In this document: positions 1 through 20,038 of the stretch, piece by piece | Layout of the letters: each line of letters starts with the position of its first letter | Position numbering within the stretch: position 1 is the first letter of the stretch | Virus genome (UHGV): UHGV-1340863 | Direction: 5' to 3' (one strand) | DNA from: a virus | DNA length: 20,038 nucleotides | The notes under the pieces: model-generated | Database searches by the model: none | What the model was told of the DNA's origin: nothing | The model's input: only the letters and a program-made list of their open reading frames with translations | Made by a program: the position numbers and the translations under genes

Positions 1-27
1 TTCAAATGATTCGGTTTTCAGGAACAT
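1..27 (-). CDS. G: Tail assembly chaperone G, first 9 codons only (gene runs off the window start)
   Basis: Reverse complement of 1-27 reads ATG TTC CTG AAA ACC GAA TCA TTT GAA = MFLKTESFE, the lambda gpG N-terminus as I recall it; sits directly downstream of V as in lambda. Confidence 0.7.
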
Positions 28-42
28 CGCTGACTCTCCGGA

Positions 43-783
43 TTAACTGGCGGTGACGGTGATTTCTGCAACCGCAGCAAACTCACCATTACCGGATACA
101 ACCGGAATGTTGACCTTGCCTGCAGCAACGCCGTTCACGGTGATGGTCATACCGCTGACCGACACGGTGGCTTTTGTTTTATCCGCAGACACCGCACGGA
201 AGCTCTTGTCGGTTGCGCCCTCCGGCTGGAATGCCACGGTCAGCGTAGTGCTCTGCCCTTTCACTACGGAAGCACTGGCGGGTGTCACCGTCATGCCGGT
301 TGTCGCCGTCACCGTGCTGCGATCTTCTGCCATCGACGGACGTCCCACGTTGGTGACTTTCACCGTGCGGGTGATCACTTCCTTCGCCGTCACCGCCTTA
401 CCGATACTGCTGACCCAGCCGCGGAACACATCGACCGTGCCGTTCGGGAAGCGGATTTTATAGGCACGGGTATCCCCTTCATTAAACCACGCCAGCAGCG
501 CCTGCTGCCCCTGCTCTCCGGGCATCCACGCCAGCGTGAAGCTGGTATCTCCGGCAGATTTCTGCCCCTGCCCGGTCGCAGTCCAGTCCGCATCTTCATC
601 ATCGAGATAGCTGTCGTCATAGGACTCAGCGCTCAGTTCGCCGGGCGTCAGGTCTTTAACTTTAGCCAGACGCGACCAGTCAACGTCTGAAAGCGGGTTC
701 GCATAAGGGTCACCGTTCCCCTTATAAACCCACAGGGTGGTCCCGGCCCCTTTCACCGGCATTACTGGATTTGGTACAGGCAT
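43..783 (-). CDS. V: Major tail tube protein V
   Basis: ORF 43..813 matches lambda gpV (MPVPNP...EITVTAS) along its length. Start placed at the internal ATG (781-783) giving 246 aa; stop TAA at 43-45. Confidence 0.93.
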
Positions 784-790
784 ATCGTCC

Positions 791-1186
791 TCACATTTCA
801 TAGGTAATGACATAAGTCAGATCGGCTGAACTCCACAGGCCCGCATCATCGTCGCGCCGGTAGTCATAGCCACTGGCCACCATACTGGTGATCAAATCTG
901 ACAGTGCCGGGACATCGCTCATCACCGGATAAATCCGGGACTCCATCCACGAATCCAGCTCTGAATCCGGCACCTGAGCAGGCAGGAAAACTTCAATATG
1001 CAGCTCCGCCTGCCAGGTATCGCTGTCCAGCTCTTCGCCCGTGTATTCAGCGCCGGTGAGATAAACGGCAACTGCCGGAAAATCCTCCTCATCAAAAACA
1101 GCGGGGCGACCATCAAAAAGCGTCGCCCCGGTGTCATGTTTTTCCAGTGCATCCAGTACGGCTGCACGGAGTTCTGTATGTTTCAT
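791..1186 (-). CDS. U: Tail terminator protein U
   Basis: 131-aa [19 protein letters not shown]...LTYVITYEM matches lambda gpU; correct position between Z and V. Confidence 0.93.
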
Positions 1187-1761
1187 CGCTTTATTACCAT
1201 CCTCAGTTGATGCTGCAGCGCATAGCCCAGCTCTTTCGGAAGACGTTCACGCCGTATCCGCTCAATATTCTGTTTAAACGCCGTGGTCAGCGGCACTGCC
1301 ATCGGGATTTTCACCACATCAATGGGGTAACGGTTTTTCCCGGCCACACGCTGCATGACATGCCACCGGCCATTTTTCAGTTGCTGAATAAACGCGCCGG
1401 GAATACGACGGTTTCCCACCACAAGCACGCTGTCGCCACCTTTCAGGGATGAACGCTGCCCCTTTTTACGACGCCTGCGTCGGGACAGGACAACCCGCGC
1501 GTTACCCAGCCTGATTACGGGCAAATCCCCCCGGTTAACCTTGATTCTGGCCTGCGGATTTTTGACCGTGGCCCTTTTCAGCCTGGCCCTTTCCTTTACC
1601 AGTTTCCGGCGTACCTTTGTCTCACGGGCAACCTGTGACGCCGACTGCGATATCGCGGATGAAGCAACGCGGTTAATGGCCATTGCGGCGGCACCGGGCA
1701 CCGCCGTTCTGCTGATACGGCTGAGGTTTTCAACGGCCTGCTCAAGACCTTTTATGGCCAT
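1183..1761 (-). CDS. Z: Head-tail joining/tail completion protein Z
   Basis: 192-aa ORF MAIKGLEQAVENLSRIS... matches lambda gpZ; 4-nt overlap with U. Confidence 0.92.
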   Translation of the reverse strand: MAIKGLEQAVENLSRISRTAVPGAAAMAINRVASSAISQSASQVARETKVRRKLVKERARLKRATVKNPQARIKVNRGDLPVIRLGNARVVLSRRRRRKKGQRSSLKGGDSVLVVGNRRIPGAFIQQLKNGRWHVMQRVAGKNRYPIDVVKIPMAVPLTTAFKQNIERIRRERLPKELGYALQHQLRMVIKR

Positions 1762-1772
1762 ACATCCCCCCT

Positions 1773-2126
1773 TCAGCGACGACGGTTAACGGCAGGCGGC
1801 ACGCCACGCCCAAGCCAGAGATGACAGCTTCCGCCATCATCCGTCGAAATCCGGTCTATCCAGAAGTTTTCCTCACCGATGGTCAGCGTGTCGCCGCGCC
1901 GCAGCTGCCGCACATCATCAGTCCGGACAAACAGGGACGGGCTGGAGCCTTCAACGCGCACGCCCTGTCCGGCATAGCTGATATTTTCAGGGTCATCAAA
2001 AACACCACGTATTACTGCGCCGGACTGCTCACCGGATGTCATGGTGGCTGACGTTCCCATGTACCCGCGTATCGTTTCATCGGCGCGGGCAATGGCAGCA
2101 TCGAACAGGTTATCGAAATCAGCCAC
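1773..2126 (-). CDS. FII: Head-tail connector protein FII
   Basis: 117-aa ORF MADFDNLFDAAIARADETIRGYMGTSATMTSGEQ... matches lambda gpFII. Confidence 0.92.
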   Translation of the reverse strand: MADFDNLFDAAIARADETIRGYMGTSATMTSGEQSGAVIRGVFDDPENISYAGQGVRVEGSSPSLFVRTDDVRQLRRGDTLTIGEENFWIDRISTDDGGSCHLWLGRGVPPAVNRRR

Positions 2127-2137
2127 AGCGCCTCCCG

Positions 2138-2491
2138 TTATTGCATTCTGGCCAGGCCACGTTCTGTCATTTCGGCTGCCACACCGGCAGAGACACGGAA
2201 CGCCGTTCCCGGAAGCACAAATGCCACAGGTTCATCCCGCGTGGCGTGAAGTGCATCAGTATGCAGCGTCACCAGTGCCACGACCGTGACCAGTTCAGAC
2301 GTATCCAGAATCACGGTATCCGGCTGCGCTGATCCCACCTCATTTTCATGTCCGGTCAGCACATTTTCCCGGCTGAGAGGGGTGTCCTGACCGGCAGTTT
2401 CATCCGTGTCATCAAGCTCCTCTTCCAGCTCTGCCACACGGAGCGCCAGTTCTTCTTTCGTCCCCGTCAGGCTGACATCACGGTTCAGTTG
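2138..2491 (-). CDS. FI: DNA-packaging protein FI, C-terminal 117 codons (N-terminus lost in assembly gap)
   Basis: Translation QLNRDVSLTGTKEELALRVAELEEELDDTDE...ERGLARMQ matches lambda gpFI from about residue 16 to the end; the reading frame runs straight into the N-run. Confidence 0.88.
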   Translation of the reverse strand, partial: QLNRDVSLTGTKEELALRVAELEEELDDTDETAGQDTPLSRENVLTGHENEVGSAQPDTVILDTSELVTVVALVTLHTDALHATRDEPVAFVLPGTAFRVSAGVAAEMTERGLARMQ

Positions 2492-2591
2492 NNNNNNNNN
2501 NNNNNNNNNNNNNNNNNNNNNNNNNNNNNNNNNNNNNNNNNNNNNNNNNNNNNNNNNNNNNNNNNNNNNNNNNNNNNNNNNNNNNNNNNNN
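2492..2591. other. Scaffold/assembly gap (100 N)
   Basis: Run of exactly 100 n characters. By gene order it should contain about 143 codons of E C-terminus, the E-FI intergenic spacer and about 16 codons of FI. Confidence 0.99.
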
Positions 2592-2944
2592 AACACGATG
2601 ATATTCACCACACCGCTGGCGTTCAGCGCGTAGGCTTCGATATCGTCGGTCGGGTCATACGTGGACTTGTCACGCTTGCTCCACTCCGTGCCGCCGGACT
2701 GCGTGATGTTATTCTCCTCACTGCGGCCCATATCCACCTCAACCGGATCGAAGGCTTCACCGGTCATGGTGTATTTGCCCTTAAGCACGGCAGAAACTGC
2801 CTGCATCTCTTCGACCTGAGCAATGGCCAGCTCTTCGTCACGCATGTTCTGCATGATGATGCGACGGCGGCGGTAAGCCGGGTCCACCAGATTCTGCGGA
2901 TCTTCATCCGGCAGGCGACGCAGGGTCATCTGCGGATTCACTTC
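2592..2944 (-). pseudogene. E: Major capsid protein E, internal fragment (about codons 83-198), separated from its N-terminus by the inserted element
   Basis: Translation (E)VNPQMTLRRLPDEDPQNL...ITQSGGTEWSKRDKSTYDPTDDIEAYALNASGVVNIIV matches lambda gpE. No start codon (the track's M is GTG = Val in context); upstream in frame is element-derived P-K-H then TAA at 2954-2956. Confidence 0.9.
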
Positions 2945-2982
2945 ATGCTTGGGTTACATGAGTCAAATAGAAAAAAGATACT

Positions 2983-3010
2983 TGATTTAACAGAGATTTA
3001 TTTTATAAAT
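2983..3010 (+). promoter_or_regulatory. Candidate sigma70 promoter upstream of the TIR gene (TTGATT-N16-TATAAA)
   Basis: TTGATT at 2983-2988 and TATAAA at 3005-3010 with 16-nt spacing in an AT-rich leader. Pattern match only. Confidence 0.25.
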
Positions 3011-3031
3011 GAGAGGGTGCAGAATTACGTA

Positions 3032-3052
3032 GCAATACATGCTGCAATACAT
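3032..3052 (+). repeat. Direct repeat GCAATACAT x2 (candidate integrase arm-type sites, attL side)
   Basis: gcaatacat at 3032-3040 and 3044-3052; the same GCAATACA motif recurs at the other element end (13525-13561). Confidence 0.5.
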
Positions 3053-3162
3053 GGTTAGGGAAAAGCCTTCTTGGCATCGTACAAAAAACAAACCGAATTT
3101 TTTCTAACACAGCCAAGTAAAGCCTCCTTCACTTAATTAGTTAAATTATAAAGGAATATTCA

Positions 3163-4305
3163 ATGAAAATTTTTCTTGCTCATGCAAAAGAAGATGAAAC
3201 GATAACTGAAGAAATCTATGAAAGGCTAAAAAGTGGAGGATATTCCCCTTGGATGGATGTAAAAGATATACCCGCTGGCGTAAACTGGGATTATGAAATC
3301 CAAAAAAACTTCGCTAATTCAAACTTGATAATCCTTATCCTTAGCAAAGTGAGCACTCAGAAAAATGGTTATATTCGCCGCGAAATAAATGACGCCATTG
3401 ATAAACTAAAGTATTACAAACCAGATGATGTGTTCGTGATACCATTACTTATTGATGATTGCGAAGTACCCGCCTACATATCAAGCAAGCTCCAATTCAT
3501 TGATTTTAAGAGAAATGATGGTTGGGACATTTTATCTAGATCTTTAAGATTAGCAGCATCGCAACAAAAACTTGAAATATCTCAAGGTATCACTTATGGG
3601 CCATTTAACTTTAGCAGCGAGGTTTTCAAGGAAGAATATAACAAGATCCCAGGGCATGAAATTGAAATAGCATATCCAAGAATTGAAAGCCATACATTAC
3701 CGAAATCAGCAAAACTCATTAGTGATTACTTTTCAGGAAAAGCGGCTTTACATATTTTTTCTGAACGCACATCACTATGGCCAGGAACACCATATTGGGA
3801 TGAAGAATATAAACACACTTACACTAGTTCCTATAATGAAAGTTATAACATCTCATACTGTAACGAAAATGTCATGAGCATCCTTCATTCCGTACATTGG
3901 TATGGTGCGGGAGCAGCACACCCTAACAGTCATTTTGAAACTAGTAATTTCGTAATAACCAAGGATGACTACGCATACAAATTTAGTTTATGGGATGTAT
4001 TTACCGAAGGGAAAGAGCAAGAAGCGATTAATAAGATAAAACAAAAAATAATCTCTGAATCAGCTCGTGAATTTTGGGAGAAAACTGGTGAAAAACCAAG
4101 TGAGGACGACATTAGTACGTTTGCAACGGGTATCATGGATAGTAACTTAGACTCGTTCACAATAAATAGTGATGGATTTAGATTCCATTTTGCACCTTAC
4201 GAAATTCATGCATATGCTTTTGGTTCTTGGGAATTCTTTATCTCATTCTTTGAAGTAATAGACTTCCTTAAAGAGGATGGAATTTACTCTCTAATAAGGA
4301 GTTAA
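3163..4305 (+). CDS. TIR-domain protein (N-terminal TIR about 135 aa plus about 245-aa C-terminal domain of unknown function); candidate anti-phage NADase-type defence protein
   Basis: 380-aa ORF with AAGGAA Shine-Dalgarno 7 nt upstream of ATG. The N-terminus MKIFLAHAKEDE...GYSPWMDVKDIPAGVNWDYEIQKNFANSNLIILILSKVSTQKNGYIRREINDAIDK...DDVFVIPLLID has the bacterial TIR pattern, with a candidate catalytic Glu near residue 74 in YIRREI. Strongly AT-rich compared with its neighbours. I cannot assign the C-terminal domain by eye. Confidence 0.75.
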   Translation: MKIFLAHAKEDETITEEIYERLKSGGYSPWMDVKDIPAGVNWDYEIQKNFANSNLIILILSKVSTQKNGYIRREINDAIDKLKYYKPDDVFVIPLLIDDCEVPAYISSKLQFIDFKRNDGWDILSRSLRLAASQQKLEISQGITYGPFNFSSEVFKEEYNKIPGHEIEIAYPRIESHTLPKSAKLISDYFSGKAALHIFSERTSLWPGTPYWDEEYKHTYTSSYNESYNISYCNENVMSILHSVHWYGAGAAHPNSHFETSNFVITKDDYAYKFSLWDVFTEGKEQEAINKIKQKIISESAREFWEKTGEKPSEDDISTFATGIMDSNLDSFTINSDGFRFHFAPYEIHAYAFGSWEFFISFFEVIDFLKEDGIYSLIRS

Positions 4306-4314
4306 CATTTCAAT

Positions 4315-4337
4315 AAGCCTGAAATTTAATCAGGCTT
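4315..4337 (+). terminator. Hairpin downstream of the TIR gene (candidate intrinsic terminator)
   Basis: aagcctga (4315-4322) / tcaggctt (4330-4337) with a 7-nt loop, followed by an A/T-rich tail atatacatttcc; begins 10 nt after the TIR stop codon. Confidence 0.4.
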
Positions 4338-4659
4338 ATATACATTTCCTTATGATTAAATTATTGCTGTTCTTAAGCAAAGATGCAGCCAGAAGTAATT
4401 CCCCCTCAAGCTTGCTTGCACACATAAAGAACTGACACAAAACTCTGCTGTAAAGTTGTCTAGCCACACAGCAAAAAACATATGAAACTTTGTTATTCGC
4501 AAACTGCTTGCTCTATATTCCACCATCAAGGCGCATAAAGCAATTGCAATGGCGCAGAAGTAGGCCATAACTATGAAGTGAAGCTAGCGGCGCGTTATTG
4601 GCCGCTTCTGAATAGTGCCTGATTCAACTCAGGGATAAGATTTTTTCTGGTGATAGACC

Positions 4660-4850
4660 GCGACGGATGGCAACAAAACCAGAGAAAGGAAACGACAGAG
4701 GCCAAAAAGCCTGTTTTTAGCACCTGTCGTTTCCTTTCTTTTTAGGGGGTGTTTTTAATAAAAACATTAAGTTACGGCGAAGAAGAACGGAAACGCCTTA
4801 AACAGGAAAATTTTCACAAATAGCAAAAAACTGCGCGCCTGACGCCCCGT
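4660..4850 (-). other. Second, element-borne lambda-type cos site (cosB-like R/I-site region plus variant cosN-like sequence)
   Basis: 4674-4840 aligns by eye, same orientation, with the helper cosB at 19872-20038, differing at roughly 10 positions. The adjacent cgcgcctgacgccccgtaacg (4829-4849) resembles the lambda cosN region (GTTACG GGGCGGCGACCT CGCGGG, from memory) but is variant. Confidence 0.8.
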
Positions 4851-4903
4851 AACGTTCTGGATCGCCGGAAAGGACCCGCCAGCCAGAGCGGGCCCTAATT
4901 TCA

Positions 4904-5287
4904 TCAACCAATCAGCTTATAGCGACCATCCCGTGCATTGCGGCGTACACGCTCAATCTTGAGGCATAGCGCCGCATCTGGCTTTTTTGGGACAGGTACG
5001 CGGCAATATTCAGAAGCGCGAGGAATATTATTTATCCAGTCGATCACTTCACTTAAATACCAGGCCTTACGCCCTTCCGTAACCTGCACACGCTCCGGGA
5101 ACTCTCCACTAGCCTCAAGGTTTAGCAGTGTACGACGACTCAGGGTTGTAATTTCCATCACCTGATTCATATCAACAAGGCGCTCGCTTAAACACATTTT
5201 GTCAGCGATAGCTTTTAATTCCTCTACAGCTTGATTCGGGTACATCATTTCGGCAATTGGCTTAAGGTCATTGTAATCATTCTGCAT
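4904..5287 (-). CDS. AlpA/excisionase-family wHTH protein, cos-adjacent (function unknown; regulator or packaging-redirection candidate)
   Basis: 127-aa ORF with AAGGGGGA SD. The segment ITTLSRRTLLNLEASGEFPERVQVTEGRKAWYLSEVIDWINN has the AlpA/Xis-type HTH signature; the gene ends 54 nt from the element cos. Confidence 0.6.
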   Translation of the reverse strand: MQNDYNDLKPIAEMMYPNQAVEELKAIADKMCLSERLVDMNQVMEITTLSRRTLLNLEASGEFPERVQVTEGRKAWYLSEVIDWINNIPRASEYCRVPVPKKPDAALCLKIERVRRNARDGRYKLIG

Positions 5288-5298
5288 TGTATCCCCCT

Positions 5299-5640
5299 TT
5301 ACACACGAGCCAGCGGCTGAACAGAAATACCTGAGCCAACAAACGCTGCAACCTTTACTGACAGTTCTTTAACAGACTCAGGCCAGTTCAGAGCATCAAC
5401 ATTTAAGACACCTGTCTTATAGACCTGAGCCTGTGTTTTTTTCGCGGTGTCGATTTGTACAGCGGAAACATAAACCGCTTTACCTACGCTCGAACCATCC
5501 CATACCACCAGTGCACCTGTTGCATCTTCCTGCATCAGTGGCGTAAATGCAGGAATTACCCCTTTATTAGCTGAAAATATCCCCAGCGTAGTCACCAGTG
5601 CTTCAGTGCCAGCCATGAGTTCAGTGTAATGAGTAGCCAT
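5299..5640 (-). CDS. Head decoration protein, lambda gpD-like (element-encoded paralogue)
   Basis: 113 aa; TPLMQEDATGALVVWDGSS...YKTGVLNVDALNWPESVKELSVKVAAFVGSGISV aligns with lambda D ([19 protein letters not shown]...[34 protein letters not shown]). AAGGGGGAG SD; start 10 nt after the E-like gene stop. Confidence 0.8.
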   Translation of the reverse strand: MATHYTELMAGTEALVTTLGIFSANKGVIPAFTPLMQEDATGALVVWDGSSVGKAVYVSAVQIDTAKKTQAQVYKTGVLNVDALNWPESVKELSVKVAAFVGSGISVQPLARV

Positions 5641-5649
5641 TGCTCCCCC

Positions 5650-6690
5650 TTAGCCAATGCGAACGGTAACAAAACGATTGATGCGGGCCGGTATTGGCTG
5701 TGGTGCTGAATGTGTCTGCACATATTCAATAGCCGGATCACCAGGCACAATATAGTTTTTCGGTGCAAGTTCGGCTTTAGTCAGCCCCATTCGGATTAGC
5801 TCCGGATCCTGAATACCGCCATAGGCGACAATCCCCTGAAGAGCCGTATTGCCAAGCACCATCAAATCAGGATCAAGGAAATGTTTTTCTGTTCCGTCCT
5901 CGTCGGTATAACGCCCGCTGTAAACAACAATCGCAACATCGCCCATATACCCTTTAAAACTCACCGAATCACCAAGGTCTTTAAGGGCCGTTTCCAGTTC
6001 GGAATTAGAACCACGACGGGTATCCAGAGCCTCTTTTATCGCTCTGAATGAACGGTATTTCTTCCATACATTACCGCCCATAATGATAATATTAGTGACG
6101 CCCTCACTAAATTCTGCGTAGCTCTCAATATCATCATTTGGATCAAAAGTTTCTTTATCCTTACCTGACCACTCAGCACCGCCAGACTGAGTGATGATAT
6201 TTTGTGGTTTAATATTCCAGTCCAGCTCATAACGTTCAATACCATCGCCCTCAATGATATTTTTCCCCGTTGTGATTGCCTGAACAGCAAGCCATTCAAT
6301 ACGTGCACGAATAGCTTTAGCTTGATTTACAATCGCCTGTTTAACTTTAATATTACGCGCCCCAAAAGCATTGTATTGCTCAGGTGATACACCAGCAGGG
6401 CGCACAGCTAACTTATTTGGATCAATGCTGCTTTTCGGCTTCATATAGCCTGGACGAATTGTTTTTGATTCGTACCCTTCGTCACGTGAAACTTTACTAC
6501 CCACCATAGGAGAACAAAACGCTGCAATTGGGATATTTGGATCGTCGATTGTATCAAGAATAATATCGCGCGATTCAAACATTACCGAGCGAGTAAAAAA
6601 CAAACTGGTAAACAACGCATTTAGTTGTTTTTGTACATCTACAGCATTAACCACCTGTACAAGCTGAGTAGGCGAATATAAATCAACCAT
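5650..6690 (-). CDS. Major capsid protein, lambda gpE-like (element-encoded, diverged paralogue of the interrupted helper E)
   Basis: Aligns with lambda E along its whole length, e.g. NIITQSGGAEWSGKDKETFDPNDDIESYAEF vs NNITQSGGTEWSKRDKSTYDPTDDIEAYALN, and FRAIKEALDTRRGSNSELETALKDLG...GDVAIVVYSG vs FKAVKEKLDTRRGSNSELETAVKDLG...GDVAIVVYSG. Start set at ATG 6688-6690 (MVDLYSPTQL..., SD AGAGG) rather than the ORF-track start at 6864; 346 aa vs 341 for E. Confidence 0.85.
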   Translation of the reverse strand: MVDLYSPTQLVQVVNAVDVQKQLNALFTSLFFTRSVMFESRDIILDTIDDPNIPIAAFCSPMVGSKVSRDEGYESKTIRPGYMKPKSSIDPNKLAVRPAGVSPEQYNAFGARNIKVKQAIVNQAKAIRARIEWLAVQAITTGKNIIEGDGIERYELDWNIKPQNIITQSGGAEWSGKDKETFDPNDDIESYAEFSEGVTNIIIMGGNVWKKYRSFRAIKEALDTRRGSNSELETALKDLGDSVSFKGYMGDVAIVVYSGRYTDEDGTEKHFLDPDLMVLGNTALQGIVAYGGIQDPELIRMGLTKAELAPKNYIVPGDPAIEYVQTHSAPQPIPARINRFVTVRIG

Positions 6691-6864
6691 ACGCATCCTC
6701 TTTGCATTCATTAAAAATAATTGTGGATATATGCTATCACCGATATTTGTCATGCGAATACATGCAACCGAGTGCAATGTTGTATAAAGTTTTGGGGTGA
6801 CAACTTCAGTGCGGAAAATTAGTGTTAATATCTTCACTCCCTTTGGTCGGGATTTATGTAGCAT

Positions 6865-6899
6865 GCCGGAAAATTTATTTTTTCCGGCCTTTTTTTATT
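6865..6899 (+). terminator. Strong intrinsic-terminator-like hairpin, active in plus orientation
   Basis: gccggaaaa (6865-6873) / ttttccggc (6880-6888) stem followed by a run of T residues (6889-6899). On the minus strand the stem is not followed by a U-tract. Confidence 0.5.
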
Positions 6900-6907
6900 G
6901 GCAATAT

Positions 6908-7357
6908 TTAAAACGGGATATCATCTCCCCATTGCTCATTATCTCCCACTGGTGGCTGGCTTCCTTGCTGATCTGCCTGTTGTTTTGCTCTGTTCAGTGC
7001 GTCAGTAGCCTGCCCCTGTTGGCCTTTATTGCCGCCCGGTCGCACCGATCGCGCACTGATTACGCTGTCTGCGATAACCTGCCAGCCCTGCCGCGTTTCG
7101 CCGTTCTGTCCAGTCCACTGGCTCATCTGCATGTTACCCGCCACGCTCAGGAGTTCGCCTTTGTGATGCTTTGCCAGCGCGTCGGCTTGTCTGCCAAACG
7201 CCAGGACAGATAACCACATCGTCGCCTGACCGTCATCCGACTGACTGCAGGGCAGTGATACCGCCATACGCGCCAGCGTCATGGGGGTGCCCTTGCTGGT
7301 CTGTTTTGTCTGCGGGTCGTCCACCAACCGCCCGTAAACTGATATTTGCGCCGTCAT
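6908..7357 (-). CDS. ssb: Single-stranded DNA-binding protein (SSB)
   Basis: 149 aa; N-terminal OB-fold-like region (ISVYGRLVDDPQ..., WTGQNGETRQGWQVIADSV), Gly/Gln-rich linker and the hallmark acidic C-terminal tail ...WGDDIPF. GGAGAG SD; ATGA overlap with the upstream ORF. Confidence 0.8.
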   Translation of the reverse strand: MTAQISVYGRLVDDPQTKQTSKGTPMTLARMAVSLPCSQSDDGQATMWLSVLAFGRQADALAKHHKGELLSVAGNMQMSQWTGQNGETRQGWQVIADSVISARSVRPGGNKGQQGQATDALNRAKQQADQQGSQPPVGDNEQWGDDIPF

Positions 7358-7599
7358 GCTGCCTGCTCTCCGGACTTAATATTGATTGTTGTCACTTCCT
7401 CCGCTTCAGCAATCTCCCGTTCGGTCAGAGTGGCAAAGTTTGCAGCCGCCGTTGTCATGAATGCGCTAATCAGTTCGGGATGTGCTTTCGCGTATCCTTC
7501 CCCGGCGTTGCGGTCGATGATTTTTATCGACACCCTTAACCAGTGTTCCGTCAAATCAAGGGCGTGCGATTGTGATTTTTTTGTGTGCTTCGCTGTCAT
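7354..7599 (-). CDS. Hypothetical protein (81 aa), translationally coupled to ssb
   Basis: ORF between the iteron cluster and ssb; its stop overlaps the ssb start (ATGA). No recognisable motif; weak RBS. Confidence 0.45.
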   Translation of the reverse strand: MTAKHTKKSQSHALDLTEHWLRVSIKIIDRNAGEGYAKAHPELISAFMTTAAANFATLTEREIAEAEEVTTINIKSGEQAA

Positions 7600-7650
7600 A
7601 GGCTTTATCTCACAGCAGTAAATTAAAATTTTTGCGTTTTAACCCTTCAC

Positions 7651-7873
7651 CTGTTCACCTTTTGATATTTTCTCTTTTAATTCATAATGTTAATTGGTGA
7701 ACAGTTTCACAAAAACTATTCACCAACTGTTCACCACTGTTCACCCTTGAAGCTCAATAAACAATCAAAAAGGTGAACAGTGAATAGTTTGGTGAACAGT
7801 TCATAAATAACTGTTCACCCTATAATATACTGATATAAAAGATATTTATGACAGGGTGAACAGTGGTGAACAG
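7651..7873. repeat. Iteron cluster: at least 9 copies of GGTGAACAG/CTGTTCACC in both orientations; candidate satellite origin of replication
   Basis: Copies at 7651-7659, 7696-7704, 7727-7735, 7737-7745, 7772-7780, 7791-7799, 7811-7819, 7855-7863 and 7865-7873, embedded in AT-rich DNA immediately downstream of the replication-protein gene. Confidence 0.8.
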
Positions 7874-7886
7874 TTATTCCATAAGT

Positions 7887-9707
7887 TTAATTTTTGCTAT
7901 CGTCATTAGTGACCGATACACATGATGGCATCCAGTCTTCTGATTCCTCCGTCAGTGTCACGTTTGAACGCAAACCGTGCTTCGTTTTCCGTTTCATATA
8001 CTCCCTGCCATATTCCGCCATTGCCCCCGGCATATCTTTACCGAAGCGCGTCAGTGTTACAGGTTTACCAAACCCATGTGCCCTCATATAAGCCAGATAG
8101 GCATGATAGAGATACCTGCGTGGGCTGAATGGCACAATTTCAGCATTACCCACTAACAGGCCATCACACATTACCGATGCCATGAGATAGCCGCAGAAGT
8201 CCACCAGCGAATCCCCCTCTCGCTTTATCGCCAGTGCTTCTTCAGATTTCTGCTGCTCATATAACAGGCGTCTGGCTTCGTCCTGATCAGCAAACCGTGT
8301 AAGCAGATGGCGAATCACTACCGCCAGCTCACCTTCTATTTTTTCCGCCAGCATCGAATCGCGTTCGTTCTCCGGTACAACTTCCGAAAAATTGAATATC
8401 ACCCGACGACGTGAGATCCCCCCGCTGCGGTCACTGAATGACATGGCGTTATTGTTAACCGCCAGCACTACTGCCGGAATACGCGTTGAATAGGGGGCTT
8501 TGTGTTTCGGGTCAATTGCCACCTTGTCACCGCCTGTAATGGCCTTAATCCCTGCCCCATCACCAGCGTAGCGGGTCATATCCGGCATGATAATCAGCGA
8601 AAAGCCAACCACTAACGCACGTTCCCTTGCATCTTCCAGCGCCTTCATGCTTGCTGATACTGTATTAGCCTTACCCGCCAGCATGGTGCAAATCTCCGCC
8701 ATCACACTTTTACCACTTCCCCCCGGCCCTGTTACCTCAATGAATAACTGCCAGTCGTACCGGTTCGCCAGCACCATGAATAATGCCGCCAGTACGCGAT
8801 CTGCCTTGCGGTCATTCTCAGCCACCGAACGGCGCAACCACTTCCAGAAATTCGGCGCATGTGTTGCCAGCGTTTCCCCCTCTGCTGGTGGGCTGAAAGG
8901 TAATTCACTGGCAATTAACAACCAGTCGTTTTTGTTATGCTCCCGAAAGTTACCAGTTCTGGTATCAAATACCCCGTTACTGAATCCAATCAGGTTACGG
9001 GCTGTATTCCCCATTACAGGCAAACTTAACTTCATGGTATCTACCGCCGATTTAATAGCGTTCTGCGAATAGCTGATCTCCGCATCAATGAAAATCTGCG
9101 CCATAGCACGCTGTAACTCTTTATCCTGAACCGGCTCCCATACAACGCCGTTGTAATGATGAACGGTGTCAGAGTCGGCATTGATTGCCAGTTCGCCGCC
9201 GTAATGTGCAAGGAGAACTTCACCGCGCTGGCTGGCCCCCATCTGATTCAACGCCAAAGATGAAGCACGCTCGTCATTTTTGCGCTCAGCCTTCTTAACT
9301 GGCAGTTCAATCACCAGACTTTCCCCATGCTCCGCTTCAGCTTTTAGGCCGACAAGGCGCGGAGTCCAGTCTTCAGGCTCTCGATCAACAAAGCTACGGT
9401 AACAACGTGCTTCCTTTACGCCTGCAATAGCAAGTAATGTCGCAACCTTCGTCAGACTTTTCTCTGCAATCTTTCCGGCACGATAAACACGCACATAATG
9501 ACGGCCTTCATCGATAATTTGCATATCATCCAGGTTTTCCAGTTGTTCCGTACCCAGAATGACTGGTGGTGTATCATCTGCTGCAATATGCTTACCTGCC
9601 CATTCATTCCATTCTTTTGCATGGCTCCAGGCATCACTGCCAGCAAAAATGATGACTTCCGTCATTTTGTCGCGCGGTTGGTATTTTAAGTTCGGAGCAC
9701 GTTTCAT
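7887..9707 (-). CDS. Replication initiator: D5/P4-alpha-type SF3 helicase-primase (PICI Pri-Rep-like)
   Basis: 606 aa; Walker A motif VTGPGGSGKS with a downstream hydrophobic stretch ending in acidic residues (LIIMPDM); overall resemblance to the C-terminal NTPase of phage/plasmid primases. GGAGGT SD; ATGA overlap with the upstream small ORF; iterons directly downstream. Confidence 0.75.
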   Translation of the reverse strand: MKRAPNLKYQPRDKMTEVIIFAGSDAWSHAKEWNEWAGKHIAADDTPPVILGTEQLENLDDMQIIDEGRHYVRVYRAGKIAEKSLTKVATLLAIAGVKEARCYRSFVDREPEDWTPRLVGLKAEAEHGESLVIELPVKKAERKNDERASSLALNQMGASQRGEVLLAHYGGELAINADSDTVHHYNGVVWEPVQDKELQRAMAQIFIDAEISYSQNAIKSAVDTMKLSLPVMGNTARNLIGFSNGVFDTRTGNFREHNKNDWLLIASELPFSPPAEGETLATHAPNFWKWLRRSVAENDRKADRVLAALFMVLANRYDWQLFIEVTGPGGSGKSVMAEICTMLAGKANTVSASMKALEDARERALVVGFSLIIMPDMTRYAGDGAGIKAITGGDKVAIDPKHKAPYSTRIPAVVLAVNNNAMSFSDRSGGISRRRVIFNFSEVVPENERDSMLAEKIEGELAVVIRHLLTRFADQDEARRLLYEQQKSEEALAIKREGDSLVDFCGYLMASVMCDGLLVGNAEIVPFSPRRYLYHAYLAYMRAHGFGKPVTLTRFGKDMPGAMAEYGREYMKRKTKHGLRSNVTLTEESEDWMPSCVSVTNDDSKN

Positions 9708-9991
9708 TTGTTACCTCCGGCAACTAACATTGCCCGAATTTTACGGATATAGCCTGCGGCACGCCTCTGATTATCTGTCTTGCAATTTTTTACCAGAATG
9801 AAATCTCTTTCGAACTGCTGACGCGGCATAACACATTCAAAATCATAACCATCACGCAAATAAGAGACACGACGATCATCAACCGAAATAATCTTTACCC
9901 GATAGCCATAGCTGTCTTTGAAAATATCCCCAAGGCTGATTTTTGAATGAGTTTGACCGCTGGCAATAAAGCCAGAAAATTTATTTTTCAT
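9704..9991 (-). CDS. Hypothetical protein (95 aa), replication operon
   Basis: ORF in an operon-like array with stop/start overlap to the helicase-primase gene; no recognisable motif. Confidence 0.5.
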   Translation of the reverse strand: MKNKFSGFIASGQTHSKISLGDIFKDSYGYRVKIISVDDRRVSYLRDGYDFECVMPRQQFERDFILVKNCKTDNQRRAAGYIRKIRAMLVAGGNK

Positions 9992-9994
9992 TTT

Positions 9995-10219
9995 TTATTC
10001 TCCGGTATAGCTCTGGTCGTGTATTTTTATAGCTTCATCCAGCTCTTTGATGACAGGATCAAGTAACGTAATTAACGCTCCAGCTAAATTAGCATCCCGT
10101 TCATCGTGTTCCGCATTTGTTGTCCCATCAAGCCAGGTTGATAAGATTTCTCGCATATTTTTGCCACAAACGAGCGCGTTTTCAGCATGTGTCAGCACTT
10201 TAAAATAAAGATCATTCAT
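9995..10219 (-). CDS. Hypothetical protein (74 aa), replication operon
   Basis: Strong AGGAGGTG SD upstream of ATG at 10217-10219; overlaps the end of the upstream ORF by 8 nt. Confidence 0.5.
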   Translation of the reverse strand: MNDLYFKVLTHAENALVCGKNMREILSTWLDGTTNAEHDERDANLAGALITLLDPVIKELDEAIKIHDQSYTGE

Positions 10220-10577
10220 GGCACACCTCCTGACGAATACGGGCGGCGAATATCATCACGTAGCCAGTTGGGAATTGCTGGCGGGCTTCCTGTTCGCTGG
10301 CGGCCTCGATGTGTATTACGCGTGGTTGTGCGGTGCTCAGGGCGATAAAACGCCAGATGAAATTGTTTTCGCATTTCTGAATAAACAGCGTGTTTTCTTC
10401 ACGCCCTTTCCAGAAAGCCGCAGTATAGCCCATCTCCTTAACCATCTTGCGGGCATCAACCAGCGTGTCAGCGGCAACATGTACCGTAGTTGCTCCATCT
10501 GCCATGCGGTCGTGGTGTAGTGCCAGAAAGGTGTATATAAATTTAGGGTGAGTTTGGGTATGCTGTGTTCCAGCCAT
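10212..10577 (-). CDS. Hypothetical protein (121 aa), first gene of the leftward replication operon
   Basis: C-terminal 121 codons of the 304-aa track ORF, starting at ATG 10575-10577 (MAGTQHTQTH...) with a GAGGT SD. The long N-terminal extension in the track overlaps the operator region and the divergent gene and is rejected. Confidence 0.5.
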   Translation of the reverse strand: MAGTQHTQTHPKFIYTFLALHHDRMADGATTVHVAADTLVDARKMVKEMGYTAAFWKGREENTLFIQKCENNFIWRFIALSTAQPRVIHIEAASEQEARQQFPTGYVMIFAARIRQEVCHE

Positions 10578-10664
10578 AATCGTTACCTCGTTTAACGGTT
10601 TGGTTAGAAGCCCGGTTAGTGTTCGCGCACTGCCGGGTTTCGTCGTTTTTATGAATCGATCATT

Positions 10665-10766
10665 GTGAGATACATAGCGACCATGATGTGAGATATACAT
10701 TATATTGTGGTGATATACATTGCAAGTGTTTTTATATCTCACTTTTGTGTATAGTGATATACACAT
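10665..10766. promoter_or_regulatory. Operator-like repeat cluster (GTGAGATA(TA)CAT x5, one inverted) in a divergent promoter region
   Basis: gtgagatacat 10665-10675, gtgagatatacat 10688-10700, gtgatatacat 10710-10720, inverted tatatctcac 10733-10742, gtgatatacacat 10754-10766; lies between the divergent genes starting at 10577 (-) and 10786 (+). Confidence 0.6.
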
Positions 10767-10785
10767 AACAAATTGGTGATTAACT

Positions 10786-11088
10786 ATGTCTGTATACAAA
10801 AATGCAAAATCGCAAATGACAACGATCAGGGTTCCCCACGATGTTATGGAGGGCATGGAATCCGTAAAACTGGACGGCGAAAGCAACGCCGGATTCATAG
10901 TAACCGCCATGCGCGGTGAGATCGCCCGCCGCCAGGCAGAAGGAAGCGGAGAAAATCCCCTCGTGTCTTCACTGGATGCCTTAGCTAAGGTCGAACAAAT
11001 CGGCATCAAGGCAGCGGAGGAAATCGGGCAACTCGTAGCCGTCGCTCGTGAAGAACTCCAGCGGCGTAAAGCCAAAGAATCTGAATAA
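10786..11088 (+). CDS. Putative small DNA-binding regulator (possible ribbon-helix-helix fold), divergent from the replication operon
   Basis: 100-aa ORF with GGTGA SD; N-terminal TTIRVPHDVMEGMESV resembles an RHH beta-strand/helix start. Position next to the operator repeats fits a repressor or activator role. Fold assignment is a guess. Confidence 0.45.
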   Translation: MSVYKNAKSQMTTIRVPHDVMEGMESVKLDGESNAGFIVTAMRGEIARRQAEGSGENPLVSSLDALAKVEQIGIKAAEEIGQLVAVAREELQRRKAKESE

Positions 11089-11097
11089 TTACTATCA

Positions 11098-11124
11098 GCG
11101 CCGTGATGTGAGTAACTACGGCGC
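11098..11124 (+). terminator. Hairpin downstream of the regulator gene
   Basis: gcgccgt (11098-11104) / acggcgc (11118-11124) stem with 13-nt loop, 10 nt after the stop codon; the downstream tail is only moderately T-rich. Confidence 0.35.
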
Positions 11125-11438
11125 ATTGCTATGTAAATACTGGCAATAAACAGAAAAGGTAGTTCTACTCCGAATAATTTTATCTGACACTACTCCTGAA
11201 CTAACATGCGCTTATCTTACAGGATATAAATATAGATCCATAAAATCACGATTAAATAAAGTCGCTCCAAACATAAACCACACCCAACGCTTAACAAGAT
11301 AGCAACAAACAGATAAATAACTTGCAGAAATATTTATCGCAAGGATTATCATTATTAATTACAAATCACTTTACCAAGTCATTCCCCTCTCTTATCATAA
11401 AGAGAAAGTAATAAATAAGTTAAGGGAGTTAGAATACT

Positions 11439-11975
11439 ATGAATCTAAAAAAAATAGCCACAAACATAAAAAACAAGATAATAGAAACATTCAATAAACT
11501 TATATTAGAGGCATCTAAAACCCCCACACAAGATGAAATTAAAATACTTGAGAGAAGAAGTAAAAAGTTTAATTACTCCTTTTTCTCATACGCAGTCACA
11601 GGAGCCATAATGGTTTTTTGCTCTCAACCATTAATAAAATACGCAAACCCAATGCTTATTTTATTGAGTGGTCTGTTACTGTCTATCATCATTATCCTTC
11701 TCAGAATGATTTATATTTCACAAGCGAATGCATCATGGACAACCAAAAAACGTTCACATGTACTAGTTCATTTTCTTTCTGCATGTTTCATAGCGTCAAC
11801 ATTGACGTTGTTATATCAGGCTTACGATAATAACATCACACACAAATTGTACTGTAAAAATATACAACAACTTATTGAAAAAAGGATAGAAACAGAAAAA
11901 AATATCAGCATATTCAGTGGGATGCAATGCACCCCGGCATATGATTACTCTTTATTTGGATTTAATCTCTTATAA
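11439..11975 (+). CDS. AT-rich multi-pass membrane protein (178 aa), function unknown; cargo gene candidate
   Basis: Three hydrophobic helices (AVTGAIMVFCSQPLI, MLILLSGLLLSIIIILLRMIYI, VLVHFLSACFIASTLTLLYQAY); GGGAG SD upstream; strongly AT-rich island (about 11100-12040) flanked by GC-richer element genes. Confidence 0.6.
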   Translation: MNLKKIATNIKNKIIETFNKLILEASKTPTQDEIKILERRSKKFNYSFFSYAVTGAIMVFCSQPLIKYANPMLILLSGLLLSIIIILLRMIYISQANASWTTKKRSHVLVHFLSACFIASTLTLLYQAYDNNITHKLYCKNIQQLIEKRIETEKNISIFSGMQCTPAYDYSLFGFNLL

Positions 11976-12044
11976 AGAATGTTATTACTGATTTGAGTGC
12001 AAATTCTCAAATCAGTAATTCATAATATTTTATTCTGAGATAAT

Positions 12045-12272
12045 TTAAACTACCCACTCACCTCGAATCCATGCCTGCACTTCTGAAAGACGATATGCAA
12101 CAGCAGTGGAGCCAATCTTGATCCGCTTAGGAAATTTCCCTTCCTTCTCCAGCTTCCAGCGTGTGCTGTTCGCAAGAGTGGTTAGCTCCCGACATTCTTT
12201 CTCACGGATCATACGATCGATGTTAGGAATGTACTCCAGACCCTTTTTATCAACAATCGCCATTTTTTTCAT
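12045..12272 (-). CDS. AlpA-family HTH protein (excisionase / transcriptional activator candidate)
   Basis: 75 aa; LTTLANSTRWKLEKEGKFPKRIKIGSTAVAYRLSEVQAWIRGE matches the AlpA/Xis HTH pattern (..EGKFPKP.K.G.R...W...E.Q.WI); directly downstream of int. Confidence 0.75.
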   Translation of the reverse strand: MKKMAIVDKKGLEYIPNIDRMIREKECRELTTLANSTRWKLEKEGKFPKRIKIGSTAVAYRLSEVQAWIRGEWVV

Positions 12273-12273
12273 G

Positions 12274-13509
12274 TTAACCAGCCTTTTGTTTGAGGATTAT
12301 CACTTTTGAATCAGCACCTGCGATGCTATTGAGATATGTAGTCCAGAGTTCCAGAGCATCCAGTTTTTTAGCCATAAACTTACTCCGGTTGTAAACACCT
12401 GCCACGCCAGGTAGCGCATGGCCTAACAGTTGTTCTACTACATAAAATTCAACACCGAGATCACTTAGATGAGTAGATAGCGTTCTTCTAAGGTCGTGTA
12501 GTGACCATTGTTTTTCATGGCCCAAACGTTTACCGATTTTCCCCCCAATCTTGCTTACGCTTTCTCTAATTCGCAGACTTCCCAGCACATAACCAGTATG
12601 TTTTGTCTCTTCGTGAACATCCGTTACCCACTGTCGTAGAATTTCAGGTACTGGTCTGACGATTTCAACACCAGTTTTTGAGTGATCTTTTGGTACAGTC
12701 CAAACCCAACTTTCGAGATCCCATTCGCTCCATTCTGATAATCGGGCTTCACTCATTCGACATCCAAATACTGTACAAAGTACAAACATTTTTCGCGTGT
12801 ATTCAGACATTAGTTTTAAATCAGGCTCGACAAAAATTGCTTTCCAGAGCTGGCCCAGCTCGGCTTCATCCAGAACCCGATCCCGCTTACCTGCAATCTG
12901 CCCCACATCACTCATGCGCAAATCCTTTAAAGCATCACACGTCGCGTACTGGCGTACCCGACAAAAACGAAGAGCTAATTTAGTGTCAGAAAAAACATAC
13001 GCCGCCATAACTGGTGCATTACGTTTAATTCGGTCAAAACAGTCCAGCCATTCATATAGGTGAGTGTCATTTACAGGCAAATGACCGATATAGGGAAAAA
13101 TATGCTTTCGAAATCTGCCAAGCGTTACAGCATGAGTTTTACGACGCACCTTACAGTAATTTTCATACCAGTAATTTAGTGCATCCTCCACTGTGACCGG
13201 CTTTAAGCGTTCTTCAGCCTGAATCTTAATCTGGATACGCGGATCACGTTTGTCAGCCAACCAACCACGGCACTCGTCGCGCTTTTCCCTTGCCTGTTTG
13301 AGTGACATATCAGGATATTTACCCAACGTTAGCCAGACCGGAGCAGCCCGGCCACCTGCTAACCTGTAGAAGAAAACAAAGCTCACAGCCCCCTTGGTAC
13401 TCACACGAATAGAAAGCCCCTTTCCATCAGCAATGGTGATCTGCTTTTCTCTGGGTTTCCCCAGATATCCTTTAAGTGCTTTGTCGCTCAGTTTGTTCTC
13501 GCCAGCCAT
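12274..13509 (-). CDS. int: Tyrosine site-specific integrase (P4-type, N-terminal arm-binding domain)
   Basis: 411 aa from ATG 13507-13509 (MAGENKLSDK...); C-terminal catalytic region with HDLRRT and LLGH motifs plus a downstream Tyr; terminal gene of the element, beside the right junction. Confidence 0.88.
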   Translation of the reverse strand: MAGENKLSDKALKGYLGKPREKQITIADGKGLSIRVSTKGAVSFVFFYRLAGGRAAPVWLTLGKYPDMSLKQAREKRDECRGWLADKRDPRIQIKIQAEERLKPVTVEDALNYWYENYCKVRRKTHAVTLGRFRKHIFPYIGHLPVNDTHLYEWLDCFDRIKRNAPVMAAYVFSDTKLALRFCRVRQYATCDALKDLRMSDVGQIAGKRDRVLDEAELGQLWKAIFVEPDLKLMSEYTRKMFVLCTVFGCRMSEARLSEWSEWDLESWVWTVPKDHSKTGVEIVRPVPEILRQWVTDVHEETKHTGYVLGSLRIRESVSKIGGKIGKRLGHEKQWSLHDLRRTLSTHLSDLGVEFYVVEQLLGHALPGVAGVYNRSKFMAKKLDALELWTTYLNSIAGADSKVIILKQKAG

Positions 13510-13524
13510 TTTAAGCCCCAAAAA

Positions 13525-13561
13525 GCAATACAAGCTGCAATACAGAGATGATTGCAACACA
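13525..13561 (+). repeat. Direct repeats GCAATACA x2 plus GCAACACA (candidate integrase arm-type sites, attR side / int leader)
   Basis: gcaataca at 13525-13532 and 13537-13544, gcaacaca at 13554-13561; same motif and orientation as 3032-3052 at the opposite end. Confidence 0.5.
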
Positions 13562-13641
13562 CAGATAACGAGGAAAATCCAGTGAAAGCGCCAGATAGAC
13601 TTATTCTTTATTATCAAAAGATTAAGTGTAAAAACCAGCAA

Positions 13642-13917
13642 CTACACGAAAGCCTCAGAAAGCCATGCTAAGTGCTTCGGCTTGACATATCCCGGCGTAA
13701 ATTCAGAGGTGGAGCCGCCACGGGAACGGATAACCTCACCGGAAACAATCGGCGAAACGTACAGCGCCATGTTTACCAGTCCCGGAATTTGTGAGAGATA
13801 GACTTTCTCCGTGGTGAAGGGATAGCTCTCACGGAAAAAGAGACGCAGAAACAGCGGATCAAACTTAAATTTCTGCTCATTTGCCGCCAGCAGCTGGGCG
13901 GTTGTGTACATCGACAT
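13642..13917 (-). pseudogene. E: Major capsid protein E, N-terminal 82 codons fused to 9 element-derived codons and a stop
   Basis: MSMYTTAQLLAANEQKFKFDPLFLRLFFRESYPFTTEKVYLSQIPGLVNMALYVSPIVSGEVIRSRGGSTSEFTPGYVKPKH matches lambda E 1-82, then LAWLSEAFV-stop encoded by element sequence (13642-13671). Confidence 0.9.
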
Positions 13918-13972
13918 AAAAAAATCCCGTAAAAAAAGCCGCACAGGCGGCCTTTAGTGATGAAGGGTAAAG

Positions 13973-14305
13973 TTAAACGATGCTGATTGCCGTTCCGGCA
14001 AACGCGGTCCGTTTTTTCGTCTCGTCGCTGGCAGCCTCCGGCCAGAGCACATCCTCATAACGGAACGTGCCGGACTTGTAGAACGTCAGCGTGGTGCTGG
14101 TCTGGTCAGCAGCAACCGCAAGAATGCCAACGGCAGCACCGTCGGTGGTGCCATCCCACGCAACCAGCTTACGGCTGGAGGTGTCCAGCATCAGCGGGGT
14201 CATTGCAGGCGCTTTCGCACTCAATCCGCCGGGCGCGGTTGCGGTATGAGCCGGGTCACTGTTGCCCAGCGGCTGGTAATGGGTAAAGGTTTCTTTGCTC
14301 GTCAT
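13973..14305 (-). CDS. D: Head decoration protein D
   Basis: [12 protein letters not shown]...[11 protein letters not shown], 110 aa, matches lambda gpD; start taken at the internal ATG that reproduces the lambda N-terminus. Confidence 0.92.
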
Positions 14306-14314
14306 AAACATCCC

Positions 14315-14920
14315 TTACACTGGTGTGTTCAGCAAATCGTTAACGGCATCAGATGCCAGGTTACCTGCAGCCAGCGGTGCCGGTGCCCCCTGCATCAGAC
14401 GATCCAGCGCAGTGTCACTGCGCGCCTGTGCACTCTGTGGTGCAACTGCCAGAATGCGGCGGGCCGTTTCCACGGTCATACCAGGGGTTTCGGCCAGCAC
14501 GCGTGCCTGTTCTTCGCGTCCGTGAGCTTCCTCACAGTTGAGGATCCCCATAATGCGACTGTTTTCTGCCGCAACCGCTGCGGTGATCTGCGCGTTCACG
14601 TCCGGCTGCGCAGCGCTGGCGTTCTCGCCCTCCGTCGCTGGCACCACGCCAGTAACGTCAGCCTGCGAAGCAGTGGCTGAAACAGTTGTTGATTGAGTCT
14701 CTTTGGTCATTCGCCCTCCTGAGAGACGGGATTTACGTGCATCCAGTGCATCACGCATGACGGTGATCGCATCGGTACTGTTAACAAGTTCATCAGCCAG
14801 TCCGGCATCAATGGCCTCCTGACCGCTGTACACTGCAGCCTCGGTATCCAGCACAGCCTGCACGGACAGGCCGGTATATGCCGACACCTTCTGTGCAAAC
14901 ATCCGGCGGGTTGCATCCAT
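14315..14920 (-). CDS. Nu3: Scaffolding protein Nu3 (in-frame internal start within C)
   Basis: In lambda, Nu3 is the C-terminal 201 codons of the C frame; here an ATG lies exactly 201 codons before the shared stop (MDATRRMFAQKVSAYTG...). Confidence 0.7.
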   Translation of the reverse strand: MDATRRMFAQKVSAYTGLSVQAVLDTEAAVYSGQEAIDAGLADELVNSTDAITVMRDALDARKSRLSGGRMTKETQSTTVSATASQADVTGVVPATEGENASAAQPDVNAQITAAVAAENSRIMGILNCEEAHGREEQARVLAETPGMTVETARRILAVAPQSAQARSDTALDRLMQGAPAPLAAGNLASDAVNDLLNTPV

Positions 14921-15614
14921 CCGGGACTGCAGTGTTTCCCGGACATCATCCGGTAGATGGCTGTAGGGGTTGCCATCCACCTTATGGCTGCCGCTGTAAA
15001 TCAGCGTGATTTCCACGCCCTGTTTCTCCAGCGCAGCACCGTAATTACTGTGAGCCATCATGACGCCGATGGAGCCTGTCCGGGCGGTCTGCGTGACCAG
15101 ACGTCGGGAGGCGGCGCTGGCAAGCAACTGACCTGCACTGCAGTTCATGTCGTTGGCCAGCGCCCATACCGGCTTTATGTCACGCACACGGGCGATGATG
15201 TCAGCGCAGTCAAATGCCCCTGCCACCATCCCGCCTGGCGTATCCATATCGAGCAGAATGCCGTCCACCATCGGGTCGCTGGCAGCCTGTTGCAGACGGG
15301 CGATAATGCCGTTGTAACCGGTCATCCCCGAATACGGCTGCAGCGCTCGCGTCCGACTGACCAGCGTGCCGGACACCGGCAGCACGGCGATGCCGTTCAT
15401 GACCTGATAACTGCGGGCCTGTCGTGGTCCGTCATCATCAACGGATAACGCCAGCGCCGCGGGTGCCTCTCCGGCAGTCAGGCTGTCGCCGGATACCGCA
15501 TCCGTCAGGCGGCTGATCCCAAGCTGGCCTGCAAGCGCACAAAAGAAAACCCGCGCATAGGCGGGTTCAAGCATCAGCGGCTCATTAAAGGCCATACTGG
15601 CAATATGCGGGAGA

Positions 15615-15634
<20 letters not shown>
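14315..15634 (-). CDS. C: Capsid assembly protease C (GTG start)
   Basis: Matches lambda gpC from (V)TAELRNLPHIASMAFNEP... to ...NDLLNTPV; 439 codons when started at GTG 15632-15634, which has a GGAGG SD upstream. The longer track ORF is an upstream in-frame extension overlapping B. Confidence 0.9.
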
Positions 15635-19315
<3,681 letters not shown>

Positions 19316-19341
<26 letters not shown>

Positions 19342-19861
19342 TCAGCAACCCCGGTATCAGTTCATCCAGCGCGGCTGCTTTGTTCATGGCTTTGATGATA
19401 TCCCGTTTCAGGAAATCAACATGTCGGTTTTCCAGTTCCGGAAAACGCCGCTGCACCGACAGGGGGATCCCGTCGAGAATACTGGCAATTTCACCTGCGA
19501 TCCGCGACAGCACGAAAGTACAGAATGCGGTTTCCACCACTTCAGCGGAGTCTCTGGCATTTTTCAGCTCCTGTGCGTCGGCCTGCGCACGCGTAAGTCG
19601 ATGGCGTTCGTACTCAATAGTCCCTGGCTGGAGATCTGTCTCGCTGGCCTGTCGCAGTTCTTCAACCTCCCGGCGCAGCTTTTCGTTCTCAATTTCAGCA
19701 TCCCTTTCGGCATACCATTTTATGACGTCGGCAGAGTCATAAAGCACCTCATTACCCTTCCCACCGCCTCGCAGAACGGGCATTCCCTGCTCCTGCCAGT
19801 TCTGAATAGTACGGATACTCGCGCCGAAAATGTCAGCCAGCTGCTTTTTGTTGACTTCCAT
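19316..19861 (-). CDS. Nu1: Terminase small subunit Nu1
   Basis: 181 aa, MEVNKKQLADIFGASIRTIQNWQEQGMPVLRGGGKGNEVLYDS... matches lambda gpNu1, with the usual overlap into A. Confidence 0.93.
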
Positions 19862-20038
19862 TGTTCATTCCACGGACAAAAACAGAGAAAGGAAACGACA
19901 GAGGCCAAAAAGCCCGTTTTCAGCACCTGTCGTTTCCTTTCTTTTCAGGGAGTGTTTTAAATAAAAACATTAAGTTACGGCGAAGAAGAACGGAAACGCC
20001 TTAAACCGGAAAATTTTCATAAATAGCGAAAACCCGCG
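19862..20038 (-). other. Helper cosB region (Nu1-binding R sites and IHF site); window ends at the edge of cosN
   Basis: Reverse complement reads CGCGGGTTTTCGCTATTTATGAAAATTTTCCGGTTTAAGGCGTTTCCGTTCTTCTTCG...GAAAGGAAACGACAGG..., matching the left end of the lambda genome just after the 12-nt cohesive end GGGCGGCGACCT (from memory). Confidence 0.85.

Follow-up and report, generated by a model that had tools for sequence, protein, structure and literature searches.

Helper-embedded PICIs (HE-PICIs) are a family of satellites described by Tommasini, Mageeney & Williams in 2023 (PMC10111431). In that account, 201 elements are tabulated at the site E:Phage_cap_E:80, the type element being Eco567.11capE of E. 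coli NRG857c, and the doubled motif, its fixed spacing, the cos copy and the excision to attP and attB are all presented. The doubled motif, given as tgTGTATTGCantgTGTATTGCa, is placed twice in each attP, 81 ± 2 upstream and 132 ± 2 bp downstream of the centre, and AlpA or another protein is left as its possible binder (PMC10111431). Following mitomycin C, precise excision of Eco567.11capE to attP and attB was recorded by both qPCR and deep sequencing (PMC10111431). Classical PICIs, as characterized in the same source, integrate in chromosomal genes apart from the helper and are without the doubled motif, unlike the locus analysed here; the EcCICFT073-type Gram-negative PICIs share with it the size, the int-alpA-primase order, a cos copy without terS and a lambdoid helper (PMC10111431).

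In the satellite P4, the integrase carries an N-terminal arm-type DNA-binding domain, and attP contains the repeat GGGGGCA in two co-oriented tandem pairs with a 12-bp period, which flank the core, the pair next to int being just upstream of that gene. The P4 core, which is given in its record, is a 20-bp identity with a tRNA-Leu gene, and the helper of P4 is P2-like. In phage lambda, mismatches between the attP and attB overlaps, as in saf mutants, lower recombination, and the products segregate either parental sequence. The saf effect is a laboratory observation made with a chromosomal attB.

The element and its relation to described satellites

The window, i.e. the whole 20,038-nucleotide stretch of UHGV virus genome UHGV-1340863 that was analysed, carries lambda-like prophage genes for head and tail, encoded on the minus strand (Nu1, A, W, portal, C and D, then FI, FII, Z, U and V). 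An island at 2946-13677 (10,727 bp, one core copy counted) is inserted at codons 79-82 of the lambda-type E gene, and between the two E fragments the G+C content falls from approximately 57% to 33-50%. The window is 100% identical to E. coli Rb-23 (NZ_AP025677) over 1-2491 and 99.99% identical over 2592-17901 (15.3 kb). The 100 N at 2492-2591 stand for 513 bases in Rb-23 and conceal the 3′ end of E and the 5′ end of FI; this run is a masking artefact and not biology. The Rb-23 helper sits at icd, like the published composite, and possesses int, xis, exo, bet, gam, repressor, O, P, Q and lysis genes, while the same C-terminal E fragment is entered by RefSeq in NZ_AP025677 as "major capsid protein, missing N-terminus". 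The features of the locus are collected in Table 1.

Table 1. Features of the satellite and of its junctions with the helper gene E (positions in the window).
Feature	Position	Strand	Remarks
Helper E C-terminal fragment, visible part, codon 82 onward	2592-2945	-	translation matches lambda E from ...HEVNPQMTLRR
Left core copy TGCTT	2946-2950		sole identity between the two junctions in the window
10-bp attachment block, satellite type (E-coding AACCCAAGCA)	2946-2955	-	differs from helper allele AGCCGAAGCA at positions 2 and 5
HE-PICI element-specific body	2951-13672	-	97.5-98.6% identity to Eco567.11capE over ~9 kb
Conserved core-proximal block (E-coding TTGACTCATGTA)	2956-2967	-	(nearly) invariant in 13 distinct, otherwise unalignable P arms
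P-arm (int-distal) doubled motif GCAATACA-tgct-GCAATACA	3032-3051	+	81 nt from core
TIR cargo (TIR_2 + DUF3298)	3163-4305	+	opposite strand, beside junction
cos copy, 157 bp	4673-4829		94% identical to helper cos region 19876-20032
AlpA-like (second AlpA-family protein)	4904-5287	-	
Decoration protein	5299-5640	-	37% identical to D
Satellite capsid protein	5650-6690	-	42% identical to E
SSB	6908-7357	-	
Primase, D5-type	7887-9707	-	ORF intact in window
DUF4222	9704-9991	-	
Icd-like	10212-10577	-	
AlpA	12045-12272	-	directly downstream of int
Tyrosine integrase, 411 aa, N-terminal arm-type DNA-binding domain	12274-13509	-	Pfam Arm-DNA-bind_3 3.7e-19, Phage_integrase 1e-16
P′-arm doubled motif GCAATACA-agct-GCAATACA	13525-13544	+	15 nt upstream of int start codon, 128 nt from core
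Third, degenerate copy GCAACACA, P′ arm	13554-13561	+	one mismatch; also in metagenome attP contig L067
Promoter-like TTTACA-18-AAGAAT, core to doubled motif, towards int	13603-13632	-	1 found vs 0.3 expected; weak consensus match
Right core copy TGCTT	13673-13677		helper-type block TGCTTCGGCT spans 13673-13682
Helper E N-terminal fragment, codons 1-80, running into core	13678-13917	-	reads into element: ...VKPKH-LAWLSEAFV-stop

The region 2940-3055 is identified with high confidence as the integrase-distal attachment junction (P arm plus core) of a 10,727-bp HE-PICI of the site group E:Phage_cap_E:80. Over approximately 9 kb the nucleotide identity of the island to Eco567.11capE is 97.5-98.6%, the only difference being in the junction-adjacent cargo, and the 97.5% DNA identity of the int region would place it within the HE-PICI clade and its capE subclade. 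Of the traits of the family, those of site, gene order and motif are found. A prophage late gene, E, is disrupted at about codon 80 with no replacement copy in attP; int, alpA and primase are co-oriented with the interrupted E, all on the minus strand like the other head genes; the PICI organization of about 11 kb comprises integration, replication and a late zone with captured capsid genes, together with a cos copy and no terS; and the doubled motif appears twice in attP, co-oriented and at fixed distances. Moreover, the window and Eco567.11capE have in common the integrase, AlpA, the replication module, the satellite capsid and decoration genes, the cos copy, the insertion point in E, the doubled TGTATTGC motif, its spacing and an icd-integrated lambdoid helper. 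They differ in cargo, a TIR_2 + DUF3298 protein in the window and HEPN and DUF262 genes in Eco567.11capE.

P4-like satellites are defined by sid, psu, delta, epsilon and alpha primase genes together with a P2-type helper, and domains of this set were not found among the ORFs of the element; where cf-PICIs are defined by capsid, protease, portal, connector and terS genes, just capsid and decoration genes are present. The helper is lambdoid, in contrast to the P2-like helper of P4, and the core lies in the phage gene E. The integrase is a distant relative of P4 Int (25% identity over 280 aa, E = 7e-17). Compared with phage records, it showed no match above 60% identity, the best being the 16.5-kb "induced prophage" vB_KppS-Ant with 50.6%. 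When the full window was scanned against Rfam, no P4-type immunity RNA (C4 or isrK) reached the gathering threshold, and PADLOC applied to the cargo and small ORFs gave partial TIR-domain matches only, with no complete known defence system. The arrangement, the attachment site and the GCAATACA repeats are real and were already published in 2023, and are therefore not new; the window adds one more member, with TIR-domain cargo and a mismatched core, and no new principle.

Junctions, target site and mobility

At the left junction, helper sequence ...cacttc (2939-2944) is followed by atgcttgggttacatgag, and at the right junction element sequence ...gccatgctaa is followed by gtgcttcggcttgacat. These sequences had been quoted correctly in the initial annotation, but the boundary given there is one base off at each junction, too far left at the left one and too early at the right one. 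Intact E at the site reads ...AAGCCGAAGCATGAAGTG, and in lambda and two E. coli prophages the codons are GTC AAG CCG AAG CAT GAA GTG, that is, CAT and not CAC. Therefore, the "a" at 2945 is to be counted with the helper, as the T of codon His82, and the "g" at 13672 with the element. The correction does not refute the crossover within a short common core that had been proposed, but sharpens it. The only block common to both junctions here is TGCTT, or AAGCA on the E-coding strand, and when the E fragments are joined at AAGCA/TGCTT an intact lambda-type E protein of 341 aa is obtained, the restored sequence across the core being, in outline, ...GGATTCACTTCA TGCTT CGGCTTGACATATCC....

Two alternatives were considered and not adopted. 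The likeness of TTACAT to TTGACAT beyond the core requires a 1-nt gap, and it was set aside as part of the common core because with such a gap the sequence would fall out of register with the cleavage sites; ungapped flanks do not match, and the 12-mers TAACCCAAGCAT and AAGCCGAAGCAC (E-coding strand) have in common only AAGCA, CC and one A. With the register CATGCT (attL tCATGCTt, attR cCATGCTa), attB would need 7 extra bases that are absent in intact E. As regards translation, the N-terminal E fragment ends after 9 foreign codons, and an in-frame TAA stop lies upstream of the C-terminal fragment. Read in the frame of E, the TTGACTCATGTA block gives ATG-TAA, so that translation does not enter the C-terminal fragment. 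As described above, the junction, the imperfect target copy and the repeats that had been noticed are all confirmed, and the splitting of helper E by a tyrosine-recombinase element is supported, given an integrase with Arm-DNA-bind_3 and Phage_integrase domains and TGCTT as the only common sequence.

Whether E is the regular target can be judged from the distribution of the integrase and its junctions. Of 5,426 complete E. coli genomes, 175 contain the integrase gene (95-100% identity), and in 173 of these 175 carriers (173/5,426 genomes) it adjoins the N-terminal fragment of E through the int-side junction. A pattern scan of IMG/VR for the int-side arm yielded 60 junctions, all 60 of which abut an E homologue, diverged ones included. 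Among intact prophages, the E alleles AAACCC and AAGCCG are each frequent (at least 120 matches for either one). Furthermore, most of the 201 cases tabulated at E:Phage_cap_E:80 have the 10-bp block in common with E (PMC10111431). E codon ~80 is the cognate site of the integrase, and the suggestion in the initial annotation that E served as a secondary or atypical attB is refuted by these genomes, junctions and published cases; no tRNA gene or other primary site, for which a search had been advised, is needed. A P4-type satellite with its primary site elsewhere, for example in a tRNA gene, could be argued to have landed in E by chance of sequence, the junctions here sharing just 5 bp with an imperfect target copy, and 28 off-target events among HE-PICIs at all sites and a small tRNA-Phe group with a near-identical integrase are on record (PMC10111431). 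This is already contradicted by the genome and junction counts and is very improbable. The only atypical aspect here is the pairing, in which the satellite core AACCC is mismatched with the lambda-type E allele AAGCCG.

With E as the cognate target, the tyrosine integrase of the satellite most probably recombined attP (E-coding ...TTGACTCATGT AACCCAAGCA C TTAGCATGG...) with codons 79-82 of E in the lambdoid helper, where the target reads ...TATGTC AAGCCGAAGCA T GAAGTG.... Recombination split E and supplied no replacement copy, and excision at the same core would restore intact E and release a circular satellite. The predicted attP is, in + strand outline, ...GCCATGCTAAG-TGCTT-GGGTTACATGAG..., with longer arms ...AAGCCATGCTAAG TGCTT GGGTTACATGAGTCAA.... 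The attP junction catgtAACCCAAGCACttagcatgg, which it had been proposed to seek in reads, gave 0 matches in IMG/VR, but a contig of a related element from a human-gut metagenome (8.65 kb, 2.9x coverage), the only match in the scan of the metagenome collection, contains it uninterrupted. The order on this contig is primase-SSB-capsid-decoration-AlpA-cargo-attP-int, and its cargo differs from that of the window. The contig confirms the attP sequence, including the C after AAGCA; a circle, a concatemer or a tandem pair would look alike.

The copy in the window and its helper might instead be decaying and no longer excise or transfer, in which case the att features would be a fossil with no present function. 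The tail-fibre pseudogenes of the helper in the near-identical Rb-23, where the primase of the element is annotated as frameshifted, point in this direction, as does the description of many helpers as truncated in appearance, with virions not recovered (PMC10111431). Against such decay, none of the ORFs for Int, AlpA, primase, capsid and decoration is broken in the window; int, xis, repressor, O, P, Q, lysis and head genes are still present in the helper; and the type element, which is 98% identical, excises on induction (PMC10111431). A fossil junction is considered unlikely.

Doubled motifs in the attachment arms

Exact copies of GCAATACA are located at 3032, 3044, 13525 and 13537, all on the + strand. 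Single GCAATACA 8-mers with one mismatch are not above chance in number (20 found vs 18.9 expected). The tandem GCAATACA-N4-GCAATACA occurs exactly twice in the window, once in each arm, where 0.01 are expected and none of 100 shuffles reaches two. Along 14 loci the spacing from motif to AAGCA is 81-82 nt in the int-distal arm and 128 nt in the int-side arm; the motifs of the window lie 81 and 128 nt from AAGCA, which corresponds to 81 and 133 when counted from its first base. Apart from the motif, a TCA block and the core-adjacent TTGACTCATGTA, which are conserved, 13 distinct int-distal arms do not align with one another. This pattern, as a matter of sequence comparison, can be regarded as a phylogenetic footprint, within which the block at 2956-2967 is a candidate core-type Int binding site of the P arm. 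The co-oriented repeats that had been remarked near both ends are thus tandem GCAATACA pairs, one in each arm, at constant spacing across diverged elements.

The features of a lambda/P4-type attP can be recognized here, namely a separate arm-binding domain in the integrase (Arm-DNA-bind_3, residues 7-93, E = 3.7e-19, Pfam) and, at conserved positions in each arm, a motif that differs from the core. As in P4, two co-oriented tandem pairs with a 12-bp period flank the core, and the pair next to int is just upstream of that gene, although the repeat itself is TGTATTGC where P4 has GGGGGCA. The comparison with a P4-type att site that had been recommended bears out the reading, since in the P4 record repeats arranged in this way bear the annotation "attP arm sequence repeat". 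Because the motif and its spacing are conserved, P4 has this layout and P4 Int has an arm-binding domain, the interpretation as arm sites is well founded by analogy. The doubled TGTATTGC motifs most likely seat the arm-binding domains of an Int tetramer; in each arm the tandem TGTATTGC-N4-TGTATTGC, whose distance from the core is constant (81-82 nt in P and 128 nt in P′), would do so as in the attP of P4 and lambda.

A different assignment, to AlpA as excisionase or to another regulator, for example of int transcription, has also to be weighed. Two AlpA-family proteins are encoded by the element, one of them directly downstream of int, the int-side motif has a promoter-like site on one side and the start codon of int on the other, and AlpA, left open as a binder, is tightly conserved in HE-PICIs (PMC10111431). 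A regulator site does not readily account for a motif that is present in both arms at fixed distances from the core, with four half-sites that fit an Int tetramer; Int itself has a recognizable arm-binding domain, and P4, whose Int has the same domain, shows the two-pair layout annotated as arm repeats. The roles of AlpA and Int are, moreover, not mutually exclusive. A regulator site in place of an Int arm site is judged rather improbable, and the doubled motifs are taken as probable Int arm sites.

The mismatched core as a possible exchange cassette

On the E-coding strand the 10-bp attachment block has the form A[A/G]CC[N]AAGCA, and in the window it reads AGCCGAAGCA at the int-side junction and AACCCAAGCA at the int-distal junction. 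Eco567.11capE shares the 10-bp AACCCAAGCA with the E allele of its helper, whereas the element in the window shares just AAGCA with the E allele of its own helper (AAGCCG). Among the 201 tabulated cases, the shared block is aacccaagca in 72, agccgaagca in 85, agcccaagca in 8 and aagca only in 18 (PMC10111431); the window belongs to this last, mismatched minority (18/201 tabulated). Where both junctions could be compared (15 loci), the cores are identical in 11, rare codons (CCA, CCT and AAA-CCG) included. All 15 int-distal junctions have T of attP type at position 0 and T of helper type after AAGCA, and all 60 int-side junctions have the attP base C after AAGCA. Elements that are 99.97% identical carry different cores, and positions 2 and 5 switch together between near-identical elements; the locus L023 and Eco567.11capE differ by 3 substitutions in an element of 11,077 bp, yet both core positions differ, at both junctions. 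A single P-arm lineage is seen as AC/GG, GG/GG and GG/AC, and as attP with AC.

From these sequences we infer that the strand-exchange (overlap) region lies inside A[A/G]CC[N]AAGCA, covering positions 2 and 5 and excluding the flanking bases. Were it so, the overlap would cover the mismatched positions, and the window would be one of the two segregants of a mismatched-core recombination. By analogy with lambda, for which the saf mutants and their heteroduplex overlaps may serve as a model for positions 2 and 5, such recombination is inferred to give heteroduplex products that segregate either type. Here the partners would be a satellite and a polymorphic phage gene, and the effect a natural one.

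Strand exchange may, however, be confined to AAGCA, with positions 2 and 5 belonging to core-type sites and varying by lineage and selection and not by exchange. AAGCA is the sole shared block here, and each junction is uniform in type to its left. An imperfect inverted repeat, CATGTAA ... TTAGCATG, around the core would centre a 7-bp overlap on CCAAGCA; position 2 would then be left outside, which is a mild conflict with the placement given above, although the position of the overlap taken from the inverted repeat is ambiguous and is for that reason not relied on. The overlaps of tyrosine recombinases measure 6-8 bp, and a 5-bp exchange would be shorter. In addition, exchange confined to AAGCA is at odds with the difference of both core positions between L023 and Eco567.11capE against 3 substitutions elsewhere, with the four states seen in one P-arm lineage, with the matching of rare helper codons at the satellite junction, and with the behaviour of intact E genes, in which the cassette is unlinked to SNPs 9 bp away (r2 at most 0.1) while flanking SNPs are linked across the site. 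Restriction to AAGCA appears doubtful, and an overlap that covers positions 2 and 5 is retained.

In intact E genes, positions 2 and 5 nearly always go together. AC and GG were each matched at least 120 times, GC 15 times and AG 0 times (separate scan for AG), in an arbitrary sample of the first 120 matches per pattern; among the matches listed, 234 E genes are uninterrupted (AC 108, GG 114 and GC 12). With statistics that ignore clonal structure, among the matches listed r2 between the cassette and a flanking SNP never exceeds 0.12, the SNPs 9 bp away on each side included, while the SNP at -4 is linked across the site to those at +68, +74 and +89 (r2 of 0.54, 0.41 and 0.35, respectively). 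Four 566-bp E backgrounds among the matches listed differ only by the cassette. The pattern is what short-tract exchange with satellite cores would produce; it suggests such exchange, as a lead and not as a result. An attempt to assign the core to the helper or satellite parent in mismatched composites through flanking SNPs did not succeed, as none of these SNPs is linked to the cassette.

Taken as a proposal, the 10-bp core would be not just a landing pad but a short cassette traded by the satellite and its helpers, to which we give an even chance. The overlap would span two synonymous positions in E codons 79-80 (AAA-CCC vs AAG-CCG), and integration or excision of mismatched partners could pass the helper allele to attP, or the satellite allele to helper E. 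The idea was not found stated in those parts of PMC10111431 on which the present comparison draws.

For the biology of the family, the arrangement means that the capsid gene of the helper is held hostage by the satellite until excision, while the satellite rides the replication and late transcription of the helper and carries variable anti-phage-type cargo right beside the junction. If the core is indeed exchanged, a single cycle would suffice for the satellite to adapt its attP to new alleles of the helper, and intact capsid genes would bear synonymous footprints of satellite visits, so that the history of the satellites could be read from silent sites. Such exchange would also explain how an integrase clade keeps pace with polymorphic phage targets.

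Attachment site and its target

An uninterrupted attP was found in L067, a human gut metagenome contig (ORSG01002381) with a coverage of 2.9x, in which the order is late zone, cargo, attP (positions 6605-6630) and int, and of which the cargo differs from that of the window. This contig represents a satellite in excised or concatemeric form, or else a tandem pair. On the target side, the intact E genes (L070-L324) displayed a synonymous two-base dimorphism at codons 79-80, AAA-CCC versus AAG-CCG, at high frequency among the matches listed. Among the same matches, the two bases vary together in tight coupling but show no linkage to SNPs 9 bp away, and in four 566-bp E backgrounds they are the sole difference. 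At the position equivalent to the att site, the satellite capsid gene reads AAGCCGAAAAGCAGC, and the AAGCAT portion of the target is therefore absent from it.

Satellite genes and possible regulatory sites

The features of the satellite and the related helper sequences are collected in the table.

Features of the satellite and its helper (window positions)
Feature	Position	Strand	Remark
Masked stretch	2492-2591		run of 100 N
Cargo gene, TIR_2 + DUF3298 protein	3163-4305	+	380 aa; adjoins junction
Satellite cos copy	4673-4829		157 bp, 94% identity to helper cos region
Satellite decoration protein	5299-5640	-	37% identical to helper D
Satellite capsid protein	5650-6690	-	42% identical to helper E
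Primase ORF	7887-9707	-	intact, 606 aa
Int-side doubled motif	13525-13544		
Promoter-like site, TTTACA-18-AAGAAT	13603-13632	-	directed toward int
Helper cos region	19876-20032		upstream of Nu1

The satellite interrupts helper E, yet it encodes capsid and decoration proteins of its own. It also carries a copy of the helper cos region, with which packaging of the satellite by the helper terminase would be consistent. Regarding int, the doubled motif is situated between the promoter-like site and the start codon, and the int-side arm repeats of P4 are likewise placed; this placement and the parallel with P4 hint that int may be autoregulated.

Helper prophage and related elements

Across 15.3 kb, the window and Rb-23, an E. 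coli strain otherwise 99.99% identical, are separated by one mismatch and one gap; the primase is intact in the window but frameshifted in Rb-23 (L001 20301-22120) according to the annotation. The masked stretch stands in place of 513 bases of NZ_AP025677, which take in the 3' end of E as well as the 5' end of FI. An ORF at 2138-2941 in the mechanical ORF list is an artefactual FI-E fusion that spans the mask. In Rb-23 the helper prophage (L068, NZ_AP025677 2217955-2239988) is located at icd. At its far end, the tail-fibre genes (L001 353-2104) are pseudogenes; also present among its phage genes are iss (serum survival) and an inverse-autotransporter gene of 4.3 kb. Among deposited phage records, the nearest integrase is that of LR881103.1 (vB_KppS-Ant, 50.6% identity), labelled 'induced prophage', which at 16.5 kb is probably, because of this size, another satellite rather than a phage.

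Variable cargo slot

PADLOC returned only partial TIR-domain matches for the cargo protein. The corresponding position is occupied by HEPN and DUF262 genes in NRG857c, host of the type element Eco567.11capE, and, in strain EC931, by an unrelated protein of 438 aa. Since different genes are found there, the position is a variable cargo slot of the satellite, of which the function is probably anti-phage.

Follow-up and report, generated by a model that had tools for sequence, protein, structure and literature searches.

How can a lambda-type prophage carry a foreign mobile element inside its major capsid gene, and is that gene lost or can it be restored? The window, i.e., the whole analysed stretch of 20,038 nt from the virus genome UHGV-1340863, raises this question. 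Its minus strand carries the lambda-type late genes Nu1, A, W, B, C and D as well as gene E, which is split after codon 82 by an insert of 10,727 bp (window 2946-13672). E starts at 13917, matches lambda up to ...PGYVKPKH (codon 82), runs into the foreign LAWLSEAFV followed by a stop, and picks up again at codon 83 (GAA, 2944-2942). Both flanks of the insert have the 5-bp core AAGCA in common (13677-13673 and 2950-2946). In E orientation, attL reads ...GTCAAGCCGAAGCA joined to CTTAGCATGG, attR reads ...CATGTAACCCAAGCA joined to TGAAGTGAAT, and the attB of lambda is ...GTCAAGCCGAAGCATGAAGTG. With both junctions read, the original prediction of an integrase-bearing, satellite-like element of about 10.7 kb within a lambda-like E is confirmed, and its coordinates (2945-13671) are correct to within the AAGCA core.

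Virtual excision of the insert yields an uninterrupted E of 1026 nt (341 codons plus stop), i.e., the break between codons 82 and 83 indeed comes without loss or gain of codons. Relative to lambda E, the restored gene has 3 nucleotide differences in 1026 nt and one amino-acid difference (A102V); its codons 200-341 were read from the complete genome NZ_CP128888, as the window has a gap there. The insert is thus cut exactly such that E can be restored. It is co-oriented with E and the late operon: E, int, alpA, pri and the capsid genes are all located on the minus strand, and int comes after the 5' part of E. All features are listed in Table 1.

Table 1. Features of the insert and of the flanking helper genes (window coordinates).
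Feature	Position	Strand	Basis or remark
Insert, very probably a helper-embedded PICI; 10,727 bp, co-oriented with E	2946..13672	-	
5' part of helper prophage gene E (codons 1-82 as far as the shared core), then 9 in-frame foreign codons and stop	13673..13917	-	Residues 1-82 identical to lambda E protein; Pfam Phage_cap_E profile positions 1-78
attL copy of crossover core AAGCA	13673..13677	-	Junction reading
Doubled motif TGTATTGCAGCTTGTATTGC, integrase side of attP; start 128 nt past core	13525..13544	-	Motif defined in PMC10111431
Tyrosine integrase (Arm-DNA-bind_3 and Phage_integrase)	12274..13509	-	409/411 identical to 11capE integrase
AlpA (Phage_AlpA), presumed excisionase/activator	12045..12272	-	Pfam
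Low-GC predicted membrane protein, 178 aa, opposite orientation	11439..11975	+	
Small protein, YlcI/YnfO family (phrog_6522)	10786..11088	+	
SymR-like antisense RNA candidate, sub-threshold	10572..10644	+	Overlaps RBS and start codon of the Icd-like gene
Icd-like / repressor-like protein	10212..10577	-	Leads the leftward early block, at the 'Bro zone' position
Two small genes: 74-aa hypothetical protein and DUF4222 protein	9704..10219	-	
Primase-helicase (D5_N, DUF5906, Pox_D5)	7887..9707	-	Pfam
Replication origin candidate: ~11 copies of GGTGAACAGT in both orientations, AT-rich, just 3' of pri	7648..7879	.	Position as for GN-PICI origins (PMC6092414)
81-aa hypothetical protein and single-stranded DNA-binding protein (SSB)	6908..7599	-	
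Satellite's own E-family major capsid protein, 346 aa	5650..6690	-	42% identical to helper E
Head decoration protein of the D family, the satellite's own	5299..5640	-	37% identical to helper D
Second AlpA-family regulator, 127 aa	4904..5287	-	
Satellite cos	4673..4878	-	Flanks resemble helper cosQ/cosB; 12-nt cohesive end at 4836-4847 = GGGCGTCAGGCG vs GGGCGGCGACCT
Cargo gene: TIR_2 and DUF3298 protein, 380 aa, 35% GC; variable slot adjoining attR	3163..4305	+	
Doubled motif TGTATTGCAGCATGTATTGC, cargo side of attP; end 81-82 nt ahead of core	3032..3051	-	
attR copy of crossover core AAGCA	2946..2950	-	Junction reading
3' part of helper gene E, from the last base of codon 82 through codon 199; remainder lost in N run	2592..2945	-	
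100-N run in place of 513 bp: E codons 200-341, intergenic stretch, first codons of FI	2492..2591	.	Comparison with NZ_CP128888
Helper cosB region upstream of Nu1; window ends at first duplex base after canonical 12-nt cohesive end	19876..20038	-	

We also considered that the element had been wrongly joined to the lambda-like module in the draft assembly or its scaffolding. A scaffold gap of 100 N is located inside E about 350 bp from the left junction, but both junctions lie within contiguous sequence. Furthermore, the respective stretch of NZ_CP128888 differs from the window outside the gap at a single base (99.994-100% identity) and shows letter-identical junctions. The element is found at full length with 100.0% identity in 5 complete E. 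coli genomes, and its attL junction in 173 of 5,426 complete genomes, or roughly 3% of the complete E. coli genomes, as well as in 57 IMG/VR contigs. One IMG/VR hit is 100% identical over 12 kb, in a part that stops short of the N run. That is, the same element does sit in E elsewhere, a chimera is refuted by the complete genomes, and an assembly artefact is virtually out of the question. As a source of the N gap, a repeat between the helper E and the satellite capsid gene was rejected, since the two are only 76% identical over 136 nt.

The insert is very probably an HE-PICI (a phage-inducible chromosomal island, PICI, embedded in its helper) of the published group E:Phage_cap_E:80, namely a close variant of Eco567.11capE, in a lambda-like '50icd-type' helper prophage. 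This kind of arrangement is already known: it was discovered, named and surveyed in 2023 (Tommasini, Mageeney & Williams, PMC10111431), the survey reporting 491 further HE-PICI instances at 14 late-gene sites. The site-specific integration of a satellite-like element into a structural gene of another phage, which had been put forward beforehand as unusual, is supported by the junctions and the core; as something undescribed it does not hold, given a published class with 201 catalogued instances at the same E site. The supplement of PMC10111431 lists the copy in CP019944.1, which is 100.0% identical to the window's element, as Eco4802.11.E_Phage_cap_E_80. What the window adds is the confirmation of the arrangement in many newer complete genomes.

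Eco567.11capE (prophage 50icd of E. coli NRG857c) uses the same insertion point in E, with junctions and core at the same nucleotides, and has the same attP arm sequence, doubled motif, gene order and variant cosN. Its nucleotide identity is 98.3% over 83% of the window's element, and its helper is of the same type and located at icd, as in the matching complete genome. The two elements differ in their cargo at attR (DUF262+HEPN in Eco567.11capE, TIR-DUF3298 here) and in the attL/attR identity block, which spans 10 bp (AACCCAAGCA) in Eco567.11capE and only 5 bp (AAGCA) here because the helper E allele of the window is lambda-like at the site (AAGCCGAAGCA). In profile terms, the N-terminal piece of 82 residues extends to position 78 of the current Pfam Phage_cap_E; PMC10111431 numbers the same site 80 with its own profile version. 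The insert shares with the group E:Phage_cap_E:80 the site, the co-orientation, the inward int beside the upstream E fragment and the doubled motifs. Its integrase is assigned to the HE-PICI clade, which repeatedly targets late genes (PMC10111431), by pairwise identity (409/411 residues) to the 11capE integrase.

The attP of HE-PICIs is described to contain two co-oriented doubled motifs tgTGTATTGCantgTGTATTGCa, 81 +/- 2 upstream and 132 +/- 2 downstream of the centre (PMC10111431). Both copies of the doubled TGTATTGC motif are exact in the window (3032-3051 and 13525-13544), with 0.21 expected by chance. Their spacing is fixed, namely 128 nt downstream in 61/61 attL and 81-82 nt upstream in 9/10 attR, which agrees with the published values (measured from the attP centre).

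With regard to gene content, the element is ordered as int-alpA, Icd-like block, pri-SSB-ori and capsid-decoration-cos. The expected tyrosine integrase at one end (beside the 5' half of E), AlpA-family genes (two), replication module with iterons (primase-helicase, SSB and the repeats) and own cos are thus all present. Among the zones of the HE-PICI scheme (Integration, Bro, Replication, Late), Integration, Replication and Late are clear. Pfam detects no Bro-N domain in the element, and the 'Bro' position is taken by the Icd-like/repressor-like and YlcI-like genes. No C4 or isrK RNA (P4-type immunity RNAs) was found in the element at gathering score; a relaxed RNA search gave only the sub-threshold SymR-like match and chance miRNA matches.

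We compared this inventory with those of other satellites. Like the Gram-negative PICIs of PMC6092414, the element combines int, alpA, pri with a 3' iteron origin and cos within 10-20 kb, without lysis or tail genes. It shares int-alpA, pri-ori as well as capsid and decoration homologues with EcCICFT073, the model Gram-negative cos PICI (Fillol-Salom et al. 2018, 2019; PMC6092414, PMC6739421), which also resembles it in size (10-15 kb) and in cos packaging by lambdoid helpers. In contrast, EcCICFT073 is located in the chromosome apart from its helper, and it keeps cosN/cosQ while a foreign cosB is read through Rpp; here, the element resides inside the helper, with a helper-like cosB side and an altered cosN 12-mer. 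Capsid-forming PICIs (cf-PICIs) likewise encode their own major capsid gene, but no portal, protease, terminase or head-tail connector gene was found in the element, only the Phage_cap_E and HDPD homologues, which places it outside that class. P4-like satellites are defined by psu, sid, delta, epsilon and the alpha primase. No match to psu, sid or delta was obtained (ORFs of at least 55 aa listed, those annotated in the matching complete genome Pfam-scanned), and the resemblance to P4 is confined to the type of integrase, the primase-helicase and the Icd-like gene, which sets the element apart from this class, too.

The gene inventory also bears on whether the insert could be an integrative defence island instead, i.e., a non-satellite for which a prophage gene is only a safe place to insert, with no use made of the phage for transfer. 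The attR slot does hold defence-like cargo, namely TIR-DUF3298 here and DUF262+HEPN, Abi or DUF2971 in related elements. Against this, there is a cos that on its cosB side matches the helper's with 90-94% identity, there are capsid and decoration genes, the full GN-PICI gene order with an own replicon, and an integrase of the late-gene-targeting clade, which together render such an island extremely unlikely compared to an HE-PICI.

Given the identification as an HE-PICI, we asked how it relates to its helper. The satellite's tyrosine integrase recombined attP (CATGTAACCCAAGCA joined to CTTAGCATGG) with codons 80-82 of the helper E. In the type element, which is 98% identical, the entire composite leaves the chromosome after SOS induction and replicates, whereupon the satellite excises precisely and E is restored; qPCR and deep sequencing demonstrated both the induced excision and the replication (PMC10111431). 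The earlier expectation that the helper depends on the insert or is dead is therefore overstated. Neither helper nor satellite virions of the type strain could be recovered by the authors, and no plaques or particles were obtained (PMC10111431), such that transfer and true helper dependence are unproven.

Helper late transcription from D and the 5' part of E would read straight into int and alpA, and the excision of the satellite would therefore be timed by the helper's own late promoter. No minus-strand terminator-like site was found in 12000-14400 (5' half of E and int). The satellite may then replicate via its primase and iteron origin and could be packaged by the helper terminase through a cos with a helper-like Nu1-binding side (cosB). 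The composite of presumably about 59 kb would exceed the capacity of a lambda-size head such that the helper would need the excision both for its capsid protein and for its genome length. With a phage parasite inside a phage capsid gene, no heads would be made until the parasite has left, and it would be copied and transcribed passively by its host phage.

Phage regulatory switches, also known as active lysogeny (e.g., phi10403S in Listeria comK), follow a similar logic: a gene is broken up by a mobile element and is expressed again once that element has excised precisely. In the present case, however, what is interrupted is a gene of another mobile element, i.e., the helper phage, and the switch serves the satellite (cf. 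the discussion of PMC10111431).

A less favourable outcome would be a dead end, i.e., the PICI inactivated the prophage, which is now a decaying remnant with vertical inheritance only and no working satellite-helper cycle. The missing plaques and particles of the type strain fit this, as do defects of the helper in NZ_CP128888, where the side tail fibre gene is truncated (pseudogene) and foreign inserts are present. However, that helper, located at icd, is otherwise complete, with its other late, lysis, replication, immunity and integration genes annotated as intact, and E itself shows no decay, its frame being intact. Furthermore, the helper sequence beside attL occurs in at least 8 different synonymous alleles, which speaks for repeated integration, and the same insertion is found in prophages at different chromosomal sites (icd, proP, ybhC, thrS). 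Beside the published precise excision, the predicted attP junction is present in one contig of a human-gut metagenome (2.9x coverage), where the cargo end of a relative is linked to its int end; IMG/VR holds no excised attP junction, and GTDB representative genomes do not show the attL-side pattern. Taken together, a dead end is very unlikely and a working satellite within a restorable E is the preferred reading.

The window furthermore provides some smaller leads: the non-canonical cosN, the possible antisense RNA, and a variable defence-like cargo slot with an uncharacterised TIR-DUF3298 gene. The 12-nt cosN of the satellite differs from that of the helper at 5 positions. Whether a Nu1-like start follows proved too noisy a criterion for assigning the cos sites of related loci to helper or satellite and counting them firmly, as 2 variant cosN precede a Nu1-like start. 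Own E-/D-like proteins, a helper-like terminase-docking cos side and a different 12-nt cohesive end might suggest that the satellite is partly capsid-autonomous with 'private' DNA ends, a reading we regard as rather unlikely. If true, it would imply satellite-only capsids or an altered cos cutting, e.g., cos skipping with four 10.7-kb units filling a lambda-size head, neither of which is addressed in the published HE-PICI description. Sequence searches with the TIR-DUF3298 cargo against PADLOC, PHROGs and PDB yielded matches through the TIR domain only, apart from a single weak one between the C-terminal domain and an uncharacterised protein. The putative role of the TIR cargo is probably anti-phage defence.

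The minus strand of the window carries head genes of the lambda-like helper prophage in lambda-type order, i.e., Nu1 (19861-19316), A, W, B, C, D (14311-13973) and the start of E, which encodes the major capsid protein. From its start codon at 13917, E is identical to lambda E residue for residue up to Lys81-His82, beyond which nine foreign codons and a stop are found, and it resumes exactly at codon 83 (GAA, 2944-2942) on the same strand about 10.7 kb further on. In the orientation of E, the junction at the 5' half (attL) reads ...GTCAAGCCGAAGCA joined to CTTAGCATGGCTTTC... and the one at the cargo side (attR) ...GACTCATGTAACCCAAGCA joined to TGAAGTGAATCCG..., while uninterrupted lambda E has ...GTCAAGCCGAAGCATGAAGTGAATCCG... 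at this site. The sole bases common to both junctions are AAGCA (13677-13673 and 2950-2946). In-silico removal of the 10,727-bp insert results in an E of 1026 nt (341 codons) with three nucleotide differences and one amino acid difference (A102V) to lambda E. That is, the satellite-like, integrase-bearing insert originally predicted between codons 82 and 83 is seen, and no E codons are lost.

Since a gap in the window covers E codons 200-341, the 3' third of E was taken from NZ_CP128888, a near-identical complete genome in which both gap flanks are 99.994-100% identical to the window. Judged by this genome, the 100-N run at 2492-2591 stands for 513 bp of real sequence, i.e., the mentioned E codons, the intergenic DNA that follows and FI codons 1-15. 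The run marks a scaffold gap whose length is arbitrary, rather than a mask that preserves length. Similarity of E to the insert's own capsid gene was considered as the cause of the gap and rejected, as it amounts to only 76% over 136 nt.

The element is found with 100.0% identity over its full length in five complete E. coli genomes. One of them, NZ_CP128888, was inspected in detail: both of its junctions match letter for letter, and its annotation gives the two parts of E as partial capsid genes. That the split gene is an artefact of assembly is excluded by these complete genomes and has practically no probability left, in agreement with the earlier statement that it is no assembler chimera. 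The original prediction also proposed a search for the element in E. coli genomes; using a 240-nt probe across attL, matches running over the junction were obtained in 173 of 5,426 complete genomes, and 57 IMG/VR contigs have the junction as well.

The element is an instance of an already known class, the helper-embedded phage-inducible chromosomal islands (HE-PICIs) of Tommasini, Mageeney and Williams (NAR Genomics and Bioinformatics 2023; PMC10111431), and a sequence of 100.0% identity is part of their catalogue. Their supplementary table lists Eco4802.11.E_Phage_cap_E_80 at CP019944.1/2491616-2502343, a stretch that matches our element at this identity over the full length, and records the identity blocks 'aagca' and 'agccgaagca' for the genotype. 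Carriers of the satellite include the strains DSM 103246 (CP019944) and TUM14697. The type element Eco567.11capE (11capE), an 11-kb island of E. coli NRG857c that interrupts the lambda-E-like capsid gene of its prophage 50icd (PMC10111431), matches 83% of the window's element at 98.3% identity and has the same insertion point in E and an integrase identical at 409/411 positions. The sole difference noted concerns the cargo next to attR, which is DUF262+HEPN there and TIR-DUF3298 here. Of the diagnostic doubled motif (TGTATTGC, 4 nt, TGTATTGC), the element has two exact copies (3032-3051 and 13525-13544) whose spacing fits the published geometry (PMC10111431); the motif lies 128 nt downstream in 61/61 attL and 81-82 nt upstream in 9/10 attR instances. 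Given the description of the class in 2023 and the catalogued CP019944.1 copy, the earlier assessment of the insertion as unusual has to be corrected.

All parts initially listed for the insert, i.e., the integrase, AlpA genes, a replication module with iterons and an own cos, are present. The GGTGAACAGT repeats are located where a PICI origin is expected (PMC6092414).

Features of the insert, listed in the direction of E
Feature	Coordinates	Strand
Tyrosine integrase, arm-binding and catalytic domains	13509-12274	minus
AlpA	12272-12045	minus
Low-GC gene, predicted membrane protein	11439-11975	opposite to E
Low-GC gene, YlcI/YnfO family	10786-11088	opposite to E
Icd-like/repressor-like gene (10577-10212), then 74-aa hypothetical and DUF4222 genes	10577-9704	minus
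Primase-helicase, 606 aa (D5_N, DUF5906, Pox_D5)	9707-7887	minus
AT-rich stretch, about 11 copies of GGTGAACAGT in both orientations	7648-7879	
81-aa hypothetical protein and SSB	7599-6908	minus
E-family capsid protein, 42% identity to helper E	6690-5650	minus
D-family decoration protein, 37% identity to helper D	5640-5299	minus
Second AlpA-family regulator	5287-4904	minus
Satellite cos region, 90-94% identity to helper cos	4673-4878	minus
TIR_2 and DUF3298 gene, 380 aa, 35% GC	3163-4305	plus (opposite to E)

A SymR-like Rfam match at 10572-10644 (+) spans the full model length with a sub-threshold score of 35.3 bits (gathering score 61). For the element, its E-value is 0.001. The match terminates in a GC-rich hairpin with a T run and overlaps, on the opposite strand, the ribosome-binding site and start codon of the Icd-like gene. 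Such an RNA may regulate the early operon of the satellite in antisense.

The 12-nt cohesive end of the satellite (4836-4847, minus) is GGGCGTCAGGCG, which differs at 5/12 positions from the canonical GGGCGGCGACCT of helper and lambda, whereas both the cosQ-side and the cosB-side flanks are 90-94% identical to those of the helper. This variant cosN is shared by the type element and not mentioned in the HE-PICI paper (PMC10111431), and further cosN variants are found in related loci. The opposite pattern is known from EcCICFT073, where cosN is kept and cosB is changed (PMC6092414, PMC6739421). As a side observation, the last base of the window (20038) corresponds to lambda nucleotide 13, i.e., the first duplex base past the helper's 12-nt cohesive end; the end of the source contig may reflect a terminase cut or chance.

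With regard to integration specificity, the helper's Tyr-Val-Lys-Pro codons before the core occur in at least eight synonymous versions among 61 attL instances, which indicates repeated integration into different helper alleles. All four bases are seen directly before AAGCA (window 13678, the wobble position of Pro80), where attP has C, and at the other flank of the core a T in attB-derived sequence corresponds to a C in attP. Obligatory identity between attP and attB is thus restricted to the 5-bp core, which is shorter than the 6-8 bp overlap usual for tyrosine recombinases. In some IMG/VR contigs with the exact attL sequence (L052, L007, L033, L053, L011, L019, L048, L025 and L049; our locus labels), the flanking helper or satellite genes share only about 78-81% identity with the window. 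Hence, much more diverged helper phages, possibly from other genera, are served by this integrase and site, too.

The interruption of E is exact and restorable, the insert is co-oriented with the late operon, and attP has the predicted sequence. An excised attP junction, suggested earlier as a check, was found once, in ORSG01002381 (ENA, human gut metagenome, 8,651 bp, low coverage), which carries a relative of the window's element (94-98% identical). Here, the capsid/cos/cargo end is joined directly to the int end through CATGTAACCCAAGCACTTAGCATGG, exactly the reconstructed attP. Judged by its sequence, the join on this low-coverage contig is an excised or concatemeric form of the satellite. 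For the type strain, mitomycin C was shown by qPCR and deep sequencing to make the composite excise and replicate, followed by precise excision of the satellite, whereby attB in E is restored (PMC10111431). The original conclusion that the helper is dependent on the insert, or dead, has therefore to be revised; apart from this and the correction on rarity, the initial interpretation is supported.

A dead-end insertion into a decaying prophage, i.e., no working satellite-helper cycle, would agree with the lack of particles for the type element reported by its authors (PMC10111431), and for this reason it keeps a small probability for any single strain. On the other hand, excision is demonstrated for the type element (PMC10111431), E is undecayed in an otherwise intact helper, and the insertion is found with several alleles of the helper and at several chromosomal sites, which renders this explanation very unlikely overall. 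In NZ_CP128888, the prophage is bounded by icd and a duplicated icd fragment and comprises integrase/excisionase, recombination, immunity, O/P-type replication, Q, lysis, head and tail genes; the composite has about 58.8 kb and the helper without satellite about 48.1 kb.

For a working cycle, we propose the following course. As no terminator-like sites were found on the minus strand within 12000-14400 (5' half of E and int), helper late transcription would run into int-alpA and thereby set off excision of the satellite at a late stage of the cycle. With 59 kb, the composite is longer than the DNA a lambda-size head takes, such that the helper would need excision not only to make gpE but also on account of its genome length. 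Since the Nu1-binding side of the satellite cos is helper-like, the helper terminase would probably package the satellite, and a lambda-size head would have room for four satellite units (42.9 kb).

The slot next to attR holds different genes depending on the genome (TIR-DUF3298, DUF262+HEPN, Abi, DUF2971) and thus represents a variable, defence-like hotspot, resembling the defence hotspots of other satellites. Reading the whole insert as a defence island with E as a mere landing pad would leave the helper-matched cos, the capsid genes and the PICI architecture unexplained, and we consider it extremely improbable compared to a satellite carrying such cargo. The TIR-DUF3298 protein matches defence systems and PDB entries only via its TIR domain, with SPARTA TIR-APAZ being closest; it is an uncharacterised single-gene candidate for a defence-like function. 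In ORSG01002381, a 2.26-kb cargo (4353-6611) unrelated to the window's TIR gene is located between cos and attP.

Follow-up and report, generated by a model that had tools for sequence, protein, structure and literature searches.

A satellite-borne TIR protein with an RsiV-like C-terminal module as a candidate single-protein abortive-infection system

Main

The 20,038-nucleotide stretch of the viral genome UHGV-1340863 analysed here (the window) encodes a 380-residue protein in which an N-terminal TIR domain is joined to a PdaC/DUF4163 and DUF3298 module with the RsiV fold. We think it probable that this protein, carried as cargo by a phage satellite, is a single-protein sensor–effector abortive-infection system, with a TIR NADase as effector and the RsiV-like module as sensor. 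The initial annotation of this DNA had also read the gene as a single-gene TIR defence. That reading is upheld by an intact candidate catalytic glutamate, a gene that stands alone and an accessory slot in the carrier; its premise of a C-terminal domain without a name is not, as the family can be named. The coordinates of all features are given in Table 1.

Table 1 Features of the TIR gene and its carrier in the window
Feature	Position	Strand	Basis or remark
Gene for the 380-aa TIR–PdaC/DUF3298 protein	3163..4305	+	ORF call, Pfam, database matches
TIR_2 domain, aa 3–122, predicted NAD+ glycohydrolase effector	3169..3528	+	Pfam
Glu74 codon, candidate catalytic glutamate in YIRREI	3382..3384	+	Conservation, SPARTA alignment
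PdaC/DUF4163-like half of the C-terminal module, aa 166–256	3658..3930	+	Sub-threshold Pfam, fold
Invariant motif YGAGAAHPN, aa 247–255	3901..3927	+	Matches position of RsiV loop E163–T171
DUF3298 domain, aa 278–362	3994..4248	+	Pfam above gathering score
Conserved motif PYEIHAYAFG, aa 345–354	4195..4224	+	Matches RsiV loop Y255–Y261
AT-rich region, att junction to ATG	2954..3162	+	Sequence
Promoter-like pair TTGATT, 16 nt, TATAAA	about 2983–3010		Weak, spotted by eye
Arm-type repeat D6 upstream of the TIR gene	3031–3051		Repeat search
Hairpin, perfect 10-bp stem and 7-nt loop	4313..4339	+	Starts 8 nt past the stop codon
Carrier, helper-embedded PICI of ~10.7 kb	2954..13671	-	In gene E of a lambdoid prophage
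Satellite/prophage junction beside the TIR gene	2945..2953	.	Capsid frame (PKHEVNPQ...) picks up again

The TIR gene

The gene starts with ATG and ends with TAA, and an open frame of 380 codons at 35% GC has a probability of about 1e-12 of arising by chance, as computed from base composition. A Shine–Dalgarno-like AAAGGAA lies 7 nt upstream of the ATG. A consensus scan gave no promoter upstream of the gene, so that the pair spotted by eye is only a putative one. Downstream, the hairpin beyond the stop codon has an RNA folding energy of −13.5 kcal/mol (z = −6.2), is followed by no T-run and was not called by the terminator scan; it is possibly the transcript end of the TIR gene. An Rfam scan of the entire window gave zero matches. 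The RefSeq entry for the protein, WP_000688840.1, is labelled merely ‘TIR domain-containing protein’.

The GC content of the gene is 0.35 (0.35–0.36 over positions 3001–4500), compared with 0.39–0.52 for most other DNA of the carrier element and 0.53–0.63 for the prophage. The gene is thus poorer in GC than the bulk of its carrier, as had been noted, and a second low-GC stretch of the carrier near 11250–12000 goes lower still, to a minimum of 0.31.

The TIR domain is predicted to be an NADase

The TIR domain that the initial annotation had seen at the N terminus, and had expected an HMM search to recover, is found by Pfam as TIR_2 (PF13676; 76.7 bits against a cut-off of 28, E = 2.8e-21), and the glutamate it had picked out, Glu74, is unchanged in 58 of 58 homologues. 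In the alignment Glu74 lies opposite E77 of the SPARTA TIR–APAZ chains, a residue that we take to be catalytic in SPARTA, so that the conserved glutamate expected of an NADase-competent TIR at the SARM1 E642/SPARTA E77 position is present. The nearest solved TIR sequences are also those of SPARTA TIR–APAZ (E about 4e-8, residues 2–118). From its sequence, the domain is predicted to act as an NAD+-cleaving effector.

The C-terminal module has the fold of RsiV

The remaining ~245 residues had been said to match nothing. A separate search of this part, combined with a structure model and a structure search as initially proposed, overturns that statement. Pfam DUF3298 (PF11738) matches with 42.8 bits against a cut-off of 24.1 (E = 1e-10), and the same part matches the sequence of 3CYG (E = 1e-4 by single sequence, 4e-8 with a profile). 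Pfam PdaC (PF13739) stays below its gathering score in the preceding half (16.4–20.9 bits against a cut-off of 29.1); a scan restricted to this half gives E = 8e-4. In the fold search, the module resembles 3CYG, RsiV, BF2082 and PA4972, and its two-subdomain fold superposes on solved DUF4163/DUF3298 members, the PdaC subdomain being seen structurally. The C-terminal domain is thus a nameable family, PdaC/DUF4163 plus DUF3298 with the RsiV fold, which provides a concrete hypothesis for a ligand site. Modules of this type are widespread (9188 cluster representatives match at E ≤ 1e-3). In the structure model the mutual orientation of the TIR domain and the module is uncertain (pTM 0.64).

Two conserved motifs of the module, YGAGAAHPN and PYEIHAYAFG, map by position onto the two RsiV loops that carry lysozyme-contact residues and enter the lysozyme active site (PDB 5JEN; PMC5014341). 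The second motif has two tyrosines, Y346 and Y351, both invariant, as does the RsiV loop with Y255 and Y261, whereas the first differs in sequence from the RsiV loop ETTQASSY that contains S169. By analogy with RsiV, we infer that H253, N255, Y346 and Y351 would lie close in space. Overall identity to RsiV is only ~15%, and the two proteins differ in their setting: RsiV is a membrane-anchored, extracytoplasmic anti-sigma-V factor, whereas the TIR protein is TIR-fused and predicted to be cytoplasmic. The RsiV-type N-terminal anti-sigma domain and TM anchor are absent, the N terminus being the TIR domain with no hydrophobic segment; with no TM segment or signal peptide, and a highest Kyte–Doolittle 19-residue window of 1.27, the protein is predicted to be soluble.

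The comparison with RsiV pinpoints a site and not a ligand, because RsiV lacks the GGAH(G/P) motif and MPT64, a DUF4163/DUF3298 relative, was negative for lysozyme binding (PMC5014341), which is therefore no general property of the family. As GGAH(G/P) is widespread in DUF4163/DUF3298 proteins, secreted ones included, the invariance of the motif may be structural rather than related to a ligand. The invariant His/Asn/Tyr/Tyr cluster could also suggest that the module is an enzyme or binds a wall metabolite, so that peptidoglycan-precursor or turnover status would be linked to NAD+ metabolism and the protein would have no part in immunity. Relatives that are joined to a peptidoglycan deacetylase, from which the Pfam name PdaC comes, or that bind lysozyme argue for such a role, as does the same motif in secreted lipoproteins. 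We nevertheless find it quite unlikely, given the patchy, horizontally transferred spread of the gene (16 of 5426 E. coli genomes), its low GC, and a location on mobile elements that, like the presence in a defence island of versions with an HNH head, is out of keeping with a housekeeping regulator.

The module is shared by different head domains

The C-terminal module is common to about 140 clusters (50% identity), and the presence of TIR was scored in 150 C-terminal representatives by a local TIR-HMM scan. On the same C-terminal subfamily, the TIR is replaced by HNH in three proteins (P0230, P0249 and P0261) and by DUF4062 in another (P0171), and one (P0140) has a TIR plus a β-helix. DUF4062 was considered as a disguised TIR; an hhalign comparison of the P0171 N terminus with the TIR profile gave no match, and DUF4062 is therefore treated as a separate head domain. 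Within Enterobacterales, identity is 78% for the TIR and 59–61% for the C-terminal module. The module thus behaves like a sensor on two counts, being constant under swapped HNH and DUF4062 heads and more variable than the TIR. Where the initial annotation had left the choice between sensor and effector for an unknown domain, a sensor-like, known one emerges.

The 16 complete E. coli genomes with the gene hold it intact at 99.6–100% identity, and plasmid matches at full length number only two. The protein has no tblastn match in 50,697 phage genomes, and none of the viral folds in BFVD matched the C-terminal module significantly, so that phage-encoded copies or mimics are unsupported in those sets. 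The family extends to soil and water Burkholderiales, Xanthomonas, Sphingomonas, rhizobia, Deinococcus and Acidobacteria. Such a range, the prophage and defence-island settings of the genes and the absence of a signal peptide or secretion motif all count against a Tcp-like virulence factor that would disturb animal TLR/MyD88 signalling in the manner of TcpC or BtpA, a role we regard as highly improbable.

Homologues are found in prophages, integrative elements, defence islands and chromosomal islets. TIR versions adjoin AbiTii, paired RVT_1 genes, an AAA_23/AAA_13 ATPase and a YobI-ATPase, and also occur within Burkholderia and Xanthomonas prophages; in one dense defence island, the HNH version is accompanied by MTases, a DpnII REase, GmrSD, NERD and SIR2+DUF87. 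Around 27 further loci, taking three genes per side (149 ORFs scanned with Pfam and PADLOC, pooled rather than per locus), matches to defence systems (mad3/mad8, PDC-S19, IetAS, a DRT-like RT and type IV DinG) are mixed with ordinary housekeeping genes. The initial annotation had asked whether homologues sit in defence islands or other satellites; they do occur in prophages, in integrative elements and beside known defence genes, and the picture in this last sample is mixed. No neighbour gene is conserved among 54 other species, no family being present in more than 3 of the 54 species-level loci.

The carrier is a satellite inside its helper prophage

The carrier is a helper-embedded PICI (HE-PICI), an element type already described (PMC10111431), of the known ‘11capE’ type in E. 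coli. It interrupts the capsid gene E of the prophage at ~2953 and ~13672, and the junction sequence at 2945–2953 is an imperfect repeat of 13672–13680. It contains int, xis-like, Icd-like, DUF4222, primase, SSB and alpA genes and a cos site, and it brings capsid and decoration genes of its own, gpE-like and gpD-like respectively. The minus strand, on which the late genes of the prophage also lie, carries int, xis-like, pri, SSB, capsid/decoration and alpA; on the plus strand of the carrier are the TIR gene and an ORF at 11439–11975. The TIR gene has a capsid fragment and cos/alpA as neighbours and begins some 210 bp from the point where element and prophage meet (~2945–2953). In the same slot, sister HE-PICIs have either an Mrr_cat protein or an unknown 311-residue protein, in agreement with the initial view of an accessory slot next to the attachment junction. 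An apparent abundance of the element family, from 3199 partial matches in E. coli, was discarded: the shared 430 bp are a lambda-type cos region that the helper also has, at 93% identity, and the matches therefore represent lambdoid prophages generally.

Because sister satellites carry other cargo, the TIR gene lies outside the core biology of the satellite. TIR NADases are toxic when active, and the life cycle of this satellite is bound to its prophage; both would suit a toxin, addiction or stress module that serves the satellite through stabilization or control of helper induction, and not anti-phage defence. We consider such a module unlikely, as no small antitoxin-like gene is conserved alongside, the family is also found outside satellites in defence islands and chromosomal islets, and the sister satellites do without the gene.

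Comparison with known TIR systems

None of the ThsA, STING, SAVED, Argonaute or RT genes lies next to the TIR gene, in agreement with the earlier view that no partner from a multi-gene TIR system is adjacent. Thoeris ThsB is likewise a TIR-fold phage-defence protein, and its HMMs match the TIR part weakly (ThsB family score 16.4 bits against a cut-off of 220); Thoeris has an adjacent ThsA-type effector, whereas the gene here is without such a partner. ThsB-type bacterial TIRs are signal generators, and this similarity, confined to the TIR part, could point to Thoeris-like signalling in trans, with the TIR making a nucleotide signal of the cADPR-isomer or His-ADPR type for a distant effector and no depletion of NAD+. 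Several observations make this improbable: the 54 loci share no conserved neighbour; unrelated hosts receive the gene by itself, on satellites, prophages or integrative elements, so that dependence on a chromosomal partner is not expected; the HNH nuclease that can stand in for the TIR acts as a terminal effector rather than producing a signal; and the closest TIR sequences are SPARTA NADases.

An NAD+-cleaving effector within a single protein remains the preferred reading. The likeness to SPARTA is limited to the TIR, with the catalytic glutamate aligned; SPARTA has an APAZ domain and a short pAgo gene, neither of which accompanies the TIR protein here (its matches in PADLOC and the PDB do not extend beyond the TIR). 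For CBASS and Pycsar, the SAVED_TIR and CAP12 models match only the TIR part and no cyclase is nearby; for retron-TIR and RT-TIR systems, NF042941 scores 28 bits against a cut-off of 600, again on the TIR part only.

SpbK from the Bacillus subtilis element ICEBs1 (filament structure 9phb) is also a single mobile-element gene without partners, and also joins a TIR effector to a non-TIR recognition region. It differs in that the domain order is the opposite, with the TIR C-terminal, the recognition region is unrelated, the sequence relation stops at the TIR fold and the trigger of SpbK is known to be a phage SPbeta protein. The TIR-NLR proteins (Rst_TIR-NLR) and the TIR-type Avs/bNACHT proteins are alike in being satellite-borne, single-gene TIR defences in an accessory hotspot. 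In the TIR-NLR of P4-like satellites, TIR, SIR2 and Mrr_cat alternate as the N-terminal effector while the sensor stays constant (PMC9122126), which parallels the TIR/HNH/DUF4062 swaps of the present family. TIR-NLR proteins, however, have a STAND/NACHT NTPase and TPR repeats and are roughly 1000 residues or more in length, compared with 380 residues here; the TIR protein has no TPR repeats, and Pfam and structure searches found no NTPase domain in it. Since its sensor is a PdaC/DUF3298 module, nucleotide-driven oligomerization cannot be the switch.

The TIR plus PdaC/DUF3298 architecture is not described in PADLOC, in the Enterobacter satellite paper or in the P2/P4 hotspot paper, and literature searches (DUF3298+TIR, DUF4163, RsiV with phage defence, and the WP accession) found no description of it.

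Proposed mechanism and implications

We propose that the protein would be idle in uninfected cells until an infection cue docks on the conserved ‘saddle’ of the C-terminal module. The cue would most likely be a phage protein; a lysozyme-like or muralytic enzyme and a cell-wall-derived small molecule are sub-hypotheses. Docking may cause the TIR domains to self-associate, and the resulting assemblies would hydrolyse NAD+, as in SPARTA, SpbK and TIR-NLR proteins. Loss of NAD+ would then arrest or kill the cell before a competing phage finishes its cycle, thereby shielding the clonal population, the satellite and the helper prophage.

A bolder and rather doubtful version, built on the analogy with RsiV, is that the module is a cytoplasmic pattern-recognition receptor. 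It would bind phage muralytic enzymes, whether endolysins or virion lysozymes, or the wall fragments set free by them, at the saddle with which RsiV binds lysozyme, and so switch on a suicide effector, the TIR here and an HNH in relatives. If true, this would be, to our knowledge, the first immune sensor of the phage lysis or cell-wall-attack machinery, and it would give a function to the large DUF4163/DUF3298 family.

Single-protein TIR defences are already known, and every new sensor domain represents a new route of infection detection. The sole characterized member of the DUF4163/DUF3298 family that we know of is a lysozyme receptor, which makes the trigger hypothesis directly testable with mutants at the two invariant motifs. 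As TIR, HNH and DUF4062 heads all occur on the module, whatever is learnt about one protein would annotate the whole modular family. Finally, a satellite inside its helper prophage offers a tractable case of defence cargo that would spare the helper yet block competitors.

Domain organisation of the TIR protein

The N-terminal domain (residues 3–122) matches Pfam TIR_2 with E=2.8e-21 (76.7 bits; cut-off 28), bearing out its earlier assignment as a TIR. The nearest solved sequences are the TIRs of SPARTA TIR-APAZ (E about 4e-8), in whose alignments Glu74 of the YIRREI motif lies opposite Glu77, the SPARTA catalytic residue. Glu74 is invariant in an alignment of 58 family sequences, as are F4, W30, D32, G39, W42 and S61; its proposal as the candidate catalytic glutamate is confirmed.

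The C-terminal half, which the initial annotation could not name, is recognisable. Residues 278–362 match Pfam DUF3298 (PF11738; E=1e-10, over the gathering score), and residues 166–256 give a sub-threshold match to PdaC/DUF4163 (PF13739; E=8e-4 in a scan of that half by itself). The region also matches the uncharacterised protein 3CYG by sequence (E=1e-4 from the single sequence and 4e-8 from a profile of the family). The protein is predicted to be soluble: it has no hydrophobic segment (the Kyte–Doolittle 19-residue window peaks at 1.27), which makes it a cytoplasmic form of a fold familiar mainly from extracytoplasmic proteins.

The gene is preceded, seven bases upstream of its ATG, by a Shine–Dalgarno-like AAAGGAA and is followed by a hairpin (see table). 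From base composition, 380 stop-free codons would arise by chance with p ~1e-12. GC content is 0.35–0.36 across 3001–4500 versus 0.53–0.63 in the flanking prophage; elsewhere in the element it is mostly 0.39–0.52, with a second low patch (0.31) near 11250–12000. An identical protein, WP_000688840.1, is annotated in RefSeq solely as "TIR domain-containing protein". The locus occurs in 16 of 5426 complete E. coli genomes (99.6–100% identity), with the CDS intact and a truncated "major capsid protein" gene adjoining it in all 16.

Features of the TIR gene, its product and the carrier element
Feature	Position	Strand	Details
TIR gene	3163-4305	+	ATG start, 380 residues
Hairpin	4313-4339		perfect, 10 bp; first base eight nt past TIR-gene stop; -13.5 kcal/mol, z=-6.2
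Motif W-Y-G-A-G-A-A-H-P-N	aa 246-255		invariant: Y247, G248, G250, A252, H253, N255
Motif P-Y-x-x-x-x-Y-A-x-G	aa 345-354		invariant: Y346, Y351
Element	2954-13671		~10.7 kb; junctions ~2945-2953 and ~13672-13680
Gene E, codons 1-~90	13672-13944	-	end ...TPGYVKPKH, then foreign sequence
Gene E, remainder	resumes at about 2953		reads PKHEVNPQ...
21-nt direct repeat AGCAATACA(T/A)GCTGCAATACA	3031-3051, 13524-13544		about 80-150 bp inside each element end; likely integrase arm-binding sites
70-aa ORF	4356-4568	-	between TIR gene and cos
gpE-like major capsid and gpD-like decoration genes	5299-6864	-	satellite's own
Direct repeats of TGGTGAACAGTT	7694-7884		three to four copies, partly palindromic, just downstream of primase gene; probably iterons of the satellite replication origin
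Second AT-rich cargo ORF	11439-11975	+	178 aa; local GC ~0.31; second variable slot near integrase

A candidate ligand-binding surface

The C-terminal half is variable in the family alignment except for two strongly conserved islands, the motifs listed in the table. In the lysozyme receptor RsiV, two loops bind the active-site cleft of lysozyme: S169 of loop E163–T171 touches lysozyme D52, and both tyrosines of loop Y255–Y261 touch E35 (Hastie et al., PMC5014341). In HMM alignments, the position of YGAGAAHPN is taken exactly by "ETTQASSYTQ" in RsiV and that of PY...Y by "YEVAPGY". Both invariant motifs thus fall on the one ligand surface of the fold that has been defined by experiment. Some caveats apply: the GGAH(G/P) motif is general to most DUF4163/DUF3298 proteins (3CYG, 3S5T, 4E72 and MPT64) and occurs in secreted lipoproteins near the TIR-fusion subfamily; RsiV is the member that has lost it; and MPT64 does not bind hen lysozyme (PMC5014341). 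Homology to RsiV points to a probable binding site and not to the ligand. The AGAAHPN and PYxVAxYAxG motifs of the cytoplasmic TIR fusions also occur in the secreted or lipoprotein DUF3298 members P0255, P0256 and P0232, so whatever these motifs bind or do is shared across compartments.

The carrier element

By PHROG and RefSeq annotation, the element splits the prophage's lambda-like major capsid gene E, and its int, replication, capsid and alpA genes run in the same direction as gene E. The junction repeat, (A/G)TGCTT(G/C)GG, is only imperfect. Gene order is integrase, a small xis-like gene, the second AT-rich ORF, Icd-like, DUF4222, P4-alpha-like primase, SSB, gpE-like capsid, gpD-like decoration, AlpA regulator, a lambda-type cos region and the TIR gene. 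The element belongs to the "11capE" type of helper-embedded PICI already described by the Williams group, whose description does not mention the TIR cargo (PMC10111431). Its own gpE- and gpD-like genes, together with the interrupted helper gene E, suggest capsid substitution or size redirection. An assembly gap (100 N, 2492–2591) lies within the 3' fragment of the interrupted gene.

The TIR gene fills the final slot of the element, with cos on one side and the att junction on the other. Of two sister elements from other E. coli strains, one carries there a 290-aa Mrr_cat-domain protein and the other an unrelated 311-aa protein, which makes this a variable accessory slot. At the second AT-rich ORF, for which Pfam, PADLOC and PHROG gave no family match, sister elements carry HicB, or SWIM and DUF2971 genes. 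The 70-aa ORF also gave no family match; one sister element has it annotated as a partial pseudogene, and in strain Rb-23 it is unannotated. The satellite cos (cosB) region (4673–4835), flanked by the TIR gene and alpA, is 93% identical to the helper region upstream of Nu1 (19875–20037) and 91% identical to lambda cos. This resemblance to lambdoid cos accounts for thousands of partial E. coli matches.

Family distribution and exchange of effector heads

A word-indexed search returned 131 clusters at 90% identity, almost all of them 380–425 aa long with TIR_2 and DUF3298, at 64–71% identity in Enterobacterales, about 40% in Burkholderia, Pseudomonas, Xanthomonas and Collimonas, and about 27% in Sphingomonas. 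With a profile restricted to the C-terminal module, exhaustive HMMER searching gave 140 representatives (clustered at 50% identity) at E<=1e-30 and 9188 at E<=1e-3. An N-terminal TIR is present on 102 of the best 150; those without one are for the most part contig fragments, and a few are secreted. In three of the 150 (P0230, P0249 and P0261) an HNH nuclease replaces the TIR, and in one (P0171) DUF4062 does, with no profile similarity seen between DUF4062 and TIR; another (P0140) adds a C-terminal beta-helix to TIR and module. NLR-like satellite defence proteins similarly exchange TIR, SIR2 and Mrr_cat heads over a constant C-terminal module (PMC9122126). By this analogy, a constant module under interchangeable enzymatic heads argues for the module as the sensor. 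Consistent with such a role, the TIR is better conserved than the C-terminal half, both in Enterobacterales (78% versus 59–61% identity) and in the beta/gamma-proteobacterial group (62% versus 47–52%).

Neighbourhoods and proposed mechanism

Homologues in Yersinia lie in integrase-bearing elements, beside an AAA_23/AAA_13 ATPase, with two RVT_1 genes as neighbours or close to a YobI-type ATPase. The Burkholderia cepacia homologue is a prophage moron (early region/terS interval) with an nSTAND3-Mrr gene nearby, that of Xanthomonas lies within a prophage upstream of HNH/terL, that of Cronobacter adjoins AbiTii, and that of Sphingomonas has a MobA relaxase and an MmeI-type methyltransferase for neighbours. 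An HNH-PdaC/DUF3298 relative of the same C-terminal subfamily (metagenome locus L012, 8001–8999, contig ERZ27314219 k119_55544) belongs to a dense defence island that also encodes two methyltransferases, a DpnII-type REase, GmrSD, NERD, and SIR2 with DUF87. Clustering three ORFs per side at 54 species-level loci revealed no family common to more than three loci and hence no conserved partner, in agreement with the single-gene reading of the initial annotation. A batch scan of 149 of these neighbours gave some defence matches (mad3/mad8, PDC-S19, IetAS, a DRT-like RT and type IV DinG) alongside many housekeeping genes, a mix compatible with small islets.

We consider it reasonably probable that the TIR protein is a one-protein sensor–effector system of the abortive-infection type. 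Established are its domain identities, intact catalytic residue, solubility, solo gene, location in a variable slot of a mobile element, and effector swapping. An infection cue would bind the RsiV-like module at its conserved saddle, which would permit the TIRs to self-associate; the assembled TIRs would then hydrolyse NAD+, stopping the infected cell. A phage protein is our first choice of ligand; a lysozyme-like enzyme or cell-wall fragment is an attractive sub-hypothesis to which we give a low probability. A terminal NADase role is more likely than a signalling one, given that no partner accompanies the gene, that an HNH nuclease can serve as the head and that the closest TIRs by sequence are NADases. 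The spread of the gene over environmental taxa, solo and horizontally mobile, the absence of secretion signals and the defence-island context weigh against Thoeris-like signalling to a distal effector and a toxin or addiction role serving the satellite, each of which we judge quite unlikely. The same evidence counts against a regulator responding to cell-wall metabolites with no immune role, slightly less probable again, and a Tcp-like virulence factor, the most improbable of all.

As a sensor–effector system, the TIR protein functionally resembles SpbK and satellite-borne TIR-NLR. For each of Thoeris, SPARTA, CBASS/Pycsar, retron-TIR and Avs, a defining feature was sought in the protein or its locus and was absent, placing it outside these systems and extending the earlier view that it fits no multi-gene TIR system. 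PADLOC-DB 2.0 holds no model covering the C-terminal half, and a literature search found no combination of DUF3298 or DUF4163 with TIR or phage defence. Thus the TIR effector, the logic and the carrier element are familiar, and the sensor family is new. One more TIR defence gene would not astonish specialists; with its RsiV-like sensor, modular heads and clear mutational targets, this one is a good experimental lead.

Follow-up and report, generated by a model that had tools for sequence, protein, structure and literature searches.

A lambda-like left arm split in capsid gene E

The window, which is the whole 20,038-nt stretch of viral DNA analyzed here, carries the left arm of a lambda-like prophage on the minus strand, with genes in the order Nu1, gpA, W, B, C/Nu3, D, E (split), FI, FII, Z, U, and V. 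The terminase small subunit Nu1, which binds the R sites, is encoded at 19316-19861 on the minus strand (Pfam Phage_Nu1, E 3e-100), and a PDB search matched its residues 1-98 to the lambda TerS chain 6hn7_B (E 2.5e-58). The large subunit gpA, which nicks cosN, is encoded at 17416-19341 (minus strand), as assigned by lambda homology and by the annotation of a composite from E. coli Rb-23. The cosB of this helper phage occupies 19876-20038 on the minus strand, with R1 at 19886-19900, R2 at 19928-19943, and R3 at 19983-19998. The last base of the window, 20038, falls at the right-hand nick position of the helper and immediately precedes the 12-nt overhang; the helper cosN and cosQ are therefore absent from the window. 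Both were taken from near-identical satellite-helper composites, L003 (E. coli Rb-23) and L143. The former is 99.99% identical to the window, and its RefSeq annotation was used for gene contents. Considering that the window stops exactly at a nick position, the source record may have been linearized at cos. Exactly 100 N are found at 2493-2592, where the Rb-23 composite has ∼513 bp corresponding to the 3' end of E, the E-FI intergenic spacer, and the first FI codons. Because the N run hides these ∼513 bp, the 267-aa ORF at 2138-2941 is a mask/gap artifact.

Gene E is split by a satellite of 10,719 bp, a helper-embedded PICI, at 2954-13672 (minus strand). Lambda homology breaks at 2953 and 13673, corresponding to lambda positions 6372 and 6379 and thus to E codons 80-82. 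Codons 1-82 of E run up to 13673, and the remainder of the gene resumes at 2953. When the flanks are joined, the E frame is open with no stop, and lambda E is matched at 99.5% identity over the 199 aa that can be read up to the N mask. Within the satellite, GC falls to 35-50%. As assigned from the RefSeq annotation of the Rb-23 copy and confirmed by Pfam scans, its genes encode, in order, a tyrosine integrase, AlpA, small regulatory proteins, a D5-type primase, SSB, capsid, decoration, helix-turn-helix, and TIR proteins, and all except the TIR gene, which is on the opposite strand, share the strand of Nu1 through V. The succession int, alpA, regulatory genes, primase, and late genes is the gene order expected of a PICI. 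The insertion at E codons 80-82, this gene order, and the direction of the late operon match the satellite to the HE-PICI type Eco567.11capE, site group E:Phage_cap_E:80, as characterized in the published description (PMC10111431).

The integrase gene (12274-13509, minus strand) is followed by the AlpA gene at 12045-12272, and 24 composites have a relative of this integrase, with 88-100% identity, at the same site in E. In the late zone, on the minus strand, are homologues of the major capsid protein E (5650-6690, 42% identity to lambda E) and of the decoration protein D (5299-5640, 38% identity to lambda D over 78 aligned residues). The last satellite gene before cos, at 4904-5287 (minus strand), encodes a 127-aa AlpA-family protein (Pfam Phage_AlpA, E 7.5e-9; PDB hit 8c3t). 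This is a second AlpA-family gene, with an N-terminal extension, at the end of the late zone and separate from the integrase-adjacent AlpA. Between cos and the satellite end, in 35%-GC DNA, lies a TIR-DUF3298 cargo gene (3163-4305, plus strand), whose product weakly resembles anti-phage TIR proteins in NCBIfam. The corresponding slot in sister satellites encodes proteins annotated as abortive-infection, DUF262/HEPN, or DUF2971, or a Nu1-like protein, and looks like a defense-gene hotspot. Just downstream of the primase gene, the AT-rich stretch 7673-7888 contains dense direct and inverted copies of TGGTGAACAGTT, a cluster that looks like the satellite replication origin (iterons); the ori of PICIs is reported to follow pri.

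Anatomy of the satellite cos

A direct repeat of 163 nt, with 93% identity (11 mismatches), was identified by the repeat finder between 4673-4835 and 19876-20038, at a spacing of 15,203 bp. The other direct repeats in the window are at most 32 nt long with 64-81% identity, which puts the 163-nt repeat far beyond chance. The original prediction of a near-copy of the helper cosB, in the same orientation and running on into a variant cosN, was thus borne out, with CGTTACGGGGCGTCAGGCGCGCAG (minus strand) found at 4830-4853. In the Rb-23 composite, alignment of one cos site with the other extends for 206 nt (90% identity), through cosN to cosQ. Element-helper similarity starts at cosQ and stops ∼10 nt past R1, and thus spans the functional cos alone. 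The stretch 4673-4877 is a complete lambda-type cos in the same orientation as the helper cos.

All subsites of this cos lie on the minus strand. The first, cosQ (GGGTCCT, 4871-4877), is a highly conserved 7-bp site (PMC4669245) that begins, as it does in lambda, 30 nt ahead of the top-strand nick and is the sole GGGTCCT in the window. Alignment with lambda and the Rb-23 helper places the 12-nt cosN overhang, GGGCGTCAGGCG, at 4836-4847, with predicted nicks between 4848 and 4847 on the minus strand and between 4835 and 4836 on the plus strand. In a three-way alignment with lambda, written in lambda orientation with the overhang set off by slashes, the element reads GGGTCCTTTCCGGCGATCCAGAACGTTACG / GGGCGTCAGGCG / CGCAGTTTTTTGC... 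and the helper reads GGGTCCTTTCCGTCGATCCAACAGGTTACG / GGGCGGCGACCT / CGCGGGTTTTCGC... The spacer between cosN and R3 (the I2 region, 4796-4835) has the lambda length and holds five of the 11 substitutions. It is followed in cosB by R3 (CGTTTCCGTTCTTCTT, 4780-4795), the R3-R2 region (4741-4779, three substitutions versus the helper), which contains the IHF site I1 in lambda (position from PMC9026076), R2 (AAGAAAGGAAACGACA, 4725-4740), and R1 (TGTCGTTTCCTTTCT, 4683-4697). R3, R2, and R1 are each identical to their counterparts in the helper and lambda; the R sites, 47 nt in all, contain none of the 11 substitutions in the 163 nt (hypergeometric p = 0.02). The cosN-to-R3 spacing is the same as in lambda and the helper. 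Annotation of the R sites, cosN, and cosQ by alignment to lambda, which had been proposed as a check, therefore finds every subsite at lambda spacing, and the R sites, the disruption of which would have counted against the proposal, are intact. No further cosN or cosQ match was found elsewhere in the window, which leaves one visible cosN/cosQ set.

R2 and R1 form an inverted repeat with a predicted hairpin of -38 kcal/mol (z = -7.3) followed by a U-rich stretch, and there are weak terminator-like matches. It is conceivable that this repeat serves mainly to terminate transcription at the satellite operon's end, although the same hairpin is found in every lambda cosB and is here accompanied by R3, cosN, and cosQ, which a terminator does not need. 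Moreover, terminator-like matches are no more numerous than in shuffled sequence. We therefore rejected this role for the hairpin, which we regard as extremely improbable.

The overhang allele and the cosB modules of the family

The element overhang GGGCGTCAGGCG differs from GGGCGGCGACCT, the overhang of lambda and of the helper of the near-identical composite, at positions 6, 8, 9, 10, and 12. This agrees with the suggestion that the variant cosN could change the cohesive end, five of 12 bases being predicted to differ from both lambda and the helper. The nick flanks (ACG before and CGC after the overhang), bases 1-5, and base 11 are conserved. Four of the five changes (8, 9, 10, and 12) are in the right half, the fifth being G6T. 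Differences at bp 7-12 are common among lambda-like phages, without measurable effect on cleavage, and lambda terminase is not cosN-specific (PMC4669245). A 19-mer spanning the variant overhang is present in 57 viral contigs, in four of which the variant overhang heads a lambda-type left arm (Nu1-gpA operon), outside any satellite. One prophage (L131) has the variant overhang as its own cosN, in a cos that is otherwise lambda-type, with Nu1 and gpA 98.9% identical to those of the window. Judging from these contexts, GGGCGTCAGGCG is a natural cosN allele that a few lambda-like prophages use as their own cosN. Because prophages with near-identical terminase use the same allele, the variant overhang appears to be tolerated, and the satellite cosN should be cuttable by a helper-type terminase.

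Other alleles exist. When a deposited phage with the same cosN region was sought, the best matches were ∼88% identical and the top two carry a third allele, GGGCGGAAGGCG, which is found in the GenBank phage records PhiR46_1 and YDC107_1. Further helper overhangs, GGGCGGCGTCCG, GGGCGGCGTCCT, GGGCGACGTCCG, and GGGCGGCAGACT, are seen in L183, L186, L189, L190, and L198, whose gpA are 88-90% identical. In all the overhang alleles seen, bases 1-5 and base 11 are constant. These comparisons indicate that cosN is naturally polymorphic in this group of lambda-like phages and that near-identical terminases serve different alleles. The alleles are unevenly distributed. The variant overhang is found in 51 satellite contexts versus four phage contexts, and the lambda overhang, among the matches listed, in at least 82 phage contexts and at least 24 (approximately) non-phage contexts. 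A full-text literature search for the 12-mer GGGCGTCAGGCG returned no relevant paper.

The distribution of cos sites in related satellites was surveyed in 80 loci with a gene for the AlpA-like protein; one was too short to score, leaving 79. In 79/79 scorable loci, cos directly follows the AlpA-like gene. The overhang is GGGCGTCAGGCG in 49 of them and of lambda type in 28, and there are two singletons. At least three kinds of cosB are present in the surveyed loci, namely lambda type, R3 only, and without lambda R sites, the module having been swapped repeatedly across the family. In almost every relative examined, the start of the AlpA-like gene lies at -434 to -436 nt relative to the cosN match (one is at -397), and this distance, essentially fixed for every cosB type, argues against a cosB-specific role for the protein.

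The gene that follows cosB also varies. Where the downstream gene was examined, a cosB without lambda R sites precedes a Nu1-family gene whose product is 36-39% identical to Nu1 and diverges at its N terminus. In L146 (13988-14539), L151, and L198, this gene encodes a 171-183-aa protein and lies directly after such a cosB. The 183-aa protein of sister satellites has no PDB or NCBIfam match; considered as a possible Rpp, it was left for this reason as a Nu1-family protein. It is possible that the 171-183-aa protein acts as a small terminase subunit of the satellite, with a DNA specificity of its own. In some satellites that have a lambda-type cosB, the slot filled by the TIR cargo in the window element is taken by a Nu1-like gene (70-72% identity). 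In L147 (from 19319 onward), L005, L009, and L022, this Nu1 homologue accompanies a lambda-type cosB. The L147-type homologue begins 193 nt after the cosN match, about as Nu1 does in lambda, and in its N-terminal DNA-binding part it hardly differs from the helper protein, whereas the C terminus is different. Considering that both routes are present in one satellite family, the cosB module and the gene that follows it look like an exchangeable cassette. In six viral contigs (L211, L218, L221, L236, L247, and L281), there are two lambda-type cosN cores, inverted and 525-870 bp apart, an arrangement reminiscent of cos1/cos2 of EcCICFT073.

The combination of lambda overhang and lambda cosB was found in 0/79 satellites and in 0/24 composites. 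Among the 24 composites in which both cos are visible, 21 differ in the overhang, three share the overhang and differ in cosB, and none matches in both; many of the contigs are near-identical, so that these counts are not independent events, the independent events are few, and plain descent could give the same picture. Selection might prevent embedded satellites from ever having the same cos as their helper in every respect, the different overhang being an end-incompatibility device, a view that we hold to be possible and rather unlikely. Mixed-cos chromosomes, or helper ends joined to satellite ends, would then fail to close, which would keep the two genomes of a composite apart during packaging and after injection. 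Under such selection, the overhang would differ where cosB is shared, and where the overhang is shared, cosB would differ and the satellite would bring its own Nu1-like subunit. If the overhang difference is adaptive, it would be a simple and undescribed way for an embedded parasite to separate two packaging products.

Proposed packaging by the helper terminase and comparison with known satellites

Taken together, the features described above indicate that 4673-4877 probably functions as the cos of this satellite, a helper-embedded PICI. Its R sites match those of the helper exactly, the spacing is unchanged, and no Rpp/Nu1 gene is found in the element, so helper Nu1/gpA should recognize the satellite cos and cut it directly. 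Since cosB is helper-type, no specificity-changing protein would be needed, and none was detected at the sequence level as a Nu1 or Rpp homologue in the element. A search with its concatenated small proteins against a PDB copy that includes 6HN7 (the RppC-TerS complex) matched an AlpA structure alone, and the 70-aa product of the same-direction ORF after cosB has no similarity to Nu1 or to anything else found. The 127-aa AlpA-like protein was considered as an Rpp/Nu1 candidate and rejected, having weak helix-turn-helix likeness to Nu1 (E 0.06) and no Rpp match. The satellite is thus predicted to offer the helper's small terminase subunit an unaltered binding site, without Rpp reprogramming, as its way into helper capsids.

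In the sequence of events that we propose, the satellite would leave gene E upon induction of the prophage, thereby restoring E, and would replicate from its own primase and origin. The helper terminase would then act on satellite concatemers, with Nu1 binding R3, R2, and R1 and gpA nicking the adjacent variant cosN. DNA of the excised circle would enter in the direction cosB, TIR gene, att, int, and on to the capsid genes, until packaging stops at a later cosQ/cosN. Because the satellite overhang differs, satellite ends would pair together and mismatch helper ends at five of 12 bases. The predicted ends GGGCGTCAGGCG would also provide a direct read-out for satellite particles in virome or induced-lysate sequencing. 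The predicted packaging of the element by helper terminase fits what has been published on related PICIs and on elements of this type (PMC10111431 and PMC6092414). The cos sites of EcCICFT073 are needed for transfer by lambda and phi80 (PMC6092414), and the authors of the 11capE study, according to its main text, presumed packaging via the helper cos machinery (PMC10111431).

The satellite cos could instead be an inert relic of helper DNA, acquired by recombination or late-gene capture and unused in packaging. PICIs of this kind are described in the published text as capturing helper late genes (PMC10111431), E- and D-like satellite genes adjoin the cos, and virions or plaques from the published 11capE composite strain were undetected according to the same text (PMC10111431). 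Against this, each functional subsite is intact while the spacers have diverged, and cos directly follows the AlpA-like gene in 79 of the 80 relatives despite repeated swaps of cosB. In addition, the element, which has no terS and no other cosN/cosQ match in the window, would have no other route into capsids. We consider such a relic very unlikely.

Functional use of the satellite cos after excision is also to be weighed against its use while the satellite is still embedded, with terminase cutting both sites and packaging the 15.2-kb piece or the complementary one. The geometry claimed in the original prediction, that two cos sites split the composite, stands, since they are in direct orientation and 15,203 bp apart; packaging of the 15.2-kb piece, which that geometry seemed to allow, is unlikely. 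According to the published text, the composite excises and replicates whole before satellite excision (PMC10111431), and, if it measures ∼61 kb as published, the distance from satellite cos to helper cos would be ∼46 kb, a length suited to the head. Neither piece would contain a whole phage, the head genes being absent from one and the remaining phage genes from the other. The 15.2-kb piece corresponds to ∼31% of the lambda genome, and terminal cos are reportedly cut poorly in underfilled heads (Feiss and Siegele 1979). Furthermore, the ends of a mixed-cos molecule mismatch at five of 12 bases, and a 2-base cohesive-end mismatch already lowers viable yield ∼4-fold (PMC4669245), which makes such products more likely dead ends than a mode of packaging. 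We therefore judge cutting in the embedded state to be very unlikely. With a composite of ∼61 kb as published, packaging of the unexcised composite from helper cos to helper cos would exceed head capacity. Because of this excess size and the split E, satellite excision would be needed to restore both E and a packageable helper size. For 11capE, others have demonstrated both excision and replication (PMC10111431).

Eco567.11capE, which lies in prophage 50icd of E. coli NRG857c (Tommasini, Mageeney and Williams 2023, PMC10111431), is the closest known system, and 201 elements are reported in the E:Phage_cap_E:80 site in the text of that study (PMC10111431). Common to 11capE and the window element are int, alpA, a primase, an own capsid gene, the lack of terS, and a cos-like stretch shared with the helper. 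In 11capE, as described in the published text, this stretch is 258 bp at 90% identity to the helper, at the lambda cos position, which is also the cos position of other PICIs, and PICI capsid genes are reported to be dispensable for transfer (PMC10111431). The shared cos being already present in that text, the core finding is published in outline, and a satellite cos is ordinary for the class. The main text of that paper contains no occurrence of cosN, cosB, or cohesive end and no dissection into subsites (PMC10111431). The overhang allele with its near-restriction to satellites, and a satellite cos that differs from that of its helper in cosN or cosB, appear not to have been described in the literature searched.

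Like the window element, EcCICFT073 is an E. coli PICI that uses a lambda-type terminase and has its own cos, a conserved cosQ and cosQ-cosN spacing, and no terS (PMC6092414, PMC6739421, and PMC9026076). In EcCICFT073, the helper cosN is kept and cosB is foreign, being read by an Rpp-TerS heterodimer (PMC6092414, PMC6739421, and PMC9026076), whereas the window element shows the reverse, with the helper cosB kept and a different cosN overhang. EcCICFT073 has cos1/cos2 and Rpp, whereas the window element has one cos and no detectable Rpp. At the sequence level, the latter is not of the Rpp type, since lambda R sites are present and no rpp gene was found beside cos.

Carpena et al. 2016 reportedly describe SaPIbov5 as a cos-type staphylococcal island with a capsid homologue, Ccm. 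Like the window element, SaPIbov5 combines the helper's cos with a homologue of the helper major capsid protein, although it differs in its Gram-positive host, unrelated sequences, and chromosomal integration site. Finally, cosN variation in N15 and gifsy-1 (PMC4669245) resembles that of the element in that bp 1-5 and the nick flanks are kept and changes fall mostly within bp 7-12, whereas the element allele has five changes, including bp 6, and occurs mainly in satellites rather than in phages.

Follow-up and report, generated by a model that had tools for sequence, protein, structure and literature searches.

Capsid and decoration homologues of an 11capE-type HE-PICI lodged in the E gene of a lambdoid helper prophage

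EcCICFT073, the model Gram-negative PICI, carries a capsid gene and a head-decoration gene (c1499 and c1500) after its SSB gene (PMC6092414). Deletion of c1499 or c1500 changed neither the transfer of this satellite nor its interference with lambda, and when lambda was the helper all DNA that had been packaged was of phage size (PMC6092414). The origins of Gram-negative PICIs have been described on the 3' side of pri (PMC6092414). SaPIbov5 encodes Ccm, a paralogue of the helper major capsid protein for which size redirection is shown (as cited in PMC6092414), and the cf-PICIs make and fill capsids of their own, the helper giving only tails (10.1101/2022.09.08.507074). Tommasini, Mageeney and Williams (2023) described the helper-embedded phage-inducible chromosomal island (HE-PICI) Eco567.11capE, with E. 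coli NRG857c as type strain, at the site E:Phage_cap_E:80, where 201 instances of HE-PICI are known (PMC10111431). HE-PICIs have a signature at their attachment site, with doubled TGTATTGC motifs that are co-oriented and lie 81 +/- 2 upstream and 132 +/- 2 downstream of the attP centre (PMC10111431). After induction of NRG857c the composite excises and then replicates, and the satellite excises at 2-3 h in 42-98% of copies; attB reads show the rejoined E, and no virions, whether of 11capE or of the helper, were ever recovered (PMC10111431).

The stretch of DNA analysed here, called the window, comprises the 20,038 nucleotides of UHGV virus genome UHGV-1340863. It contains an integrative element of 10,727 bp (2946-13677) inside the E gene of a helper prophage, which is split between codons 82 and 83, and over the insert the GC content drops to 0.33-0.50 from about 0.57 in the helper sequence. 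The helper has a lambda-type late operon on the minus strand, with Nu1 (19316-19861), A, W, B, C and D (13973-14311) followed by the first 82 codons of E; past the insert, E resumes below about 2945 on the same strand and is followed by FI, FII, Z, U and V. A sequence-only reading had proposed that an integrative satellite splits the helper E and leaves B, C, D, W, A and Nu1 whole. Both points are borne out by the open reading frames, with 82 codons at 13699-13944 and the remainder from about 2945, and with Nu1, A, W, B, C and D all intact. The features that define the insertion are as follows.

13699..13944, minus strand: N-terminal 82 codons of helper E, from the ORF list and in-silico excision
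13673..13677, minus strand: attL crossover core AAGCA, where the 82-codon fragment of helper E ends
13525..13544, minus strand: doubled TGTATTGC arm motif of the attP P' arm, 131 nt from the core centre
12274..13509, minus strand: tyrosine integrase of the 11capE clade (Pfam Arm-DNA-bind_3 and Phage_integrase)
3032..3051, minus strand: doubled TGTATTGC arm motif of the attP P arm, 84 nt from the core centre
2946..2950, minus strand: attR crossover core AAGCA, below which helper E resumes from codon 83 onward
2592..2945, minus strand: visible part of the helper E C-terminal fragment, the remainder lying inside the N gap at 2492-2591

The crossover falls in helper E at ...GYVKPK|H..., so that E is truncated past codon 82 at the published site. 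The integrase differs from that of NRG857c 11capE by 11 nt and 2 aa over 1,236 nt, and it is from these differences that its clade was assigned. Both attP arms bear the doubled motif, and the offset of their distances (84 and 131) from the published values is within the uncertainty with which the centre is defined. The 10-bp block published for this site, AACCCAAGCA, was found again in NRG857c, and the helper allele of the window agrees with it at 8 of 10 positions. Exact identity between attL and attR extends here over only the 5 bp AAGCA (CCgAAGCAc against CCcAAGCAt, at 13669-13681 and 2942-2954). The exact block in this helper E allele thus measures 5 bp as against the 10-bp AACCCAAGCA of NRG857c, so that two mismatches to the published block were tolerated at integration. 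Since attP brings no replacement sequence, helper E should be off as long as the satellite is integrated. Precise excision in silico, carried out on the ungapped twin, restores an uninterrupted helper E of 341 aa.

The window is interrupted by a run of 100 N at 2492-2591, which corresponds to 513 bp in the closed twin genome TUM14697, 99.99-100% identical. Hidden by the gap are ~143 codons at the 3' end of helper E and the initial 15 of FI. It sits in the helper, outside the element, and leaves the E-like gene of the satellite untouched. The junction between the truncated E and int (E'|int) is found in 173 of 5,426 complete E. coli genomes, and because it recurs in this way the split arrangement is not an artefact.

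The open reading frames of the element encode an integrase, two AlpA-type HTH proteins, an Icd-like protein, a DUF4222 protein, a D5-type primase, an SSB, a TIR protein and the capsid pair. Their order is int, alpA, an Icd/YlcI zone, DUF4222, pri, the iterons of the origin, SSB, capsid, decoration, HTH, cos and cargo. The principal features are given below.

12045..12272, minus strand: AlpA, excisionase/activator (Pfam Phage_AlpA, 2.8e-15)
7887..9707, minus strand: D5/P4-type primase-helicase, Pri-Rep (Pfam D5_N, DUF5906, Pox_D5)
7650..7880, no strand: probable satellite origin, with about ten GGTGAACAGT iterons in both orientations, AT-rich, just 3' of pri
6908..7357, minus strand: SSB (Pfam SSB, 1.7e-16)
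5650..6690, minus strand: E-like major capsid homologue, 346 aa, WP_000228111.1 in the twin (Pfam Phage_cap_E, 1.4e-41, residues 12-343)
5299..5640, minus strand: D-like head decoration homologue, 113 aa (Pfam HDPD, 4.5e-15)
4904..5287, minus strand: AlpA-type HTH protein, 127 aa, always directly upstream of the satellite cos (Pfam Phage_AlpA, 7.5e-9; PDB 8C3T, 2.2e-9)
4673..4878, minus strand: satellite cos, 90-94% identical to the helper cos (window 19876-20038; 26284-26489 in TUM14697)
3163..4305, plus strand: TIR and DUF3298 protein, candidate anti-phage defence (Pfam TIR_2, 2.8e-21, and DUF3298, 1e-10; PADLOC Aga_TIR-type, 1.6e-17)

The iteron stretch at 7650-7880 is a probable satellite origin. 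Along with int, alpA and a pri-rep gene with the origin just 3', the element has the unidirectional genes and the size, within about 10-15 kb, of a Gram-negative PICI. As in other HE-PICIs, the satellite is co-oriented with the late gene that it interrupts: the minus strand carries int, alpA, pri and the capsid genes as well as the helper Nu1-A-W-B-C-D-E. A P4-like satellite was considered and set aside; the gene order agrees with that of EcCICFT073. With EcCICFT073 the element shares the order of its zones, the capsid and decoration pair and the character of a cos-type satellite of lambdoid helpers, but EcCICFT073 is chromosomal, beside phoQ, whereas the present element is inside a prophage. 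The regulatory zone holds a 178-aa hydrophobic hypothetical protein (11439-11975) and a YlcI/YnfO-family protein (10786-11088), both on the plus strand, opposite to most satellite genes, and neither of these two genes has a match among the PADLOC families. Nothing reached the gathering score in an Rfam scan of the element that included C4/isrK-type immunity RNAs.

The likeness to 11capE extends to the E site, the integrase clade, the attP arm motifs, the gene order, the position of cos and the co-orientation with the helper late genes. The primase differs by 1 aa from that of NRG857c 11capE, and one RefSeq accession covers the E-like protein of the twin genome, of NRG857c 11capE and of TUM1886. 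The sole substantial difference is the cargo, DUF262 and HEPN in NRG857c as against TIR and DUF3298 here. Judged by its sites and genes, the element represents one more copy of the 11capE HE-PICI already in the literature, differing in cargo, and not a new kind of system. The earlier suggestion that no such system had been described is thereby overturned: it was published as Eco567.11capE (PMC10111431), and the E/D pair had appeared before that in EcCICFT073 (PMC6092414).

The capsid pair itself is what the sequence-only reading had taken it to be, full-length paralogues of lambda E and D. Family membership extends over the full length of both proteins (Phage_cap_E and HDPD) and includes the solved gpE and gpD structures. 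Aligned over its full length, the E-like protein shows 41.8% identity with helper E, and it matches the structures PDB 3BQW (2.6e-121) and lambda gpE 7VI9 (2.3e-76); the D-like protein has 36.8% identity with helper D and matches the phage 21 SHP (PDB 1TD0, 4.7e-16). To their EcCICFT073 counterparts c1499 and c1500, the E-like and D-like proteins are 55% and 54% identical. PDB 3BQW appears to be the c1499 protein, since its residues aligned with the E-like protein are the same as those of c1499. With 3BQW at 55% identity and with lambda gpE 7VI9, the fold of the E-like protein can be regarded as already fixed by homology. Its gene has an ATG at 6690 preceded by an AAGAGGA ribosome-binding site, and a promoter scan of the region 5' of the E-like gene gave one weak match (9/12), not above shuffle expectation.

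Alignment with lambda gpE, the comparison called for by the sequence-only reading, shows that the E-like protein is collinear with it, with indels of just 1-4 residues and no domain-scale insertion or deletion. Many residues are invariant across the four E-family sequences aligned, among them G81-Y82, K84-P85-K86, R226-G227-S228 and G317-D318-P319. Nothing at this level suggests that the E-like protein would give a different head geometry. Compared with the NRG857c 11capE copy, the E-like gene has 8 synonymous and 0 non-synonymous nucleotide differences, and the protein is identical. From comparisons of this type, the cassette formed by the E-like, D-like and HTH genes and cos is conserved and under purifying selection, and the strict conservation of the pair argues for some function. 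Among 50,697 phage records no capsid is more than 60% identical to the E-like protein, the best being lambda E at 42%, and the best phage match of the D-like protein has 40% identity. With best matches this low, recent capture of E and D from a sequenced phage is ruled out. Since no sequenced phage capsid exceeds 60% identity to the E-like protein, the pair represents a long-standing satellite lineage.

Portal, protease and terminase are absent from the element, as the sequence-only reading had observed: a Pfam search of its open reading frames and the RefSeq annotation of the twin genome reveal none, and no scaffold or head-tail connector gene either. The element has in common with cf-PICIs a satellite-encoded HK97-fold capsid protein, but with capsid and decoration genes alone it is not a cf-PICI, and the proposed kinship with capsid-forming PICIs fails as to membership in that group.

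Directly downstream of the pair come the gene of the 127-aa HTH protein and the satellite cos. In about 50 IMG/VR PICIs the HTH gene ends 57 nt upstream of cosN. The N-terminal DNA-binding domain of Nu1 matches this protein weakly, with 31% identity over 48 aa (E 0.06), and the 127-aa HTH protein can be put forward as a candidate cos-specificity factor. In EcCICFT073 the PICI encodes RppA and its cosB differs from that of lambda (PMC6739421), whereas the present element lacks RppA and combines a cosB like that of its helper with a variant cosN. No tblastn match to RppA below E=0.01 occurs in the window, and the 127-aa HTH protein has no similarity to RppA. Packaging redirection based on RppA is ruled out by the absence of a homologue from the window, and the element thus departs from those Gram-negative PICIs in which an Rpp protein redirects the helper TerS to the PICI cos.

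At 4836-4847 the cohesive-end 12-mer of the satellite reads GGGCGTCAGGCG instead of the lambda and helper GGGCGGCGACCT, and the cosQ and cosB flanks are helper-like; the helper's own cosN lies just beyond the end of the window and was read from the twin TUM14697. The variant cosN also occurs in NRG857c 11capE; the positions given for it include one at about 4180 of L003. In at least three IMG/VR lambdoid contigs (L019, L055 and L067), GGGCGTCAGGCG is found directly upstream of Nu1 and gpA genes that are 99-100% identical to those of the helper. As the allele stands beside Nu1/gpA in these contigs, GGGCGTCAGGCG is a naturally occurring allele of cosN, one that the same type of terminase presumably cuts. 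It is probably functional, and a dead or decoy site is unlikely given lambdoid phages with 99-100% identical Nu1/gpA and the same allele. One more IMG/VR contig (L029) has GGGCGTCAGGCG in a matching cos flank and ends ahead of any gene.

The variable slot from cos to attR has its cargo on the opposite strand from most satellite genes. It is occupied by DUF262 and HEPN in NRG857c, by Abi and terS in TUM1886, and by TIR and DUF3298 in the window; to judge from these occupants, the slot looks like a defence hotspot. DUF2971 is also among the occupants in sister elements.

The cassette is not restricted to split E genes. The E-like/D-like pair is present in 395 of the 5,426 complete E. coli genomes, as against the 173 with the E'|int junction. 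Strain 504239 carries the block of E-like, D-like and HTH genes at 95-97% nucleotide identity in a chromosomal PICI at tRNA-Pro beside yejM, whose integrase is a different one and whose replicon is of the RepA type. Strain E41 carries the same block, again at 95-97% nucleotide identity, in an HE-PICI that lies inside the portal gene, and there helper E and D are intact. In both of these strains terS follows the cassette; the element in the window is without terS. About 50 IMG/VR PICI contigs have E-like, D-like, HTH and cosN at the fixed spacing of -1840, -790, -437 and 0; their primases are from 34% to 100% identical to the window primase and their integrases differ. Because the cassette also occurs in the tRNA-Pro and the portal-embedded PICIs, the pair is not tied to the breaking of E. 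As its genomic settings indicate, the cassette (E-like, D-like, HTH and cos) is one that moves among PICIs whose integrases, replicons and integration sites differ.

Very probably, then, the pair consists of late-zone E- and D-family homologues belonging to an 11capE-type HE-PICI in helper E, and the following excision-and-packaging cycle can be proposed. The satellite integrase inserted the element at codon 82/83 of a lambdoid helper E, in the same orientation as the late operon. After induction, satellite and helper would excise together as one composite and replicate, as they do in NRG857c. We infer that helper late transcription reads into int-alpA, an idea already in print, and the stretch from helper D/E' to int, which has no terminator-like site on the minus strand, is compatible with this. 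The satellite would then excise precisely and rejoin the 341-aa E, as happens in silico here and in the attB reads of NRG857c. Heads and tails would then be supplied by the helper, and the helper terminase would package the satellite via the satellite's own cos.

It is rather unlikely that the E-like and D-like proteins instead take the place of the helper shell, building heads, during the split of E or even later, with helper B, C/Nu3, W and FII that package the satellite and perhaps the composite DNA, a substitution that the 2023 authors raised as a possibility only (PMC10111431). In favour of such a role, the pair is full-length, collinear with lambda E and rich in residues invariant across the four aligned sequences, the E-like gene is under purifying selection, and the company of a cognate D-like protein points to a genuine lattice that has cementing sites of its own. 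However, the same pair accompanies an intact helper E in strain E41 and is not embedded at all in strain 504239, and at 42% identity to helper E the E-like protein may not fit the helper scaffold and portal. In NRG857c, moreover, E is restored by excision in 42-98% of copies at 2-3 h (PMC10111431). Judged by the sole genetic test, that of EcCICFT073, the pair was found dispensable for transfer and interference, transfer not being reduced by the deletion of c1499 or c1500 (PMC6092414).

We also consider unlikely a broader reading of the cassette, as a minimal satellite head-and-packaging module, with a cohesive-end allele of its own, in which the E-like and D-like proteins would mount a satellite-specific decorated shell on the helper portal, scaffold and protease and the HTH protein would steer the helper terminase to the satellite cos. 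It is very unlikely that the E-like protein acts as Ccm does, joining helper E in the shell or taking its place, so that the heads come out small or aberrant and shut out the roughly 50-kb helper to the advantage of the 10.7-kb satellite. In size the satellite genome is about one-fifth of the helper genome, the small heads made with the SaPIbov5 capsid homologue are a precedent, and the same is suspected for PmCI172 (PMC6092414). Size redirection, shown for Ccm, was nevertheless not seen for EcCICFT073, the closest tested relative of the pair, which yielded phage-sized DNA only with lambda and whose interference was unrelieved by deletion of c1499/c1500 (PMC6092414); nor does the E-like protein differ from lambda E by any insertion or deletion on the scale of a domain. 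That the locus is an inert remnant or an assembly artefact, left by the decay of a prophage or by faulty scaffolding near the N gap, is scarcely credible: the window does come from a gapped draft, and truncated-looking helpers are common among HE-PICIs (PMC10111431), but the arrangement recurs in a closed genome that is 99.99-100% identical, 173 complete genomes have the junction in common, and all the satellite genes, outside the gap, are intact and conserved.

An 11capE-type satellite with an excision-and-packaging cycle thus remains the preferred reading of the locus. Such a satellite keeps the helper capsid gene hostage and frees it by excision, a picture published in 2023, including the remark that the satellite "bears its own capsid gene". 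To this the window adds a TIR cargo variant, the travel of the cassette independently of E disruption, and the cosN allele, and the known picture is unchanged. If the cassette were nonetheless a head-and-packaging module, it would mark a halfway stage from classical PICIs to capsid-forming PICIs, and the heads of an E-embedded satellite could form ahead of the restoration of helper E.

Follow-up and report, generated by a model that had tools for sequence, protein, structure and literature searches.

An iteron array of P4 type as the very probable replication origin of a PICI embedded in a lambdoid prophage of Escherichia coli

Satellite origins and the island in its prophage

The kind of origin considered here is already known: it was described in 2018 and tested on the origin of EcCICFT073, homologous to the present one and divergent in sequence. 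In E. coli PICIs it takes the form of an 'AT rich region flanked by two sets of iterons' (PMC6092414 Fig. 2a), and in Gram-negative PICIs the iteron array lies immediately 3′ of the pri/rep gene (Fillol-Salom et al. 2018). With the pri-ori segment of EcCICFT073 a plasmid is maintained, and less well when either pri or ori is missing (PMC6092414). Another described PICI, helper-embedded 11capE of E. coli NRG857c, is reported to have its own cos (PMC10111431). The satellite P4 offers a second term of comparison. Its record, NC_001609, annotates TGTTCACC as 'ori type 1 repeat' in two separated cis elements alike: ori, and crr, the 'cis required region for replication', which consists of two direct 120-bp repeats located directly 3′ of the alpha gene, with ori 4.5 kb away. 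P4 has a P2-like helper, whereas the helper of the island described below is lambdoid. The alpha protein presumably binds the type 1 iterons, as the GenBank annotation of P4 indicates. Farther away, the SaPI origins of Gram-positive PICIs have different iterons and initiators that are only distantly related (via PMC6092414); they are compared here by a helicase match (PDB 7ola) only. Finally, iteron plasmids such as pSC101, R6K, P1 and RK2 follow the same logic, with short sites for their own initiator set beside an AT-rich unwinding region (review PMC4980987).

The DNA analysed in the present work (the window, that is, the whole stretch of 20,038 nucleotides of virus genome UHGV-1340863) corresponds to the part of a lambdoid prophage of E. 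coli that codes for head and tail, running from Nu1, A, W, B, C and D to FI, FII, Z, U and V, with prophage genes spanning 43-19861. Its major capsid gene E is split into an N-terminal fragment (13672-13917) and a C-terminal fragment (2165-2953), and a co-oriented island sits between the two. The C-terminal fragment contains a scaffold gap of 100 N (2492-2591), which creates a spurious 'E-FI fusion' ORF at 2138-2941. The main features of the island are the following.

2947-13672, minus strand: the island, an HE-PICI of about 10.7 kb inside lambdoid capsid gene E
12274-13509, minus strand: int, tyrosine integrase
12045-12272, minus strand: alpA
9704-9991, minus strand: DUF4222 gene
7887-9707, minus strand: initiator gene (606 aa), coding for an N-terminal domain, D5_N, an SF3 helicase P-loop and a C-terminal winged-helix origin-binding domain
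7354-7599, minus strand: 81-aa ORF of phrog_1231 (unknown function), first gene after the array; same position in EcCICFT073 and 11capE
6908-7357, minus strand: ssb, replication module (PF00436, E=1.7e-16)
5650-6864, minus strand: the island's own capsid gene E
5299-5640, minus strand: the island's own decoration gene D
4673-4829: cos-like segment of 157 bp, sharing 94% identity with the prophage just upstream of Nu1 (19876-20032)
3163-4305, plus strand: cargo gene, TIR-domain and DUF3298 (380 aa)

Read along the minus strand, the order is int, AlpA, an Icd-like gene, DUF4222, the 606-aa gene, the iteron array, the 81-aa gene, ssb, E, D and a second HTH gene. The island has the traits of a PICI: int, alpA and pri run in a single direction, its 10.7 kb or so fall within the range of about 10-20 kb, and tail and lysis genes are absent. 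It also has those of the helper-embedded type, since it lies within a prophage late gene and co-oriented with it, uses the att block of E_Phage_cap_E_80 and has an integrase of the 11capE clade; its junctions, AAGCCGAAGCA / AACCCAAGCA, match the published att block (aacccaagca / agccgaagca). A perfect IHF consensus, TATCAAAAGATTA, is found at 13612-13624(+), adjoining the att junction and the integrase gene, as expected for an attP arm.

The likeness to 11capE (PMC10111431) goes further. Over the stretch between int and the HTH gene the two islands share 97-99% identity, and at the origin 285 of 287 positions agree; the int region is 96.8% identical to that of NRG857c, the insertion site in the lambdoid capsid gene E is also the same, and so is the gene order (int, alpA, DUF4222, pri, array, small ORF, ssb, capsid, decoration). 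The cargo differs: HEPN/DUF262 genes in 11capE, a TIR-domain gene here. The 3′ end of the island looks like a slot for swappable anti-phage defences. This is a very common element: of 5,426 complete E. coli genomes, 671 carry its 287-bp origin region. As to packaging, lambda cos maps just upstream of Nu1. Its sequence likeness to the corresponding prophage region makes the segment at 4673-4829 the likely cos of the island, by which the helper terminase would package it.

The iteron array and its initiator

On the grounds of sequence comparison, we hold it to be very probable that the array is the replication origin of this PICI, a variant of helper-embedded 11capE. It occupies a 287-bp intergenic stretch (7600-7886), starting 13 nt past 7887-7889, where the 606-aa minus-strand ORF has its stop codon, and ending 43 nt ahead of the ATG (7599) of the next minus-strand ORF. 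The GC content of this stretch ranges from 0.22 to 0.40, compared with some 0.5 on either side, and the ORFs inside it are small (20-29 codons). The 9-mer GGTGAACAG has nine exact matches in the window, all within 7651-7873 and none elsewhere; five start on the plus strand (7696, 7772, 7791, 7855 and 7865) and four on the minus strand (7651, 7727, 7737 and 7811). In 100 dinucleotide-preserving shuffles the expectation was 0.08 copies in 20 kb, the largest count was 2, and at least nine copies were reached in 0 of 100. A search allowing one mismatch adds GGTGAATAG at 7716-7724(-) to the array, its other matches in the window being scattered singles. Two further degenerate copies, aGTGAATAG at 7779-7787(+) and GGTGAAgGg at 7643-7651(-), are in register with copies in relatives, which brings the total to 12 sites, nine exact and three degenerate, with GGTGAACAG(T) as the consensus. 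Exact and one-mismatch scans, with shuffles, gave no second iteron cluster in the island or in the whole 20-kb window. An earlier, sequence-only reading had announced at least nine copies of the 9-mer in both orientations, in some 220 bp of AT-rich DNA right after the replication-protein gene, and these counts agree with it. That reading had also called the spacing irregular; the sites are, on the contrary, ordered in a dyad-symmetric layout, as itemised here together with the initiator segment to which we shall return.

7643-7873, no strand: whole iteron array, candidate origin; 12 sites in two inverted units, dyad centre at about 7757
7772-7873, plus strand: unit A, adjoining the initiator gene; sites at 7772(+), 7779(+, degenerate), 7791(+), 7811(-), then the spacer, 7855(+) and 7865(+)
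7643-7745, minus strand: unit B, distal; sites at 7737(-), 7727(-), 7716(-, one mismatch), 7696(+), then the spacer, 7651(-) and 7643(-, degenerate)
7746-7771, no strand: central 26-bp AT-rich segment between the inverted units, holding the dyad centre
7816-7854, no strand: AT-rich spacer of unit A, candidate unwinding element, the least stable duplex in the whole window
7659-7696, no strand: AT-rich spacer of unit B, the second least stable stretch, carrying TTAAC-N3-ATGAATTAAAAGA
7932-8003, minus strand: initiator aa 569-592 (EYMKRKTKHGLRSNVTLTEESEDW), after the recognition helix; tracks the iteron class

Each of the two inverted units, about 105 bp long, is made of three tandem sites in steps of 10-11 bp, one inverted site, an AT-rich spacer of about 35 bp and two tandem sites, and the paired sites of opposite orientation are all centred at 7757-7758.5. 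Two inverted six-site units thereby flank 7746-7771, which is the layout of Gram-negative PICI origins and makes this segment the counterpart of the published AT-rich region. The nearest-neighbour dG of the spacers, over 25 bp, is in the window's top 1%, while the 26-bp centre is less extreme. The spacer motif TTAAC-N3-ATGAATTAAAAGA (about TAAYATWMTGAWWTAAAAGA) is kept in all iteron classes (L003-L021) and in P4 ori (L007, 9340-9395); because of this conservation it may be constrained by something beyond the surface that reads the iterons, for example a host factor, an unwinding site or a promoter. An IHF-consensus match falls in the spacer of unit A (7823-7835, minus strand), but the three matches in the window, where 1.4 are expected, are not significant. 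DnaA boxes number zero in the whole window and GATC sites zero in the array. This array is therefore not an origin of DnaA or Dam type, and the absence of both motifs fits a DnaA-independent origin served by an initiator helicase. Classical iteron plasmids have direct repeats of 17-22 bp, a Rep protein of WH1-WH2 type, DnaA boxes and loading of DnaB; the array departs from them by its 9-bp sites in both orientations, by an initiator that is itself a helicase, and by the want of any DnaA box. A permissive Rfam search for an RNA gene in 7300-8200 returned only matches to long miRNA hairpins, far below threshold, and was rejected; these matches, as well as a strong single-strand fold (z = -8.4), arise because the array is dyad-symmetric.

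The resemblance to P4 is found in the sites as well as in their spacing. GGTGAACAG contains the P4 repeat TGTTCACC, and the copies in P4 ori are mostly cTGTTCACC, the same 9-mer. Both half-units of the window align site for site with P4 ori, sharing spacer sequence in part, with these start-to-start intervals in bp:

P4 ori: 10, 11, 22, 43, 10
Window unit B: 10, 11, 21, 44, 8
Window unit A: 19 (two steps), 21, 43, 10

Both initiators combine an SF3 helicase with a winged-helix origin-binding domain, and in both systems an iteron cluster lies directly 3′ of the initiator gene. In P4, however, that cluster is crr, and replication involves two separated elements, where the island has one cluster made of two inverted units. 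P4 further has a terminator between alpha and crr, whereas none is predicted in the island. Likewise, P4 alpha has a DnaG-type primase region of 322 aa, which the 606-aa protein of the island is without. Put against a P4-type replicon, the island has the type 1 iteron and the alpha-type initiator and lacks both the ori plus crr arrangement and the DnaG-type primase. It also lacks the core set of P4-like satellites (psu, sid, delta, epsilon; de Sousa and Rocha): no Pfam match to these was found among the island ORFs scanned, which were all but a few small ones.

The protein that would read these sites has Pfam matches to D5_N, to an SF3-helicase P-loop domain (DUF5906) and to Pox_D5. Its residues 149-596 are 51% identical, over 449 aa, to residues 323-771 of P4 alpha, which comprise the helicase and origin-binding domains; residues 498-594 match the P4 origin-binding domain 1KA8 (E=1.9e-24), and the helicase domain also matches PDB 7ola (E=2.6e-10). 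In P4 the origin-binding domain follows the SF3 helicase on its C-terminal side and binds DNA through a winged-helix fold (PMC2777425). Residues 569-592 would correspond to the beta-hairpin wing, a label taken from the canonical winged-helix topology and from PMC2777425 rather than from a model (single-sequence AlphaFold gave the origin-binding domain a pLDDT of 36.6).

The other end of the protein is of a different nature. The N-terminus (about 135 aa) has at most a weak Toprim-like fold, it is without a DnaG-type primase domain (Zn ribbon and catalytic Toprim), and its alignment with the P4 primase region reached an hhalign probability of 2%, hence gives no homology support. Of the label 'helicase-primase' once given to this gene, the helicase (SF3) stands, joined to an origin binder, and the primase has no homology support. 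This N-terminal domain is found fused directly to SSB, capsid or PerC in the database proteins P0015, P0022, P0023, P0024, P0047, P0059 and P0062, which, from their sequences, look like deletion derivatives of such islands, devoid of helicase, origin-binding domain and origin.

Co-variation across related loci and other readings of the array

Twenty-four related loci were compared: five islands from E. coli or phage records, P4, 16 species representatives from genome contigs, EcCICFT073 and NRG857c. In 23 of the 24 an array follows the initiator gene directly, and its sites keep the same scaffold in position and orientation. The exception is Erwinia rhapontici NZ_CP159261, where the 420 bp after the alpha-like gene contain no array and have a terminator-like hairpin instead; its origin may lie elsewhere. 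The satellite or PICI-type arrangement proposed by the sequence-only reading is borne out by this recurrence, together with the P4 type 1 iteron, the 1KA8-type domain and the 97-99% identity with 11capE. One of the records, LR881103.1 ('Escherichia phage vB_KppS-Ant', L002), a 16.5-kb induced element, has the same alpha-like initiator with a GGTGAACA(C/G) array, and also encodes an integrase along with a terminase, portal and capsid of its own; its gene content suggests a PICI that forms capsids, not a phage.

Among eight diverged relatives of the GGTGAACA class, the sites defined in the window are 83.5% conserved, against 59.8% for the spacers (Mann-Whitney p=1e-9). Between classes, all copies of an array switch their core together, to GGTAGACA, GGCGGACA, GGTGGACA or GGTGGAKA, and each iteron class is paired with a distinct version of initiator residues 569-592 or so. 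Set against the window protein, proteins of the GGTAGACA class keep 90-92% identity over the helicase and 80-85% over the binding-domain core, and only 28% in aa 569-592; P4 alpha, of the GGTGAACA class, is 51% identical in the helicase and 45% in the core of the binding domain, and 56% in aa 569-592. In the L006 type this segment has the KCTKGPDKGRTITNVLL version. As far as these alignments go, the co-variation does not simply follow overall relatedness. DNA homology to the H85-H87 islands ends at about position 8000 of the window, inside the codons for aa 569-592, so that segment and array travel as one module. To be sure, the code linking wing and iteron is not strictly one-to-one: EcCICFT073 has GGTAGAYA iterons with a short, different segment. 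It shares the scaffold of an array 3′ of the initiator gene, but because its origin-binding domain is only about 35% identical and its iteron is different, the plasmid experiment carried out with it transfers to the present island by architecture only.

Could the array be a cis-acting enhancer of the crr kind, with initiation taking place elsewhere in the island or in the prophage? P4 itself invites the question, as the cluster beside alpha is annotated as crr there and ori is 4.5 kb away; that this cluster is not the initiation site in P4, which needs two clusters where the island has one, does count against our reading. Moreover, the island sits in a prophage with replication functions of its own, and replication of the whole composite has been observed (PMC10111431). 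Yet the 20-kb window holds no second cluster that might play the part of ori, the sites in either half of the array are arranged and spaced as in P4 ori, not as in a crr unit, and in EcCICFT073 pri and the adjacent array are enough for plasmid maintenance (PMC6092414). We therefore find a mere enhancer improbable.

A role of the array mainly as operator or promoter, either for the operon of the 81-aa gene, ssb, capsid and decoration or in autoregulation of the initiator, seems to us just as hard to defend. It would account for an array that takes up all of the space between the initiator gene and a co-oriented operon downstream, for the absence of a terminator-like site after the initiator gene, and for the TTAACA-like motif with a weak -10 conserved in the spacer; besides, the initiators of iteron replicons often autoregulate through their own iterons. 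However, a scan of 7300-8100 for promoters and terminators found nothing on either strand, neither a sigma-70-like promoter nor a P4-like terminator, the same sites occur in P4 ori in another gene context, and they co-vary with an origin-binding domain that is fused to a helicase. An added regulatory role beside the origin function is possible, and compatible with the array being the origin.

Packaging (cos or pac) or partition is less likely still. Repetitive, AT-rich and bendable DNA, with an IHF-consensus match at 7823-7835, might be expected of such a site in a satellite that needs to be packaged. The island has, however, a separate cos-like segment (4673-4829), 94% identical to the prophage upstream of Nu1, as in 11capE (PMC10111431); par genes are absent among the ORFs scanned, and the repeat would be, from its sequence, what a replication initiator recognizes, not a terminase. 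Last and least likely of all, a chance or decaying functionless repeat, in whose favour stands only the general caution about short repeats in AT-rich DNA, is excluded by the shuffles, by conservation that is specific to the sites and by the concerted change of all copies between lineages, and it sits badly with the presence of the array in those 671 complete genomes.

Replication and specificity among satellites

If the array is the origin of the island, its replication might unfold as follows. Induction would bring about AlpA-driven, unidirectional transcription; the winged-helix domain of the initiator would then read the 9-bp GGTGAACAG and occupy the 12 iterons, and the AT-rich spacers, the least stable DNA of the window, would melt. 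Helicase hexamers would load, the inverted layout being suited to two rings moving in opposite directions, with bidirectional theta replication as the outcome. The SSB of the island would coat the strands and host Pol III would copy them. Priming would probably depend on host DnaG, because the initiator is without a recognizable primase domain. As regards the melting site, the loading of a double hexamer and the dependence on DnaG, we purely infer. The sequence-only reading took the array to define an autonomous replicon; we, too, infer from the present analysis that the island would replicate autonomously.

The sharing of iterons across satellites raises a further possibility. Because PICIs that depend on lambdoid phages and P4, which depends on P2, share both the iteron and a similar iteron-reading segment, this PICI family and P4 satellites might form a single replication-specificity group, where the PICI origin could be fired or titrated by a co-resident alpha of P4 type, and vice versa. 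We put this forward tentatively, and rather doubt it. If it were true, the swaps of segment and array to GGTAGACA, GGCGGACA and GGTGGACA would be escapes into orthogonal groups. There would then exist, among phage satellites, an incompatibility-like system with a specificity code readable from about 24 residues.

The general picture of how such origins work is unchanged by all this. The additions are modest, and we did not find them in the literature searched: iterons and unit layout of P4 kind (the iterons being identical to those of P4), a segment of the initiator that tracks the iteron class, the absence of a primase domain, and a single, inverted and duplicated cluster. P4-like iterons, a class-tracking segment and no recognizable primase domain together lead to a testable specificity code and to the question of who primes. 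The array would single the island out as a satellite able to replicate itself, not an inert relic of a prophage, and this aids the annotation of a very common element of E. coli.

What the first reader, a model, noticed from the sequence alone, without database searches (positions are those of the whole stretch)
10577..10786. Divergent promoter region with five GTGAGATA(TA)CAT operator-like repeats controlling the replication operon
Four direct copies and one inverted copy of a 11-13 nt motif lie between a putative RHH-like regulator gene (+) and the leftward operon (three small ORFs, then helicase-primase, ori, ssb). It looks like the element's main induction switch, and may respond to a helper-encoded signal.
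Basis: partly seen in the sequence, partly recalled or inferred. Interest (0 to 1): 0.45.

Follow-up and report, generated by a model that had tools for sequence, protein, structure and literature searches.

The report
Satellite's repressor operators plus antisense RNA
This 210-bp control region of a phage satellite embedded in an E. coli prophage holds five conserved binding sites, most likely for the small DNA-binding protein encoded next door, laid over two back-to-back promoters, plus an overlooked antisense RNA gene; together they probably keep the satellite's replication genes off, a kind of repressor whose existence in Gram-negative satellites a 2018 paper called unclear.

Summary
Five copies of RTGAKATA lie at 10665, 10688, 10710, 10735-42 (inverted) and 10754. 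There are 7 matches in 20 kb against 0.77 expected, and 5 of them fall within 97 nt, spaced about 22 bp apart.

In related elements from E. coli, Yersinia and Enterobacter all five copies keep their position and orientation while the spacers diverge (37/40 against 11/36 invariant columns). Across 35 loci the repeat sequence changes with the allele of the adjacent 100-aa YlcI/YnfO protein. It does not change with AlpA, integrase, the Icd-like gene or the DUF4222 gene. The protein models as ribbon-helix-helix plus a long helix.

The sites overlap a leftward promoter (-35 TTGCAA) and the regulator's own -10 (TATAGT). The most likely reading is repression of the Icd-like/primase operon plus autoregulation.

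It is antisense to the ribosome-binding site and start codon of the first leftward gene. It resembles SymR but is not a member of that family.

The element is a known helper-embedded PICI. The same module sits in the model island EcCICFT073 and I found no description of it. No binding or regulation experiment exists, and the helper-signal idea is untested.

The parts
10665..10675 (+). Operator copy O1 (GTGAGATACAT; core 10665-10672). It lies about +16 to +26 of the inferred leftward transcript.
   Evidence: The core is invariant in 7/8 columns across 5 loci.
10688..10700 (+). Operator copy O2 (GTGAGATATACAT; core 10688-10695). It overlaps the -10 edge and inferred start of the leftward promoter P_L.
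   Evidence: The core is invariant in 8/8 columns. It aligns with the left arm of the inverted-repeat operator of relatives.
10710..10720 (+). Operator copy O3 (GTGATATACAT). It lies in the -35/-10 spacer of P_L and abuts the -35 hexamer.
   Evidence: The core is invariant in 7/8 columns. It aligns with TGAAACACAC|GTCAAG of relatives.
10730..10742 (-). Operator copy O4, inverted (GTGAGATATAAAA on the minus strand; core 10735-10742). It lies between the P_L -35 and the P_R -10.
   Evidence: inverted repeats I9, I12. The core is invariant in 8/8 columns.
10754..10766 (+). Operator copy O5 (GTGATATACACAT). It overlaps the end of the P_R -10 and the inferred P_R start.
   Evidence: The core is invariant in 7/8 columns. 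A motif copy directly after the -10 is found in most of the related loci.
10720..10725 (-). Inferred -35 of the leftward promoter P_L (TTGCAA; relatives have TTGACG, TTGACA, TTGAAA or TTGATG).
   Evidence: The position is conserved across loci and 5/6 columns are invariant. The strict consensus scan did not call it.
10697..10704 (-). Inferred -10 of P_L. Either TAATGT (10702-10697, 17-nt spacer, the position conserved in relatives as TAACAT/TAATAT) or TATAAT (10704-10699, 15-nt spacer).
   Evidence: Read and by alignment with relatives. This is an inference with no transcript data.
10750..10755 (+). Inferred -10 of the regulator's own promoter P_R (TATAGT; relatives have TATAAT or TATACT). It has no good -35.
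   Evidence: Invariant in 6/6 columns. The conserved block TGTGTATAAT + motif copy is seen.
10786..11088 (+). Gene for the 100-aa YlcI/YnfO-N family protein. It has an RHH domain (residues about 11-54) plus a long C-terminal helix (58-99). It is the candidate operator-binding repressor.
10571..10650 (+). Candidate cis-antisense small RNA of about 80 nt. It has a stem enclosing a hairpin whose loop carries the anti-Shine-Dalgarno CCUC, then a GC-rich terminator hairpin and a U-run. It is fully complementary to the 5' UTR, ribosome-binding site and start codon of the Icd-like gene.
   Evidence: Sub-threshold Rfam symR hit at 35.3 bits, E 1.6e-4, repeated in L002, L012 and L005. MFE -33.9 kcal/mol, z -5.95. 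Of 25 pairs, 11 carry compensatory changes, and 0/500 shuffles reach the observed covariation. 96% of cells pair on the + strand against 79% on the minus strand. This segment is found in 942 E. coli genomes.
10559..10564 (+). Inferred -10 (TATGCT) of the antisense RNA promoter. It lies inside codons 5-7 of the Icd-like gene.
   Evidence: TAnnnT is conserved at the same distance from the start codon in all loci, although the encoded N-termini differ.
10212..10577 (-). First gene of the leftward operon, an Icd-like protein of 121 aa with a tandem Icd-like domain.
   Evidence: NCBIfam phage_ICD_like at 77.8 bits. RefSeq annotation. PHROGs hits.
7887..10219 (-). Rest of the tightly packed leftward operon: 74-aa ORF (9995-10219), DUF4222 (9704-9991) and D5_N/Pox_D5/P4-type primase-helicase (7887-9707).
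   Evidence: Adjacent ORFs overlap by 4-8 nt.

Best explanation
The interval is the regulatory hub of a helper-embedded PICI satellite and has two parts.

(1) Positions 10660-10770 hold two back-to-back promoters. P_L runs leftward into the Icd-like / DUF4222 / primase-helicase operon. P_R runs rightward into the 100-aa gene. Five operator sites spaced about 22 bp apart cover both promoters. The 100-aa YlcI/YnfO-type ribbon-helix-helix protein probably oligomerises through its long C-terminal helix and binds these sites on one face of the DNA. O3 and O2 would occlude the -35/-10 spacer and the -10/start of P_L, with O1 about 20 bp inside the transcript, so the replication operon is repressed. 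O4 and O5 bracket the -10 of P_R, so the protein limits its own synthesis.

(2) Positions 10571-10650 encode a probably constitutive antisense RNA of about 80 nt. Its loop carries the anti-Shine-Dalgarno sequence. It would pair with any leaky P_L transcript across the ribosome-binding site and AUG of the Icd-like gene and so act as a second lock.

Shown here: the sites, their conservation, their co-variation with the regulator allele, the RHH fold, and the strand-specific RNA structure. Inferred: the promoter assignments, binding by this protein, the direction of regulation, and the action of the RNA. How repression is lifted is unknown. Candidates are a helper-encoded or AlpA-driven antirepressor, or read-through from the alpA promoter.
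For: Footprint: cores are invariant in 37/40 columns against 11/36 for spacers, across E. coli, Yersinia and Enterobacter copies.

All 35 loci examined share one scaffold: sRNA terminator, then repeats abutting a conserved TTGAC-type -35 on the minus strand, then a T-tract, then TATAAT-like -10 plus a motif copy, then SD and regulator ATG. The repeat sequence itself differs by locus.

The repeat class follows the predicted DNA-reading strand of the regulator:
- L/M-T/F-T-V/I-R gives GTGA[AGT]A[CT]ACAC
- S-L/V-T-A-R-I gives GTGTAAK
- K-N-V/I-R gives GTGTGYAT
- Q-L-N-A-R-F gives TGGTATTCAC
- Q-I-S-I-R-I gives GTGTGATTYA
- A-L-K-A-R-V (EcCICFT073) gives GTGTGGCCCAC

Module shuffling:
- Identical regulators share a motif even when AlpA is 24% and Int 26% identical (L030/L031).
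- Loci with 97% AlpA and 88-100% Int, and in one pair with 89% first gene and 95% DUF4222 as well, carry different motifs when the regulator differs (L030/L033, L035/L021).

The ori iterons are a different sequence, TGTTCACC, located elsewhere.

Confidence: 0.68

Rival explanations
1. The RHH protein does bind the repeats, but the module is local housekeeping and not the induction switch. It autoregulates and keeps a toxic Icd-like protein silent, in the manner of a toxin-antitoxin pair: an Icd-like 'toxin' with a SymR-like type I antisense antitoxin, alongside an RHH autoregulator. Induction is decided elsewhere, by helper-induced AlpA.
Against: The operon behind P_L contains the primase-helicase and runs on toward ssb, so whatever controls P_L controls replication. 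No conserved toxin gene follows the RHH gene; the downstream ORF varies or is absent. Toxicity of the Icd-like protein has not been tested.
Confidence: 0.25
2. The RHH protein acts as an activator or a bidirectional switch, as P22 Mnt does. It would turn one divergent promoter on while turning the other off, instead of repressing both.
For: P_R has no recognisable -35, and P_L is weak by consensus in this allele. Relative to each inferred start there are also sites centred near -47 and -69, positions compatible with activation (computed coordinates). From my own knowledge, P22 Mnt represses Pant and stimulates Pmnt.
Against: For both promoters, sites also lie at about -3 and about -24, which are classical occlusion positions. 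In most relatives P_L has a good TTGACG -35 with the inverted repeat directly over the spacer and start.
Confidence: 0.12
3. The repeats are bound by something other than the adjacent protein: AlpA, the Icd-like protein (PHROGs label its family 'transcriptional repressor'), the primase as iterons, or a host factor.
For: The Icd-like domain hits PHROG families labelled transcriptional repressor. AlpA is the known PICI activator. Arrays of repeats near replication genes can be iterons.
Against: The motif does not follow the AlpA, integrase, Icd-like or DUF4222 alleles, but it does follow the regulator allele. The real iterons are TGTTCACC at 7650-7880. A host factor would not need a different motif in each allele class within the same species.
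Confidence: 0.05

Closest known systems
Phage P22 immI region (Mnt and Arc RHH repressors, divergent Pant/Pmnt, sar antisense RNA). This comparison is from my own knowledge.
   Same: Small RHH repressors bind operators laid over two divergent promoters. Mnt combines an RHH domain with a C-terminal helical oligomerisation domain, like the 100-aa protein modelled here. A short antisense RNA blocks translation of a gene in the repressed operon.
   Different: There is no family membership: no Pfam Arc or Mnt hit, hhalign to Arc is only marginal and to Mnt nil. Here there are five sites at about 22-bp spacing instead of one 21-bp operator. The antisense RNA covers the first gene's start. The controlled operon is replication, not an antirepressor.
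Stl/Rpr master repressors of Gram-positive PICIs (SaPIs)
   Same: A repressor gene is transcribed divergently from the satellite's replication operon and keeps the island quiescent (description in PMC6092414).
   Different: No relationship to Stl was tested here. From memory, Stl proteins are larger helix-turn-helix repressors, whereas this protein is RHH. Derepression by a helper protein is demonstrated for Stl and untested here. Gram-negative PICIs are reported to rely on the activator AlpA.
SymR antisense RNA of the E. coli SymE/SymR type I toxin-antitoxin pair (Rfam RF01809)
   Same: It is a cis-antisense RNA of about 77-80 nt that begins just inside the ORF and covers the start codon and Shine-Dalgarno sequence. 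It has two helical elements and ends in a terminator. Full-length sub-threshold matches recur in four independent loci.
   Different: Scores are 32-39 bits against a gathering score of 61, so it is not a member. The target protein is annotated Icd-like, whereas SymE (from memory) is an AbrB-fold protein; the two proteins were not compared here. No LexA box lies in the region.
Phage P1 immI (c4 RNA - icd - ant) and the P4 CI/seqA immunity RNAs
   Same: An Icd-type first gene of an operon is held down by a small RNA. Some relatives (L024) do carry C4 and isrK RNAs inside the first leftward gene.
   Different: The window has no C4, isrK or c4-a1b1 hit at gathering threshold, and none among the E <= 10 hits in 9900-11500. 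The RNA here is cis-antisense from its own promoter, not processed from the sense transcript.
Helper-embedded PICI '11capE' type (Tommasini, Mageeney and Williams 2023, PMC10111431) and EcCICFT073
   Same: The organisation is the same: int, alpA, a variable zone, primase/ori/ssb, then capsid and decoration genes. The island is about 10.7 kb and inserted in the lambda-E-like capsid gene of a lambdoid prophage. EcCICFT073 carries the same YlcI/YnfO - Icd-like divergent module.
   Different: Term searches and the sections I read in those papers turned up no mention of the regulator, its operators or this antisense RNA.

Membership tests
Ribbon-helix-helix (RHH/MetJ-Arc) DNA-binding fold | An N-terminal strand followed by two helices, superposable on solved RHH domains | tested here: met
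Ribbon-helix-helix (RHH/MetJ-Arc) DNA-binding fold | A dimer whose paired strands insert into the major groove, with sequence-specific DNA binding | not testable with these tools
   Only a monomer could be modelled, and no binding assay is available. The indirect support is that the motif co-varies with the strand residues.
YlcI/YnfO family (NCBIfam NF041551, N-terminal domain) | Score above the curated cut-off | tested here: met
   70.5 bits against a cut-off of 30, over residues 8-49. PHROG 6522, labelled unknown function, matches at 205 bits.
Arc/Mnt repressor families (Pfam) | Significant profile match | tested here: not met
   No Pfam family hit at E <= 0.01, and none relevant at E <= 10. 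hhalign to Arc gives E 0.007 with probability 5.5%, and to Mnt E 0.12.
SymR (Rfam RF01809) | Covariance-model score at or above the gathering threshold of 61 bits | tested here: not met
   35.3 bits in the window and 32-38.7 bits in L005, L012 and L002.
C4 / isrK (P1/P4-type immunity RNAs) | Rfam hit at the gathering threshold in the regulatory zone | tested here: not met
   No gathering-level hit in the whole window. The relative L024 does have both.
Gram-negative PICI / helper-embedded PICI | Integrase plus AlpA, primase with downstream ori, a size of about 10-20 kb, and integration inside a helper prophage late gene | tested here: met
   Int, AlpA, primase, iteron-rich ori, ssb, capsid and decoration genes are present. 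The capsid pseudogene is split on both sides of the island, matching the description in PMC10111431.
Type II toxin-antitoxin (RHH antitoxin) | A conserved, co-transcribed toxin gene immediately downstream of the RHH gene | tested here: not met
   In the window the next + strand ORF starts 350 nt downstream and has no family match. In relatives that position holds unrelated 57-80-aa ORFs or nothing.
Replication iterons | The same repeat as at the element's ori, bound by the initiator | tested here: not met
   The ori repeats are GGTGAACAGT/ACTGTTCACC, at least 11 copies at 7650-7880, and are unlike RTGAKATA.

The most novel reading that the evidence does not exclude
YlcI/YnfO-type RHH proteins are the missing master repressors of Gram-negative PICIs, the counterpart of Stl. 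They would form an exchangeable repressor-operator cassette with at least six DNA-specificity ('immunity') classes, backed by a SymR-like antisense RNA. Lifting this repression, through a helper-encoded or AlpA-driven factor, would be the real commitment step of satellite induction. The module is present, and I found no description of it, in the model island EcCICFT073.
Probability: 0.3. Interest if true: 0.7.

Novelty: new member of a known kind. Interest (0 to 1): 0.5.

Why it matters
[quoted passage not shown] This region offers a concrete candidate that is easy to test. It is a small RHH protein with mapped operator sites over the replication-operon promoter, plus an antisense RNA. The module is conserved across Enterobacterales satellites and is present in EcCICFT073. 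The allele classes with matching operator variants predict specific specificity-swap experiments. They would also explain how several related satellites can coexist in one cell without cross-regulation. Finally, this gives a first functional hypothesis for the YlcI/YnfO family, which current libraries label 'unknown function'.

Tried and rejected
1. Megablast against the phage collection found nothing. A distant search with the sRNA segment found only a few satellite-like or prophage records.
2. The consensus promoter scan found no sigma-70 site in 10350-11250. The promoters are therefore assigned by comparative position only.
3. De novo k-mer counting in the intergenic regions was swamped by T-rich runs. 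It was replaced by anchored inspection and fixed-pattern counts.
4. Profile search against PDB sequences gave no RHH hit, only a weak helix-hairpin-helix-like match of the C-terminal half to Hef.
6. The iteron hypothesis was rejected because the ori repeats are different.
7. SOS control through LexA was rejected because no LexA box lies in the region.
8. A link to the helper prophage's own YnfO was checked. BLASTP shows no significant similarity to the 100-aa protein, and I saw no motif copy on reading the nohA-ynfO intergenic (cos) region.
9. Literature searches for YlcI/YnfO, for Icd-like plus antisense RNA, and for PICI plus ribbon-helix-helix found no functional description. One search failed on a short term.

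Full report
WHAT THE WINDOW IS

The window is E. coli chromosome and is 100% identical over 9600-11400 to several complete genomes. RefSeq annotation of one of them shows an island of about 10.7 kb (window about 2954-13672) inserted in the lambda-E-like major capsid gene of a lambdoid prophage, whose two pseudogene halves flank the island. From right to left the island carries:
- integrase (12274-13641, minus strand) and AlpA (12045-12272, minus strand)
- a 178-aa ORF and the 100-aa gene (both + strand)
- a leftward operon of an Icd-like gene (10212-10577), a 74-aa ORF, DUF4222, and a D5_N/Pox_D5/P4-type primase-helicase (7887-9707)
- an iteron-rich gap, an 81-aa ORF and ssb
- a capsid gene, a head-decoration gene, a second AlpA-like gene and a TIR-domain gene

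This is the 'helper-embedded PICI' type at the capsid-E site described by Tommasini, Mageeney and Williams (PMC10111431). The element itself is known. Term searches and the sections I read in that paper turned up no mention of the regulatory region examined here.

THE OBSERVATION

GTGAKATA occurs 7 times in the window against 0.77 expected, no shuffle reached 7, and 5 of the 7 lie within 97 nt. Core centres are 20-24 bp apart, so all sites face one side of the helix.

WHETHER THE REPEATS ARE FUNCTIONAL

I collected 35 related loci through the neighbouring protein. Elements from E. coli, Yersinia and Enterobacter whose regulator has the strand KSQMTT[ILV]R[VI]P keep all five TGAKATA copies at the same positions and orientations, while the spacers between them diverge. 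Core columns are invariant in 37/40 cases against 11/36 for spacers (p = 1.3e-8).

All loci share one scaffold:
- the terminator of a small RNA
- repeats abutting a conserved TTGAC-type hexamer on the minus strand
- a T-tract
- a TATAAT-like hexamer followed at once by another repeat copy
- a Shine-Dalgarno sequence and the regulator ATG

The repeat sequence itself differs from locus to locus.

WHO BINDS

The repeat class follows the regulator allele:
- Strand L/M-T/F-T-V/I-R goes with GTGA[AGT]A[CT]ACAC. The window's GTGATATACAC belongs here. Within this class Met goes with T and Leu with C at site position 7, with one degenerate exception.
- S-L/V-T-A-R-I goes with GTGTAAK.
- K-N-V/I-R goes with GTGTGYAT in a direct-direct-inverted layout.
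- Q-L-N-A-R-F goes with TGGTATTCAC.
- Q-I-S-I-R-I goes with GTGTGATTYA.
- A-L-K-A-R-V (EcCICFT073) goes with GTGTGGCCCAC.

Natural module shuffling separates the candidates:
- L030 and L031 have identical regulators and the same motif, but 24% AlpA and 26% integrase identity.
- L030 and L033 share AlpA (97%) and integrase (88%) but differ in regulator and motif.
- L035 and L021 share AlpA (97%), integrase (100%), first leftward gene (89%) and DUF4222 (95%), but differ in regulator (74%) and motif.
- The window shares its motif with L030 although their first leftward genes are only 24% identical.

The motif therefore tracks the 100-aa protein and nothing else nearby. A host factor is unlikely for the same reason. 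The replication iterons are a different sequence (GGTGAACAGT/ACTGTTCACC, at least 11 copies, 7650-7880). Because regulator and sites are adjacent, part of this association could be linkage, so it is strong circumstantial evidence and not proof.

THE PROTEIN

The long C-terminal helix suggests oligomerisation, as in Mnt, and two-turn site spacing recalls NikR (both from my own knowledge). Short natural forms of 59-64 aa, with the RHH domain only, also exist, including in EcCICFT073.

PROMOTERS (INFERRED)

On the minus strand, TTGCAA (10725-10720) aligns with the TTGACG/TTGACA of relatives. Seventeen nt downstream lies TAATGT (10702-10697), where relatives have TAACAT or TAATAT. A perfect TATAAT lies at 15-nt spacing. 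The leftward start would be near 10690.

Relative to that start, O3 is in the spacer, O2 is at the -10/start and O1 is near +20. The regulator's own -10 is TATAGT (10750-10755), with O4 in its spacer region and O5 at its start. These positions argue for repression of the replication operon and negative autoregulation.

The strict consensus scan called no promoter, and P_R lacks a -35, so an activating or Mnt-like dual role remains possible.

THE MISSED PART: AN ANTISENSE RNA

Positions 10571-10650 on the + strand give a full-length but sub-threshold match to SymR (35.3 bits, gathering score 61). The same match is found at the same place in three relatives. The sequence folds into a stem enclosing a hairpin whose 7-nt loop is CCUCGUU (anti-Shine-Dalgarno), followed by a GC-rich terminator and a U-run (-33.9 kcal/mol, z -5.95).

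In 16 diverse loci the consensus structure has 25 pairs, 11 of them with compensatory changes, and 0 of 500 shuffles reach the observed covariation. The structure is strand-specific: 96% of cells pair on the + strand against 79% on the minus strand, with 66 G-U cells and no A-C cells.

A TAnnnT -10 (TATGCT, 10559-10564) lies inside codons 5-7 of the leftward gene. It is kept even where the encoded N-terminus differs. The RNA is perfectly complementary to the 5' UTR, ribosome-binding site and AUG of the Icd-like gene. This segment is present in 942 of 5426 complete E. coli genomes, whereas the full repeat region is present in only 47. The RNA module is therefore general and the operator module is allele-specific. 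No LexA box is present.

COMPARISON WITH KNOWN SYSTEMS

It works most like the P22 immI region, which has RHH repressors over divergent promoters plus the sar antisense RNA. In role it resembles Stl of Gram-positive PICIs, and in its RNA part SymE/SymR or P1 c4-icd. It is not a member of the Arc, Mnt, SymR or C4 families by the tests run here.

The model Gram-negative PICI EcCICFT073 carries the same divergent YlcI/YnfO - Icd-like module with its own repeats. [quoted passage not shown] Literature searches found no functional description of this protein family or of this RNA.

VERDICT

The operator, RHH-regulator and operon reading is well supported by comparative evidence. The claims of a 'main switch' and a 'helper signal' are open. 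The kind of mechanism is classical, so the finding is a new member of a known kind. It is still a useful, testable lead for satellite biology.

Noticed in passing
window about 2954-13672 (flanks 2165-2953 and 13673-13918): The whole island is a PICI of about 10.7 kb inserted inside the major capsid gene of a lambdoid prophage, and it carries its own capsid and decoration genes. This matches the published helper-embedded PICI type.
   Followed up: yes
window 7650-7880: The origin region between the primase and the 81-aa gene has at least 11 copies of GGTGAACAGT/ACTGTTCACC in both orientations. From memory, the octamer TGTTCACC is the P4 type I iteron.
   Followed up: partly
window 7606-7613 (minus strand): A single exact GTGAGATA lies a few nt upstream of the ATG of the 81-aa gene, next to the ori. 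It could be an isolated extra operator half-site or chance.
   Followed up: no
window 3163-4305 (+): A TIR-domain protein gene lies at the far end of the island, with weak matches to retron-TIR and Thoeris ThcB4 models. It is probably anti-phage cargo.
   Followed up: no
window 4904-5287 (minus strand): A second, longer AlpA-family gene (127 aa) lies downstream of the capsid and decoration genes, in addition to the AlpA next to the integrase.
   Followed up: no
L008, L010, L011, L012, L020 (about 60-70 nt upstream of the operator repeats): Several relatives have a perfect DnaA box (TGTGGATAA) between the sRNA terminator and the operators. The window has none at that place.
   Followed up: no
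L024 3436-3634 (minus strand): One relative carries isrK (80 bits) and C4 (75 bits) immunity-type RNAs inside its first leftward gene, as well as the SymR-like antisense RNA. That makes two RNA control layers in one element.
   Followed up: no
L036 5474-5653 (EcCICFT073, NC_004431 1380473-1380652): The model PICI EcCICFT073 has a short (59-aa, RHH-only) version of the regulator, divergent from an Icd-like gene. Its own repeats are GGTGTGGCCCAC twice plus one copy after the -10.
   Followed up: partly
window 10786-11088, residues 45-86: The C-terminal half of the regulator has a weak helix-hairpin-helix-like match to the Hef HhH domain (E 0.0075), around LDALAKVEQIGIKAAEEI.
   Followed up: no
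window 10212-10577 and 10387-10405: The Icd-like protein here is a tandem duplication of the Icd-like domain, whereas relatives have a single 65-66-aa copy. A terminator-like hairpin on the minus strand lies inside the gene.
   Followed up: no

Follow-up and report, generated by a model that had tools for sequence, protein, structure and literature searches.

An accessory gene in an AT-rich slot of a capsid-gene PICI of Escherichia coli encodes a predicted three-helix inner-membrane protein, possibly an envelope exclusion factor

ORF178 was identified as a genuine accessory gene that occupies an exchangeable AT-rich slot of a phage satellite. Its product is predicted to be an inner-membrane protein of about 20 kDa with three transmembrane helices. 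The gene lies in the viral genome UHGV-1340863, of which all 20,038 nucleotides were analysed (hereafter, the window). We tentatively hypothesised that ORF178 acts alone in excluding incoming phages at the cell envelope, and rate the probability of this reading at roughly 0.4.

ORF178 is carried by a capE-type helper-embedded PICI, which interrupts the major capsid gene of its helper, a lambdoid prophage of E. coli. The helper E gene is split into two fragments (positions 13642-13944 and 2138-2941), and the satellite possesses genes for an integrase, AlpA, a primase, an E-like capsid protein and a D-like decoration protein. Helper-embedded PICIs of the capE site group, such as Eco567.11capE, were described by Tommasini, Mageeney & Williams (2023; PMC10111431). 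The element examined here is similar to this group in having int-alpA, a dynamic zone, primase and SSB genes and its own E-like capsid and decoration genes, and its insertion site is likewise the lambda-E-like capsid gene of the helper. That paper treats the dynamic zone as a place of Bro-network genes and immunity RNAs and does not discuss defence cargo; the words 'cargo', 'membrane' and 'TIR' are absent from its text. Unlike in the dynamic zones described there, no C4 or isrK immunity RNA was found in that of the present element, and an Rfam scan of the window gave nothing at gathering thresholds.

On its left side, the slot is preceded by a gene for a 100-aa protein (10786-11088, plus strand) that was assigned to the YlcI/YnfO family by phrog_6522 (E 1.7e-61) and by its RefSeq name and is co-oriented with ORF178. 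The right flank is formed by alpA, which encodes an AlpA-family excisionase/regulator (12045-12272, minus strand; Pfam Phage_AlpA, E 2.8e-15), followed by a tyrosine integrase gene (12274-13641, minus strand; 411 aa from the RefSeq start; annotated, with Pfam Arm-DNA-bind_3 and Phage_integrase). An earlier note on this DNA had placed the gene between a regulator and int-alpA; the location was confirmed, with the YlcI/YnfO-family gene as the presumed regulator, a role that is only putative. In many E. coli PICIs, ylcI belongs to the backbone and is accompanied by other cargo or by none at all; it is not a dedicated partner of ORF178. A minus-strand ORF of 304 aa at 10212-11126 was dismissed as a product of the way in which ORFs are listed; the Icd-like gene annotated in this region covers only 10212-10577.

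The AT-rich cargo islet was delimited to positions 11131-12045 (30.6% GC), and represents the int/alpA-proximal accessory slot of the satellite. On the left, homology to sister and related PICIs stops at 11127-11130, directly past a hairpin, GCGCCGT(N13)ACGGCGC (11100-11126, plus strand), which lies immediately 3' of the ylcI stop codon. On the right, homology to other PICIs returns at 12040-12053, at the alpA stop codon. The span of 11100-12040 proposed in the earlier note was thus essentially exact. The GC content was 31.3% for ORF178 and 31.6% for 11100-12040, compared with 43% across the satellite and 49% across the window. In L025, a 37-bp segment (11094-11130) is duplicated around a cassette, and in some sister elements the swapped block begins farther left (at approximately 10631 or 10368) and includes the ylcI allele.

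ORF178 starts with ATG and encodes 178 aa (11439-11975, plus strand). A Shine-Dalgarno sequence, AAGGGAG (11422-11428, plus strand), was read directly from the sequence 10 nt 5' of the start codon. This bears out the description of a stand-alone gene with its own ribosome binding site in a foreign AT-rich islet (ca. 31% against 43-49% GC). A candidate sigma-70 promoter (TTTACC, a 17-nt spacer and TATCAT; 11370-11398, plus strand) matches the consensus at 9 of 12 positions, which is weak evidence: the AT-rich stretch contained 10 promoter-like sites against 6.5 ± 2.5 expected from shuffled sequence, with no significant enrichment. Downstream, a perfect 14-bp inverted repeat with an 8-nt loop (11984-12019) is located within the islet between the convergent ORF178 and alpA, and is probably a bidirectional terminator.

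By our own arithmetic, approximately 7.8% of random codons would be stops at the composition of the islet, and the chance of a 178-codon open frame is ca. 5e-7. Between ORF178 alleles, dN/dS was 0.17 (0.07-0.2 in the N- and C-terminal thirds). Since homologues at 25-36% identity also keep specific residues and the hydrophobic segments, ORF178 is a genuine gene. Its exact sequence was found on 508 contigs; in one genome, it is broken by IS5.

Comparison with sister elements revealed what the slot can hold. Where the flanks were 95-99% identical, with sister elements at 97-98%, the content of the slot differed, with a PDC-S35 TIR gene (PADLOC, E 7e-67), putAbiC (Pfam, E 2.8e-16), SWIM and DUF2971 genes, or SWIM and a hypothetical gene in place of ORF178. 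The 3' slot is occupied in turn by genes such as an NsnA/PD-T4-2-like gene (E 2e-59) and AbiJ (E 2e-21). Among 5426 complete E. coli genomes, this int-alpA type was present in 177, and the ORF178 islet was found in 68, each time adjoining this int-alpA type. The slot is therefore a true, swappable cargo hotspot, and ORF178, carried by only 68 of the 177, is accessory and not part of the satellite core, as had been supposed. The accessory hotspots of Gram-negative PICIs, which contain their immune systems, have been located at the 5' and 3' ends of the elements, and P4-like satellites have hotspots as well (PMC11364771, citing Fillol-Salom 2022 and Rousset 2022). The ORF178 slot shares with these hotspots its AT-richness, its variability, its position beside int/alpA, exchange among close relatives and occupants from defence families. 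ORF178 itself has no match to catalogued defence systems.

In the window, the other cargo slot, at the 3' end, holds a TIR-DUF3298 gene (3163-4305, plus strand; Pfam TIR_2, E 2.8e-21). This gene was found in about 12 of the 68 ORF178 carriers and was absent from the other 56, and 4 of its carriers (approximately 16 in all) lacked ORF178. ORF178 was also paired with DUF262 and HEPN genes or with a gene for a 438-aa hypothetical protein, and the TIR gene with SWIM and DUF2971 genes. None of the distant family members had a TIR neighbour in the contexts examined. These observations indicate that the two slots assort independently.

Hydropathy analysis of the ORF178 product revealed three hydrophobic segments, at residues 45-62 (weak), 70-92 (strong) and 107-126 (moderate). 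A small protein with several predicted membrane segments was thus supported, but not one that is 'mostly transmembrane', because these segments comprise ca. 34% of the residues; outside them lie a basic N-terminus of 44 aa and a C-terminal tail of 52 aa. The AlphaFold2 model was all-helical with a mean pLDDT of 82.7. The conserved features are a QPLxKYANP loop and two invariant cysteines in the tail, C139 and C164. Throughout the family, loop 2 is net positive and almost devoid of acidic residues and the N-terminus is basic, while the C-terminal tail, neutral to acidic in charge, contains the cysteine pair in all members. By the positive-inside rule, ORF178 is predicted to be an inner-membrane protein with an N-in/C-out topology, in which the basic N-terminal helix would be cytoplasmic and QPLxKYANP would form a short outward-facing loop. 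From the same rule, we infer that the tail of about 50 aa, a helical hairpin, is periplasmic and disulfide-bonded. The predicted periplasmic parts are nearly invariant among E. coli alleles, and the divergent patch extends over the cytoplasmic loop and the transmembrane helix ends.

Searches for homologues showed that the family is small. Only 11 representative matches were obtained in 1.84 billion proteins, and a profile search of contigs with family alignment A2 gave only three loci. The homologues, at 25-36% identity, keep P71, G78, C139, Q143, F159 and C164, and all members, 148-178 aa in length, retain three hydrophobic segments. The family genes have 27-40% GC in flanks of 43-63% GC. In a helper-embedded PICI of Kosakonia, a family gene occupies the same slot as ORF178 as an AT-rich single-gene insertion, and in Enterobacter prophages, family genes (P0020 and P0016) are flanked by Mu-F-like and head genes and oriented opposite to them. 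A further gene lies in a Pseudomonas-like defence island between retron type XI and DUF4238 genes, with a SoFic-like gene nearby, and one member in Ewingella forms a lone chromosomal islet in an ordinary-looking neighbourhood. Family genes in syntenic slots were 33-34% identical, as compared with 55-93% for the backbone genes there. All-against-all BLAST of the neighbours found no partner gene common to the family contexts, and tblastn of ORF178 and P0020 against 50,697 sequenced phage isolate genomes gave no match. The family is thus a small, unannotated, AT-rich single-gene cassette with moron-like behaviour, which occurs in satellites, prophages and defence islands of Enterobacterales and one Pseudomonas-like genome.

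No credible similarity to a described family was detected. When ORF178 and all 13 aligned family members were scanned against Pfam, PHROGs, NCBIfam and PADLOC, only sub-threshold hydrophobic noise was obtained, including a cola_mem match of 14 bits. The only Pfam match of ORF178 itself, DUF443 (18.7 bits, E 0.0016), was below the gathering threshold of 26.2 bits. Of the family, only the four sequences from E. coli, which are near-identical, matched this model, the distant homologues did not, and the match was judged to be compositional. In PADLOC-DB v2, ORF178 had no family at E ≤ 1, and six distant homologues had none at E ≤ 0.1. The best hit of a family profile search of PDB sequences had an E-value of 1, and Foldseek with the AlphaFold2 model gave only generic helical hairpins (best E 0.46 in BFVD and 1.5 in PDB). 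A literature search on the RefSeq protein accessions returned no papers.

Based on these results, exclusion at the envelope was hypothesised to proceed as described below. Since ORF178 is transcribed in the direction opposite to the late genes of the satellite and the helper, it would probably be expressed in the resident, uninduced state. Its periplasm-facing surface would then stop the entry of phage genomes at the inner membrane, in analogy to P22 SieA, T4 Imm or HK97 gp15. The position in a cargo hotspot, the lack of a conserved partner, the moron-like behaviour of the family elsewhere and the SieA-like architecture speak for this reading. Against it stand the lack of a homology link to any known exclusion, abortive-infection or defence family, the absence of the family from the 50,697 phage isolates together with the ordinary-looking chromosomal setting of the Ewingella member, and the weak promoter evidence. 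Besides, near-invariance of the predicted periplasmic parts among the alleles, with divergence in the cytoplasmic loop and helix ends, does not fit a surface engaged in an arms race with phage proteins. A broader version is that the family constitutes a new group of single-gene envelope anti-phage proteins, in which the periplasmic loop and a disulfide-stapled hairpin block entry of competing phages, and with which helper-embedded satellites and prophages would defend the composite of helper and satellite; we consider this doubtful. More speculatively still, the single retron type XI neighbour suggests that the family may be a membrane effector recruitable by different sensors.

Alternatively, ORF178 may be an abortive-infection membrane effector or toxin that forms a pore or depolarises the membrane when triggered by phage, which appears unlikely. 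The trigger might be sensed by the cytoplasmic N-terminal helix itself or by an unlinked sensor. In favour of this alternative, CBASS, retron and Rex-type systems often employ small effectors with several transmembrane segments, and sister slots contain putAbiC and CAP12/Pycsar-type TIR genes. In L030, moreover, a homologue lies 49 bp 3' of a retron type XI RT-protease gene, and both have an equal GC content of 38.7%. However, no sensor or partner gene is conserved in any family context, and no family member was found in the vicinity of three other, related retron type XI genes. The family is also tiny, with its 11 representatives against 4463 RT-protease homologues at E ≤ 1e-30, and the predicted location of its best conserved features is the periplasmic and not the cytoplasmic side. 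The possibility that ORF178 is a retron type XI accessory gene was rejected, as the adjacency was seen only once (L030) and was absent at three related RT-proteases of 46-81% identity.

It is also conceivable, albeit quite unlikely, that ORF178 is a lysogenic-conversion moron that serves host fitness (envelope stress tolerance, serum resistance or colonisation) and is unrelated to phages. The helper prophage already bears iss/bor-type conversion genes, many ORF178 carriers are avian or extra-intestinal isolates, and the Ewingella member is a lone chromosomal islet. The bias of the carriers is accounted for by the iss-bearing helper prophage and clonal sampling, however, and the alternative occupants of the slot are of defence type and not virulence genes. 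Furthermore, Pfam and NCBIfam scans gave no similarity to known envelope or virulence families.

A function in the life cycle of the satellite, either holin/antiholin-like control of lysis timing or interference with the helper, was considered improbable. Three transmembrane helices are also present in class I holins, the satellite depends on lysis by the helper, and one family member had a single noise-level match to a PHROG holin/antiholin (E 0.029). Nevertheless, ORF178 is absent from 109 of the 177 elements with the same integrase, where other genes take its place, and its strand is opposite to the late transcription of satellite and helper (PMC10111431). The predicted N-in/C-out topology, the length of 178 aa and the cysteine pair are unlike lambda S-type holins, and the family also occurs outside satellites.

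That ORF178 is a toxin paired with a YlcI/YnfO antitoxin, which would stabilise the satellite, is very improbable. The two genes are adjacent and co-oriented, in some exchanges the cargo was swapped jointly with the ylcI allele, and a sister copy of ylcI is annotated as 'HicB family antitoxin'; yet a 350-bp gap with a hairpin separates them, ylcI as a backbone gene also accompanies unrelated cargo or none, and it is a neighbour of no other family member.

The suggestion that ORF178 is a membrane effector acting in trans with the TIR-DUF3298 protein, whose genes are both AT-rich cargo of one element here and in about 12 complete genomes, was largely refuted by the co-occurrence counts, the independence of the slots and the distant members without a TIR neighbour, and now has hardly any credence.

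If exclusion at the envelope is correct, ORF178 would be a sequence-novel single-gene addition to the short list of inner-membrane superinfection exclusion proteins, with the conserved periplasmic loop and the cysteine pair as a structural handle. The int-proximal dynamic zone of helper-embedded PICIs would then be a defence-cargo slot, which PMC10111431 does not discuss. If ORF178 proved to have no phage phenotype, it would be one more orphan membrane moron. This recurrent hypothetical gene is a cheap candidate for phage-challenge screening.

Among known systems, TraS of F and Eex of SXT/R391 are small polytopic inner-membrane entry-exclusion proteins, by which a resident element blocks related DNA. 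They belong to a different element class and show no similarity to ORF178 in Pfam and NCBIfam scans, so that the relation is one of analogy only. HK97 gp15 and T4 Imm are phage morons encoding small inner-membrane exclusion proteins (Cumby et al. 2012; PMC3594210). ORF178 has in common with them a small membrane product, a foreign composition (31% GC against 43-49% around it, as expected of a moron) and insertion between or against late genes. It differs from them in its larger size, in having three helices instead of one or two, and in the lack of a PHROG family match and of homologues in phage isolates.

P22 SieA is a single-gene inner-membrane superinfection exclusion protein of 162-164 aa with three predicted transmembrane helices (Leavitt et al. 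2024, PMC10883804). No homology between the two was detected, with hhalign of family alignment A1 against P22 SieA giving a probability of 0.2% and E 0.31 over 10 columns. The conserved C-terminal motif of SieA, FxRYPxEAxxFNK (PMC10883804), is absent from ORF178 and all aligned homologues; the conserved C-terminal region is predicted to be periplasmic with a cysteine pair in ORF178, whereas the SieA motif is predicted to be cytoplasmic. The two are nevertheless alike in several respects. Both are single genes for proteins of ca. 160-180 aa with three predicted transmembrane helices, and both are genes of a resident element beside late or structural genes, SieA with a promoter of its own and ORF178 with a candidate one. 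Finally, very divergent alleles (under 30-36% identity) occur in one slot in SieA and the ORF178 family alike.

ORF178 (11439-11975, +) is accessory cargo and not a core gene of the satellite (PICI) that carries it. Among 5426 complete E. coli genomes, the int-alpA pair was found in 177, as against 68 for the islet, each time beside that pair, and sister elements with flanks 95-99% identical hold different genes in the islet slot. These include a CAP12/Pycsar-type TIR protein (PADLOC PDC-S35, E 7e-67), a Pfam putAbiC protein, and SWIM with either a hypothetical gene or DUF2971; in more distant PICIs the same position holds an antirepressor or small ORFs, or is empty. In one genome, an IS5 insertion lies within ORF178. 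The slot at the opposite end also varies, containing TIR-DUF3298, an NsnA/PD-T4-2-like DUF262+HEPN pair, AbiJ-like, DUF2971 or a 438-aa hypothetical protein. Variable slots at both ends fit the published location of PICI immune systems at the 5' and 3' ends of the element (PMC11364771). The satellite type is known, and the ORF178 slot is one of its defence hotspots.

The islet was delimited by breaks in homology. On the left, homology to more distant PICIs sharing the icd-ylcI backbone ended at 11127-11130, immediately after a hairpin (11100-11126), and on the right, homology to sister elements restarted at 12040-12053, where alpA has its stop codon; the islet was thus placed at about 11131-12045. 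The position proposed in the earlier note (11100-12040) was therefore accurate, and its description of an AT-rich island unlike its surroundings, with a gene having its own ribosome-binding site, also held: the GC content was 31% for ORF178, 43% for the satellite and 49% for the window, and a Shine-Dalgarno sequence (AAGGGAG) was located 10 nt upstream of the ORF178 start. A perfect 14-bp hairpin (11984-12019) lies within the islet between the convergent ORF178 and alpA. Promoter-like sites were present in the islet, yet showed no enrichment over shuffled sequence. Outside it, a 12-nt repeat, CC(A/G)TGATGTGAG, flanks ylcI on both sides (10681-10692 and 11101-11112), and a 37-bp hairpin-bearing segment after ylcI (11094-11130) is duplicated in another PICI (L025, 4797-4833 and 5475-5511), where the two copies bracket a small cassette. 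The segment or the repeat may serve as an operator or terminator, or may mark a cassette boundary.

The satellite of ca. 10.7 kb (about 2950-13665) splits the lambda-E-like major capsid gene of its helper, an E. coli lambdoid prophage to which the rest of the window belongs, into fragments at 2138-2941, part of the helper capsid sequence being hidden by a 100-N run (2492-2591), and 13642-13944. The other helper genes in the window encode the terminase small and large subunits, portal, S49 protease, D-like decoration, FI and tail proteins, and these assignments agreed with the RefSeq annotation of the strain Rb-23 chromosome, which is 100% identical over 10000-13700. The satellite carries genes for an integrase (12274-13641, -), AlpA (12045-12272, -), a YlcI/YnfO-family protein (10786-11088, +), an Icd-like protein (10212-10577, -; 121 aa in RefSeq), a D5-type primase (7887-9707, -), a DUF4222 protein, SSB, its own E-like capsid and D-like decoration proteins and a second AlpA-like protein, and a TIR-DUF3298 gene (3163-4305, +) in the other cargo slot. 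What stands out most in the window is that the whole satellite lies within the helper capsid gene and brings E-like and D-like genes of its own, a known configuration (PMC10111431). The satellite is a helper-embedded PICI of the capE site group, to which Eco567.11capE belongs (Tommasini, Mageeney & Williams 2023, PMC10111431), and the element type is therefore already known. Two mechanical ORFs are overextended: that of the satellite capsid gene (5650-6864, -; 404 aa versus 346 aa in RefSeq) and a 304-aa ORF (10212-11126, -) that extends the Icd-like gene and runs antisense through ylcI. The primase ORF is intact (606 aa), whereas that of Rb-23 (L001, 8789-10608) is frameshifted according to RefSeq. 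In Rfam, 10572-10644 (+) matched the SymR antitoxin RNA below threshold (35.3 bits, E 2e-4; gathering score, 61). The matched stretch overlaps the start of the Icd-like gene in antisense orientation, and this candidate RNA might regulate the Icd-like cell-division inhibitor as an antisense transcript.

ORF178 is a real gene, because its frame is kept in two other E. coli alleles, the overall dN/dS is 0.17 (0.07-0.2 in the N- and C-terminal thirds), and distant homologues share its motifs. One allele (L018, 10001-10537) is nearly identical except for a mosaic patch at codons 81-120 (window 11679-11798), which runs from the end of helix 2 through the predicted cytoplasmic loop to the beginning of helix 3. 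Synonymous and non-synonymous sites have both diverged strongly in this patch (dS 0.36, dN 0.41), which suggests that a more distantly related allele recombined there. When 1.84 billion representative proteins were searched exhaustively with HMMER, just 11 matches were obtained, including proteins of 148-175 aa with 25-36% identity. Retained in the family alignment are three hydrophobic segments, the second of which has an invariant glycine; QPLxKYANP, between the first and second segments; and a signature near the C-terminus, H..YC..LQ...EKN..IF..M.C, with two invariant cysteines.

Kyte-Doolittle analysis gave three hydrophobic segments, the predicted membrane helices of ORF178, at residues 45-62 (weak), 70-92 (strong) and 107-126 (moderate), so that "mostly transmembrane", as the product had been described, overstated the case for a 178-aa protein. 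All family members have a basic N-terminus and a net positive loop joining helices 2 and 3, in which one member has a single acidic residue and the others none; the C-terminal tail, which always holds the cysteine pair, is neutral to acidic. By the positive-inside rule, these charges point to an N-in, C-out topology with the QPLxKYANP loop and the tail in the periplasm, where a structural disulfide would be expected in the tail. An AlphaFold2 model built with a 13-sequence alignment was all-helical (mean pLDDT 82.7), with pLDDT above 90 for helix 3 and the helix continuing out of it.

The family shows moron-like behaviour in mobile elements of several types, and its gene is AT-rich relative to its surroundings in every context. 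A Kosakonia helper-embedded PICI has a 34% identical member in the same slot, its integrase and AlpA being 88-92% identical. In two related Enterobacter-type prophages, members 34% identical to each other are inserted on the opposite strand between a Mu-F-like gene and head genes (flanking genes, 55-93%). In the syntenic-slot pairs compared (window 11439-11975 with L005 8001-8498; L015 8001-8489 with L028 7001-7486), which represent two unrelated element types, the family gene was 33-34% identical versus 55-93% for backbone genes; this may reflect either fast evolution or replacement by diverged homologous cassettes. In a Pseudomonas-like defence island (L030), the distant member P0017 is flanked by a retron type XI RT-protease gene and a DUF4238 gene, with a SoFic-like gene nearby; it is co-oriented with the RT-protease gene and 49 bp downstream of it, and the two genes (5303-7447) share a GC content of 38.7%, against 56-63% for the genome. 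This adjacency was not conserved at three related retron type XI loci. Other members were located beside umuDC and an integrase fragment, in Pantoea close to a fragment of a satellite primase gene, and in Ewingella as an isolated islet.

We tentatively favour envelope-level exclusion (probability roughly 0.3-0.4): ORF178 would be expressed from the resident element, act alone at the envelope and most plausibly block entry of incoming phage genomes. Three observations call for caution: ORF178 has no homology to a known exclusion protein, the chromosomal surroundings of one family member look ordinary, and the predicted periplasmic parts are nearly invariant among E. coli alleles, where an arms-race surface would be expected to vary. 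An abortive-infection-type membrane effector is a less likely reading, because ORF178 is a single gene, has no cytoplasmic sensor or enzymatic domain, and has its most conserved features predicted to face the periplasm. Somewhat less probable again is a conversion factor unrelated to phages, and a role in the satellite life cycle seems improbable for cargo of a swapped slot. No conserved partner gene was found across the family neighbourhoods, and a toxin paired with YlcI, the neighbouring product, is very improbable.

Partnership with the TIR protein, raised as a speculation in the earlier note, is the least credible reading. Both genes occur together in ca. 12 genomes, ORF178 alone in 56 and the TIR gene, present in ca. 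16, alone in 4 (counts derived from a concatenated query; 72 genomes, 84 places), and the two cargo slots re-assort freely at the inspected loci; ORF178 is independent of the TIR gene. That gene encodes an N-terminal TIR_2 and a C-terminal DUF3298 domain and is not a catalogued complete system, since its PADLOC match (E 1.6e-17) covers only the TIR part of 'Aga_TIR-PNTD1-PNTD2'. The earlier interpretation thus stands as regards the islet and cargo in a defence hotspot, and fails on the TIR partnership and the extent of transmembrane sequence. ORF178 is a reasonable and inexpensive candidate for a phage-challenge screen, and nothing about it would be unexpected for a specialist.

No ORF178 homologues were found in 50,697 sequenced phage genomes. 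By protein length, number of helices and genetic context, P22 SieA (PMC10883804) is the closest analogue, but profile comparison detected no homology between the two and the SieA motif is absent in ORF178. ORF178 is a new, unannotated moron or hotspot cargo encoding a predicted small membrane protein, in a satellite type that has already been described.

Follow-up and report, generated by a model that had tools for sequence, protein, structure and literature searches.

The window, by which we mean the whole analysed stretch of 20,038 nucleotides (UHGV virus genome UHGV-1340863), carries, on the minus strand, head and tail genes of a lambda-type helper prophage, with Nu1, A, W, B, C and D on one side of an insert and FI/FII, Z, U and V on the other. 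The insert lies within the cognate of lambda E, at about codon 80 of the Phage_cap_E profile and in the same orientation, and its int, primase and capsid genes are on the same strand as E and thus co-oriented with the helper late gene. The genes of the insert are arranged in the four zones of a Gram-negative PICI, running from int/alpA through a Bro/regulatory zone and a primase/SSB/ori zone to a late zone:

[quoted passage not shown]
12274..13509, minus strand: integrase (Int), 411 aa, P4-type tyrosine recombinase (Pfam Arm-DNA-bind_3 3.7e-19, Phage_integrase 1e-16; phrog_1)
12045..12272, minus strand: HTH/AlpA-like protein, 75 aa, directly after int (RefSeq 'helix-turn-helix transcriptional regulator'), a candidate excisionase/regulator
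9995-11975, minus strand: Icd-like gene, YlcI and small ORFs (regulatory zone)
7887-9991, minus strand: DUF4222 protein and primase (primase zone)
7887..9707, minus strand: D5-type primase/helicase, with ori-like iterons just downstream (7673-7888)
6908-7357, minus strand: SSB (primase/SSB/ori zone)
5650..6690, minus strand: satellite E-like major capsid protein, 346 aa, 42% identical to helper E by blastp (Pfam Phage_cap_E 2.4e-41)
5299..5640, minus strand: satellite gpD-like head decoration protein, 113 aa, 37% identical to helper D (Pfam HDPD 4.5e-15)
4904-5287, minus strand: second AlpA (late zone)
4673..4835, no strand assigned: cos-like segment; 93% identity with helper DNA at 19876-20038, upstream of Nu1
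3163-4305, plus strand: TIR-DUF3298 cargo gene, on the strand opposite to all core genes

The domain architecture of Int fits the P4 type. Several further observations were made in the body of the insert. The segments 4673-4835 and 19876-20038 form a 163-nt direct repeat of 93% identity which includes a 26-nt hairpin-forming inverted repeat and whose match ends at the end of the window; it is probably a cos region that would enable the satellite to use the helper terminase. Between 7673 and 7888, iterons of the GGTGAACAG type and inverted repeats follow immediately 3' of the primase gene, and this cluster is likely the replication origin of the satellite. The reading frame of the satellite capsid gene is open for 404 codons (5650-6864, minus strand), and RefSeq places the start at 6690 to give a protein of 346 aa (MVDLYS...); the capsid profile does not match the 58-codon upstream extension. 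When 2900-13950 was scanned with Rfam at E <= 0.1, no immunity RNA of the C4/isrK type, a kind mentioned in PMC10111431, was detected. The same region holds a sub-threshold match to symR, the SymR antitoxin RNA, at 10572-10644 on the plus strand (35 bits, where the gathering score is 61; E = 0.001), which sits in the regulatory zone near the Icd-like gene. Assignment of the TIR cargo gene to a known defence system was rejected, as the PADLOC matches to several defence families covered only their TIR part. In sister copies from other E. coli the cargo at this end differs and consists of DUF2971 together with a terS pseudogene, or of an Abi protein, which suggests a variable slot for defence genes beside the distal attachment arm.

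At the integrase-proximal end of the insert, the lambda-type E gene starts with an ATG at 13917 on the minus strand and runs through 82 normal codons (...PGYVKPKH) before it enters foreign DNA. The features of the two junctions are:

13672-13917, minus strand: E codons 1-82, by translation
13642..13917, minus strand: truncated E ORF, made up of E 1-82 (13672-13917), LAWLSEAFV (13645-13671) and a TAG stop (13642-13644)
13673..13677, no strand assigned: int-side crossover core, TGCTT on the plus strand and AAGCA on the gene strand; homology to intact E begins exactly at 13673
2946..2950, no strand assigned: distal crossover core, TGCTT on the plus strand
2592..2950, minus strand: start of the E C-terminal fragment from codon 81/82 (KHEVNPQMTL...), which runs on under a run of N at 2492-2591

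The pentamer AAGCA (gene strand) is the sole stretch common to both junctions. The position of the junction is fixed independently by comparison with intact genes, because the uninterrupted E of more than 3,000 complete E. coli genomes aligns to the window from 13673 rightwards only. When a 351-bp query spanning the int-side junction was searched against 5,426 complete E. coli genomes, a full-length alignment was obtained in 173; in thousands of the remaining genomes the query aligned only from 13673, and an uninterrupted capsid gene is annotated there. Recombining the two cores in silico in the complete-genome copy of E. coli TUM14697, with the insert and one core deleted, restored an intact E of 341 aa. 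The AAGCA block together with the restored 341-aa E makes this an attL/attR identity block that would permit precise excision. An element protein fused to the C-terminal fragment of E at the distal junction was considered and ruled out, because an in-frame TAA lies two codons upstream of the core.

A sequence-only reading of this locus had described a junction that splits E at the integrase-proximal end of an integrated element, and this is borne out by the core copies, the alignments of intact E and the positions of the ORFs. All positions it gave were found exactly or within a few bases. It had also placed the start of the integrase about 160 bp from the junction, and the ATG at 13509 indeed lies 163 nt from the first element-specific base at 13672. 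Its name for the junction has to be changed. 'Right junction' is appropriate in the plus-strand coordinates of the window but not otherwise, since the int-adjacent end is the one named attL; the label attR is incorrect because the int-adjacent junction (B-O-P') is attL both by lambda convention and in PMC10111431.

The element is already known. Tommasini, Mageeney & Williams (NAR Genom Bioinform 2023; PMC10111431) described Eco567.11capE in E. coli NRG857c, an 11-kb PICI-like satellite which resides in the E-type capsid gene of an icd prophage and has its own capsid gene. After mitomycin C treatment of Eco567 the composite was precisely excised and then replicated, after which the satellite was excised, and the precise excision of this type element was measured by qPCR and deep sequencing (PMC10111431). 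The same work reported the motif tgTGTATTGCantgTGTATTGCa, which flanks the attP centre in two co-oriented copies, 81 +/- 2 bp upstream and 132 +/- 2 bp downstream, and for 11capE a 258-bp, 90% identical match to the cos region, to which the cos-like repeat of the window corresponds (PMC10111431). On its element side, attL of the window is practically identical to the sequence that the supplement of that paper gives for the type element Eco567.11. Supplementary File 1 of PMC10111431 lists 18 members with the identity block 'aagca', and the examples among them measure 10,727 bp and reside in icd composites of 59-60 kb. All relatives with 83-100% Int identity are located in E. We are close to certain that the feature is the int-proximal attachment junction (attL, B-O-P') of a 10,727-bp HE-PICI of the E:Phage_cap_E:80 group and 11capE type. 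As the best explanation of the locus as a whole, the junction of an 11capE-type HE-PICI after E codon 82 together with the mechanism outlined below is highly probable. Both the element and the repeat motif with its spacing were known before, and the window adds one copy of a catalogued genotype.

The copy in the window agrees with Eco567.11capE in its target site within E, in orientation and gene order, and in having a capsid gene of its own; both also carry a cos-like segment and, with matching distances, the doubled TGTATTGC motif, and in strain TUM14697 the helper is likewise a lambdoid prophage in icd (PMC10111431). The type element measures 11,077 bp and has the 10-bp block aacccaagca, whereas the copy in the window measures 10,727 bp and has a 5-bp block and TIR-DUF3298 cargo. 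Nothing of substance separates the two.

The length of the identity block differs between copies. The core in the window is flanked by the helper-type AGCCG on the int side and by the element-type AACCC on the far side. In other copies the identity block measures 10 bp; it reads AGCCGAAGCA in SCU-102, and IMG/VR copies and the type element have AACCCAAGCA. From the different flanks on the two sides it follows that strand exchange takes place at or within AAGCA, or that mismatch in the overlap is tolerated. The 5-bp block of the window implies integration into a helper E allele that differed from the attP of the element beside the core. Narrowing the crossover to AAGCA by means of hybrid junctions goes beyond the main text of PMC10111431, yet it can be read from its supplement.

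One technical feature affects coordinates at the distal end. Exactly 100 N occupy 2492-2591 of the window, and this run is a gap or mask of arbitrary length, because about 516 bp occupy the spot in an otherwise near-identical complete genome (L001). In that genome the roughly 516 bp span the last part of the C-terminal fragment of E, the spacer between E and FI, and the beginning of FI. Coordinates lower than those of the N run are offset from the true sequence. An ORF of 267 aa at 2138-2941 is an artefact of reading across the run.

The leader of int contains repeats, and the sequence-only reading had counted three of them. Perfect copies of GCAATACA are found on the plus strand at 13525-13532 and 13537-13544, and a copy of the form GCAACACA at 13554-13561. 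The published motif tgTGTATTGCantgTGTATTGCa is the reverse complement of the GCAATACA repeats. All three copies are thus present, but only two of them constitute the conserved doubled motif and the third is degenerate. The equivalent of the int-side doubled copy, which the sequence-only reading had not connected with it, lies at the far end of the element:

13525..13544, minus strand: int-proximal (P' arm) doubled motif TGTATTGCagctTGTATTGC, starting 131 nt from the core centre and ending 15 nt before the int ATG
3032..3051, minus strand: distal (P arm) doubled motif TGTATTGCagcaTGTATTGC, in the orientation of the proximal copy and ending 84 nt before the core centre at 2948
13554..13561, minus strand: third repeat, reading TGTGTTGC on the gene strand, its start 17 nt upstream of that of the doubled motif

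Because a paired doubled copy is found at the far end, the repeats are putative sites of the attachment arms and more than repeats of a leader. Within each doubled motif, one half-site starts 12 nt after the other. On the gene strand the int-side copy runs from 13544 to 13525 and starts 131 nt from the core centre at 13675 (published value 132 +/- 2). The copy on the far side, from 3051 to 3032, ends 84 nt before the core centre at 2948, or 83 nt to the flanking base (published value 81 +/- 2); the centre was taken as the middle of AAGCA, and the small offset from the published spacing depends on how the centre is defined. The window thus holds two co-oriented copies at the published spacing. 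The octamer GCAAYACA occurs seven times in the window where 1.65 occurrences are expected, a count reached in 1 of 100 shuffles, and five of the seven fall into two clusters of the same orientation at the ends of the insert, the one in the int leader and the other at 3032-3051. Chance repeats were ruled out by this excess, by the two end clusters and by conservation across genera.

Relatives were collected in two ways, by integrase similarity (Kosakonia, Cedecea and Kluyvera loci) and by searching IMG/VR with the motif pattern (120 loci). For most of the IMG/VR loci, which were retrieved by the motif itself, its presence is circular and its position relative to int is independent information; the three loci retrieved by integrase are independent of the motif query. 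The two full loci among the latter (Kosakonia and Cedecea) are likewise integrated in E, with each of the doubled copies where it is expected. The motif-fetched loci yielded 31 distinct arms with the doubled motif 12-65 nt upstream of the int start, and the integrases of those arms that belong to other site groups are only 49-57% identical to the Int of the window. In one of these other site groups from IMG/VR (L013, L032, L045 and L046) a third perfect TGTATTGC lies about 42 nt downstream of the doubled motif, before int, and the int start is 50-65 nt from the doubled motif, compared with 12-25 nt elsewhere. A copy of TGCATTGC at -41 was seen in the group typified by L039. In some motif-fetched contigs, giant-virus bins among them, several doubled motifs overlap or stand in tandem, and no integrase homologue is nearby (L084 1474-1517, L124 1573-1640 and L057 7252-7529); these may be tandem octamer arrays, or chance or unrelated repeats.

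The third repeat behaves differently from the doubled motif. E-site relatives whose Int is 88-100% identical keep it as TGYGTTGC, and Cedecea (L004) has lost it. A role as a universal fifth site was ruled out, as the offset of -17 was found in the E-site group only; elsewhere, a site group has either no extra copy or just one, at +42 (perfect), -41 or -24. The three repeats of the leader are therefore best described, from these comparisons, as two conserved sites and one lineage-specific degenerate site. The specificity of the third repeat for the E-site group is a small point beyond the main text of PMC10111431.

We asked what might bind the doubled motif. PMC10111431 proposes the arm domains of Int, AlpA or some further protein as the binder. 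The four half-sites, possibly with the degenerate fifth, are putative arm-type sites for the N-terminal arm-binding domain of the satellite Int, and such sites would assemble the attP or attL-attR intasome at a fixed distance from the core. We regard the assignment to Int as somewhat probable. Among ten diverged HE-PICI integrases, the arm domain is on average 65% identical, compared with 46% for the core-binding and catalytic part (permutation p < 1e-4). This difference would fit a conserved arm motif combined with changing core targets. That the arm domain is the most conserved part of Int across site groups goes slightly beyond the main text of PMC10111431. However, the AlpA-like protein encoded next to int is also well conserved across diverged HE-PICIs, so conservation does not discriminate between Int and AlpA.

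Directionality factors typically bind direct repeats that are about one helix turn apart. The half-sites of the doubled TGTATTGC, at 12 nt start-to-start, show the spacing typical of such recombination directionality factors, and could be sites for an AlpA-type excisionase/regulator or another DNA-bending accessory protein instead of the arm domain of Int. A small conserved HTH/AlpA-like gene follows int in every diverged HE-PICI examined, and AlpA is named as an alternative in PMC10111431. We nevertheless hold this explanation to be rather unlikely, since the motif occurs on both arms at fixed distances as arm-type Int sites do, whereas excisionase sites are usually confined to one arm, and since Int possesses a dedicated arm-binding domain which is its most conserved part across site groups. 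A more radical alternative is that the element is a fixed, immobile remnant and that the features of its junctions are relics without function. Many helpers of HE-PICIs look truncated, the type strain gave no virions (PMC10111431), and some sister copies carry IS insertions and a terS pseudogene. Yet in the window the core genes are all intact ORFs, both cores and all four half-sites are perfect, and the near-identical type element excises precisely upon induction (PMC10111431). Moreover, the presence of the element in different helper alleles with different identity blocks points to repeated integration events. We thus consider a functionless remnant improbable. With regard to transfer, particles of HE-PICIs were looked for by the authors of PMC10111431 and none were detected.

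Between the core and the repeats, the P' arm holds one candidate promoter for int:

13603..13632, minus strand: weak sigma-70-like site, candidate int promoter in the P' arm (TTTACA, 18-nt spacer, AAGAAT; 9 of 12 matches)

A strong int promoter was not found in the leader; the one weak consensus match does not exceed the count expected from shuffled sequence. A search for terminator-like sites on the minus strand of 12900-14000, which on the gene strand covers the stretch between D and int, found none. By analogy with other elements, Int and/or AlpA, when bound to the P' copy 15 nt before the int ATG, would probably damp int expression. For KplE1, negative autoregulation was shown for the IntS gene, whose promoter overlaps attL, and P4 Int is cited likewise (PMC2951348). 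The present element resembles KplE1 IntS/TorI and P4 Int/Vis in that int reads inward from the attachment junction and sites for recombination proteins, putative ones here, lie in its leader or promoter (PMC2951348); it differs in that read-through of helper late transcription is an additional proposed input specific to it. After induction, helper late transcription would cross the E stump into int and alpA, and such read-through is expected because no terminator-like site lies between D and int. Read-through would trigger a late excision of the satellite, and only then would E be repaired. This cis-regulatory model, from late read-through through excision to repair of E, was already proposed in PMC10111431.

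Before excision, the junction leaves a truncated E gene. Translation of the minus strand at 13642-13917 gives MSMYTT...GYVKPKH followed by LAWLSEAFV, that is, 82 + 9 = 91 aa, with the end ...GYVKPKHLAWLSEAFV. The earlier statement that E continues for nine element-encoded codons before a stop, yielding 91 residues, was hence accurate. RefSeq labels this ORF 'major capsid protein, missing C-terminus'. Production of the 91-aa peptide is plausible, and the ORF is probably translated in the late phase before excision because it keeps the native E start and is located in the late operon.

Could the stump be of use to the satellite? It might act in a dominant-negative manner on helper capsid assembly, or, before excision, bias assembly towards the E-like and D-like proteins of the satellite. 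The stump retains the native start, its gene follows directly after D in the late operon, the satellite has its own capsid and decoration genes, and relatives in E. coli, Kosakonia and Cedecea, hence in three genera, share the position of the tail stop. However, most of the changes in the tail among relatives are non-synonymous (V to T, V to L, W to S, L to I and F to I), and in one variant (L036) a TAG ends the tail after two codons, so that no sign of selection on the nine-codon tail was found among relatives. The conserved DNA adjoins the crossover core and would be constrained anyway by core-type Int binding. In addition, knockout of a PICI capsid gene was tolerated according to literature cited by PMC10111431. 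A functional stump is accordingly very unlikely in our view, and we infer that the 91-aa peptide is an incidental by-product. The specific idea that stump made from helper late transcripts before excision might cap or poison helper procapsids, or steer assembly towards the satellite E-like/D-like shell, is hardly to be expected. If such interference did occur, the position of integration within E would have been selected for the fragment produced.

In E. coli TUM14697 (NZ_CP128888.1) a sequence 100% identical to window 2900-13950 is present. The helper prophage there is bounded by icd and an icd fragment, and the composite measures about 59 kb. Outside the window, the helper of TUM14697 (L126, L127) encodes iss (serum survival), a large inverse autotransporter gene and, near the tail-fibre end, sitABCD. 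Through these helper genes the composite also carries virulence-associated cargo. In the phage genome collection no copy of the satellite was found; the best match was a 15% primase match, in addition to the E flanks.

Several known systems resemble this arrangement. The attP of lambda has arm-type sites P1 and P2 on one arm and P'1-P'3 on the other, and serves an arm-binding tyrosine integrase. The attachment region described here likewise has direct repeats on both arms at fixed distances from a short core, and its Int has a separate N-terminal arm domain. Its P arm has two putative sites and its P' arm two with a degenerate third, a layout that would recall P1, P2 / P'1-P'3. It differs from lambda in that the motif sequence is unrelated and in that PMC10111431 saw no site of the IHF type. 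With Gram-negative PICIs such as EcCICFT073 the element shares the int-alpA-primase-ori-late layout, the frequent presence of a capsid gene, a lambdoid helper and a packaging signal of the cos type (PMC10111431). In contrast, those PICIs reside in chromosomal genes, interact with their helper in trans only and are without the doubled TGTATTGC motif (PMC10111431).

The closest parallel to the split gene itself is provided by the elements of 'regulated gene integrity', such as skin in sigK and the comK prophage, in which a gene is likewise split, attP brings no replacement copy and precise excision repairs the gene (PMC10111431). Here, in contrast, the split gene belongs to another mobile element, the helper phage, and the switch thus serves the satellite. 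[quoted passage not shown]
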